Origin: Macrostomum lignano
Taxonomy: Eukaryota
Assembly (NCBI GenBank): GCA_002269645.1
Contig: NIVC01002977.1
Coordinates: 63,909 to 127,908, forward strand
Length of the DNA stretch: 64,000 bases
Reading direction: 5' to 3'
The translations under genes were made by a program, and so were the position numbers. Below, one piece after another: positions 1-64,000 of this stretch (its first letter is position 1; every line of letters begins with the position of its first letter). The notes below the pieces were generated by a model that did no database searches, was not told the origin of the DNA, and saw only the letters and a program-made list of their open reading frames with translations.

Positions 1-1522
1 GCATGCAGTGGTATGAATGCCCCCATGGAAGAGTAAACATCATATACGAATTTTAATTTTGAATTGGAATTCAAATTTTCTCGTCGTTTCTTAAGAACGT
101 TAATTTTTTTTATTGTAATTCATTTGTCTTAAGTTTTATATTAAAAATTGTCTTAACATAGTTTTATCAAAGCTTGAAAAGTTTAATGTAAATTGTTTTA
201 CACTATAATTTGTTTTAACAAGACATTTAATCAAAGGTTGTAAATTTGTGTAAGTTCTGAAATTTTTTGTAGCTATAAGATAATAATACATTCAAAATCC
301 TATTTGAGAATTGTCGCCAAATTGGTTGTCACCAAATTGACCTGTCACCAAAATGGGTGTCGCCAAAATGGTTTATTGCCGAAATGGACCGGATTCCAAG
401 TCTTCAATGCTCAAATTATATTTCAAAACTAGCTATACCTAGTAGCTATTTCAGGTTCCATAGCATAACAATTCAATTTAATTAATGTTAGGCCTAAGGT
501 ACTTGGTAGCATAGGTATAGACTCATTGGACTACTAATCTAGAGACAGCAATTTATTTTACAGTAGGCCTAAGCAAATACATGCAAATAAAATAAAGAGA
601 CAATATAATATATACTATATATGAATAGTACTAGCTAGGGGCCTATTGAATAGGATGGAAGTTGAAAATCTAGAATATAAAGCAGGATTACCAAAAGAAA
701 AAACTGGCATTTAAAAGTTCCAAAAGAGAAAACATTTAGGCCTACCCAAAATTTATTATCACTATTAAAGGATTAAGAGTGCTTCAATTTTGATTTGACT
801 TAGAGGCAATATAGCTAAAAACAAAATATAGCTAAATATAGCTACAATTTTTGAACAGCCCCTGAATGGACTGAATGAATGAATAACCTGAATCACACAA
901 CAAATATTAGGTCCATAATGTAATCATTAGAATGGCATAGCCTTGCCCTGGCCTTGGCATCTACATTTGCTTTATGCCTTGTGAATGTTAAAAATTAAAT
1001 TCAGTGCGAAAAGAAAAAACTTTAGACTGAGACAGAATATAAACACACTACGAGAAAGTTAAAAGAACAAATGGTTCTGTTCGTACAGATGTTGAAACTT
1101 TGAAGAAGCGCCGTCGGAGCCTTCGCTCGCTGTAGTCCACATTTGCCGCAAAGAAAATTATACCCGGCAAGACGTTTACGTATTTTGGTTAGATCATTAT
1201 TTTAATGAGAAGTAAAACAACAACAGTATACATTATCAGAACCTATAAAAATAAAGATATTTTCATTAAATTAATATTGTGTATGGTCGTAGAAGTATTT
1301 GAATATATAAAAACATAGAACACTTTTTTTCTGCTATGATCTTATAATCGAATTGCAATTATCGCAAGTCCCCAATTTTAACTTGACTACTTATCAGTAG
1401 AATAAGACGGTTCTTAGGCACTTATCTAGATTGCAAGCTGATTGCACGAGCGAATTGCAATTTTTACAATTTTTCCAATTGAATTACAATCACAATAATT
1501 AATGGGCAATCCGGTCGTCTAG

Positions 1523-2737
1523 GGTAGGCGCTCTCTTACGAGATCTGCTTTCCCACTCATCCTGCTCTTTGCGGACGATCAAGCCATTCTAGCTAAAAAC
1601 AAAGATGAACTTCAAGACACATTTACAACTATGGAAAATTACTGCAAGCAAAACTACTTGAAAGTTAATGCAAGCAAAACAAAGTTTATGCAGGGCAGTA
1701 CCAGACAAAAAAATGACACAGAAAGTTTTGCTACAAAAATAATCTACGACAACCAAGAAATAGAGGAAGTAAATGAATTTAAATACCTGGGAATTATTTT
1801 TGAACCAAAAAACAGCTTTAAAAAATGTATTGAACATCAAACTAAGCAGGGTTATTCAGCTATGTTTTCCCTACTCCACAAGGTAAAAAATACGTCCCTG
1901 GACATCACACTCATTCGCAGACTATTCGACGCGCTTGTCACCCCCGTTATCACGTACGGTTGTGAGCTCTGGGGCCCTCTGGCTACCATTTCTGAAACAA
2001 AAGCTATTGATAACATTCAGCTGAAATTCTACAAATATCTCCTCAATCTACCAAAATTTGCTAGCAACAGTGTGATATCATCAGAACTTGAGCTTACTCC
2101 AATCTCCCAACGAATTGCTAAAACCTATCTTACCTACTGGCTGAAGATTAGACATCAAAAACTTTGCCAAACGACACTAGAAATTTTCTACTCAAACACC
2201 AGCCAAAAAAATCCATGGAAAACAAATATACTAAAGAAACTGGAAAGTATAGACTTAAAAGCACTAACTGAAGATAAACTTTCCCAAAGCTTTAATAACG
2301 AGAAATACCTAGTGAAAAAGCACCTCAAGATACACAGAGAAAGAGAACTTAGCCAAAAGCTAGAGAATCAGCAACATATTAAACTCTATAAAAACGCCTA
2401 TCTCTACAAAAAAATCTGCAGGCCTGACCTTTCAGATTACTTTCCATGCACTTTTAGAAACAAAAAATTCCTAACAACCCTCCTAAAACTGAAATGCGAA
2501 ATTACACCCAACATTTTCTCTCATGAACCATGTAGACTGTGTGGAGCGAGAAATGGTTCCGATATCCTACACTACTTGACCGAATGTCCACAAACCGAAA
2601 AGTTCAGAAAAAAATACTTCTGTCAGTACCTCCTAAATGACAAGCAAGTACACAAGTTAGGATATGCTACAAATGAAAAAAGAGTCAGAAAAGAGCTCAC
2701 TGGTGTAGCTAAAATATATGAAGTCATGAATAGCTAA
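1523..2737 (+). CDS. LINE ORF2 fragment: C-terminal half of reverse transcriptase plus CCHC zinc knuckle
   Basis: Motifs LFADD, 'LKVNASKTKFM', 'EEVNEFKYLGI' (RT domain 7), 'LFDALVTPVITYGCELWG' (thumb) and C-terminal CRLC...HYLTEC. The ORF track starts it at ATG 1631, but the frame is open from 1523. Confidence 0.85.
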   Translation, partial: GRRSLTRSAFPLILLFADDQAILAKNKDELQDTFTTMENYCKQNYLKVNASKTKFMQGSTRQKNDTESFATKIIYDNQEIEEVNEFKYLGIIFEPKNSFKKCIEHQTKQGYSAMFSLLHKVKNTSLDITLIRRLFDALVTPVITYGCELWGPLATISETKAIDNIQLKFYKYLLNLPKFASNSVISSELELTPISQRIAKTYLTYWLKIRHQKLCQTTLEIFYSNTSQKNPWKTNILKKLESIDLKALTEDKLSQSFNNEKYLVKKHLKIHRERELSQKLENQQHIKLYKNAYLYKKICRPDLSDYFPCTFRNKKFLTTLLKLKCEITPNIFSHEPCRLCGARNGSDILHYLTECPQTEKFRKKYFCQYLLNDKQVHKLGYATNEKRVRKELTGVAKIYEVMNS

Positions 2738-3171
2738 AACAGTTATGCAAACTGAAACAGACATATCAGCAGTGAAATAAATCCGCCTTTCCCATTTTTA
2801 ATTTCCTACTTAATTAGCACTTAATTAGTATTTAATTAGTTTCCTATCTAATACCTATTTAAATCGTCGTCATTCGCTTAACGTAAAGTCCCTTCGAAGT
2901 TCGTTTTTGTTCATTTTTCTTTCGTTTTTACTTTTATTAACTGCAATACTTTTTTTTAACTCCTTGCTTTTTCTTTCGCTTCGTTAGTCGTCCAAGTATC
3001 GTTAATAACTTTTCCGCGTTCTTTCAAATACCATTTTGCAAAACTCGTACTAATCATAATTAAATAACTAGTGCTAAAATATTGTCTCCTATTCCTGAAG
3101 CAATCTTAAATACATAGAAATATATTGGCCAAACAGGCTTCTTGCCTGAGCCAACTTACTACTACTACTAC
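1523..3171 (+). mobile_element. 5'-truncated non-LTR retrotransposon (LINE; L2/CR1-group or RTEX-like, clade not fixed)
   Basis: The open frame from 1523 (after TAG at 1520) contains the RT catalytic motif LFADD (1565-1579) and continues without stops to 2737. The 3' end has a small hairpin AGGC-TTCTT-GCCT (~3135-3147) followed by a (TAC)5 tail at 3157-3171. RT domains upstream of the FADD motif are missing. Confidence 0.85.
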
Positions 3172-3849
3172 AAAACATCATGACCTTAATTTGAGAACTA
3201 CCCGTTAGCGGAATGGGCTGCAACCGCCCCCTCGCTGTTTCCTGATGCACGGAGCCCCTTGCAGCAAAGTCAAGTAAGTCAAGAGCACAAATCTAAAAAA
3301 CTCTGAGTATTTGTCAGAGTACTATTCCTTTGCTTTTATAGTTATGCGCGTAATTTATTCTATGGTTTTATTAATAAGTTACTTTGTTTAATTGGATTCC
3401 GTTTTCAATAAATTCGAACGACTCATATTTGAACATGCAAAATTTGATCATAGTCTTAGATCGTATGGAGGAATGGAATATATGACAGCAACTATATGGT
3501 ATACCATATTTCCGTAAGTCGTAGCCGTAAGAGCAGGTATCTATTATAGGCGTATCCGTAATTGCCGTAGGTATCTATTTTACCATATTTGCCATAGGAT
3601 CCAGTAGCCATAGCCGTAGCTACGGCAGAACACTATAACTAAAGCATATATAACAAATCTATTATGGTTCAAAAGTTACAAGTGCTTCAAGATAAAAAAC
3701 ATGATGGGACCTTCTTATGGAATGACCCAATAATCATACTACCAAAGTGGAAGTAGAAAATTGTCACATTTAAAGTGCATAAATTGTGCAGACTATATGC
3801 AAGGCTAATATATATATAAATTTGGCCTATATACACTGTCAATTTTTAA

Positions 3850-4130
3850 GCGCCAACTAGCACCTTATTTTGCTACAATGGGTACCAAAATCATTAGAAA
3901 GCTAGTACCAAAACTAACACTATATAAGGCACTAGTTTGGCACTAAGTGCCAGATTTTGGCATATCTATAGTGCCACATAGTGCCGTATTTTATCCAGGT
4001 AGTGCCAGATTCAGTTTTCCTTGTAGTGCCAAGTTTGTTACTATATAAGGCACTAGTATGGTGCCTAATATCCAAGTTTGGCACTACAATAGTGCCACAT
4101 AGTGCCATATGAACATGTATCTCATATTGC
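3850..4130. repeat. Cluster of short GGCACTA/TAGTGCC motifs in both orientations; probable subterminal region of a decayed DNA transposon
   Basis: More than ten gtgcc/ggcac motifs within 280 bp; no clean TIR or TSD found. Confidence 0.4.
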
Positions 4131-5379
4131 ATTCATATTGTAATATATCCTAGGTTTTTTAGGCTATATAGTAGCCACAGGCTACCCAAAAAAGCCATTG
4201 GCAACTAGATTTGTGGCATCAGAGGCTAATCTGGCAACCAACTTGAACCAAGGCAGTTGCCAATGATAAAACAGTCTGTCACATTTTATTACTACTAAGA
4301 TTGGCTTGGCTGAAAACCTGAAGCCTGAGCTGATTTGAGCATATTATTTTTTTGTCAATGCATGAAAATTGTTGCAAAAACAACTTTATAAAGTGGGACA
4401 CTGAAATAGGTCAGTTGCCAAATGGCAACTGGATTTTGGACAAAAAAAACCCAGAATATATCAGTTTCCTGTTTTCATTTCCTATGCTGATGCATTTTTA
4501 TCACATGCATCACTATAGAAATTATATTTTATTACTGTATTGTGCAAGTGTATCCGTATTCTAAACCCTTCTTGAAGCAGAGCCTCCAATACAGGCTGCC
4601 ATGTCCACCTGCAGATAAAATTAATCTTGCCTACTACTAATAAGTCAAAGACATTGAACAGCTACACATACCATGGATAAAAGCTTTTAAAGAACAAAGA
4701 GAAAAAACAAGTCTCTCAAAAAATTTAGTCACAGGTCACAAAAACTATAAGTAAATGGAGCATCATTAAGAACCATTTACTTTTTCATCACAAGACAAAA
4801 ATTGAACTTGAGTTTTTATACAATGCAATGTAACCTAATGGGGAGGAGTTTGAGGCTTACAATTTTAGGCATGGAAAAAGCAGCACAAACCGGTACAGTT
4901 TTTGAGAATAGTGTTGTAATCAGACAGTTGCTAGGAAAGTCGTCAAAGAGCCAAAATCTGGCCAATACTAACTCACAAAACACTGCCTTTTAAAATTGAG
5001 GGATAAAATTAAAGCAAATGAAAAGTTGAATGCATTCTAGACAAATACATAAAAAATTGAGCTATGAAGTAGCATTATCTAGGCCAATAAGATTAGTTGT
5101 GAATAAAAGAAACGCATCCTATAAATAATTTGATGCATTTTTTGCTGCCAATTTCAAAAGCTTGTTTCCAGTTTTTTTGCTATTGGTTTAACTACAAAAT
5201 ATATTTAGCTAGAAAAAAAGATTTTTTATGTCATTAATTTGGTAGGAAAGCTGCCTTTTATATTTATTTAGCATTTAGCATATTCATATTGAAGTCTCAG
5301 ACAAAAGGTAAAGTTCAAGCAGCAAGTTTACTATTATAAAAAAATCACCAAAAAATAATTTTGTATGCATATAAAATGT

Positions 5380-6400
5380 CTAGCAAAAAGAGTTTTCTTC
5401 TAGTATACCAATTAGTGACAAATCAGGAGTTGGTGAAAATACATACTGAATAATTTCTACATGTAGAAGAAGCAAGTTCCAAAAATCATTATCATCCTCT
5501 GTGACAAAGAAGCCTAATAACAATGGTAAAATAATAATAAGAGTATAAATATCTGCTGCTTTCATGGGAATTGAATAGTTATTTAGATGGCGCCTTTCAA
5601 TTGGAGCAAACTTAATGGCAAAAAAGTTTTGAATACAGAATTTATTACTGCCACACTCAGGAGTTGTTTTGATATACAATTCAACAAAACAAAGCAGATA
5701 ATAGTTTGTGATATTCCACATAGAAAATCATACATGATATCAGGTGGAAAAAACATTGGCAAAAAAATATAAGAAAGCTTATTAAAAGGGATGTTAAATC
5801 TTTCAAAGAAATCTTTATGCTCCCAACAAGGATGCAAAATACTTTCTGTTATTGATTGCAAAATATTATTAGCCTCAAAACTACAAAAGTGACAAACTTT
5901 ACTATAACAAAAATACTTTGGAAGATTAATAGGATTAATAGCTAGAATATCACTAGCAAAGAAATACATCATAACATTAAGTCTAGTGGAAACATGATTA
6001 CAAGAAAATTCAAACCCATCAAAGAAAAGTATGTTTAATTCTTCAATAATTACATCTAACAGTGATAAAGAAAATGTTTTTGAATTACATAGACCAATCA
6101 AATGCCTACCTTCTTCTTTACTTTGAAAAAGTGGTAGAATATTGAGAATTTGATAATAAATACCAACTAACTTATTGAAACCTTTACTTGAACCAATAGG
6201 ATTGCACACTTCAAATTCATCAGTATACAGAGAAATATGAATTGGATATTGAAAGTTACAGGACAAAATTTGAATTTCAGATTGAAAAAAGTAGAATTAA
6301 AGAAAGGACCAAAGCAACATTGTGGGTGATTAAAAACTAAATTTAAAAAATGCTTGTTCTGCAATATTCGGGACAATGAAGACTCAATTGGAATATAATA
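5380..6400 (-). pseudogene. CACTA/EnSpm (CMC)-type transposase relic, frameshifted
   Basis: Three overlapping frames give YIPIESSL, ISLYTDEFEVCNPIGSSKGFNKLVGIYYQILN, FFASDILA, CHFC, PPDIMYDFLCG and 'MKAADIYTLIIILPLLLG'. These match the animal EnSpm transposase pattern (LYxDxFExxNPLG...K; GDxL; CxxC; DxMHDxxxG). The C-terminal RFE region was not seen. Confidence 0.75.
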
Positions 6401-6808
6401 GCATGGCTTTGAAAGAAGACCATCAACTGATAAGTCTAATAAAATTAGATTAGCAATATGATACTTAGAGCTTAAAATTGCCTTAGTACTTTTGCTAAAT
6501 ACAACAGATGGAAAAGATAGTTGAAAAAACTGTCACATGAAAAAACTGCATCAAATTCTATTATAACATTTTCAGGTACTTTGGAAATCATAAGAAAGTT
6601 ATGTACATTCCCTATAGGAAAAAGTTGTAAAACTGCGGACGGTGTCCGGCGCACTTTTGAAATTTTTCTAAAGCGCAGCGCGCGCACAGGCGCAGCGCCT
6701 GCGCGCGCTGCCCTTTCTTACTGGCTGCTGCTCTAGCAAATACATATACATGGAAATGGGTATAATACCTCTGTTGAAGGGGCTTATACACTCGTAATTT
6801 ATTAAGCT

Positions 6809-7145
6809 TAGAGATGTTCCGAAAATTCAATTTCAATTTTCCAAAATTTGAAATTTTTTAGAGCGAATTTCAATTTCGAAATAATATTTAGAAGTGAAAA
6901 TTTTGGTAGTGTCTAAAAAGTCGCTAAAAATAAACTACTTTCTACTACATATACATGTATTACTTTTTGCTTAAGCAGTAAATTGAAAGTAAAAAAGTGA
7001 GTGTTGATCATACTAAACTTTTGATCATACTACTAAACTAAACTTTGTTTTTCTGAATTATGATTTCGGGAAATTTCAATTTTGATTTTGGAAAGTTAGC
7101 GAATTTTGATTTCGACGAAACTGCAGATCTTTCGGAACATCTCTA
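6809..7145. mobile_element. hAT (Ac-like) MITE, 337 bp
   Basis: Perfect 16-bp TIR TAGAGATGTTCCGAAA / TTTCGGAACATCTCTA. The 8-bp flanks attaagct / ataatcct match at only 5 of 8 positions (eroded TSD). Confidence 0.6.
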
Positions 7146-9351
7146 ATAATCCTAAAGCGCGGTAAAATAGTTTGACTCTTTTCTAAAGCGCGCGTCCGCG
7201 GGTTTTTAACATTTATTCCAATAGGGTGTACATTTGACAAAATGTGCTATTAAAAGTTTGAAAGCTAAGAACAAATGATGTGACAATATGTAGAGCAGCT
7301 TTAAATGACACTAAATGACACTTCTGAATTTTGAGGAAAAGAAATTGTATAATTGACAAAAATTCACTTGTTGATAGATTGTTTGCATTGACAATAGCAG
7401 GTAAATCAATATTATTTATCAGACACTGATTAATAATAGGCCTAACAGAATCATTAATTTATAGAACTATTACTTTGACTTAAAATACTACATTCCACTT
7501 TTATTTGATGCTCATTACTAGCAGATGCAAAGGCATTACTATTGGATAACATAGACTTGTCCTTTGTATATCCTAAAATGTAAAATAGATAATTTATATT
7601 GTAAATTCTACAAATAATAAATATATATAATAGGTAACCCTGTTATATAAATGTTATTACCTGAGTCTCCTTTTTGTCCTTCAAATTTTTTCTCAATGTG
7701 TCCTATATGCATGTGTTTTCAAACTGATAAGTGTTGGGAAAACAGGCACACAATGTTGGACTGGACAGATGAACCTAAATTATAAGAATGATAAATTACA
7801 ATTAGGGGCCTAGTCAATTATAAGCTTAAAACCAACTTATTCAAAATACAATACAATTTTAACTTGCCTTGATCTATTTGCATGACATGTGGTATGGCTA
7901 ATTAATTAATTGGATAAATAGTTTACATGAATATGAGTAGAACTTGCAGTTCCAGCCCTCCATCGCATGTTTTAAGCAGTCAACAATTGCAACCTTTTTA
8001 TTTGCTAAAAAAGAGGAAATTCTGCTTTGTAGAATACAGCTTTGTTAATAAACTTTCTTTAAGTATAAGTATTAGGCATACTAAAAAATAATAATTGTTA
8101 AATTTACCAAATATAAATATAAATTTATTATATATAAATGAAATCAATAGGCTAAAGTATAAGTATCAATAAGTAAATTAAAAAAGCATTTCAACTACTT
8201 CACAATAAAACTATAAACCTATTTGGCATATAGTAGCTAATAAGTTTGTGGCATTTTCACTATATCCATGCGAAAAGGACAAAGCACTGAATCTTCCACA
8301 TAAAGCAAATTAAGTGGCACTAGATCCATAAGACTTATTGTTTATCAGGTGGCAGGGCCAATTGATAATTAAGCCAAAATTACCTTTTAAATATGAAGCT
8401 TCAACAGTATTTGACCATTGTGAACTCAATTTTAAAAAAAATTGTGCAAACAGAAAAAGAACAATGAATTATTGTTGGAACTTTTTGAGATACTCTTTAA
8501 AGTTACTAAAGTTAAAAGTTTTTTTGCAAAACATTGTTCTATATTATTTAGATAGGACTTAATAGGCAACTTATAATTTTGATCAAAACAGCATTGTTGT
8601 TAATAGACTTTATTGTTTATAAGATGAATATTTTTACTTTCATTGAAAAAGTCTATTTATGGACTTAAGCAAGAAATACATATTTTCAATGCCATATGCT
8701 TGATATATGCTTAGAGTGGTAAGGCTAAAGTTAGGATAAATGTAGCTCTGGCCTTTTTGTACAGTAAATAAATGAGATACTCTTAAGAAGTGATAGGTGA
8801 AGCTATTGCTGTCATTCTTTACTTTCTTACTATAGTATAGTGAATAATAAAAACTATTATTCCCCATTGGAGTCCATCTTTATTAAAGTAAATATCATTT
8901 TAAAAGTTATAGAAGTTATAGGAAATTAATTAGCTATGTATATGGATGCAAAACTTGTAGATATTAGATTAGGCTACAGATGTTGATACAAGAAAGTTTT
9001 GTTTATGGCAGAACTTTATATTTATTGTTATCTTTCTAATTTAGGTGTCATAAACTGGGGTGCTAAAAGGCATAGAAACCTCCACTGTTAGTAATAAAAA
9101 TATCAAGTTATAAACAGTACTTAAGATGTGATTAAGTGGTTGGTAAATTTTTTGTCTTTTCGTTAATATAAAAAGCCTCACTGTGGGGTATGATCATAAA
9201 ATAATTAATGCATATAGAAGCTGGATGCCATGCAACCCTGTTTTTATCTTCTATTAACTAGTAGCAACACTACTAGGAAACATTTTTTAATTTACAAGCC
9301 TAATAGTTATTCATATAATAATTCATTCATTTTTACTTCAGATTCATTTAT

Positions 9352-10138
9352 GGCTCATTCCATATAAGCATGGTCATAACATGACAGGTTATTTTTACTT
9401 ATAAAATGAAATCTAATAATAGAATATACTAAACCAATATTTTAAATGAAAGATTATTTTGTCTAGAATATATTTATAGAGTTTCATATAGATATCATCA
9501 TTAGTATAGATGCTATTAAACCTTAAATGACACTTATGGTCGTAACGACAGGATTTTTGACATATAGAAACTAAAAGGTAAAAGTCTTATAACATTTTTC
9601 ATTTTTGATATTTTGCAATACATTTTTAAAATTTGACTAAGAACATCTTTAGAAGTCATACTCTTTTATTAGAATATATAAACTCAAAAGGCAACAAAGA
9701 TACAAAAGAAAAGGCAGCCTTATGGTCGTAACATTATGGTCGTAACATATTTTTTTCTGTCAATTCAGTAACTTTGAGGTACTAATACATTAAAAATATA
9801 ATAGATTCTTTGGTCACCAATGCTTTTATCTGATGATGCAAGTACTATACTTTTATCTATAGTTTGTTTCAACCTTCAAAAGCTTTCTATTTGTTTTTAA
9901 AAGGTACAAAATCTTAATGATGTCTTTTGCTTCGAAAAATGTCCAAATTTTTACAAAAATGACTTTTTGCCGATTGATAACATACTAATCCAACATTTTA
10001 CCATTCCTTTATTCTTAGATTGTATATATTGCACAATATAAACATTTGGTAAAAAAATAGGCTAATTAGGCAATGGCAAGCAAAAATATTGACTTTTTTT
10101 CTATTTTCCAAATATGTCCATCTTATATGGAATGAGCC
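9352..10138. mobile_element. Non-autonomous DNA transposon, 787 bp, 4-bp TSD TTAT
   Basis: TIR GGCTCATTCCATATAAG at both ends; TTAT at 9348-9351 and 10139-10142; internal repeated ttatggtcgtaac motifs. Superfamily uncertain (Kolobok- or Sola-like). Confidence 0.7.
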
Positions 10139-11041
10139 TTATCCATCTGTTTTAAGTCGCCTTCAGCTTTGAGTATTTCTTGCCAAATATTTTTTCTTCA
10201 AATAGTTGAGCATTTTTCCATTTAATGCCCTTCCTCAGCGCCTGTTGTGACACCTGGTTGGCATGCATTGTCAAAATGGATCTGTACCTGACAAAGGTAA
10301 GCTTCATCTTAATTCTTGTGCCCAATACTGTTGATTTCGGAACGAGTTCGCTACATTCTGCTTATAGTAGCACTGCAAGGGTTTTGTTGGATTTTTGAGC
10401 ATCTAAAACCTTAATTGCTAAAGCTGCTCTTGTCAGCGTCCCTGTGCTGCACTGCTGCTTTTTCAGGGGCTTAACACCGAGTCAGCTGTTGGCCTCCTCC
10501 CACTGCTTTCTGGCTTTCTGTTCCCCCATCCCTGCTGAGCAGTAGGATGAGCCAAAGGCCTGTCCTGAGTAATTCGAGTCCATCAGGCCTGGTTTTGTGG
10601 GGCCGAGACCCCGCACTTAGCAACCAGTGCCGCAGCCCGCCAACTGCTGCACGCTGCGTGCCCTGCCCAGCCGCTGACTGACAGGTAGCTGCGGCCTCCC
10701 GCCCGGCTTCTCAATTCGTTAGAAACGGAGGGGACGAGAAATCCCCACCTTTCCCCTCCTCGGCATTAGCGGGCGCCGGCCAGGAAGGGGATGTCAATCA
10801 GGGCCAGTCCGGGCGCAACTCTCACGCGGCCAGCAACTGCACATTTCAGCTCAGCTGCGGCTGGTCCGCTGCTGGCAGCCAGCCATTGGCGCGAGGCCCC
10901 TGCCTGCCCCGGCCGCCGCCTCTCCCTCCTCTCCGGTTTTCACCGCGAGGCGAATTCAAAATTTCGGCTGGGCACCGGAGCAGCAGCGGCGGCGTCTCCG
11001 CAGATTCCCGCGCGGCGGTTTTTAGCGAATCCAACGAATGA

Positions 11042-12019
11042 ATGAAATTCCCAGCTAATCCCTATGTGCATTGCTGCTCCAGCTGCACCGCCTGCGGCTG
11101 CGGCGGCGCCACGGCCGGCCGGCACCAGCAGGCGACCCAAGACTTCCGGCCAGCTATCAGCCCAGCCGGCCAGGCCTATTTCCACGGCCGGCTCACCCGG
11201 GAACAGGCTGAGGAGCAGCTGTTAGCGCGCGGCGCCGCCGACGGCCTCTTCCTGCTGCGCGCTTCCACGGGCGGCAACTACGCGGTGAGCATCTGCCACG
11301 CTGGACGGGTGCTGCACTACAGTGTCGAGCGGCAGCCCGACGGCGCCTACCGCATCGCCAACAGCCGCGCCTTCCCCGGCCCCGTGGAGCTCCTTCGACA
11401 TCATGCCGCCCGGCTGGACGGCTTCGTCACCCTCGCCAGCCTGCCGTGCGACCGGCCAGCAGACTCGAGCCCCCTGGCGCTGCAGGGCGTCACCCTGGAC
11501 GACCTCGCCGCTGCCACGGTTGCCAAGGCGACGGAACTCGGCTACGACAGCCTCAACTTGGACGAGCCGCAGCGCGCCCTCGCCTGCCGTCTGGCGCTGT
11601 CAGAGCTGCACCTGCGCCAGCCCTGGTTCCACGGCCGGCTCTGCCGCGAGGAGGCCGAGCGCCGTCTGGCTGCCGCCGGCCACGTCGAAGGCGCCTTCCT
11701 GGTGCGCAGCGCATGCGGGGGCGGTGCCTTTGCGCTGAGCCTCAGCTGCCGCCGCGAGCCGAAGCACTACAGGATCGACCGCCTGCCCAACGGTCAGCGG
11801 CTTCGCATCGAAGGCGGCCACGCCTTCGCCTCGCTAGCCCAGCTGGTCGATCACTACCACCTGCGGCAGGACGGTCTGCTGTGCCGCCTGCGCCGGCCGG
11901 TTCCCCGGCCCGACCACCCTGACGTCGCTCCGAGTGCCGCCTGCGCTACCGTCGGCAGCGGGGGTGGGGCCGGCCGCACCCGCTTCAGCTGGACGGAAAC
12001 GGCGGAATCTGAGCCAGCT
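11042..12019 (+). CDS. SYK: Syk-like exon 1 (N-SH2, interdomain A, C-SH2)
   Basis: YFHGRLTREQAE...FLLR and WFHGRLCREEAE...FLVR...DHYHLRQDGL. The ORF-track extension beyond 12019 is intronic minisatellite. An additional upstream exon cannot be excluded. Confidence 0.88.
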
Positions 12020-15000
12020 GTGAGCTGCTTGCTTCACTGGGGTGGATCTGGTATTCAGTATTGGGGTGCTTTTGGTCCTCAGTATTGGGCTGCATTTGGT
12101 CCTCAGTATTGGGCTGCATTTGGTCCTCAGTATTGGGCTGCATTTGGTCCTCAGTATTGGGCTGCATTTGGTCCTCAGTATTGGGCTGCATTTGGTCCTC
12201 AGTATTGGACTGCATTTGGTCTTCAGTATTGGACTGCATTAGGTCCTCAGTATATGGGGCGAATTTGGTCCTCAGTATTGGTGCAAATTTGGTCCTCAGT
12301 ATTGGTGCAAATTTGGTCCTCAGTATTGGTGCAAATTTGGTCCTCAGTATTGGTGCAAATTTGGTCCTCAGTATTGGGGTGCATTTGGTCCTCAGTATTG
12401 GTGCAAATTTAGTCCTCAGTATTGGGGTGCATTTGGTCCTCAGTATTGGTGCAAATTTGGTCTTCAGCCAACCCCATTTAGGACTGAATGGCTCCCTCAG
12501 TTTCGGGTCAATATTTGGTGTTACCCGAGAAATTTACCCTTTGCCTGCAGTAGTTGCTACCGGGCCTCCCCAATCAAAATTCTCTTCCGACTCCCGCAGC
12601 CGTGTGCGGCTTCCATTCCGTGAGTCCGCTTGAGCTGACTGAAGCCAGTCGGATGTTGGGCTCAATGGTGTGGGCGGATGTGTGAGCTGCCAGCTGAGTA
12701 GATCTCAATGATCTCAATGCTGTCCCATTTTGCACTGTCAGGCACTTTGTTGCGGCCATTGTAAGTGAACGCCTGAGCCTTCTTGCTCCCCGGTTTCCTG
12801 CCTGCCTTTCGCGAGATCCAGCCAGCCAGCCAGCCGACTGGCCTGCGGTCAAAGCCCCGCCGTTAATCCGCTTCCATTTTGAAGGCCGAAGCTGAATTCC
12901 TCCGTCATTTTGCTTGGCGCAAGTGGCGCCCCGCGTGACCCTGCAGCCTTGCGCCTCACGCTGTTTGGGGACACCCAAAGTCTTCCGCAAGATTAGCCTG
13001 CTCCATCCTTTGTGTGCGTAAAATTCCTTCGCCTGCTCAAATCCTTCGGCTCGCAGGGAAATCAGCGGAAACCCCGGCAGTCACGCCAGCCCCGCCAAGC
13101 TCTGTTGCATCTCGGCTCAGTCCGAACTGCGATTTCTTCAAACACAAGCTGCTTCCTCTCAAATGAAGAAATCAGCCGGTGCACTTCCGATTTGCCAGGC
13201 TGCTTGATCCGTTTCTGCGCTCTTCCGTGCTCAACTGGGGTATTCTCCTCCCCGCTCTGTTTTCTTCCCTCCTCAAGGGGCGCGCAGGCGGATGGGAGAA
13301 AGTGCTCTTGTTGGTCGGAGAGGCTGGGCGATGAAGTTGCCGGCCGCCCCGGAGTCGGGGTGGCATTGAATTCCGATAATTGATTTCTCAGCTTCTCAGC
13401 GGCGCCTGACAGGTCCGGCCTGGCCTGCCTGCCTCATCGCATTGGGGGGTTGGGGGCAGCGGCGTGAAGGACTGGCTGCCGCTCACAATGGCCTTTTGTC
13501 CTGAAATTCCCTCCCAGCTGGCTCAGGCATCCGGGCATTGCCGCCGCTGCGCCTGGCCTGACCGGCCCAGATGGCCGTCAGCAAAGCGAAGAAAAGAATT
13601 ACAATTGGAACCGGTGCGGTCTTCTTGCGCAAGTAAAGCGAATGCTTAACGACAGTTGATGGGCAATGTCAGGCCCTGGGGTGCTTTTAAATGCTGTGTT
13701 TACTGCCTCTGGCCGCCGCTTTGGTGTCAACCGTCCGCCATTCCAGTTCGGATTGAATCGCGCCAAAATTCCTGTGCATCAAGGCGCTTGCATCAAACTA
13801 GAGGCTGCAAGTTCTGCAGGTTATTGTCAGGCCGGATTGCAGCCACTCCAGTTCTGGCTCCTTTAGAGTGTCAGACTTTTTTCCGTGCGGTTTCGCTTCG
13901 AAGGCTTGCTTTTTGCTTGCTTTTTGCTTGTGTTTAATTTGCTCTGCAATCAGCAGTCAGGGTGTCTCCCTGGCCCTGCACTCAGCAGTCAGGGTGTCTC
14001 CCTGGCCCTGCAATCAGCAGTCAGGGTGTCTCCCTGGCCCTGCAATCAGCAGTCAGGGTGTCTCCCTGGCCCTGCACTCAGCAGTCAGGGTGTCTCCCTG
14101 GCCCTGCACTCAGCAGTCGGGGGGTCTCCCTGGCCCTGCAATCAGCAGTCAGGGTGTCTCTCTGGCCCTGCACTCAGCAGTCAGGGTGTCTCCCTGGCCC
14201 TGCACTCAGCAGTCGGGGGGTCTCCCTGGCCCTGCAATCAGCAGTCAGGGTGTCTCCCTGGCCCTGCACTCAGCAGTCGGGGGGTCTCCCTGGCCCTGCA
14301 CTCAGCAGTCAGGGTGTCTCCCTGGCCCTGCACTCAGCAGTCAGGGTGTCTCCCAGTCTCAGCTGTCTTCCTTCATCCCAGCCACCTAGCTAATGGCGAC
14401 TATTAGCGGCCCGCCAGCGCTGCCCGGAATGCAATGATGCCGCATCGGCTCCGTCTTCAGCTCTCCCCTAACTGGGCTGGCCAAGGCGCCATTCCGCCTC
14501 GTGCGAGTACCTATGATGCCACAGCCTTCTGCTCGGCCCGCGGGGACTTGGCGCATTAGGCTCGGATTCTCCATCTTTCGGGGCTCGCAAATCTTGTTGC
14601 CGAGTAGCCCCTCCCGTCCCGATCCCATCCCGCCTGATTGATCCGCTGCGGGGATCTCGCCAGAGTCTTTTTAGCCTGGCCCGGCTACTCACTTGAGCTG
14701 CTGGCCAGTTGGAAAATCGGCCGGCCGTCCCGACAGCCTAACTCAATAATGCCGACTGTCCTTCCTGTCCGCCGTGGGTGTTCAAGAGCTGCTATAGGCA
14801 GGACTGCAGGATTACTGAGAGCATGCTGGGCCGCTGGCTGCTAAATTAGCCCGCTGCTGGCCAGGTGACTCGCAGATTTGATTTGCCGCATCCAGTTTGC
14901 ATTATCCAATCCGATTCCGACTGGCTCTTAAACTTTATGGTCTTCTTCAAGAGTCAGTAGAAGCAGGCCTTGCACTTTTGCTTTGGCGCGCACAATGAGG

Positions 15001-18000
15001 CATTGATGAGTTTTGAGTACTTTCGATATCGCAGAATCCACAGTCCGGCCTGTGCGACCCCCCCCCCCCCCGTATCTGAGTGGCGGATCGGCGCCCTGGC
15101 CTGATTAATGGCAGCGGCACAAGGGTCTGCTTCCTGCCCCGTGCGCTTCCTGGCGGACTCTCTTTCATGTGGCCAAGGCGATCGCATGTGAACTCTTCTC
15201 TGTTAGCCTGTCTTTGCTTGTCATGTAGGGGGCGACCCAGTCCCGGGCCCGAAAAGTCGGGAATCCCGACCAAAATCGTGGCCCGACCCGGGCCCGGGCC
15301 CGACCCTAAAAAAGTCGGGAAATCGGGACAAGTCTTTTTTCCCTAAAGGCACTAACTGCGTGCAAATAAGAATAAAATTATTTTTATTCACAGCACAGCA
15401 CAACACTCAGTTAAGCATTGCATCAGCACTCAAGACTCAAGCACTGCACGACTGCAGTAATAGTAATAGATGATATGATGTGAAGTAGCAATATCATTGA
15501 TTCGTAGTATGCTCTTAGCGTGAGTGTCTGTGACCGTGAGCGTCAGCCACAGCCAGTTTCCACTTTCCAGGAAGATCGGATTTTTTCCAGGAAGATAAAA
15601 TTAAAACATAGTTGATGCAATATTGATTCCACTTTACACGCTGCAGGCTGCAGGCTAAAAGCAAAAATATGATTCTTTAAAAAGTTGATTTGTCATTTTT
15701 AAGCTTTTGTAAATAACATTTCCTATTTACGTTCCAAGAAGTACTTATTAAGGGCCAAGGCTACCATTTTTCCAAGAAGTTTGCTATCTATCAGAGTTTG
15801 TAATCGTGTTCATATTTGTATTGTATTCGTAGGTAGTTGTAGTTGTAGACTCAGTATCGTATTCGTAATCATATTCGTTTAGGTAGGTAGGTGAGCAGGT
15901 AGGCAGGTATCAGCTAATTACTTGTATTTCCATTGTCTGTTTGCCTGTTCTGTTGAGACAGTTGAGTGTTGTGTTGTGTTGTCACTTCACTTGTGTTCTG
16001 TTCTGTTGTCTTGTCTTGTTGTCTTACTGAATACTGACTGTGTACATGGCTCTTTATATTGAAGCTATGTAAAGGAACTAAAAATTCAAATAAAAGAATC
16101 AATCAATTGATTTGGTTCTTACTTCCTTACTGCTTCCAATGCCAAGTGCCTTACACTTAATGCTTCAGCTTTTCTTCTTTTTGCTTACTGCCACTGCCAG
16201 TGCCAGCCGCACTACCGTAGTGCCTGCTTGCCTACCTCACTGCCTGTTAAGTGTTAGTGTCACTGTCACTGGCACACACACAGTACTTGTGCCACACAGT
16301 GACATTGAATTTGAACTATTGAGTATATTGATATTTGAGTATTAAGTCTTTTAATGTAACTCTTATCTATTCTGAAGTATTAACTAATGTATTAAATAAA
16401 AATAATATTTATTATATATTTAATATAATATATTATATTTATATATTATTATATATTTAATATATTCATATATTATAATATATTTAATGTTTATCATATA
16501 TTTATTATACATTTAATATATTATATTAGATTTAATATTTTAATATATTTATTATATATTTAATAGTAATCCGCATATGCTAAAAGTATTAATATTTATT
16601 ATGATTTTTTTCCAATTATTGAGCTGTCCTAAAGATCTTGTCCCGAATTCCCGAGGCCCGACCCAGGCCCGAGTCCTCATTCCCGGGCCTGACCCGGGCC
16701 CGACTTTGGCCGTCCCGGTCGCCCCCTATTGTCATGACTGGCGGTGCTCGACGGACGCACACAATGCCCGCCTGCTTTCTTCTTCGGGCGCATTTGCCTT
16801 CAGCAGCTCTGGCAGCTCTAAGAGACTTGCCCCTCCGGCTGTCAGCGGCTGGCCGCCCGTTGGTAGCCTCTCAATTACCCGCAGCCTCAGCTCTCCGCCT
16901 TCCATTTTCTTTTGGTGCCTCAATTGTGACCCCCCCCACTCCTTTGGCCTTCCTTCCCCTGCCTGAACCTGATGGAGCTCGCTGGAAGCTGCAGAGGTGA
17001 TTAAGTTGCAGTCTGCCTCTGTGTAAGTGGAACAGTATCTCCAAAGAGTCGGCAAATTTGCTACACTGATTGAGTAGAGAGAGGGAGACTCTCCGATCTG
17101 GATGGGATTGGGAAGAGTGAATCAAAATTTATAGCCAATCACCCCGAGTGGAGGCCGCATCCGACAGTCTAATCCTGTCTTGATTACGTGTCCGGGGCTC
17201 GATCCCATTTCCCAGCGGGTAGCTGCTGCTGCTGTAAAATGGCGGGCTGTCCGTCCGGCTGAGGCAGGCGACTTCGGTGACCCGTCTGCAGTTTTTCACT
17301 GGGCAATAAGCTGTCAGTTCTGGCAAATTGGCCTCTAGTGGCCGCCCACCCCAGCCCAATCGGATTAGATCTCTTGATCAGTAGCGGCGGATTTGCCGAA
17401 AGGCCTGCCTCATCCCTATCTGGATTGAGGCTCGCGACTTTTTGATGGCCGGCCCCGCAGCCTCCGCTGCTTCTGAGCGCCGCCAGCTTTTTTCAATTCC
17501 AGTGGCCGAATTCCTCCGCTCCCACCCGCTGACCCTTGCGCAGGTAGCGGGCATGGGAAAGTGGGTCAATTAGGTCTTATTAGAGTCTGCGACTAATTAG
17601 TCAGGTGCAAGAGGTAGGGGCAGCTGAGATGAGGGTTCTTAGCGGGACTGCGGCTTTGCTTAGTAAGTGTGTGGCTGTTGTGACACGGAGAGCGAACTCG
17701 GGGCTGTCGGGAGAGGCGAGCTGGCTGGCTTGTTTGCGCGTGCTGAATTGCGGGAATCGAAATTGGCTTAGTTTAGCCCGCGTTTCTCTGATCTCTGTTT
17801 TGTATTTCCCGGTTCGGCTCTCGCTGCCCCCCCCCCCCCCAGCCACCCTCCTGGCTGCTGGATCGAACTGCGCGGTCTGGCCTCTCATCTCGCTAAATCT
17901 CCCGGGGTGCAGCGGAATGCAGAACGGCTCGGGGCAGTGCGCGCAACTTTTCGTTCAGATATTGCTGCTTCTCAGGGCCGGATTCTGTGGGAAAGTTCCA

Positions 18001-21000
18001 GTGCTTGTTTTTAATTGACTGGGCCGGCTCGCCGCCTTCTGCCTGTCCTGTTTACTGGCTACCAGTGCGTGTGCACTGCGGCGGGTCTCCGGCTGCTGGC
18101 AGACTGGCGGAAATGCTAAAGCTGAGATTTTTGCCCCGGGAGGACCAGCCAGGTTTACAAGCATCTCCTCAGACTCTCACAAGTGGATTTTGAAACCCGT
18201 AATTTCTAACATTATAGCAAGTATGCTCTTTGAAAGCATGCAGGTCGTTTCCTGGACTAAACTCGAAGTCCTGGACTCGAATCGAGTTTTGGACAAAGTC
18301 GAATTTTCTGACCAGATGTAGCGGGAAAGGGCTCTGGCCTGGATTTTAATCAGTCAGGCGGAGATTTTAAGACGCCGCGTACTTTGCATTGCTCTTATCG
18401 ATGTCTCCCCTGCGCAGAGCCGACAGCTGTCCTCAGATTCTTCCGACATCACTGACCCGACCTCATCGTCTGGCTCCTCCTCGGGCACCTGCTGCCGATG
18501 TCGGCGCCTTTTGGACATCAATTCGACGCTGAACGACAGCCCCAACCGTTTCGTGCCTGCCGCCGCCGCTGCGTCAGTCGCCGTGGACCTCCTGGTGCGC
18601 ATTGATGACGACACCGCTGATGAAGGCGGCAGCTGCGACAGGCCGGAGAAAACTGACCGAGGCGGCAGTGGTGGCTGCACCAGCGACTGCGCGGACATCG
18701 CCGACTGGTGGTACGGCAGCGGAAGCGACAGCGAGGAGCCGCCCGATCTGCCGCCCGCTGACGGCCTCGGAGCCGCTCCGGAGCTGCCGGCTGACCGTCT
18801 AAGGCTCGGCGAGCGCCTCGGCGGCGGCAACTTCGGCGAAGTCCGAGCCGCCCTGCACCGCGACCCGCGCACCGGCCGCGAGGTTCGAGTGGCAGTGAAG
18901 ACCCTCCGTTCTGGCGCCGGCGCCGCAGCTGAAGCTGACGTGCTGGCCGAGGCGCGGGTGATGAGCGGCCTGCGGCATCCCCGGGTGCTCCGCCTGCTGG
19001 GCCTGAGCCGGGCGAACGTCAGCGGCTGCCTGATGCTGGTGCTGGAGCTGGCGCCGCTCGGGCCGGTGAACAAGTTCCTCAGGAAGCACCCGTGAGTGCC
19101 AGCTTAGTTCTTCTGTTTGTCGGCAGCTGCAGCTCGGAAGTTCAGAAAGAAATAAAATGTCAGCGTTTGTTATCGAACGGTATAGTTCATACCTGATTGA
19201 AAATTTTGAAGCGAAGTAGGGTCCTCTCACTAGCAGTCACTGGCAGTTCAAAGCCAATTTTTTTTCTGAAATTAATATAAAATGCTTGCACCCACTACTA
19301 GCCTACTGTAAGTAGATGAATTGGCAGGTTTCATCGCGTACCCTTAATATTTTTTCACAGTTGCCATTTTTGCCAGATATCTTTATTACGGTAAATTTAT
19401 AGACATCTTTACTAGAGTCTCCTTTCCATCTTCACGAGTCTCCTTTCCATCTTCACTAGAGTCTCCTTTCCATCTTCACTAGAGTCTCCTTTCCATCTTC
19501 ACTAGAGTCTCCTTTCCATCTTCACTAGAGTCTCCTTTCCATCTTCACTAGAGTCTCCTTTCCATCTTCACTAGAGTCTCCTTTCCATCTTCACTAGAGT
19601 CTCCTTTCCATCTTCACTAGAGTCTCCTTTCCATCTTCACTAGAGTCTCCATTCCATCTTCACTAGAGTCTCCATTCCATCTTCACTAGAGTCTCCATTC
19701 CATCTTCACTAGAGTCTCCTTTCCATCTTCACTAGAGTCTCCATTCCATCTTCACTAGAGTCTCCATTCCATCTTCACTAGAGTCTCCTTTCCATCTTCA
19801 CTAGAGTCCCTTCACTCCATCTTCACTAGAGTCCCTCCATTCCAACTTCACTAGAGTCCCTTCACTCCATCTTCACTAGAGTCTCCATTCCATCTTCACT
19901 AGAGTCTCCATTCCATCTTCACTAGAGTCTCCATTCCATCTTTACTAGAGTCTCCTTTCCATCTTCACTAGAGTCTCCATTCCATCTTCACTAGAGTCTC
20001 CTTTCCATCTTCACTAGAGTCCCTTCACTCCATCTTCACTAGAGTCCCTCCATTCCAACTTCACTAGAGTCCCTTCACTCCATCTTCACTAGAGTCCCTC
20101 CATTCCAACTTCACTAGAGTCCCTTCACTCCATCTTCACTACAGTCCCTTCACTCCATCTTCACTACAGTCCCTTCACTCCATCTTCACTAGAGTCCCTT
20201 CACTCCATCTTCACTACAGTCCCTTCACTCCATCTTCACTACAGTCCCTTCACTCCATCTTCACTAGAGTCCCTCCATTCCAACTTCACTAGAGTCCCTT
20301 CACTCCATCTTCACTAGAGTCCCTTCACTCCATCTTCACTAGAGTCCCTCCATTCCAACTTCACTAGAGTCCCTTCACTCCATCTTCACTACAGTCCCTT
20401 CACTCCATCTTCACTAGAGTCCCTTCACTCCATCTTCACTACAGTCCCTTCACTCCATCTTCACTAGAGTCCCTTCACTCCATCTTCACTACAGTCCCTT
20501 CACTCCATCTTCACTACAGTCCCTTCACTCCATCTTCACTACAGTCCCTTCACTCTATCTTCACTACAGTCCCTTCACTCCATCTTCACTACAGTCCCTT
20601 CACTCCATCTTCACTACAGTCCCTTCACTCCATCTTCACTACAGTCCCTTCACTCTATCTTCACTACAGTCCCTTCACTCCATCTTCACTACAGTCCCTT
20701 CACTCTATCTTCACTACAGTCCCTTCACTCCATCTTCACTACAGTCCCTTCACTCTATCTTCACTACAGTCCCTTCACTCTATCTTCACTACAGTCCCTT
20801 CACTCCATCTTCACTACAGTCCCTTCACTCCATCTTCACTACAGTCCCTTCACTCCATCTTCACTACAGTCCCTTCACTCCATCTTCACTACAGTCCCTT
20901 CACTCCATCTTCACTACAGTCCCTTCACTCCATCTTCACTACAGTCCCTTCACTCCATCTTCACTACAGTCCCTTCACTCCATCTTCACTACAGTCCCTT

Positions 21001-22292
21001 CACTCCATCTTCACTACAGTCCCTTCACTCCATCTTCACTACAGTCCCTTCACTCCATCTTCACTACAGTCCCTTCACTCCATCTTCACTACAGTCCCTT
21101 CACTCCATCTTCACTACAGTCCCTTCACTCCATCTTCACTACAGTCCCTTCACTCCATCTTCACTACAGTCCCTTCACTCCATCTTCACTACAGTCCCTT
21201 CACTCCATCTTCACTACAGTCCCTTCACTCCATCTTCACTACAGTCCCTTCACTCCATCTTCACTACAGTCCCTTCACTCCATCTTCACTACAGTCCCTT
21301 CACTCCATCTTCACTACAGTCCCTTCACTCCATCTTCACTACAGTCCCTTCACTCCATCTTCACTACAGTCCCTTCACTCCATCTTCACTACAGTCCCTT
21401 CACTCCATCTTCACTACAGTCCCTTCACTCCATCTTCACTACAGTCCCTTCACTCCATCTTCACTACAGTCCCTTCACTCTATCTTCACTACAGTCCCTT
21501 CACTCCATCTTCACTACAGTCCCTTCACTCCATCTTCACTACAGTCCCTTCACTCCATCTTCACTACAGTCCCTTCACTCCATCTTCACTACAGTCCCTT
21601 CACTCCATCTTCACTACAGTCCCTTCACTCCATCTTCACTACAGTCCCTTCACTCCATCTTCACTACAGTCCCTTCACTCCATCTTCACTACAGTCCCTT
21701 CACTCCATCTTCACTACAGTCCCTTCACTCCATCTTCACTACTGACCGGAATCCCCGATCGCAAACCCGCAGCGAGTGCCCAGTCGAGCAGCTCACAGAG
21801 CTGGCCCACCAGGTCTCTCAGGGCATGCGCTACCTGGAGTCCCGCCGCCTCGTCCACCGCGACTTGGCCGCCCGCAACGTCCTGCTGGCCGGCCGGTGCA
21901 GCGTCAAGATTTCGGACTTCGGCCTGAGCCGCGCGCTGGCCGGCGGCAGCGACTATTACCGTGCCGATGCGGCCGGCCGCTGGCCGCTGAAGTGGTACAG
22001 CCCTGAGTGCATCTACTACTTCCGCTTTAGCTGCCAGTCGGACGTCTGGAGCTTCGGCGTCACCTGCTGGGAACTGTTCAGCTACGGCGCCAGGCCCTAC
22101 CACGACCTCAAGGGCACGGAGATCGTGCAGATGCTGGAGCGGGGCGACCGCCTGCCCTGTCCGGCCGCCTGTCCGGGTCCGGTGTACGAGCTGCTGCTGC
22201 ACTGCTGGCGCTACTGTCCCGACCAGCGGCCCAGCTTTGCCTGTCTGGCCGCCCGCCTGGCCGCCATGCCGAGGTCCGCTGGACTGGATTGA
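11042..22292 (+). CDS. SYK: Syk/ZAP-70 family tyrosine kinase (tandem SH2 + kinase), 3 coding exons, about 723 aa
   Basis: Exons 11042-12019 (donor GTGAGC, phase 0), 18418-19091 (acceptor ccctgcgcag; donor GTGAGT, phase 2) and 21773-22292 (acceptor cccgcag). Phases join into a 2172-nt ORF. Two SH2 domains (FLLRAS, FLVRSA) with no intervening ankyrins. Kinase motifs GGGNFG, VAVK, HRDLAARN, DFGLSRAL..DYY..G.WPLKWYSPECIYY.RFS.QSDVWSFGV are Syk-type. Confidence 0.92.
12045..12467. repeat. 24-bp minisatellite (tttggtcctcagtattgggctgca variants) in Syk intron 1
   Basis: Visible tandem units; 8-aa periodicity in the overlapping spurious ORFs. Confidence 0.95.
13944..14354. repeat. 32-bp minisatellite (cagcagtcagggtgtctccctggccctgcact)
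   Basis: About 13 tandem units; the same peptide recurs in all three frames. Confidence 0.95.
15226..16728. mobile_element. hAT-family non-autonomous element, 1503 bp, in Syk intron 1
   Basis: TIR TAGGGGGCGACC / GGTCGCCCCCTA; perfect 8-bp TSD TTGTCATG (15218-15225 and 16729-16736); GC-rich cccggg/cccgac subterminal motifs; nearly pure A/T core at ~16380-16570. Confidence 0.9.
18418..19091 (+). CDS. SYK: Syk-like exon 2 (interdomain B and kinase N-lobe)
   Basis: LGERLGGGNFGEV, VAVKTL, alphaC EARVM, LVLELAPLGPVNKFL; splice phases match both neighbours. Confidence 0.9.
19405..21741. repeat. 2.3-kb polarised minisatellite in Syk intron 2 (23-bp units grading into 25-bp units)
   Basis: ctagagtctcctttccatcttca (23 bp) at the 5' end, mixed units around 19800-20350, then homogeneous ctacagtcccttcactccatcttca (25 bp) to the 3' end. 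Confidence 0.97.
21773..22292 (+). CDS. SYK: Syk-like exon 3 (kinase C-lobe)
   Basis: QVSQGMRYLESRRLVHRDLAARN...DFG...WYSPEC...SDVWSFG; stop TGA at 22290-22292. Confidence 0.95.
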
Positions 22293-22814
22293 ACTTTGAC
22301 CTCGCCTGACCTCTGACACAATAGGAGTGCATAGTAACTTTAGACTTTATGTGGCCTGCTACTAGCTGTCTGAGCTTGCCGCCCCTGCCCGCGGCTCCAC
22401 TGGTTAAACTGGTCTGCCTCTGCGCACCTGTCTCATCTCACTTTCACCTTATCTGTGTGTATCTGTCTGTCAAAACCCGAGCCTGAGCCCAGCAACCAGT
22501 AGGCCGTTTTTCATGTCATTTTCTCTACTGCGTCAAGCAGCAGTAGGTGTCGCTATTTAATACTTGTAGTAGTATTGAATTCGGCTTCTTTTATGTACTT
22601 TCAATATAGTATTAGCTGTGTCTGCGGTTCCGGCTACTCGAGCTCGATGCAGGTCAGGTGCAGCAAGTGCTGCTGGTTTTGCATTCATTTGTACCTCTGC
22701 GGGATTCTCGCTGGTTAGAGCAGCGTATGCCTGTAATTCGATGTAACCTATTTAATCTTTGTTTGTACCTATTTTATAGGTAAATATTGATTTAGTCAGC
22801 TATGCGATATTACG

Positions 22815-23215
22815 GTTAGGCAGGTGTACAAGATTAGGGTTAGGCAGGTGTACAAGATTAGGGTTAGGCAGGTGTACTATAGTAGGGTTAGACAGGTGTA
22901 CAATATTAGGGTTAAGCAGGTGTACAAGATTAGGGTTAGGCAGGTGTACAAGATTAGGGTTAGGCAGGTGTACAAGATTAGGATTGGGCAGGTGTACAAG
23001 ATTAGGATTGGGCAGGTGTACAAGATTAGGGTTAGGCAGGTGTACAAGATTAGGGTTAGGCAGGTGTACTATAGTAGGGTTAGACAGGTGTACAAGATTA
23101 GGGTTAGGCAGGTGTACAAGATTAGGATTGGGCAGGTGTACAAGATTAGGGTTAGGCAGGTGTACAAGATTAGGGTCAGACAGGTACAAGATTAGGGTTA
23201 GGCACGTGTACGAGA
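22815..23215. repeat. 24-bp minisatellite containing TTAGGGTTAGG
   Basis: Unit caggtgtacaagattagggttagg and variants. Confidence 0.95.
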
Positions 23216-23495
23216 TCGAGTTAGACAACAAATATTAAAAATCTTAATTAAAAAATTGAGCGACACTAGACTAAGGCGAATACAATTGCTTAGAGCTGTT
23301 TGCAGTATTTTTTCTTTTTTATCACAGCATTCGTTGGGTTGCCAGGTCACAGTTGCTGAGACTATACTCAACTGACCCGACGAATGTCATCGCTTCTCAA
23401 ATTCCCCACTGCATTGACAGCCTACCTGTGTAATAAAATAATGGATTTGCATTGTGTCCGCACAGCCGATTTCATTGAGAAACGGAGAGGCTTTA

Positions 23496-23874
23496 CCATA
23501 GATAAAGTATACCATAGATTCCACCCCTGCCCAGAATGTACACACGCTCGTGTCCAAACTTTGACCACCATAAAACTCACCGTGCTCTCATTGGCTGGCG
23601 CGAAAGCCTTCCTTTCAACACCTTCGATTTCATTCCCTCACCCCTTCCACACAAGAAAGCTTTATAACTTTAATGCGCGGAACGAAAGGATGTCTTACCA
23701 GTTTCAACAGTTAAAGCGGAGATAATAGAAAAGCGGAGTTGGGGGAATGTACACACGTGGACTCAATGTGCATAGCGTGGCCCAGCCAATAGGAGCGCAG
23801 TGAATAAAGTGATGGTCACAATTTAGACACTCCGCGGGGGTAGGGGTGGAATCTATGGTATACTTTATCTATGG
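23496..23874. mobile_element. MITE, 379 bp, ~32-bp TIR, 6-bp TSD GCTTTA (superfamily unassigned)
   Basis: Left end CCATAGATAAAGTATACCATAGATTCCACCCC is mirrored at the right end; GCTTTA at 23490-23495 and 23875-23880. Confidence 0.85.
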
Positions 23875-24827
23875 GCTTTACTGAGTTTTGTTATCTGCCA
23901 TCATTTTTAGCTTTGCCACCTTGGGTGTAGGTAGTTTGCCGGGCTTGCTCCATTCATCGCATTCTTAGCATGGCCAGCTGTGAAGTGATAATCTAGCTGG
24001 GATTCACTGAGCCTTGCGATGGTTGCAGGGTCAAAGTCCATTCCGCACTGGCCCTCTCCTCTCGTTTGCGGTTTGGCGAGCCCCGCCTCCCTCCCTGCAC
24101 CGTGCAGCCCCACCACCCCAGTCACCCCAGCCCCATGACGCCCACCCCACCGCCGCGGGTATTTAAAGGCTCGCGCTGGCTCCCCGCCCGGCCCGCTGCC
24201 GTTCAAAACCCCCGAGCCCCAACTCCCTGCCGCTCTACAGCCTGTGCCTGGCCTCCCTGTGTGCCTTCAGCTAGCCTGCTTTTTTCTAACAGAGGAAACG
24301 CGAATAAGCGAGGGCGGTTTACTTTGATTGTGTCTGAAGAAATTGCGCTGCCTTTTTTAACTTTGCCGTCAACTTGAAGATTCAACTGGAGAAAAAGGAC
24401 CGGCTCTGCTTTAGCAGCTTTTCTTGCTTACAGAGGAACTGAAGCTTTCAGTCATCCTGGTTTAGTAGGGCTGGCCCCGCTCCTCATTGCACGTAAGGCC
24501 AGCCTCTCTTCCCCCCTCCCACTCGAGCCCTCTGTGTCCACAGGCTAGTGGGGCAGAGACTTGGCGAGAAAATCGATAAAGCAGCCAAAGTGCAGCAAAC
24601 TCTGCTTCCCACTCCTGTTCCCCGGCTTTGCCCATCCATCTTCCCGAGGTCACGCTTTATCCCCCATCCATCTTCCCGAGGTCACGCTTTATCCCCATCC
24701 ATCCTGCCCGCCGCTCTGCCTTCCACTCTGAATCGGACGAATTTCATATCTAAGACCGGACACGCAACCTGTGAAGCAGCGAAGCCTCAATCAAGTTCGC
24801 CATTTTAACTTTTGCCTTCCAGCGAAT

Positions 24828-26402
24828 ATGCTGTCATCACGAATTCTGGAAAAAATCATTGGCTCTCGCGCCGGACACCGCGGCCAGACTGAATACCAGG
24901 CTAAATTCAAGAGCTGCGCCGCCTCCGCCAGCTACGTCTGGGCCACCGAAGCCGACATCATCACCCACTGCCCGCAGAACCGCCAGCTGCTGGAGCAGTT
25001 CAAGCGGACCAACCGGCACAGCCGGGTGCTCGGAGCTGATGAGGCCGCCTCGGCCCTCGCCCGCAAGCGCTCGCACCAAAGCCTGACGGAAGACCAGCTG
25101 GCCAAGCGGCGCCACACCTCGGCCAGCTCAGCTGACAAAACGCCCGAGTACGAGCAGCAGCCGCGCCACCCGCCCGGCAGCCGGCGGGCCCGCATAGAGA
25201 AAATGTGCACCGCCAGGAAGCGCAAGGAGAAGCTGCACAGCAGCACAAAAGAAATAACTGGCGCCAGCCTACTGCAGCGCACCGACCCTGGCAGGAGCCG
25301 CGCCCCCGGGCCCAGCGGCCTGGTTGCCACCCGCAAAGGCCAGCAGCAGCCGGTCCTGCCGGATTTCCAGAGGTCCGACAGCTTGGCGCAGGCGCTCAGC
25401 CGCCCGTCGCCCGTCAGTTCCAGTGCCGGCGCACTTCGCCAGCTTTGCTGCAGCGACGCCGTTGCCGCCGCCTCGGCTAAACTCGCCGCCAAATCGGCGT
25501 CGGCACCGAGTTTGAGCAACCTCCAGCGCCTTCTGGCCGCCGGCGACCCGGCCACCCTGTTCGCCGCCGCCAGCTTGGCCAGCGCCGCCACGCTGAACAG
25601 CAAGTTTGCCGGCTCCGGCCGCCTGCTGCACTCAGCCGCTCGGGCGGACCGGCGCTCCGCCGACCTCCTGCTGGCCCTGCTGGCTGCTGGCGCCGAGGCC
25701 GACGCAGCCGAAGCCAGCGGCATCACCCCGCTGATGCTGGCCGCACAGGCTGGCGATGCCACCGCCGTGCACCATCTGCTGCATTTCGGCGCGCGGCCGG
25801 ACACCGGCGGAGACCAGACCGCCTCCGCCCTGCTGCTGGCCGCCCGCTCCAACCACTGGGATGTCGCGGCCGGGCTGCTGTTCCACGGTGCCGAGTTCGA
25901 CCAGCTGCTTAGGCGGGTGACCGCCTCCCAGCTGGCCAGCTGGACGGACCGCCTGGCCGAGCCGCTGCTCAGCGCGCTGCGCCGCGTCACCGGCCGGCCG
26001 TCCAGCTTTGTCAGCGTCCAGCCGCCGCATCTGTTCGGCGTGGCGCCCGGCGCCAGGTGCGCCTTTGAATTCGTCAGCCCAGAAGGCCTGGCAGAAACGG
26101 ACACCCGCCTGCTGCTGGCCGGCCTCATGGAGCTCAACGGCCGCGGCGGCGTCCGGCTCCGCCGGGTGGCCGGCTGCCAGCTGCTCGCCCGCCTGGAGCT
26201 GAACGGTCGCGAGCTCGAGCCCGAGCCCAGCAAGGACTGCCTCTACGTCTACAGAATTGACGAAGTCGGCGCGCCTCCCGGCCAGATCAACCGGGTGCAC
26301 CTGGTCATGCGGCCGGAGTGTCCGGCCCGCTGCCGGCTCCGCCTGGTGCTGCTGCCGGCCGCCTGCACCCAGCCGCGCGGACCCGACGCCGGTGCCGCCT
26401 GA
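24828..26402 (+). CDS. MPP8-like paralog B: degenerate chromodomain, ankyrin repeats, divergent C-terminal beta-domain (524 aa from ATG 24828)
   Basis: LEKIIGSR...TEYQAKFKS...YVWATEADI (chromo fold pattern); GITPLMLAAQAG, TASALLLAARSNH (ankyrin). The C-terminus aligns by eye with paralog A (LELNG/VKLNG, GQINRVHL/GELNELEL, RLRLVLLPA/QLRVLLQA). A candidate acceptor ttttgccttccAG at 24821-24822 lies 5 nt before the ATG. Confidence 0.75.
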   Translation: MLSSRILEKIIGSRAGHRGQTEYQAKFKSCAASASYVWATEADIITHCPQNRQLLEQFKRTNRHSRVLGADEAASALARKRSHQSLTEDQLAKRRHTSASSADKTPEYEQQPRHPPGSRRARIEKMCTARKRKEKLHSSTKEITGASLLQRTDPGRSRAPGPSGLVATRKGQQQPVLPDFQRSDSLAQALSRPSPVSSSAGALRQLCCSDAVAAASAKLAAKSASAPSLSNLQRLLAAGDPATLFAAASLASAATLNSKFAGSGRLLHSAARADRRSADLLLALLAAGAEADAAEASGITPLMLAAQAGDATAVHHLLHFGARPDTGGDQTASALLLAARSNHWDVAAGLLFHGAEFDQLLRRVTASQLASWTDRLAEPLLSALRRVTGRPSSFVSVQPPHLFGVAPGARCAFEFVSPEGLAETDTRLLLAGLMELNGRGGVRLRRVAGCQLLARLELNGRELEPEPSKDCLYVYRIDEVGAPPGQINRVHLVMRPECPARCRLRLVLLPAACTQPRGPDAGAA

Positions 26403-26488
26403 GCTGCCCGCGGCCCGGAAGGGGGCCTCCGCCACCGGACTCTGGAAGATTTTTGGAATTGATCTCGCATCAAGTCACGAACGTTTTG

Positions 26489-26494
26489 AATAAA
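26489..26494 (+). terminator. Candidate polyadenylation signal for MPP8-like B
   Basis: AATAAA 87 nt after the stop codon. Confidence 0.5.
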
Positions 26495-26994
26495 CATTGG
26501 CCTCTACCTGCGGCTTTTTAGAAAAAATTATCAACTGGGCCCTGCACATTTAATGCTATTTGAACCCCCTGGAGCCCCAAATTTATTCACCCGCGTGTTT
26601 TAACTCGAGCCAGTCTTACAGTTTTCTTTTTCTGTTTCTAGTTTGTGTTTTACTCGAAGCAGTTTGACTTTTGTGTGCCCTCTGTGCGAGCGTACTTACC
26701 TTATTTGGTATGCAGCGTTCCTGGTTACTGGTTACTCTGATTACTGTTAGTTCCAAATGTTGTCTTGATGGTTTTGGGCCATTGCTTACTATCCAATCGC
26801 ACTTGTAAAAGGCTTGCAACAATAAACTTGGATAGATGCTTCTGCTGCTAGTAGCGACCTGTCCCACTGGCTCTGCAGGTGCAACTCGCGCTCCAGTAGT
26901 TACTCATTTAAACAGTGAAGGCAAACCTTGGACCATTAGGCTAGAACCGTAGTTCTTGTTCCTGTCCCAACTGGCATCTTCATATGCCTAACAT

Positions 26995-27670
26995 CCTCAG
27001 ATCCCAGCTGGCACAAATCAGATCCCAGCTAGCACACATCAGATCCCAGGATTCCCAGTTAGCACACATCAGATCCCAGCTAATGCACATTAGATCCCAG
27101 CTAGCGCACATCATATGCTAGCTGGCACAAATCAGATCCCAGCTAGCACACATTAAATCCCAGGATTCCCAGTTAGCACACATCAGATCCCAGGATTCCC
27201 AGTTAGCACACATCAGATCCCAGCTAATGCACATTAGATCCCAGCTAGCGCACATCAGATGCCAGCTGGCAGAAATCAGATCCCAGCTAGCACACATTAG
27301 ATCCCAGCTGGCAAACATTAGATCCCAGCTAGCACAAACAAATCAGATCCCAGCTAGCACAAATCAGATCCCAGCTAGCACAAATCAGATCCCAGCTGGC
27401 ACAAATCAGATCCCAGCTGGCACAAATCAGATCCCAGCTGGCACAAATCAGATCCCAGCTGGCACAGATCAGATCCCAGCTGGCACACATTAGATCCCAG
27501 CTGGCACGCATTAGATCCCAGCTGGCACACATCAGATCCCAGCTGGCACAGATCAGATCCCAGCTGGCACAAATCAGATCCCAGCTGGCACAAATCAGAT
27601 CCCAGCTGGCACACATCAGATCCCAGCCGGCACACATCAGATCCCTGCTGGTACACATCAGATCCCAGAC
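26995..27670. repeat. 20-21-bp minisatellite (cagatcccagctggcacaaat) between the two MPP8-like genes
   Basis: Tandem units with 7-aa periodicity in spurious ORFs. Confidence 0.95.
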
Positions 27671-27758
27671 AGCGCTCCACAAAGTACGGGTTACGCTTAG
27701 AATATCCAAGCGAGCTGTAATATCCGGCTGCTCAAATTCAACGACCGGAACCCTTCAG

Positions 27759-30047
27759 GTGGACTCGAACGAGGAGGGCTCGCTGTCCGACAGCAGCGGC
27801 GAGGAGTTTGAGATCGAGCGCGTGCTCGACCGGCGCAGAAACTCGAGCACGGGCGCTATCGAGTACCTGGTGAAGTGGGCGGGCGACTGGGGCGCGGACA
27901 GCTGCCAGTGGCTGGAGGAGGCCAGCCTGGCCAACGCGCAGGAGGCCGTGCGCGCCTTCCTACAGCGAAGCTCCAACAAGGCGGCCACGGCCGAGCCCGC
28001 TAGCTCCACTACGACCAGCAAGGCGGCGAAGCGGCTTCCAAGGCAGCAGCCGCCGCCTCCCCGCAGACAGGCGTTCATCCTGTCCGACCGCGACTGCAGC
28101 GACGAAGACGGAGAGGTTAAGCCGCGAAAGTCCTCTTCGAAAACTTCTTCGAAAAAGAAGAAGCATAAAAAGAAGAAGACAGACGAGGCCGCTGCGGCCG
28201 CCGGCACACGAGAGGACGGCGCAGAATTCGAAGAAGGCGAAATCTCCGACGACAGCTCGTCGGCTGTGCGGCGCAGGAGCAGCGGCCGGAGCCGAAGCGG
28301 GAAGCATCGCAAACGGCACCGGGAAGAGCGAAGCGGGAAGGCCCAGTCGGCTGCGGCTGAGTCGACCACTGCGAAGGCGCAAGTGCAGCAGGCGGAGTCG
28401 CAACTGCAACCGCCCCTGGCGCAAGCACAACCACCGGTTTTAGAAGTGCAACAGCGGGAGTCAGAAATACAACAGCCAAAGCCGCAGGTGCAGCAGCCGC
28501 AATCTAAGGCATTTATAATTGCTGCACCGGCCTACAATGCTGACGACGGCGCTGATGATGACGATGACGAAGACGACGAAACGCCGTTCTCGGAGCTGCG
28601 CATCGCCGAATCTGGCGACACACCGTCGGAAGGCGACGGCGACTGCGAAGCAGACGGGGATAGAGACGGCGATGAAATTGACGCTGCAGATGGCGATGGC
28701 GGCGGTGCCGAGCAGCTGGCCGACCAGGCTGACGAAGACTTGGACAATGGCAATGACATCAGCGAGGAGGCGGGCGGCAGTGCAGCTACAGGCCCTAGCG
28801 ATCCTCGCCGGCTGCACGGAGCGGCGGCTCAGGCAGCTACCGACGGCCGGGCGTCGCTGCCCTCAGGCGCGGTGATCCGCAAGCGCCAGACCAAGCTGCT
28901 GAGCTTCGCCGGACGCGAAATCCCGCAGCCGAAGTCTGCGGCCGGTGCCGGCCAAGCATCGGAGCCCGATGCCGCTGCTGCCGCGGCCAAGTCGGCCCGG
29001 TCCGAGTCCGACGCCTTGAAGGCCACGCTGGCCTCCGAGCTGGTGAAACCGGCGCGGCAGGTGCACGGCAGCCCGGCGGACATAATGCGGACCCTCCTGG
29101 CCGAGCGGGACGCCGAATTCCCGCCACGCCTGCTGGGCGAAAAGGAGCTGCTGGAGCTGGTGCGGAACCCGGACCGGCCGCTGGCGGCGCTGAGCCAGGC
29201 GCTGCGGCATCCCGACTGTCCCAGCTTGAACAAGATTCCGGAGAGCCGCACCAGCTGGCTGCTGCACTGCGCAGCCAAGTGCGGCCTTACGGAGGCCCTG
29301 CAGCTGCTGCTGCAGTTCGGCGCCGACCCCGACCTGCCGGAGCGCCGCACGGGCCGGACGGCCCTCATGACAGCTGCCGGCCTCGGCCTGCAGATCGCCT
29401 GCGAGCTTCTGCTGCAGGCCCGGGCCAGCCTGGAGCTGCGGGACCACCGGGGCGACACGGCGCTGCTGCGATCGGCGCGCCTGGGGCAGTTCCCCACTAT
29501 GCGCTACCTGCTGTGGCGCGGGGCCGAGTTCGCCGAGCTCTGGCCCGGCCGGATTGCCGACCTCCCCGAGGAGGCCACGAAGACAGCCCGACTGTGGGCC
29601 CACGAGCTGCAGGGCCTGCTGCTGAACGAGATCGAATCCGTGGTCAGAAACTGCCTGCCCGGGGCCCTGCTGACCTGCTCCGTGTCCCCGCCCTTCGTTG
29701 TCAGCCCCAGCGCCGGCCTGCGCCGCGTCCTGTCCTTCAGCACCCCAGAGGACCTGAAGGAGGGCCCGGCGGGCCGCTGCTTGGACTGCCTGTTCATTGC
29801 CGTGGCCGACTTCCCCGGAAACGGCGCCGCCCACCCCATGCTTTCCGGCCCGGACATGGTGTCCGGCGTGAAGCTCAATGGGGTTGTGCAGCCCAGCTTC
29901 ACGCCCCCGCATCACTTCCTGACTGGCTGTCAGCCGCTGCGGCCGCCGGGCGAGCTTAACGAGCTAGAACTGCAGCTGCTACGGGAGAACGAAGGCATGA
30001 GCCAGCTGCGGGTGCTGCTGCAGGCCTACAGACTCTCTCTGGACTGA
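27759..30047 (+). CDS. MPHOSPH8: MPP8/MPHOSPH8-like protein A: chromodomain, long acidic/basic disordered linker, ankyrin repeats, C-terminal beta-sandwich
   Basis: EFEIERVLDRR...IEYLVKWAGDW...QW (chromodomain with aromatic cage); LLHCAAKCG, GRTALMTAAGLG, GDTALLRSARLG (ankyrins). The C-terminus 'LSGPDMVSGVKLNG...HHF...NELELQL...VLLQAYRLSLD' resembles, from memory, the MPP8 C-terminal domain. The ORF begins immediately after acceptor cccttcAG (27757-27758) with GTG; the first in-frame ATG is residue 443. Confidence 0.82.
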   Translation: MDSNEEGSLSDSSGEEFEIERVLDRRRNSSTGAIEYLVKWAGDWGADSCQWLEEASLANAQEAVRAFLQRSSNKAATAEPASSTTTSKAAKRLPRQQPPPPRRQAFILSDRDCSDEDGEVKPRKSSSKTSSKKKKHKKKKTDEAAAAAGTREDGAEFEEGEISDDSSSAVRRRSSGRSRSGKHRKRHREERSGKAQSAAAESTTAKAQVQQAESQLQPPLAQAQPPVLEVQQRESEIQQPKPQVQQPQSKAFIIAAPAYNADDGADDDDDEDDETPFSELRIAESGDTPSEGDGDCEADGDRDGDEIDAADGDGGGAEQLADQADEDLDNGNDISEEAGGSAATGPSDPRRLHGAAAQAATDGRASLPSGAVIRKRQTKLLSFAGREIPQPKSAAGAGQASEPDAAAAAAKSARSESDALKATLASELVKPARQVHGSPADIMRTLLAERDAEFPPRLLGEKELLELVRNPDRPLAALSQALRHPDCPSLNKIPESRTSWLLHCAAKCGLTEALQLLLQFGADPDLPERRTGRTALMTAAGLGLQIACELLLQARASLELRDHRGDTALLRSARLGQFPTMRYLLWRGAEFAELWPGRIADLPEEATKTARLWAHELQGLLLNEIESVVRNCLPGALLTCSVSPPFVVSPSAGLRRVLSFSTPEDLKEGPAGRCLDCLFIAVADFPGNGAAHPMLSGPDMVSGVKLNGVVQPSFTPPHHFLTGCQPLRPPGELNELELQLLRENEGMSQLRVLLQAYRLSLD

Positions 30048-30236
30048 CTCTTTATGGTGCCCCTTCATTCTGTCTGCATTTCAAGTAAAAACTTTAGCTT
30101 TTATTAATTTGAGTGTAATAATATTTTGCTCAATTTTTTACAGTAGAGTTGAGATCACACAAATTGAAGTTAAACTCCAGGAATCATTAACCCATTTAAT
30201 TCAACTGCTTAGATTTGGTACAGAGTAGACGAGTCA

Positions 30237-30242
30237 AATAAA
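30237..30242 (+). terminator. Candidate polyadenylation signal for MPP8-like A
   Basis: AATAAA 190 nt after the stop, in U-rich 3' sequence. Confidence 0.4.
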
Positions 30243-31580
30243 AAATGTCTTTGTCTGCGACTGGCTCCAGTCTTGAGGAGCTGGCATTGAATTACGAGTG
30301 TAGCTAAAGTTTCCGATAACCTAAAGTTTCTAAAGCTCAAGAAATGGTGCGGCGAAGCGAAACTCTTTGAATCATTATTTTTGGATAGATGATCTGGAAA
30401 TTGTTTGCTTCTTCACAGCCTGCCAACGGCTGGAAAACAATGCCGAGTTCTACATCTATCATCCCTACATGTACGTTAAATACCGACCATTCACATCCAC
30501 TTTAATAAAAATGATTCCTGATATTCACTTCTCTATAAATCCTGAGCTCATGGCTTGGCTCCTCCCACTGACACCGCCCTTCTGATAATAATACGGGTTA
30601 CGTCTTTAGTGTTTATGTTTATAAATCCACCAGGAGAAAGGTAGCTTAGAGAGTGATGCCAGAATGCTAGAATTTCACAAAAAGGGCTGATGCGTACAGA
30701 GAGCGATGGATTGACCTCCCCCCAACTGTTCCAATGCAAACTAACAAGCTTTAACTAGGGTTTCTCTCCACCCCATAGAAACAGTATAGTTCTAAAGTTA
30801 GGGAAATACATGTACGTCCCCCATTTCCATTGCCTATAAAACCTGCCGTTGCTATACATGAAACCATGCGAACAAACAGATTCTAAATAAAAATAGACCA
30901 CAGCCTCAACTCCGAGCGGCACCCCCCTCCCTCAGAACCTATCGTTTAGGCTCAACTTAAGAATTCTAGATAATATCAAAGTTATCGTGTTCAACTATTT
31001 AAAATTGATGGAAGCCTTTATTTGACTTCAGAAGACAGAGAGCTCCAAACGAGTTGCTAATGCAATAGAAGCGGAGAGTGGAGACTCAGCCGCAATCCGA
31101 GATCGATGATCGAGTCAGCTTTATAGGGTGTTTCCTATGCAGCCGGCAGCAGATAAAACCTATTCAGTAATACTGAGATCAATTAATTTTATCTCAAAGT
31201 CTACTACTCATTTTGAAGCGATTAATTCTGGACACGGAACGCAATTAAAGAATTGTTACTTATTTCTGTTTTAACGTGCTAATTTTCTCTTCTAGATTTT
31301 ATTTGCATCACATTAAATTTTCTTGCTTTTAGCTAAGCTTTCTAAAATGTGAATATTCATTCATAAATGAACGCCTGGAACTGCATAAAGCATATCCTGT
31401 TAACTGTTTTCTACTATATTACGTATTTATTGTAAAACAAAGTTAAAGCACCAATATCATATAGAACTAAAAAACGTAAAATATGATAAATAAATTTGCT
31501 TAATAGATGAAATCTATTGTTCTTTTAGCATTTCAAAAACTAATTATTTATCTATTATTTTCGAAAACGCGTTTTTCAAA

Positions 31581-34554
31581 TGGTCACTCTAATTTGAGGG
31601 GTGGGCCCGAGCTGTCCAGACGTAGGGTCTGTATAAAAGCAGGGCACCATTGGCACATTGGACACCCCTTATGTTAACAAAAATCGAGTTTTGATCGTTG
31701 TTTTGCTTGAATAAATATACTTTGGCTTTCGAATAAAAATGTAAATATTTATTTATAATTGCACTTTTTCATATACTTCTAACAACCATGAGATTGGTAG
31801 TATCAACAAGTTTTATTCTACATTTAAATTCATTTCTTATCTTGCTTTATTGTCGAACTACTTTCGGTACGTCATTTTCATTTACCTAGTTGGTGCACTT
31901 ACAGAAAACATAGAAACATTAAATGCCGTTTCTTGTCCTCAATAAACGTTGGAAAAAGTGAGCAGCAGACTAGTTGCAGAATTTTATTGCCGGACATGGC
32001 ATATTTGACTATTTGCAGCTGCTCTGGCTTGTTTACTGCCTTTCCATAAATCAACAGCAATGGTGAAAGTGAATCTAATCCTTCTCTCTCTCTCTCCCAT
32101 AATGTTAATGTTTGATTTGCTGTTAATATGGATTTTTAAAATCCCCCGTGTCTTAAATAAAAAACGAATAATTTTTTAAGTTGTGATTTCCATCAAAATG
32201 CAATTAATTAATGTTTTAAAAACATTTAAACTCAATAAATTATTTATTCTCTTATCAAATAGAATCCAACTCTAGAATCTTTTTCAAGGAAGGAATACTA
32301 ACTATCCTTAATATTCAATATGCATGATAATAAAGCAGTGCATTACTTTTTCAATTTAGAGAATCTAACAAGGAAATAAATATAATTTAGTACAGTACCA
32401 TTGTAAGCAAAAAACCATAAGTTTACAGGTACAATTTTTTGTAAAGATAGATACAGCGGAAAATTAAAATTTGACAAAAGAATACCACAAACACTAAAAA
32501 TGGGGAGAAAAAGTATTACAAACATTGGCATTAATAAAAAAGTAATAAATATTGCAGCTGAGCAAATGAAATTAGCAATTAAACAATGCAATGAGTTAAA
32601 TGATAAATAACAAAGAAATGCTAAATAACATCTAGCAATGTATATTAAAGCAATTGAAGTGCACTCTGAGTTGAAAGGCTTACAACTCATAAAGTACAGT
32701 TTAAATGCAATGTAACTTTTTATTTATTTGTAACTTTATAACAATAGAAATCATTACCATAAGCAATTGTATGAAAAGTTGCTATTAATAGTCTTATGTA
32801 CTTTATCTCTACTCTAAGAGCTAACTTTCTATAAATATATATGATTCCTTGTATAAAATTAGGGATTCTTTAAAAAATTCATGCTGCAATATGCATATAT
32901 CACACTCTTGACCCAAGAAAATTATTGAAAGTGGTCAACCAATTAGCACAAAAAAATTATAGACGGCTGTAATGGTGCAAGTGGTGTTTCGGCACACCAC
33001 TTAAATTAAAGTTGAAATTTTTGGAGCAGTTACACTAAAGAAAATTATTATTTTATAAAATTAAGAGAGGCTAATAAAATTAGTAGGGCTTGAATTGAAT
33101 AATATGCTGTGAAGACTCAAACTTGTAAGCCAAGAAGGCTAGAATTAGGGTTAGCAATTAGGCAATTAGGCGAACTATAGACATTAAGGAATGTGTAAGT
33201 ATTAAATAAATAAATCATGCAGGTGCTAATAGTAGCTTAAAACCTATCACTTGGTCCCTTAGAATGCCATAATTTTGGACATTAGAATTAAAATATAGTG
33301 TTTTACTGATTGGGAACTTGTTCTTATTGGAAAACTTCTCATAAATATAGAAATATTAATATAAACAATACGAATAAATTTGCCTATTAAAACTTTGTGG
33401 CATTTGTAGGATTTTAGAAGAAGGAAGTATACCCTGCAACATACGTGCAGAATATTTATGTGCTAAAGGATTTAGGTCTGAAATAAATGACAATAAATGT
33501 TATGTGAAGATGGTTTATATGTTGTTTTTTCAAAGCGTCACATATAAACTTTCAGTAAAAAGACTTCTTGGTCTGTGAGGTAGATTTTTTACTTATATGC
33601 TTGCATTTTTTAACTCATAATTTAAATGATTAGCACAATTTCTTAAATATCATGACTTGGCAAATTATTCATAATAATGTTTTCTTAAAAGGATTGTATA
33701 TAAAGAAGAGACTGTAATTTGAACTTTCACTGAGTAGCTATTCCTTTTTTTGTTGGTTGAAATCATACAAAAAGTAATTGAACTAATAAAAGAAGAAGCT
33801 TGGAAATTATTAATTTAATCATCATCTTACAAAGTAAAAAAAACTTTTTGGGTGCAATTTTTTCATCAAATAATCTGCCAATGTATTAACTTTTTTAATA
33901 TAGAAATACTTGCAATTTGGAATATCCAAAGTTCGTTCTTCATGAAGTAATCCTAACAAAATAAGTTGTGGTTTTTTGATAAGAGCAGAATGCTTCATCA
34001 TTTTATGGAAAATTGAGTTCTGACTATTAGTTTGATCATTTCATATATCAGGCATATTTAGCATTAAATCGGTACGCCTGTAGTACAGAACCTTCGGGGT
34101 AGTAAAATCACAGTGTAATAGCATTGCAAGCTGCAGTTTTTGCATGTGCGATTATTTTAAAAAATCGAATGCCAAATTAAACATGTACAAAAAACGATAA
34201 TACAAAGAATATTTAACAAATCATCTATCACGAAAGCAAGGATGTCATTTCTATTATTATCAATTTTTTAAATTATTTAAAAGTATCTCCGCAAGTTTAT
34301 TCTGCATTTTCATATCTAATTTTGTTATAAAAAGGGGTGTCCAATGTGTCCAATGTGCCAGTGCCAGCTTTTATACACACCCTCCAGACGTACGTCAATA
34401 AAAAAAGATGCTTAATTTTAACAACGTTTTCCTTTCCAACGCACATTCTTGCTGATTGGTTAAAATAACCATAATAGATAATCAGAAATGCGCTAATGCA
34501 AATAATTTATCTCGTCCCCTCGTCCCTTCGTCCCCCCTCAAATTAGAGTGACCC
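31581..34554. mobile_element. Mutator/MULE-like non-autonomous element, about 2.97 kb
   Basis: Terminal 20-bp match GGTCACTCTAATTTGAGGGG / CCCCTCAAATTAGAGTGACC; further inverted homology (gtataaaagc...ggcacattggacacccctt) at ~31630-31670 versus ~34332-34378; 9-bp flanks tttttcaaa / tttttcgaa (8 of 9). No transposase ORF inside. Confidence 0.7.
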
Positions 34555-35098
34555 TTTTTCGAACTATGGTAAACAGCCAATGCAGCTGGCTACAGCTTTT
34601 TTGTATGCAATTAACTGATTAGAGCAACATGTTTTGAATGACAGGATTATAACAAAAGCTGTTAATGATTATATATTTAAGTAGCAAAGAGCATAATTGA
34701 ATGGTTAGAAAAGTAAATACATTTTTAAAAAATAATCTTTAGAAACATGTGCCAGTGCCAGAGAATATATATTATTCTACATTCTAGATTCTACTCTATG
34801 TAGAATAGAATGATATATATGCCAACATATGCAGTAATATGCCAACAATTTTTGTATGCTAGTCAATATACCTATTCTAGTATATAGGTTATCACTTTCC
34901 TAAATATGGCTTTTTTTCTATGTCAAATTTAACTTTAAGAAAAAATTTATTTTGACTGATAATTTTTATGCATATAAACAAAAATATGTATTTGCAAATT
35001 GGCATACATGGTGCATACATAGCATAGCAATAGCCCAGTGCCCCAGTAGAAAATTTCAGTATATAATGTGGTGGTATAGTGGCGCAACTAGGGAAGGG

Positions 35099-35546
35099 CC
35101 CATAGTCTAGATCATGGCAGGGTGTATGCCAAACAAAAACTTGATGGATCCACAGTTTGTACGCCAATGTATGCCGAATTTTTTCTGCCTTCCCTAACTG
35201 TACGCCACTTTTACAGATACAAATTTCCTACTTCAAAACTATTTAATGATTCAATTATTCGAATATTAAAATTATTCAATAGAACAATAGATGGGAATAT
35301 ATTTTGTTAAAGTGAATGTATTTCTAACATAAATTCCATTTTTTACATTATCGTGCAAATTCCTAAAAAATACCAATGTTTATGTATATTACATTGCAAG
35401 TTGCAACAGCAACAGTGTGTATGCCACTTAGGCCAATAGGTAGGGCCCAATTTTTTGGTTGTACGCCTATGTACACCAATAGGGTTAGCAAGGGGTGACT
35501 GTACGCCAAATTAATTTGGCATACAGGCCATGATCCGGACTATGGG
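35099..35546. mobile_element. CMC/EnSpm-like MITE, 448 bp
   Basis: TIR CCCATAGTC(T/C)(A/G)GATCATGGC...TGTATGCCAAA; GG on both sides (possible 2-bp TSD, low information in a G-run); internal repeated gtacgcc motifs. Confidence 0.65.
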
Positions 35547-36099
35547 GGAGGGCAGGGGGCAATTGCCCCCTCCCCTTAGGCTTAGGTGGAGACCAGAAAA
35601 AATCAAAGGGGGAACCAAGTGAATTTTTGCCAAAAGCAGAGCCACCCTTCTGCCCCCTTTCCTAGGTCTTTACCCTCCAGAATCTGCCCTCCCCCTCAAC
35701 AAATTTCTAGCTGCAGTATTGTATATAGTTTTTATATAATTTTTATACTTTCATACAATAAAATGAAATTCTAGATCTGCCACTGATCAGTATATATTAT
35801 TGCAGTATTGGTAGATGTTCAAATTTAGATTTTTTGTTAGTCTAATTCAAATATATATCCAACAATTTAATAAGATAGGTATCTTTTTGTGCTCAACCAT
35901 ATTTATTTTGTTCTGTATTTTTTCCAGGTTTTTCCAGTAATAATACTATGCTCTAGTTATAATGCATAATATGTTATATATTTTTGTACTAGGGGTTTTG
36001 TCTTGTCTTTACAATTCCACATTTGTCACTAAAGTTTTAATGGGACTTTTTTAATATAGTTTAAATTATAGCACATTTTGGGTAGTGTTTAATGTATTA

Positions 36100-36560
36100 T
36101 AGTAATGGCAATTTCCTAGATTTGCATGTTTAATTATTTTCTGTTTGAAATCACATGTTTACATGGTGCAGTTATGCTATAAAGTGATGTTGCACGTAGT
36201 CTATGGTCCTCATAGTCTATAGTCTATGGAATAAAGGTCTGAGGGTGATAAGAATGAAGGTGATGGCAAAGGGAAAGGATTTTGACACGCACATTGAAGA
36301 GTTTCTATGGTGCCAACTGTTTTGCAACCACACATTTGGCAACTTTCTGTATTGGGTACAACACTACTACAGTGTTTAATATCCCTTAATACCATTTAAG
36401 AAACAAACTATTGACATTATAAACTTTTATTGACGTTTAACTATCAGTTCTTAACTTGTTCTGTTGCCCATTTGTTTTTGCACCATGTAAAGGCTCAATT
36501 TCAAATAGAAAATACAATATTTAATTAAACGTGCGAATCTAGGAAATTGCCGTAGTAATC
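36100..36560. repeat. Imperfect ~75-bp inverted repeat pair (probable old MITE)
   Basis: ggcaatttcctagatttgcatgtttaatt...tttacatggtgca (36100-36170) is the reverse complement of 36479-36560; no TSD found. Confidence 0.5.
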
Positions 36561-37200
36561 TAATATGTTATGGTCTAAGCAGTCTTATATTTAAAACTAG
36601 TTAAGTTATTTTCTTAGCTATAAGTTGTTTATATTTCTTTATTAAGGCCTAGGTAAACATTTATTAGAAATCTTATATTTTATGCCAAATAACCTTTCTC
36701 TAAGCTTTTTATTTCCTTTTCTTCATATACTACAATCATATTTTGCACTCCTTGTTTTTATATTGCCTTTTAATTTGAAAATTAAAATCCCAGATATTTC
36801 TGATTCTGATCCATTTAGGATTCTATAATCCCAAAATTTGCTTTAAAATTGTGATCTTTCCAGGATCCTAAGATTGACTTCCTTATTCTACTTTGCACAA
36901 TGCTCTTTTCTTTTCCCTCACTCTGCCATTGATTGAGCCATCAAATTTGTAGCATTTTTCAGTGACAATTTATACAAGTTTGAATGTAGCAATAGTATCG
37001 CTTGCTTGTTTTAGCTAAAATTCATTTAATTATTATTGTGTTTTTCTTTATTGGTCTATTTTGTTTTATCCTTTACTAGGCTATGGCTAGTTATTTCTTT
37101 ATTGCAAAATTGTTATATAAAGTTCCTTTATTTTCTTTCCTAGAACCAGTCTTCTTGGTTTCTCATATTCTACATGTAGTAAGCAAACATCCAGTGAAAA

Positions 37201-39365
37201 TAGGGAATATAATACTAGAATCCTAGGATCTTATAATCTTAGGATTAGTCCTAAATCCCAGGATCACACTTGTCTGGGATTTAAAAATCCTGGGATTGAC
37301 CATTGGGATACCAATCCTGCTTTGCAATAATTCAATCAATAAACAATCATTCATTCTCGAGTATCTGTAGCTGAGCTGCTATTGGGTGAAAATCATAACC
37401 CAGTTGTCCTGCTTTGATTTCTTAATCTTTAAAGCATGCAGGCTAGTGAGTAGAAGGCTACAGGGCTGCAGGGATACAAAACAGAAGCTGTTAGCAGGTC
37501 GTAAAGGTATTTAAGGTGTAATAATATAGATTATAGAACTACTTTAAGCAGTCCCTACCTTCAAAACTCCTTGGCCATAGTTGGGATTAGAACAGTGGGA
37601 CTAGGGAATACAAAATCCTGAGTTTTGCCAATCCTGGGATTCTTGGGATTGGGATATCCTGGACTTTGAAAATCCTGGGATTCTTGGGATTAGGATATCC
37701 CAGACTTTGAAAATCCCAGGATTCTTGGGATCAGGATATCCCGGACTTTGCCAATCCCAGGGTCCTGACAAATTGGGCTGGGATCCTAGGATCCCAAGAT
37801 TAAAAAAGTTTCAAATCATTGTTGTTGATGCAATTTTGGTTTACAAAGCCATCAATCTGATTTTAAAGGGCTTTCAGTAATAAAATAGAACAGAACAAAA
37901 TATTTTGCTAGGCCTAACATGAAACTGACAGTGAGCTCTGAATTGGAGTGTGATGTACAGACTGGCATAGATGTACTTTTTTACATGCCAGTATTAGCTC
38001 AGGAAAATCACACTTGATTGTGATGTAACCTAGGGAATGATAGCTTACAGAGCTATGGCCCGAGGTACTGATACCAGAGTAGAAGGGGATCAGACCTCAC
38101 CCTCCCAGAGGCAACCTGTCCTAGCTTGGGTTGTGGTCCGATAGCAAAGTCCCACTGTTCTAATCCCAACTACGGCCAAAGGAGTTTTGAAGGTAGGGAC
38201 TGCTTAAAGTACTATGTAGTTCTGCCACCGCTCCTATGCTGGGCATCTAAAAGGTGTCCTGACAGTGCTGAGAATGAGGTCTTTTGCATAGGGGGGGGGG
38301 GGGGGCTTCTGATCTGCGCAAGGTTGAGACCCACTGATTTTAGCTGGGTTTGAGATAGAGGGGGAGTTCCAATGAACAATGATTCGACTCCCGTCTGGCA
38401 AGCTATAGCGCTGCATGTGACCGGAAACAATGAGGAATTGGCTTCTATCGCTTTAGGCTCTGTGCACAGGTTTTAGAATAATAATAATTACATTGGTCTG
38501 CGAGTAACATTCACACAATTGCATATATACATTGTTACACCGGAAATCTTCAATATGCCAATAGCTTTACAGTTTTGTATCCCTGCAGCCCGCCTGCATG
38601 TTTAAAAGATCAATAAATCAAAGCAGGCAAACTGGGTGATGATTTTCACTTGACAGTAGCTCAGCTGCAGATGCTAGTACTCGAGAATGAATGATTGAAT
38701 TATTGCAAACCGGAATTTTTGGATCCCGATGGTCAATCCCGGGATTTTCGAATCCCGGACAAGTATGATTCAGGCATAATCGAAATCCCTGGATTCAGAA
38801 TCCCGGGCTTTCGGGATCCCGGGATTGTATTCCCTACGTGGGACCTTGCTATTGGACCACAACACAAGCTACCGATTCTCCATCTAGGGCGGGTGCCCTG
38901 GGAGGGTGATGTCTGATCCCCTTCTACCCAGGTATCAGTACAACAGACCATAGCTCTGTAAGTTATCATTCCCCAGGTTACATCACAAATCACAAGTGTG
39001 ATTTTCCTGAGCTGATACTGACATGTAAAAAAGCACGTCTATTAATACGCCAGTCGCCACGCCGTACATCACACTCTAATTCAGAGCTCAGCTCACTGTC
39101 AGTGTCAGTTTCTTGTTTGCAGAATAGAATATTTTACTCTGTTTTACTTTTGTCATTGAAAGCCCTTTAAAATCAGATTAGATGGCTTCGTAAAACCAAA
39201 ATTGCACCAACAAATATTATATTATAAACTTTTTCAATCCCAGGATTGGCAAATTCAGGGATATCCCTACCCTATCCCGAGAATCCCGGGATTTTCAAAG
39301 CCCAGGTCGGGACATCCCGATCCCGTGAATCTCGGGATTGGCAAAACTCTGGATTTTATTCTCTA
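37201..39365 (-). mobile_element. Older copy of a TAGGGAATA-ended hAT-like element (outer copy), interrupted by a younger copy
   Basis: 37201-37330 is the reverse complement of the inner right end; 39236-39365 is the reverse complement of the inner left end; flanks agtgaaaa / gtgagaaa are only partly matching. Confidence 0.7.
37602..38836 (+). mobile_element. hAT-like non-autonomous element, 1235 bp (inner copy)
   Basis: TIR TAGGGAATACAA / TTGTATTCCCTA; 8-bp TSD agtgggac / cgtgggac (7 of 8); atcccggg/atcctggg subterminal repeats. Confidence 0.8.
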
Positions 39366-41652
39366 GTGAGAAATGTTCTTTGCATATCACTAACTTTGGC
39401 TATTATTTTAATTCTATGATAATCCAGGTTAATCCAAGCTAAATCCAGGTTGCAAAGCGAGCATATGGCATCTGGTTTTCGGAGTGCATTTTACCGGCTG
39501 GGGAGGCAAAAGACACGCATAGTTCTCCTTTTCCTCTATCGCCTGCGTCACCCCAAGGCCTGTCTTTCCTTTATCCTGCCTGCCCTCCTCAGTCCCGCTG
39601 TCTGACTCACGCGACATGCCCGGCTCACACGGTCCACACACACAACAAACACGCAATGCACGAGGCCTCCCTTCGCTCCATACCAGTCTGCCACGGCGCT
39701 CAATAAAATCTGCGTGCCCCGGCCTGGGTCTGGCGCGGCGGGGGGTGGCGGCCTCCCTCCCCCATCCAAACCCCCTGCCCAGCCAGCCAGCACCCCGGGC
39801 CTTCTGCCCACCCCACTCCGCCTCCTTTTCACATTAAAACCAACGCCTCTCTGCCCAACTGCTCTCCTGCCTTCCTCCCGTCTTCTCAACTTGCAGTTCA
39901 GCAAGCCAGCGCCCCGACTCTGGGCGGGCCGGTAAGTCAGACTTGTATGAATGCATGCATACATATTGTCCTGTTAGTGCTGGCCACAATCCTTGCCATC
40001 TTTCCGCTCCGCTTGTGTGGCCCCACCCAAGCAGTGTGCTCCATGCTGTGCTCATGCTCACCCTCCGATCTGCGGCGTCTTACCTGGCATTATTGGAGCT
40101 CTGTAAGCCAATTCTGTCTAATACTGTCAGGTAATGATGTCTAGCGGAGGAGCGATCGCCGGTTGCCCCTCTCCCCACATGTTCAAAATTTTGCTTTTTG
40201 AGACAGTGTGAAATAGTGAAAAATGCAATAAAGTGAATTAAACAGAGCATCAGTATGATATTTTTGCCTATTTTGTCTTTCCGTGTTTTTTCGTGCATTT
40301 GAGCTGATTCTGCTTGAACTTGTTTTCGTGTAGTAAGAGTAGGTAAAGGTAGGCAGCAAAAGACTTAGTTAATAGTCAATAGCAAAATAGTTCTGATCTT
40401 TTCATCTGTATTAGACAAACAGGCCATTAATTAAACTTTAGTTAAACTAAATGAGTAGTTTTTTAACATCGTTGTTTCTAGTTTTTAAGAATGGCATATT
40501 TCATTCGTTTGACGGCCGGATAATATTAATATTAACAGTTTCCTCAAATCCAGCCCAATAAATTTTCTAAGAAACGACTCCAGCTCATTTTCTCAACCGT
40601 CTGATTTGCGTGACTCAGACGCTGTCCGCAATATTTTTTCTTTGTCGTGTCTAGCTCCGGCTCGAGTTTCTGGTTCCGCGATTGTTGCTAGACGCGGTGA
40701 GAGAGACCCGATAATGGGGTGGGTTGGGCGCCTTGTTCTGCTGCTTGTTGAGACGAGTAACGAGTTGATGAGGCAGACCCGCAGACTCCTGCCCTGTCGC
40801 ACCGCGTGCTCCAGCTGGAAATTGGAAATTTTGAGTCAACCAACCTGCACCCCAGGCCGCGGGGGGACTCGGGCTGCTTAAAAGGCAGAATTAATTGAGT
40901 GACCGCGCGCCCCAGCCGGTCAATTCGGTCAACTCCGCTCTGAACAATGGCCATGCCCACCAGTTGCGCAACTGGTTTTTATTATTAGCCAGGATTCCCT
41001 GGACTCCAGCTTTCCTGTTGCCAACCAAGTCCCCTCTCGCTGTGTACCTCCGTCTCTGAGTGCCCGCTGGCTGGCACCTGGAAACTGCAGTGCGATATGA
41101 GGCCCCAGCAACTCGGGGCTCGCAGTCTCCGGGCCCCGGCATCAGTTCTATTGATAGAAAATAAAAATCCTCTGGAATGCGGGCTGCCTGAGTTCCTATG
41201 GCAGCTCGCTCTGCCCTTTTGGTTGCCGGGTGCTCACAGTCGCGGATGAGCAGCTGGCCCGGCCGGTCCTCACTTGCTCTGCCCCGCCTCCGCTGCCGGG
41301 CCAGTGTTGCCATGGCAATTAGCCTGACAAGCAAGCGGACTACTCAAAAAACTACAGTTTATGTCACCTTTCATTCCGGCTCATGGGGGTGGAGCTTCAT
41401 CTGTCTGCCTGCCTCTGGCTGAGCTAATTGGGACCGCGCTCAGTGCTAATGAGTGATTTCCCGATCGATTATCGATTAGTGTCCACATTGAGCGCATTGT
41501 TGTATTCATGATTATCGGGGAAAACGGTCTTCAATTGCATGAGTTGCCTTGCCATCCAGCAGTCTCTAGGCACCAGATTAAGGTCAGGCGCTGCATCGTC
41601 AGACAGCTTCAAAAAGAATTTCATCGTCAGTGAAAGCCACTTTATGCGCTGG

Positions 41653-42674
41653 CTGGCAGCTATCTCACCTGACAGCTATCTCACCTGGCAGCTATCTCGC
41701 GTGGCAGCTATCTCACCTGACAGCTATCTCACCTGGCAGCTATCTCGCGTGGCAGCTATCTCACGTGGCAGCTATCTCACGTGGCAGCTATCTCACGTGG
41801 TAATTAATCTCACGTGCCAGCTATCTCACCTGGTAATTAATCTCACCTGGCAGCTATCTCACCTGGTAATTAATCTCACCTGGCAGCTATCTCACCTGGC
41901 AATTAATCTCACCTGGCAGCCATCTCACCTGGCAATTTATTTCACCTGGCAGCTATCTCACCTGGCAGCTATCTCACCTGGCAGCTATCTCACCTGGTAA
42001 TTAATCTCACCTGGCAGCTATCTCACCTGGCAATTAATCTCACCTGGCAGCCATCTCACCTGGCAATTTATTTCACCTGGCAGCTATCTCACCTGGCAGC
42101 TATCTCACCTGGCAGCTATCTCACCTGGTAATTAATCTCACCAGGCAGCTATCTCACCTGGTAATTAATCTCACCTGGCAGCTATCTCACCTGGCAGCTA
42201 TCTCACCTGGCAGCTATCTCACCTGGCAGCTATCTCACCTGGTAATTAATCTCACCAGGCAGCTATCTCACCTGGTAATTAATCTCACCTGGCAGCTATC
42301 TTATAACTGGTAATTAATCTCACCTGGCAGCTATCTTATATCTGGTAATTAATCTCACCTGGCAGCTATCTCACCAGGTAAGTAATCTCACCTGGCAGCT
42401 ATCTCACCTGGCAATTAATCTCACCTGGCAGCCATCTCACCTGGCAATTTATTTCACCTGGCAGCTATCTCACCTGGTAGTTAATCTCACCAGGCAGCTA
42501 TCTCACCTGGTAATTAATCTCACCTGGCAGCTATCTCACCTGGTAATTAATCTCACCTGGCAGCTATCTTATACCTGGTAATTAATCTCACCTGGCAGCT
42601 ATCTTATACCTGGTAATTAATCTCACCTGGCAGCTATCTTATACCTGGTAATTAATCTCACCTGGCAGCTATCT
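41653..42674. repeat. Composite 16/17-bp minisatellite (ggcagctatctcacct / ggtaattaatctcacct)
   Basis: Two related units interspersed over about 1 kb. Confidence 0.95.
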
Positions 42675-43779
42675 TTTCTCCCTGTCCTCTTCCTGGGTGA
42701 AGAATATTCCTTCTACATTCTAGGACCCCTTAAATTTCTATTGTGATTGATCTTGCAGCAGACTGCAGTCTCCCGAGGAGGGGCTGGGTGTCTCCAGGGC
42801 AGCCTCTTAGGCTCACAATAGATTTGCCAGGTACGAGTTTAGCAACTCTCTGACAATTGTCCGGCCAGGGCAACTCAACACATGAAGTGGGTAGTGATGT
42901 GGGCTCCGCCTCGCTCTTCTCCGCAGGGGCCGCCACCCCCGCCGCGGGACAATGAGTGGCTACAGGAGGGCGACGCGGCGAAGGAGACGGCAGGGGTCCA
43001 GCTGTAGCGGGTCAGCCCAGGACAGGCCTGAGTGGGGCAGCTCTGGGCCTCTCCAACACCCCAAATGGGGCGATGAGCGCTCAGAGTGAGCGATGCCACC
43101 CATGCTGCGAGCTGCCAAGCCGCACAGGGCAGGCTCGCCCTTATTATTGACTCACAGCTGCTCACAGCTGCCGCAGGCGGAGTTGGGGCGGGTGCGGCAG
43201 CGAGACGCCCTGCGGTGCAGCGGCGTCGGCCGTCGCCGTGACGACAGAAATTTCATTTTCTCAGGCCAAGCTGTGAGCCACAGGAGCAGCAGGCAGCTCT
43301 CACACCGCTCCTCAGTCCTGCCTTCCCCAGTGTTTGCCGTGTCGTGAGAAGGTTTGAAATTTTGCACTGCAGGAATTTGCGCTGTCTCGCCTGAGCAGAT
43401 TAAAGCAGCTGATTCTTTGCTATAAGCAAATTTGAAAAACATTTCACCTGCTGTTGATGCGGCAGCTTTTATGCAGTTTTTTCGTGGGGAATGCTGCTTC
43501 AGGAGCTACAGATAAATGTCTGTTAAATAACTCCTGAGCACTAGCTCCTTGTGCGTCTAGTCCCTTGTTGGCTATCTGGTTGTGTGCCGGTCGGGTGTCT
43601 GAGCTTCTGTCAACAAAAAAATTCGGCTTTGTCTGAACCGCTTGCAGCATGGCTCTGCCCACAGCTGCAACTTCTTTTCATCTCAGTAGCAGATTTAGCA
43701 GATTCCCTTGTCGTCGGTCCCGGGAGCGAAGCTGCACGGTCTGGGTTGGCTTCTGTAAGGGGAATTTTCCGTTTTTCAT

Positions 43780-44531
43780 GGGGCGGATTCTGCTTTTATG
43801 GGGCGGATTCTGTTATCCAAGGAGCGGATTCTGTTATCAAAGGAGTGGATTCTGTTATCAAAGGAGCGGATTCTTTTATCGAAGAAGCGGATTCTGTTAT
43901 CGAAGGAGCGGATTCTATTATCAAAGGAGCGGATTCTGTTATTCAAGGAGCGGATTCTTTTATCGAAGAAGCGGATTCTATTATCAAAGGAGCGGATTCC
44001 GTTATTCAAGGAGCGGATTCTGTTATTCAAGGAGCGGATTCTGTTATTCAAGGAGCAGATTCTGTTATCAAAGGAGCGGATTCTGTTGTCAAAGGAGCGG
44101 ATTCTGTTATTCAAGGAGCGGATTCTGTTATTCAAGGAGCGGATTCTGTTATTCAAGGAGCGGATTCTGTTATTCAAGGAGCGGATTCTGTTATTCAAGG
44201 AGCGGATTCTGTTATTCAAGGAGCGGATTCTGTTATGCAAGGAGCGGATTCTGTCATCAAAGGAGCGGATTCTGTTATCGAAGAAATGGATTCTGTTATC
44301 AAAGGAGCGGATTCTGTTATTCAAGGAGCGGATTCTGTTATTCAAGGAGCGGATTCTGTTATCAAAGGAGCGGATTCTGTTATTCAAAGAGCGGATTCTG
44401 TTATTCAAGGAGCGGATTCTGTTATTCAAGGAGCGGATTCTGTTCTTCAAGGAGCGGATTCTGTTATTCAAGGAGCGGATTCTGTTATTCAAGGAGCGGA
44501 TTCTGTTATTCAAGGAGCGGATTCTGTTATT
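43780..44531. repeat. 21-bp minisatellite (ggagcggattctgttattcaa)
   Basis: Tandem units; 7-aa periodic ORFs in several frames. Confidence 0.95.
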
Positions 44532-46205
44532 GATGCAAACGCGTTAACCGCGTGCCTGGCTTGAGAATGTGGGGTGCTCAGCCCAGGTCACTCAGTCTGA
44601 GTTCGAGAATGAAGCTCAGGTGTTGGAGAAAGTCAAGCTGGCAGCTGTGATTTCAACCCGGCCAGTTCGAAGTTGGGAAGAGGCAGACGGGAGAACTGCA
44701 AGCAGGTGGTTCTCCCTCCGCCTCTGCAGGCTTGGAGGAGATCTCAGCTGCGAAGTGCCTGTCTGTCTGTCACTTTCCCAGAGGCTCGGCTGTCTCCCAA
44801 GTCAGCCTGCAGTTGAAATCCCAGCAAGGGGCCAACACGTGCGAGACCAGGGCAGGCCACTCGGCTCCCTGCCTCGCGCTTCGGCTCCCTGATTTCAAGC
44901 CAAGCCAAGGCAAGCCAAGGTGTCAGCGCCTGCGCTGGAGTGCCAGTCGGGGGGCAGGGGAAGTGAGCACTCCCCCCGGCTGCAGTGGGCGCTGCTTAGG
45001 CAAAAAACATGCGGCCACGACCCTCCCCGGGTACTTGACTTCCTTAGCAACCCGCGGCAGGCCTCCGGCAATCGATTCGCTGGATCCCGCATTTCTGCTT
45101 CCTAATCAGCTGAGCAGCCCCTCCAGCGGAAATCTCCTCTCTTCTCTCCCTTACCTTTTTTACGGCGGCGTGTCCGCCTTGCCCACCACACCTTGGCGCA
45201 AATCCCAGCCCTGGCAGCCGCGGTTTCTCCTGCAATCTGCGCGCCCCATGGAATGTCGCCGCTGCCCCCCTCTCCCCTCCCCGCCCTCCTTCATTCTCAA
45301 TTTTTTCTTGCAATTTTTTGTCCTCGCCTGGCTCGCCTTTTCTTCTCCCTGCCGGCCCCGGGGCTGCCGGGCCACAATGGCCCGCGGGCGGAAGGCAGGC
45401 GGCAGCAGCTGGCGGCCGCCCCAACCCAGCTGTCCCAGAGCCCGCATGGCTGGGCCGCCCACTCAGCTAAACTTTTCTGCAGCAGCATTGCCAGTGAATT
45501 GGAGGCTGCTGCAGCTTCATCGCCTCTCACTGCCAGCATCTCAATTGTCTGCCGGCTGTGAGGGCTGCAGCCGCCCAGCTCCGCGCAAAGAATGGGGGAG
45601 CAGCACAACATGGGGCCGTGGGAGATGACGAGTGAATAGGAACGCTAGGTAGTAGATGAGGCACGGAGGCTGCAAGGGCGCTTTCCTTCCCAGCAGGCGG
45701 CCGCACCGCACTCCCCACTTCCCCTCCGTCCTCAGCTCCTCATCTTCATCCCTTTTGTGATGCTGGAACTGAGAAGCTGCCGTGTGCGGCTGCCAGGAAG
45801 CGAAATAATGGGCAGTTGGGGAGGGGAGGATAGAGAAAGGGGTGCGGGGAGAATCGAGGAGAAACGGCGCAGCCTCCTGTTGCATGATTGATGAGGCGGC
45901 TCAGCAGACTTGCCTCATCAATTTTTTACAGCCGGCAGTTGCAGGTCGCGTCTCTTGCGGCCCGGCCAGCTTCCTCGGCCCCACGGCCCGCCTGCCCCGG
46001 CGCTCCTTTGTTTAGTCGCGTCGCCGGGAACAATGGGCAGCTGAGAGCCCTCGGCGGGCGGCTTCGCGGAGTTGTCAATCCTTCTCTTCATTGTGTGGTT
46101 CAATGTTTTTGGCATACTACTGCTGAGAGAAAATCAGTAGTGTAGCTTGAATATTCACTCTGTAGTGGTAGTCTGAGAGGCAGGCAGATGATGGATGGAG
46201 GAGAA

Positions 46206-47342
46206 GGGGACACAAGCTGAATGGACAGGCACAGGGGACACAAGCTGAATGGACAGGCACAGGGGGAACACAAGCTGAATGGACAGGCACAGGGGGAACA
46301 CAAGCTGAATGGACAGGCACAGGGGACACAAGCTGAATGGACAGGCACAGGGGGAACACAAGCTGAATGGACAGGCACAGGGGACACAAGCTGAATGGAC
46401 AGGCACAGAGGACACAAGCTGAATGGACAGGCACAGAGGGGACACAAGCTGAAAGGACAGGCACAGGGGGAGACAAGCTGAATGGACAGGCACAGGGGAC
46501 ACAAGCTGAATGGACAGGCACAGAGGGGACACAAGCTGAATGGACAGGCACAGGGGGAGACAAGCTGAATGGACAGGCACAGAAGGGGACACAAGCTGAA
46601 TGGACAGGCACAGAAGGGGACACAAGCTGAATGGACAGGCACAGAGAGGACACAGGCTGAAAGGACAGGCACAGGGGACACAAGCTGAATGGACAGGCAC
46701 AGGGGACACAAGCTGAATGGACAGGCACAGGGGACACAAGCTGAATGGACAGGCACAGGGGGAACACAAGCTGAATGGACAGGCACAGGGGACACAAGCT
46801 GAATGGACAGGCACAGAGGGGACACAAGCTGAATGGACAGGCACAGGGGGAGACAAGCTGAATGGACAGGCACAGAGAGGACACAAGCTGAATGGACAGG
46901 CACAGAGAGGACACAAGCTGAATGGACAGGCACAGAGAGGACACAAGCTGAATGGACAGGCACAGGGGGAGACAAGCTGAATGGACAGGCACAGGGAACA
47001 CAAGCTGAATGGACAGGCACAGAGGACACAAGCTGAATGGACAGGCACAGAGGACACAAGCTGAATGGACAGGTACAGAGGGGACACAAGCTGAATGGAC
47101 AGGCACAGAAGGGGACACAAGCTGAATGGACAGGCACAGAAGGGGACACAAGCTGAATGGACAGGCACAGAAGGGGACACAAGCTGAATGGACAGGCACA
47201 GAGAGGACACAGGCTGAAAGGACAGGCACAGGGGACACAAGCTGAATGGACAGGCACAGGGGACACAAGCTGAATGGACAGGCACAGGGGACACAAGCTG
47301 GGTGGGCACAGGGCACAGGGGACACAAACTGAGTGGCACAGG
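46206..47342. repeat. 27-30-bp minisatellite (ggacacaagctgaatggacaggcacagg variants)
   Basis: Tandem units with a variable purine spacer. Confidence 0.95.
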
Positions 47343-47759
47343 TGCCATGAGTGTTCAAGCCTGACTGGGTATCGCACAGATAATTTTTGGTAACAAATCG
47401 TTCAAATGTAAACATTGCTGCCACCCCTGACTTTATCTAAGCAGCCACAGGGCCACAGGCCACATGCGGATGCAGGCAGCTTGGCACAAGCTACATCTAT
47501 ATGTATTGGCGCGGGGCCAGCCCAGCTTATTGCTATGCTAGAAACTTTCTGCCACCTGTCAGTGCAGTCGCTCGGTCCAAATGCATCTTCTGTAAGTTTT
47601 TCCAAGAGGGACTTTTGCTTTATTATCGCTACTCCAGTGAGCCAAAAATACAGCGCCATTATCGATTAGCATTACGTCAGTGTATTTATAGCTTAGCTTT
47701 TGGGATGAAGTCCCACTTGCCAAAGGAATCCCATTCGGAGTCAACTTTGGTAGAAAGAT

Positions 47760-48818
47760 GGGAGACAGGTGGACTGAGAGGGAGACAGGTGGACTGAGAC
47801 GGATACAGGTGGACTGAGACGGATACAGGTGGACTGAGACGGATACAGGTGGACTGAGAGGGAGACAGGTGGACTGAGAGGGAGACAGGTGGACTGAGAC
47901 GGATACAGGTGGACTGAGAAGGAGACAGGTGGACTGAGACGGATACAGGTGGACTGAGAGGGAGACAGGTGGACTGAGAGGGAGACAGGTGGACTGAGAG
48001 GGAGACAGGTGGACTGAGACGGATACAGGTGGACTGAGAGGGAGACAGGTGGACTGAGACGGATACAGGTGGACTGAGAGGGAGACAGGTGGACTGAGAC
48101 GGATACAGGTGGACTGAGAGGGAGACAGGTGGACTGAGACGGATACAGGTGGACTGAGAGGGAGACAGGTGGACTGAGAGGGAGACAGGTGGACTGAGAC
48201 GGATACAGGTGGACTGAGAGGGAGACAGGTGGACTGAGAGGGAGACAGGTGGACTGAGACGGATACAGGTGGACTGAGAGGGAGACAGGTGGACTGAGAG
48301 GGAGACAGGTGGACTGAGACGGATACAGGTGGACTGAGAGGGAGACAGGTGGACTGAGAGGGAGACAGGTGGACTGAGACGGATACAGGTGGACTGAGAG
48401 GGAGACAGGTGGACTGAGACGGATACAGGTGGACTGAGACGGATACAGGTGGACTGAGAGGGAGACAGGTGGACTGAGAGGGAGACAGGTGGACTGAGAG
48501 GGAGACAGGTGGACTGAGACGGATACAGGTGGACTGAGAGGGAGACAGGTGGACTGAGAGGGAGACAGGTGGACTGAGACGGATACAGGTGGACTGAGAG
48601 GGAGACAGGTGGACTGAGAGGGAGACAGGTGGACTGAGACGGATACAGGTGGACTGAGAGGGAGACAGGTGGACTGAGAGGGAGACAGGTGGACTGAGAC
48701 GGATACAGGTGGACTGAGAGGGAGACAGGTGGACTGAGAGGGAGACAGGTGGACTGAGACGGATACAGGTGGACTGAGAGGGAGACAGGTGACTCAGACG
48801 GATACAGGTGGACTGAGA
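47760..48818. repeat. 20-bp minisatellite with two alternating variants (gggagacaggtggactgaga / cggatacaggtggactgaga)
   Basis: About 53 units with AB/AAB higher-order patterning. Confidence 0.97.
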
Positions 48819-48928
48819 GAAAGGCCGGTACGCAGATTTCTGATTTACCTTGATTTCAAAGCCAAGTTTTCAATTTTTAGCTGACTCGAACTTGGAACTT
48901 AAATTCCATATCGCCGCTTGAATTCCAG

Positions 48929-49990
48929 CAGCTTTGTAGGCCTCATCACCCTGGCCAGCCTCTGCTGCCTCGGGGCGGCCCGAGACAAGTCGGAGTTTGA
49001 CTTCATCCTGCTCACCAGAGAGTGGCCCTTCTCCTTCTGCTCGGTGACCTCGGTCTGTGCTGCGGTCTCTGGTTGACTGGGGATTCAAGGATGAGGGGGT
49101 GAACTAAGGGGGTGTGAACTTAGGGAGAGAGTGAACTAAGGGGGTGTGAATTTAGGGAGAGGGTGAACTAAGGGGTGTGAATTTAGGGAGAGGGTGAACT
49201 AAGGGGTGTGAACTTAGGGAGAGAGTGAACTAAGGGGTGTGAACTTATGGAGAGGGTGAACTAAGGGGGTGTTAAGCTGTAGAGAGGGTGAACTAAGGGG
49301 TGTGAACTTATGGAGAGGGTGAACTAAAGGGGGTGTGAACTTATGGAGAGGGTGAACTAAGGGGTGTGAACTTATGGAGAGGGTGAACTAAGGGGGTGTG
49401 AATTTAGGGAGAGGGTGAACTAAAGGGGGTGTGAACTTATGGAGAGGGTGAACTAAGGGGTGTGAACTTATAGAGAGGGTGAACTAAGGGGTGTGAACTT
49501 AGGGAGAGGGTGAATTAAGGGGTGTGAACTTATGGAGAGGGTGAACTAAGGGGGTGTTAACCTGTGGAGAGGGTGAACTAAGGGCCGGTGTGAACTTTTC
49601 GAGACAGTGAACTCGGGGTGACAGAATTATTCTTTGTAATTTAAAATGTAAACTATAGCGTGCACCTGCCTGCAAAATTTAGGAAGCTCACACGACGTAC
49701 TTTCTATATGAGGTCATGACCTGATGAACTCAATGGAATCACGCACACATTCGTAGTTCCTCGTGTTAACCCGCAGTGCAAGCACAAGGAGCTGCTACAG
49801 AAAAGGTTCAACATTCATGGACTTTGGTGAGTTCGACTGCGATTTGTTTTTATCAGCGGCCTAAGCGGCCTACTTAAAGTAGAGTGGTTAATTTCGGAAC
49901 ACCGCTTTTTTCAGGGCCGAGTCCAAAGATTCTCCGTCCAAGCCGCCCATGTTCTGCAACTCCACTGCGTTCAACGAATCCGAGCTGGGG
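48929..49990 (+). CDS. RNASET2: Ribonuclease T2 family gene, 5' part (partial; three visible coding exons)
   Basis: Exon ~48929/48940-49043 (or -49052): signal-peptide-like GLITLASLCCLGAA, then EFDFILLTREWPFSFC. Exon 49777-49826: CKHKELLQKRFNIHGLW (CAS I; acceptor cccgcag, donor GTGAGT, phase 2). Exon 49915-49990: AESKDSPSKPPMFCNSTAFNESELG (acceptor tttttcag, donor GTGAGT; two N-glycan sequons). Phases are compatible. The start exon is uncertain and the CAS II exon is not in the window. Confidence 0.8.
49093..49595. repeat. ~30-bp G-rich minisatellite in an RNase T2 intron (gggtgaactaaggggtgtgaacttatggaga)
   Basis: Tandem units with G-run length variation. Confidence 0.93.
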
Positions 49991-50800
49991 GTGAGTTGCC
50001 TTGTGGCTTTGAGCTGGGGTGAGTTGCCTTGTGGCTTTGAGCTGGGGTGAGTTGCCTTGTGGCTTTGAGCTGGGGTGAGTTGCCTTGTGGCTTTGAGCTG
50101 GGGTGAGTTGCCTTGTGGCTTTGAGCTGGGGTGAGTTGCCTTGTGGCTTTGAGCTGGGGTGAGTTGCCTTGTGGCTTTGAGCTGGGGTGAGTTGCCTTGT
50201 GGCTTTGAGCTGGGGTGAGTTGCCTTGTGGCTTTGAGCTGGGGTGAGTTGCCTTGTGGCTTTGAGCTGGGGTGAGTTGCCTTGTGGCTTTGAGCTGGGGT
50301 GAGTTGCCTTGTGGCTTTGAGCTGGGGTGAGTTGCCTTGTGGCTTTGAGCTGGGGTGAGTTGCCTTGTGGCTTTGAGCTGGGGTGAGTTGCCTTGTGGCT
50401 TTGAGCTGGGGTGAGTTGCCTTGTGGCTCCGAGCTGGGGTGAGTTGCCTTGTGGCTTTGAGCTGGGGTGAGTTTCCTTGTGGCTTTGAGCTGGGGTGAGT
50501 TGCCTTGTGGCTTTGAGCTGGGGTGAGTTGCCTTGTGGCTTTGAGCTGGGGTGAGTTGCCTTGTGGCTCCGAGCTGGGGTGAGTTGCCTTGTGGCTTTGA
50601 GCTGGGGTGAGTTGCCTTGTGGCTCCGAGCTGGGGTGAGTTGCCTTGTGGCTTTGAGCTGGGGTGAGTTTCCTTGTGGCTTTGAGCTGGGGTGAGTTGCC
50701 TTGTGGCTTTGAGCTGGGGTGAGTTGCCTTGTGGCTTTGAGCTGGGGTGAGTTGCCTTGTGGCTCCGAGCTGGGGTGAGTTGCCTTGTGGCTTTGAGCTG
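49982..50800. repeat. 28-bp minisatellite (gagctggggtgagttgccttgtggcttt), left block
   Basis: About 29 units; the first unit overlaps the RNase T2 exon end and its donor. Confidence 0.97.
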
Positions 50801-51869
50801 CCCGTTGGAAAAGTTATGCACCTGCAGAGGCACAAAAGGTGAGCGAGGTGCACAAAAGAGGCACTTTGGTGGCCTATTTCGTGTGTGTTTTGGAAATGCA
50901 CCTGAGTGCACCTTTTATGCCTAAATGTCACCAATATTTTTGAAAAGAGGCATGAAAGGTGTAAAATCGGTGAAGTGGTCAGGCAGTAGGTGAATTCTCA
51001 ATTTTGATTGGCTGCGGCGGTAGGGGCAGTAAAGGTGCTGAAGGGGCGCAGAAAGTGCACAAAAGGTGAATTAGAGGTGCATAAGGTGTACATGTTGCAG
51101 CGTAAATATGTATACAGGTGCATTTCCAAAACACGCTCGAAATAGACCCCAAAGTGCCTCTTCTGTGCACCTCGCTCACCTTTCATGCCTATGCACGAAT
51201 TAACGCATTAATAATCAGTAACAAAAAATTAACTGAGAGTTACATACTCGTAAATTGCACGCACAGATCGAACATAGAAAAGCTTTATTTACACCTATAC
51301 TAATTGCTGCTATCCCCTTCCTGATCCTGACTAACCACAAAAGTAAGCATTTCCTGTACTGATAAGTTTTAATAACTTTCAAATACTCAGGAAAAGTTCC
51401 GAAAAGTGATGAAAAGCTTTGAATCTGTTTAAAGAATAATAAGGAAAAGTAGCAAAGAACTTTCGCAAGTTGGAACGCCCCTTGCATTGCCTCTACACCT
51501 AAAGTGCCCACTGTGCACCGTTTGTTCACCTTTTGTGCCTCCAATGCACACTGTACACTTTTTATGCACCTCCACCACAGCGCACCTTTTTCACCTTTCA
51601 CTCCACCAATGCCCCCAATTCCTACTTTGTTCACCTTTTGTGCCTCCAATGCACACTGTGCACCTTTAATACACCAAACTCCCCTATGACACCTGTGCCC
51701 CTACCACCTATTTCGTGCCTTATATTCACCATTTGACCCTGCAGAGGCACTCAGGTGAACACGCGGTGCACAAGTGGCACAAAATAGGCATAAGAGAGGC
51801 GAAAGTGAGGCAGACGGTGTAAAACTCTTCACCTTTCATGCCTACTTTAAAAACTCAAAATTCAACGGG
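50801..51869. mobile_element. Non-autonomous DNA transposon, 1069 bp, CCC termini, 3-bp TSD CTG (CMC/CACTA-like)
   Basis: CCCGTTG...CAACGGG termini; CTG at 50798-50800 and 51870-51872; the satellite resumes in register; many subterminal aggtg/gtgcac and ggcatgaaaggtg repeats in both orientations. Confidence 0.8.
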
Positions 51870-52453
51870 CTGGGGTGAGTTTCCTTGTGGCTTTGAGCTG
51901 GGGTGAGTTGCCTTGTGGCTTTGAGCTGGGGTGAGTTGCCTTGTGGCTTTGAGCTGGGGTGAGTTGCCTTGTGGCTTTGAGCTGGGGTGAGTTGCCTTGT
52001 GGCTTTGAGCTGGGGTGAGTTTCCTTGTGGCTTTGAGCTGGGGTGAGTTGCCTTGTGGCTTTGAGCTGGGGTGAGTTTCCTTGTGGCTTTGAGCTGGGGT
52101 GAGTTGCCTTGTGGCTTTGAGCTGGGGTGAGTTGCCTTGTGGCTTTGAGCTGGGGTGAGTTGCCTTGTGGCTTTGAGCTGGGGTGAGTTGCCTTGTGGCT
52201 TTGAGCTGGGGTGAGTTGCCTTGTGGCTTTGAGCTGGGGTGAGTTGCCTTGTGGCTTTGAGCTGGGGTGAGTTGCCTTGTGGCTTTGAGCTGGGGTGAGT
52301 TTCCTTGTGGCTTTGAGCTGGGGTGAGTTGCCTTGTGGCTTTGAGCTGGGGTGAGTTGCCTTGTGGCTTTGAGCTGGGGTGAGTTGCCTTGTGGCTTTGA
52401 GCTGGGGTGAGTTGCCTTGTGGCTTTGAGCTGGGGTGAGTTGCCTTGTGGCTT
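51870..52453. repeat. 28-bp minisatellite, right block, truncated mid-unit
   Basis: About 21 units ending at ...gtggctt and followed by AGTAG. Confidence 0.97.
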
Positions 52454-52492
52454 AGTAGAAGGCATGAGGGGGCTTTTGGGACAAAATTTTTC

Positions 52493-52707
52493 ACGTCCTC
52501 CATAATCCCATTAAATCCATCTATATTATCCCTGACAGAATCAGAAAAAAAGGGGGGTCGCACTCGCTAACAAAACGTCCTCCATAATCCCATTAAATCC
52601 ATCCATATTATCCCCGACAGAATCAGAAAAAAGGGGGTCGCACTCGCTCACAAAACATCCTCCATAATCCCATTAAATCCATCCATATTATCCCTGACAG
52701 AATCAGA
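52493..52707. repeat. ~81-bp subterminal direct repeats (about 2.6 copies) of the Maverick
   Basis: acgtcctccataatcccattaaatccat... at 52493, 52575 and 52655. Confidence 0.85.
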
Positions 52708-53563
52708 GCATAACAGGTGTCCTACTGTTATGCTCTGAGGGTTTATGCTCTGAGCATAACAGCTCCAAATCCACCCATAGCATCTTCGAAACAATCAGAA
52801 AATAATCTGCATTCTTCTCCCCACATTCAATCCGCAACGTGCTACCAGATCCCTAAGACTTTAAATCCCCTAACCCAGGGTCCTTACCCTTTGAAAAAAA
52901 AATCTAAATTTTCTCTAAAAATGTTTCCAGTTGTCTCCCCAGGTTCTTATTACAAAGCGCACGAGCCTAATTACAAGAGTAAGTACCAATGCAAACTAGA
53001 ATGCAGCGAGTACATGAGAAAATATTGGCCCGGCGTTGATATCAATGTCCCTAATATTAATCTAGCTCTCCAAAGACACTGGTTCAGAACACAGCTGAGA
53101 AAATTTGCTTAGTCATGCTAGTAAGAGTTTGGCTCTGCATGAAAGGTACAATCGTTGATGGTAATTTCACTTAAAACAAAGAAAAGAAAGAAAGCAGACC
53201 TTATTTATTAATTGTTAAATAAATACCGTACCGTAATACGGTACCGAAAATACCGTATTGTAGTTGGAGTTTATTCTATGAAGCTTTGAATTTTTATTTA
53301 TCGAAATTTTGTAATAAATAGAATAACAATGTTTTACATAAACAAAAACAAGAATGATTATTAATTGGTGGTACTTCTAAAATTGTCTACAAGTTGCTCT
53401 AAATTTATATTAGAAGGAAGGTTATCTAACAAACCTACAGTATCCTCTCTACATATCCCACATTTTCTCGTGTTATTACTTGAAGTAAGAATTTCTAGTC
53501 ATATTACTTATAAGTAGGCTCTAAACAACTTGACGCCATTCTGGACTGTCTCGGAAAAACCAC

Positions 53564-53640
53564 ACATGATTTTCTCTAACGTGTTAGAAAAAATCATGTA
53601 CACACATCATTTTCTCTAACGCGTTAGAAAAAATCATGTG
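53564..53640. other. Two tandem ~38-bp imperfect palindromes
   Basis: acatgattttctctaac-gt-gttagaaaaaatcatgt repeated twice. Confidence 0.8.
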
Positions 53641-53951
53641 CGCCCAGTACGTTCAAGGCCGTCTCCCCAGCTGGCCTTGGGTACCTCGGTTTCAGAGAAA
53701 TCTCTCTCCCACGCCAGTGTACGCTTTCTGTTACACTCCGCTATTCTTAACACACAACCTTGGCGACAACCTCTTCATGCCTTTCTTGCCTTGCCCCCCC
53801 CCCCTAGTGGTATCTAGTGGTAAGTGATATCTTACCACTTCTCTCTACACTCTATGAAAATATTAATACTTATGAAATCTTAACACAACAAACAATAACC
53901 TAAAGGACTTGTCAATAAAATGCCTGAATAAATATTAGAGTGTTGTCACCG

Positions 53952-54813
53952 TCAGCACGTCTTCACTTTTTTGTCCTCGTCCTCATCTTCATCATCTTCC
54001 TCGTTGGCCTCTGAAAAAAAGCAACGTTTTAAGAATTATCAATTTAAATTTAATAGAATTAAAACTGTGAAGCAATTACTTACCGTCTTCGTACCAGGCT
54101 TGGATTGTCTTTTCAAATTCACCTTCCATTGTAAGGAAGGCAACACTTTCGTGCTGCATTCTCAGCAGCTGGTCAAATCTGGTGTCGGTGGCAGCCTTCT
54201 TGCGGATTGGAGCGCTATAGTTCAACACACGCCCCATTGAATAACCCGAGAAGATCAGCCCCGGGAACTCCAGGCACAGCCGGTAATACTTCACATAATC
54301 ACTCACTTTCCGAATGGTTACGTCAAACACACGAGCTAGCTCGCGTTCGTCCATACCAAACTTTGAGCTTAAATAGTTGACTCTTCTTCCGAACTCGAAT
54401 TGTAAGATCGCCTTAAGTATTGACACATTGTCAATGCCAACTATCACTTGTTTGGTGCCCTCGATAATCGATGTTCTCGACAAATCAAACAACTTTTCTC
54501 CGACGAAATTAATCGAAGAGAATAGTGACTGTAGACTGACTCGCACGCCGCGATCTTCGATATCCTCCAATTTTTCCTTTATTTTTTCAATTACGGTTTC
54601 CTCTTGTCTATTCTCTTCTTTCTTCTCCGATACGCTCTTCCGTTTGTCTGGCAGACCGTTTAACTTTTGCAAGCTTGCTTGAAGCCTCATCAGCTCTTCA
54701 TTGGGAAAGTCTCGGAGGCGAGCTCCCAGCAGCGATCGATCTTTTTTTAATAACGATGTGGTCATCTCCACAACGTCTGAGATGCGTCTTTGTTTCTCTT
54801 TAGACAAAGCCAT
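53952..54813 (-). CDS. Maverick accessory protein, 262 aa, HTH-like region plus acidic tail; two exons
   Basis: Exon 54813-54084, 73-nt intron 54083-54011 (GTAAGT...ctttttttcAG, phase 1), exon 54010-53952 encoding EANEEDDEDEDEDKKVKTC*. 'ERELARVFDVTIRKVSDYVKYYRL' is helix-turn-helix-like. Confidence 0.7.
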
Positions 54814-54877
54814 GCTGGGATTTCAATAGTATATACAATCGAATGTGTGTGTAGTGTGTTTAGCGTTTTATTTTTGC

Positions 54878-55021
54878 TTTTATACAGCCGGCTAGGGTGG
54901 AAATGAAAGTTTCCAGAACGTAGTTAGCAAACAAGAACACACGGTGTACAAGCGGAGGACCAGATCGCTAAATATGAAAACGAGCTAGCACCCAGACGTC
55001 ACCCAGACGTCACCCAGACGT
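54878..55021 (-). promoter_or_regulatory. Putative promoter of the spliced Maverick gene: TATAAAA plus 3 x 11-bp cacccagacgt repeats
   Basis: Minus-strand TATAAAA at 54884-54878, 65 nt upstream of the ATG; repeats at 54989-55021 form near-CRE agacgtca sites. Confidence 0.45.
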
Positions 55022-55250
55022 TAACTAGCTTCCGAGCGATCGATTCCCTCCACCCGTTTGAAGTCCCTGTACATTTCCTTGGTTGATTGGGGATGTCAAA
55101 GCGGAAAGGAAAGCACGCGTGGAACTTGTACATTCGCAAAATCGATTAGAGGGCTGCGCTCCCTCAACAAATAGCAGTTACCCCACCCTTTTCAAAATGC
55201 ACCTGTTGCGTTTGGCTAGGGCTGAGAATAATAGTTAAGCCCTTCCCGAC

Positions 55251-55738
55251 TCAAGCGCCTCTCTCTACCCCCAGCTCTTTCAGCAGTCTTCCTAGTACCT
55301 CGTTTGGAGCGCACAAAATAAACCCAGCTCCCTCTCTCCCCGTGCAACCGCCCTCTCTCCCCAAACACCCACCCTCGCCGTCGATCCCCAACCCCAGCTT
55401 TTTCTTACCAAAAATAACCGCCTTGACTAATTTCCGAGCAATCGACTCACGAAATCCGCTTGAAGCCCCTATATTGTCTAGTCTCTTAAGCATTTCTTTG
55501 TCCCAGCGATTCTTCTCCTCAGGAAAATCTCTATATTTAACGTCGTGCCACATGCAGACAGAGTCTAGCTCGTTCACAGGCTCATGCCCAGGATTTGGAT
55601 TATCGTTTGTATCTAACTGTATTTCAAGTGGATTCAAAGGCCCGCAATATTTGTACCGGGAAGTGTCCAGCCTTTGTTTGGATGAGGAAGCTTTTCTATC
55701 AGTCCATGTGAATCTAACTTACCACCAGAGCGTTGCAT
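55251..55738 (-). pseudogene. Parvovirus-type phospholipase A2 (adintovirus PLA2X-like), one apparent -1 frameshift at ~55655
   Basis: MQRSGGKLDSHGLIEKLPHPNKGWTLPG / YKYCGPLNPL (Ca-loop) ... EPVNELDSVCMWHDVKYRD (HD catalytic dyad) ... KKKLGLG. Adding one base restores a 162-aa ORF. Confidence 0.8.
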
Positions 55739-55768
55739 TATTTTATTTTAAATTTTCTTTTTAAAAAA

Positions 55769-56806
55769 ATGACAGATCAGAAACTTAAAAAACTCTACTA
55801 CAGCGACAAAGGATTCTTTGTAGGAAAAAATGCAGTCACCAAACTCGCAGAACTAAGTAAGGAACCAAAAGCTAAAGTAGAAAAGTGGCTCTCTAAGCAG
55901 GCTGTCTTTCAAGTCTATTTCCCACCTGTTATATTTACAAGACCTCACTTTAGCATCTATAAACCTAATGAGGCGCACCAAGCAGACTTATTGTTTCTCC
56001 CCAATGACTCGGGCTACAAGTATGCTCTCACAATTACAGACGTTGCTTCCAGATATAAGGAAGCTCGCCCACTCAAGACGAAGAAGTCAGAGGTTGTTGC
56101 CAGCGCACTCCAAGATATTTATAAAAACTCACCCCTTAGTTACCCTGAAATCTTTATGACGGACCCGGGTAAAGAATTCATGGGTGCAGTGAAATCACTT
56201 CTACATAAGCATGACACAAAAATTCGCTATGGCAGAACAAACTTGCACAGAGACCAGGCTTTTGTGGAAAGATTCAATCTAACTCTAGCCAAGAGGCTAT
56301 TCACTAAGCAGACAGCTGAGGAGCTGAAACTAAAAAGTGGTCAGTACTATTCAAAATGGACAGACCGGCTCCCCACTGTTATAGAGCAACTGAACAATGA
56401 AGTCACACGTATGACTGGATTGAAACCATCCCATGCAATTAAACAAGACACTGTCAAACTTAAGGCAACTCATAGAACAGACAACAACACTACAACCCCA
56501 CACAACACACACAACACAAAACACACCTCGAACTACCCTAAGCTTCCAGGAGTTGAATCACCATACATACTGACAAACTCTGAGTTTCTACGCTTTTTAT
56601 ATCTACCTGGAGAGCTAGAGAAAGACACCAAAAGAAGAGCTACAGATCCATACTTCAGCCTTGATGTGCATAAAATAGACAGACATTTTACCTCCGACTC
56701 CGGTGATTATTACTTTTTATCTCAAGCCTTTAACCCTAAATCCCCCACGCGGTCATTCACTAGAGCTGAACTCCTAGTGATACCAGCTGACACAGAAATT
56801 AATTAA
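55769..56806 (+). CDS. Maverick retroviral-type (DDE) integrase, 345 aa, intact
   Basis: HQADLLFL (D), IFMTDPGKEF (D), AFVERFNLTL (E); C-terminal 'KRRATDPYFS...YYFL...RSFTRAELLV'; no C-terminal chromodomain. ATG at 55769. Confidence 0.92.
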   Translation: MTDQKLKKLYYSDKGFFVGKNAVTKLAELSKEPKAKVEKWLSKQAVFQVYFPPVIFTRPHFSIYKPNEAHQADLLFLPNDSGYKYALTITDVASRYKEARPLKTKKSEVVASALQDIYKNSPLSYPEIFMTDPGKEFMGAVKSLLHKHDTKIRYGRTNLHRDQAFVERFNLTLAKRLFTKQTAEELKLKSGQYYSKWTDRLPTVIEQLNNEVTRMTGLKPSHAIKQDTVKLKATHRTDNNTTTPHNTHNTKHTSNYPKLPGVESPYILTNSEFLRFLYLPGELEKDTKRRATDPYFSLDVHKIDRHFTSDSGDYYFLSQAFNPKSPTRSFTRAELLVIPADTEIN

Positions 56807-56822
56807 AATATTAAAATAAAAA

Positions 56823-57269
56823 ATGACAAAGATTGAAACCAGAACCATCAATAAACTCAATAAAATCATTGAATCAAAGAAACCAGGTATTATATCAATT
56901 AAAGGTGCCAAAGTAAAAATCGATCCCACGCAGCAAATACTTCAGTGTAATGAGCAAAGACACAGCATCACAGATGAAAAGTCAGGAGGAATCCTACCAT
57001 TAGCAGCTCTTATTCCGATCATTGCAGGCGCTGTAAGTGCCGCAGGTGGTGTAGCTGGAGGTGTAGCAACTGCTGTTAAAGCTGGTAATGATAGAGCCCA
57101 CCAGCTGGAATTGCAAAAGATTGCAAGAGATAAAGGTATAACAATTAAGGCAGGAGAGGGCTGCCCGGATTTTGATGATTGTGAGCATGAAAATTCTGTA
57201 AGCAAGTCTGACATTGTCAAAGCAATCATGACACTACACAATGCTGGGTTTACAATAATGCGGATGTGA
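56823..57269 (+). CDS. Small Maverick protein with amphipathic Gly/Ala-rich segment (cupiennin-like, putative membrane-lytic virion core protein)
   Basis: KSGGILPLAALIPIIAGAVSAAGGVAGGVATAVKAG matches the GGxLP motif I recall from Polinton/adintovirus small ORFs. Confidence 0.6.
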   Translation: MTKIETRTINKLNKIIESKKPGIISIKGAKVKIDPTQQILQCNEQRHSITDEKSGGILPLAALIPIIAGAVSAAGGVAGGVATAVKAGNDRAHQLELQKIARDKGITIKAGEGCPDFDDCEHENSVSKSDIVKAIMTLHNAGFTIMRM

Positions 57270-57393
57270 TGAGGTTTAAAACCCCACTTTATCCAGCTTC
57301 ATAAACCTAGCGCTACTTATAGGATGTAGAAACAGTTCAACTTTTCTATCAGGGTGGTCACCCTCAAAAATTTTGTTTATTTTAGAGAAAAAA

Positions 57394-64000: not shown

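Follow-up and report, generated by a model that had tools for sequence, protein, structure and literature searches.

In the flatworm Macrostomum lignano, two genes lying next to each other raise the question of whether a HUSH-like system exists outside vertebrates, and whether it could use two versions of a subunit resembling MPP8, which reads a histone mark for the transposon-silencing complex HUSH. The window analysed, a stretch of 64,000 nucleotides, holds the two genes as intron-free open reading frames (ORFs) on the + strand, on which all stranded features given below lie. Gene A (24828-26402, stop included) starts with an ATG and encodes 524 aa, and gene B (27759-30047, stop included) has 762 codons and no genomic start codon. 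These ORFs lie exactly where a preliminary description had placed an adjacent same-strand pair; its claim of a single coding exon each holds for A, with its ATG-started ORF, and fails for B, which has no in-frame ATG before codon 443 and no self-contained coding exon. On their sequences and predicted models, both proteins appear to be distant relatives of human MPP8. Our main reading, to which we assign a probability of about 0.75, is that B is a homolog of MPP8 (MPHOSPH8), probably its ortholog, with a HUSH-like tethering role, and that A is its old tandem paralog.

The gene order SH2-kinase, A, B was found on three contigs of the M. lignano assembly. Between diverged copies, no indels occurred in the 1575 nt of the A coding sequence (CDS) or in the 2289 nt of the B CDS, whereas about 2.1 kb of flanking DNA contained 31 such events (~1 per 70 nt). 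Based on the recurrent gene order and the indel-free CDSs, we conclude that A and B are real genes and not GC-rich chance ORFs; the GC3 of A is 0.85. Half of the spacer between them is a 21-bp minisatellite without strand assignment (26997-27668, Tandem Repeats Finder). The spacer without this repeat is ~0.7 kb, which is below the repeat-adjusted operon threshold of 1 kb (PMC8629364), and the two genes may share a transcript in the manner of an operon.

Both genes have a chromodomain, a disordered linker, ankyrin repeats (ANK), a long helix and a beta-rich C-terminal domain. The chromodomain-linker-ankyrin-beta order proposed earlier is thus present in each, with the qualification that the chromodomain of A is degenerate. 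The two C-terminal domains also align with each other, as had been described: BLASTP of the ANK and C-terminal parts gave an E value of 1e-8 with 29% identity (28% in MAFFT), the C-terminal domain alone reached z 8.6, and the motifs SVxPP, FxxPExLxE, LNG and PPGxxN are conserved in the C-terminal part. The identity of A and B, only about 28%, makes their duplication an old one.

At the N-terminus of B, Pfam identified a chromodomain (27795-27974, aa 13-72; Chromo E 1.6e-9 over aa 17-70), in which the alignment places all three aromatic cage residues, F17, W40 and W44; by its sequence, B looks like a working histone-mark reader. Its PDB matches were better for CDYL (1.3e-9) than for MPP8 (6e-4), and the same ranking was obtained by Smith-Waterman (z 19.1 for CDYL and 13.1 for the human MPP8 chromodomain). 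The chromodomain of human MPP8 itself also has CDY/CDYL as its nearest PDB relatives. A low-complexity charged linker of ~365 aa follows (27981-29078), which is K-rich, with K runs, as well as D/E-rich and S/A-rich, and in which Pfam gives no domain; it corresponds to residues 125-535 of human MPP8, which are disordered (PMC7618375). Next come five ankyrin-type helix pairs (29139-29654, aa 461-632), supported by AF2 models, by Pfam Ank_2 (aa 502-590) and by BLASTP to the human MPP8 ankyrin repeats. The models contain 10 helices, the last of which (aa 604-632) is 29 residues long, and in human MPP8, which likewise has five ankyrin repeats, helix alpha10 is extended (PMC7618375).

Chromodomains and ankyrin repeats are common, promiscuous domains, so that their combination could have arisen by convergence, through an independent fusion as in chloroplast cpSRP43, with a C-terminal domain unrelated to MPP8. 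The better score of the B chromodomain against CDYL fits such an origin, and so does the failure of HMMER to connect the C-terminal domain with MPP8: phmmer and hmmsearch against the PDB returned nothing at E<=10, apart from B and A, a profile search of 1.84 billion representative proteins brought up only a single spurious hit, a bacterial repeat protein, and this domain of B lies outside all Pfam models. However, the C-terminal domain of B (29655-30044, aa 633-762, reaching the C-terminus), taken on its own, shows significant similarity to human MPP8 741-860. The Smith-Waterman score was 72 compared with 27.8 +/- 4.8 for shuffled sequences (z 9.2), a score reached by none of 3000 shuffles. 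Using hhalign, the match had a probability of 81%, an E value of 1.2e-5 and a score of 37.9, whereas shuffled controls scored 12.0 +/- 2.2 and, in 300 shuffles, never more than 21.5 (z about 11.6). The human query was 100% identical to PDB entry 8QFB. Furthermore, one BLASTP alignment joined B 495-761 to human MPP8 598-859 (E 2e-9), running through the ankyrin repeats, the helix and the beta domain up to the C-terminal motif 'LLxAYRxxL', and the architecture of B is collinear with MPP8 563-860 up to the last residues. B also has a single chromodomain and, according to Pfam, none of the C-terminal chromodomains of cpSRP43.

The predicted fold points in the same direction. An AF2 model of the C-terminal domain, built from an alignment of A and B only and of moderate quality (pLDDT 61, pTM 0.59), was all-beta past the helix. 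When this model was compared with 350,542 PDB chains by Foldseek, human MPP8 (8QFB) occupied ranks 1-4 (E 1e-5, TMq 0.50, 161-171 columns), followed at ranks 5-12 by the PINIT domains of PIAS3, PIAS2, Siz1 and Siz2 (E 6e-4 to 5e-3). The crystal structure of MPP8 has the same PIAS/Siz structural neighbours (PMC7618375). The MPP8-like identity, for which the preliminary description had proposed exactly this C-terminal comparison, is therefore supported by the hhalign and Foldseek results, and convergent architecture is largely refuted by the C-terminal sequence similarity, the fold match and the collinearity; we consider it scarcely credible. In a separate AF2 run on a longer construct of B, the C-terminal domain came out unfolded.

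Compared end to end with human MPP8 (chromodomain 3LWE and 3QO2, C-terminal domain 8QFB), B has the same domain order: a caged chromodomain of the CDY/MPP8 type, a long linker that is charged and disordered, five helix pairs of ankyrin type, the final helix being extended, and a terminal PINIT-like sandwich that is 21-29% identical and ends in the shared motif. The differences are also clear. The divergence is so extreme that HMMER is blind to the relationship, the chromodomain of B carries a one-residue insertion (AGDW where human MPP8 has KGY), helix alpha10 of B exceeds its human counterpart by about 14 residues, and the gene is intronless. To our knowledge, vertebrate MPP8 is not accompanied by a tandem paralog whose reader is degenerate, as B is by A. 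The equivalent of human R741 is ambiguous.

Descent from MPP8 could be combined with a different function, namely that A and B work outside any HUSH-like complex as heterochromatin readers or adaptors or in another nuclear role, for example by directly recruiting an H3K9 methyltransferase. TASOR or Periphilin could be missing from flatworms, or the interface could have been reorganised. In human MPP8, F813 is needed for binding to TASOR DomI (PMC7618375), and this contact residue is not conserved, B having V710 and A having E462 in its place; the C-terminal domain has diverged too far for HMMER to link it to anything, and direct binding of methyltransferase subunits is also known for the human MPP8 chromodomain (PMC7618375). 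On the other hand, co-evolution of interfaces is common, and TASOR-like DUF3715-SPOC-DomI proteins, with the MPP8-binding DomI, are reported to occur throughout Metazoa (PMC10578480). B is under purifying selection between homeologous copies (dN/dS 0.21, p 2e-6), which is strong in the ankyrin and C-terminal block; no other part of B is as constrained as this block (dN/dS 0.09), which in human MPP8 binds TASOR. We therefore regard a role outside a HUSH-like complex as unlikely, while granting it some weight. In the HUSH-like reading that we prefer, the B chromodomain would bind H3K9me3 or, in subunits of H3K9 methyltransferases, methyl-lysine motifs resembling H3K9, and the ankyrin and PINIT-like block would offer a docking site to a TASOR-like scaffold (SPOC-DomI). 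In this way, B could hold a HUSH-like silencing complex on heterochromatin and contribute to the spread of H3K9 methylation over transcribed repeats. A HUSH-like system beyond the vertebrates is suggested by these findings, but not proven.

Gene A is the more diverged member of the pair. Its N-terminus (24828-25013, aa 1-62) falls below the Pfam Chromo threshold (E 0.012; 15.9 bits, where 25.1 are required), but it reached z 8.3 against the CDYL chromodomain by Smith-Waterman, with none of 3000 shuffles as high; judged by this comparison, it is a real chromodomain relic. The one-residue insertion is common to A and B. In the gapless alignment to CDYL, R5, F27 and C30/A31 occupy the cage positions. 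Because only one of the three cage aromatics is retained, A most likely no longer reads methyl-lysine. The ankyrin repeats (25590-25886, aa 255-353; Pfam Ank_2 aa 267-358, E 6e-10, and alignment to B) and the long helix with the C-terminal beta domain (25887-26399, aa 354-524), paralogous to the PINIT-like domain of B, are kept, so that the earlier proposal of a specialised paralog is reasonable. The C-terminal domain of A alone showed no significant match to human MPP8 (z 1.3), and the link between A and MPP8 therefore runs through B.

These losses, together with an alanine-rich, low-complexity sequence and a dN/dS of 0.50 that is not significantly below 1 (p 0.10), could also mean that A is a decaying duplicate without a function of its own. 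Nevertheless, the 524-codon ORF is intact and indel-free in all three assembly copies, in flanks that accumulate indels; contig NIVC01002606.1 encodes the identical protein, and NIVC01000195.1 one with 98.1% identity. Mismatches amount to 1.2% in the CDS compared with 3-4% in the flanks. The acceptor motif TTCCAG (24817-24822), the ATG and a likely AATAAA poly(A) signal 87 nt past the stop (26489-26494) have all been kept. On the basis of the intact, indel-free ORF in all copies, A is probably maintained by selection, and we consider plain decay improbable. As a paralog of B, A may act as a reader-dead alternative subunit or as a competitor for the same scaffold.

Vertebrate HUSH and HUSH2 are built on the paralogs TASOR and TASOR2, which share MPP8 (PMC11532391). 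The flatworm pair is similar in that a duplicated silencing-complex subunit could give two assemblies. However, vertebrates duplicate the scaffold TASOR, whereas the flatworm duplicates a reader-type subunit of what would be a HUSH-like complex, of which subunit one copy (A) appears to have lost its reading function; the existence of two HUSH-like complexes is speculation. As with human MPP8, the predicted beta-sandwich matches the PINIT domains of PIAS/Siz proteins, but A and B have no SP-RING or SAP domain in Pfam, the sequence identity is 11-16%, and they are not E3 ligases. CDY, CDYL and CDYL2 have the closest chromodomains by sequence (B E 1.3e-9, z 19; A z 8.3). CDYL proteins contain an enoyl-CoA-hydratase-like domain in place of ankyrin repeats plus a PINIT-like domain, and Pfam finds no such domain in A or B. 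S. pombe RITS (Chp1-Tas3) has been proposed as a HUSH analogue (PMC7532188), combining a chromodomain reader and a SPOC-containing scaffold in transcription-dependent H3K9me silencing. In RITS, however, chromodomain and SPOC lie within one protein (Chp1), with no ankyrin or PINIT-like module, and the resemblance is functional, not one of family membership.

Finally, we considered how B is translated, as no in-frame ATG occurs from the upstream stop at 27330 to codon 443. A CTTCAG motif (27753-27758), which fits the M. lignano trans-splice acceptor [T/C]TNCAG (PMC8629364), directly abuts the first codon, so the AUG must come via splicing. The spliced leader (SL) of this species ends in AUG (...TTGCATG; PMC8629364), and joining its 3' end ...GCATG to B gives M-V-D-S-N in frame; we infer that the leader supplies the start at 27758|27759. 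The 60 nt 5' of B are 100% identical in copy L004, which is itself 3-4% diverged. The TTCCAG motif 5 nt before the ATG of A also fits the acceptor, but an AUG brought there by the SL would not be in the reading frame of A, which makes its use uncertain. A candidate AATAAA poly(A) signal for B lies 190 nt past its stop (30237-30242). The NCBI copy of B (PAA88366.1) is titled 'hypothetical protein BOX15_Mlig016440g1, partial', and the label 'partial' was counted in favour of a missing genomic start codon.

Genes A and B lie in tandem within the terminal 64 kb of contig NIVC01002977.1 (Macrostomum lignano GCA_002269645.1), in which the genes are GC-rich and the spacers are AT-rich and full of repeats. 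Gene A (24828-26402, forward strand) is an uninterrupted ORF of 524 aa with an ATG start, and gene B (27759-30047, forward strand) is an uninterrupted ORF of 762 codons. Since the GC3 of both genes is 0.80-0.85, long ORFs are cheap in this region and several also appear antisense to A and B (24932-26233, 25632-26435 and 28863-29915, reverse strand, 267-433 aa). We rejected these long antisense ORFs, together with the alternative-frame ones, as genes, as they are best accounted for as by-products of a sense-gene GC3 above 0.8.

The reality of A and B is settled by comparison among the copies present in the assembly. Upstream of A lies a multi-exon tyrosine-kinase gene (11042-12412 and 18511-19095, forward strand) encoding a pair of SH2 domains and then a kinase domain; it has a Syk/ZAP-70-type layout and is called as a 723-aa product. 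The order SH2-kinase, A, B is found three times in the assembly, on the window contig, on NIVC01002606.1 and on NIVC01000195.1. The coding sequences of both A and B on NIVC01002606.1 are identical to those of the window. The copy on NIVC01000195.1 is diverged: its flanking DNA shows 2.9-4.0% mismatches and, over about 2.1 kb, 31 indel events, its A-B spacer is about 300 bp shorter, and the genes differ by 19 substitutions and 0 indels in 1575 nt (A) and by 39 substitutions and 0 indels in 2289 nt (B). Hidden polyploidy or duplication has been reported for M. lignano, and the triple locus fits it.

Selection on B is evident over the whole coding sequence (dN/dS 0.21, p 2e-6) and stronger in the block of ankyrin repeats (ANK) and C-terminal region (dN/dS 0.09; 16 synonymous and 4 non-synonymous changes). 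The value for the whole coding sequence of A (dN/dS 0.50, p 0.10) is weak evidence by itself; the total lack of indels speaks for maintenance of the ORF of A. The dS between homeologous copies was lower for A (0.019; 24828-26402 against 7367-8941 of the NIVC01000195.1 locus) than for B (0.042), and also below the divergence of the flanking non-coding DNA (0.03-0.04), a difference that gene conversion, or constraint through codon usage or GC bias, might explain.

For B, there is no in-frame ATG from the upstream stop at 27330 to codon 443, and NCBI labels the deposited copy of B "partial". The first codon of B directly abuts a CTTCAG acceptor, which fits the trans-splice acceptor motif [T/C]TNCAG of the M. 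lignano spliced leader (SL) (PMC8629364). This leader is 35 nt long and has the 3' end ...TTGCATG (PMC8629364), and its predicted joining at 27758/27759 gives AUG-GUG-GAC..., translated in frame as M-V-D-S-N (predicted junction at 27759, SL followed by GTGGACTCG). On this prediction, the spliced leader would donate the in-frame AUG of B. Over the 60 nt preceding the junction, the diverged copy on NIVC01000195.1 matches the window exactly. In gene A, an ATG is present 5 nt past a TTCCAG acceptor, where an SL-donated AUG would be out of frame, and an AATAAA is located downstream of A at 26489. A 21-bp minisatellite makes up about half of the 1.36-kb A-B spacer, and the repeat-adjusted distance is shorter than the 1-kb operon criterion (PMC8629364); judged by this spacing, co-transcription of A and B is possible.

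The preliminary description had presented the pair as two same-strand genes with alignable C-terminal domains, and this holds: A and B share 28-29% identity over their ANK and C-terminal regions, and the beta-rich C-terminal domains (CTDs) alone align with a z of 8.6. Pfam assigned ankyrin repeats to both proteins, a Chromo domain to B (E 1.6e-9) and a sub-threshold Chromo match to A (E 0.012). Pfam detected a single N-terminal chromodomain and no second one, and neither an SP-RING (zf-MIZ) nor a SAP domain in A or B at E<=1; the beta domain ends both proteins. The linkers (B aa 75-440, A aa 65-255) are without domain matches, low-complexity, charged and Ala/Ser-rich, a composition by which they are probably disordered, as in MPP8. 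Human MPP8 has five ankyrin repeats, and their last helix (alpha10), roughly double the normal length, leads into the CTD; in the crystal structure 8QFB (human MPP8 563-860) this helix packs onto a PINIT-like beta-sandwich (PMC7618375). In the AF2 models, the ANK of B forms 10 helices over aa 461-632 with a final helix of 29 residues (pLDDT 50-89), so that B is predicted to have the same five repeats and extended last helix. Whole-protein PDB searches were dominated by generic ankyrin proteins and designed ankyrin-repeat proteins, carried no family signal and were set aside.

The chromodomains separate the two genes. The chromodomain of B matches that of human MPP8 with a z of 13.1, and the closest solved structures of both are CDY/CDYL; the N-terminus of A matches the CDYL chromodomain with a z of 8.3. 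In the alignment of the aromatic cage, human F59, W80 and Y83 correspond to F17, W40 and W44 of B, which retains the three-aromatic cage of the CDY/MPP8-type chromodomain. The corresponding positions of A are R5, F27 and C30/A31, with two of the three aromatics lost. From these residues, B would be able to bind methyl-lysine, and A is probably unable to do so. A one-residue insertion in the chromodomain of B (KGY to AGDW) is common to A and thus marks their common origin. A weak match of the cpSRP43 chromodomain to B was also found in the PDB (E 0.0027).

The relationship of the C-terminal half to human MPP8 was assessed with a human ANK-CTD query that is 100% identical to 8QFB chain B, the chromodomain query having been checked likewise against 3LWE. 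BLASTP of B 425-762 against human MPP8 returned a single collinear alignment (E 2e-9, 24% identity) that covers ankyrin repeats, helix and beta domain and reaches the final residues (B, QLRVLLQAYRLSL; human, KVKLLIGAYRVQL). Without the ankyrin repeats, B 633-762 still aligned to human 741-860 by Smith-Waterman with a score of 72 (z 9.2), against 27.8 +/- 4.8 for shuffled sequences, none of 3000 reaching the real score. A profile of the A and B CTDs aligned to the human domain by hhalign with a probability of 81% and a score of 37.9 (z about 11.6), compared with 12.0 +/- 2.2 for shuffles (maximum 21.5) and 8.0 for the reversed sequence. The CTD of A compared directly with human MPP8 reached a z of 1.3, and A can be assigned a PINIT-like domain solely by transitivity through B.

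The predicted structure agrees with the alignments. The AF2 model of B 588-762, whose alignment consisted of A and B only, is of moderate quality (mean pLDDT 61, pTM 0.59) and shows seven strands after a 29-residue helix. When this model was compared by Foldseek with 350,542 PDB chains, all four chains of 8QFB came first, at ranks 1-4 (E 1e-5 to 7e-5, 21-22% identity, 161-171 columns, TMq about 0.50), ahead of the PINIT domains of PIAS3, PIAS2, Siz1 and Siz2 at ranks 5-12. The latter reproduce the neighbour list published for MPP8, in which Siz1, PIAS2 and PIAS3 are the nearest structural neighbours of the beta-sandwich (PMC7618375). In a longer AF2 construct, B 425-762, the ankyrin region was folded and the CTD unfolded (pLDDT below 35). 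The preliminary description had named a lack of the MPP8 fold in the C-terminal ~150 aa as grounds for abandoning its reading; given the sequence and fold matches, those grounds do not arise.

Broader searches added little. Phmmer and hmmsearch of the CTDs against PDB sequences gave nothing at E<=10, HMMER being too insensitive for the MPP8 relationship, and the A and B CTD profile found no relatives beyond A and B among 1.84 billion representative proteins. One extra profile match was to a bacterial protein with Ig-like repeats; its score is a sum over 9 repeats, and it was discarded as spurious. Pfam has no model even for the human PINIT-like domain, and hence there is no curated family model for the CTDs to pass or fail. 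Against an index of 5.8 billion proteins, full-length B retrieved itself and two irrelevant matches, low-complexity words having filled the candidates; the CTD of B alone retrieved nothing, B itself included, and is uninformative; and the human MPP8 chromodomain retrieved 14 short exon fragments only and no full-length MPP8 orthologs.

Taken by its features, B has every structural element that defines MPP8 and is a new, extremely divergent member of the MPP8 family, in a phylum for which the family has not been described. Other proteins with related parts differ from it: Siz/PIAS SUMO E3 ligases carry an SP-RING after the PINIT domain, CDYL has a hydratase domain, and cpSRP43 combines a chromodomain and four ANK repeats with two further C-terminal chromodomains, whereas B has neither SP-RING nor hydratase domain and one chromodomain only. 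The deposited M. lignano proteins bear the name "hypothetical protein", and our literature search found no work naming MPP8 with flatworms and nothing specific on MPP8 or HUSH, the silencing complex of MPP8, TASOR and Periphilin, in flatworms or other invertebrates. The literature treats HUSH as a vertebrate system, one paper calling it "conserved from fish to mammals" (PMC11295320) and another speaking of "vertebrate genomes" (PMC7532188). Finding the whole MPP8 architecture in a free-living flatworm raises the plausibility of a reader-scaffold pairing older than the vertebrates. M. lignano is amenable to RNAi and transgenesis, so the species could serve to test the ancestry of HUSH-type surveillance of intronless DNA, and also whether such surveillance plays a part in the silencing of transgenes in M. 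lignano.

The chromodomain of human MPP8 recognises H3K9me3 as well as methyl-lysine mimics of SETDB1, ATF7IP, G9a and GLP, and the ANK and PINIT-like region, which HUSH silencing requires, binds the SPOC-DomI region of TASOR (PMC7618375; PMC7532188). Beyond the demonstrated domain anatomy, MPP8 homology and selection pattern of A and B, we propose that flatworm B may tether a TASOR-like scaffold to H3K9-methylated chromatin, and that A may be a platform-only paralog acting as an alternative subunit or a competitor. The contacts of human MPP8 with TASOR SPOC-DomI include R741, F813 and F548 (PMC7618375). In our alignment F813 is not conserved (V710 in B, E462 in A) and the equivalent of R741 is ambiguous (R611 or R630); the loss of F813 argues against a simple transfer of the human mechanism to the flatworm. 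No TASOR-like or Periphilin-like partner was found among the window ORFs scanned. HUSH-like scaffolds have already been published for invertebrates: TASOR-like proteins with DomI are reported throughout Metazoa (PMC10578480), which lends plausibility to a flatworm partner; the text consulted names no flatworm.

Vertebrate HUSH has duplicated its scaffold TASOR (PMC11532391), whereas the M. lignano pair duplicates the reader-type subunit, and no vertebrate counterpart of a tandem reader-degenerate paralog such as A has been described. The most far-reaching interpretation is a HUSH-like system of M. lignano whose duplicated subunit is the reader and not the scaffold; in it B is reader-competent, A is reader-dead on the same TASOR-like scaffold and forms an H3K9me3-independent second complex or a built-in antagonist, and the two are co-expressed in an operon-like, SL-resolved manner. 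We hold this whole to be improbable, at a probability of roughly 0.15. "Candidate invertebrate HUSH module", the name given to the pair in the preliminary description, suits it as a hypothesis but not as a result. If a HUSH with a duplicated reader were true, HUSH would go back to the bilaterian ancestor, and the duplication would represent a diversification route not known in vertebrates. For the MPP8 platform, the reader-degenerate A is a separation-of-function allele provided by nature.

Downstream of the pair, a microRNA hairpin of the mir-8/mir-200 family is located at 40071-40144 on the forward strand (Rfam RF00241, 51.5 bits, E 2e-8). Minisatellite arrays with units of 16-31 bp and up to 70 copies occupy 20004-21742, 22809-23216, 41653-42674, 43767-44531, 46206-47342, 47760-48819, 49093-49620, 49982-50800 and 51869-52453; they are dense and have a strong GC skew. 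Long ORFs at 41-53 kb were dismissed as mostly artefacts of these arrays, one of them giving spurious Pfam matches to LbR_Ice_bind and DUF745. Towards the end of the window, an rve-type integrase ORF (55733-56806, forward strand) adjoins an ORF for a protein-primed family-B DNA polymerase (58962-60710, forward strand; DNA_pol_B_2, E 2e-18), a combination that suggests a Polinton/Maverick-like element.
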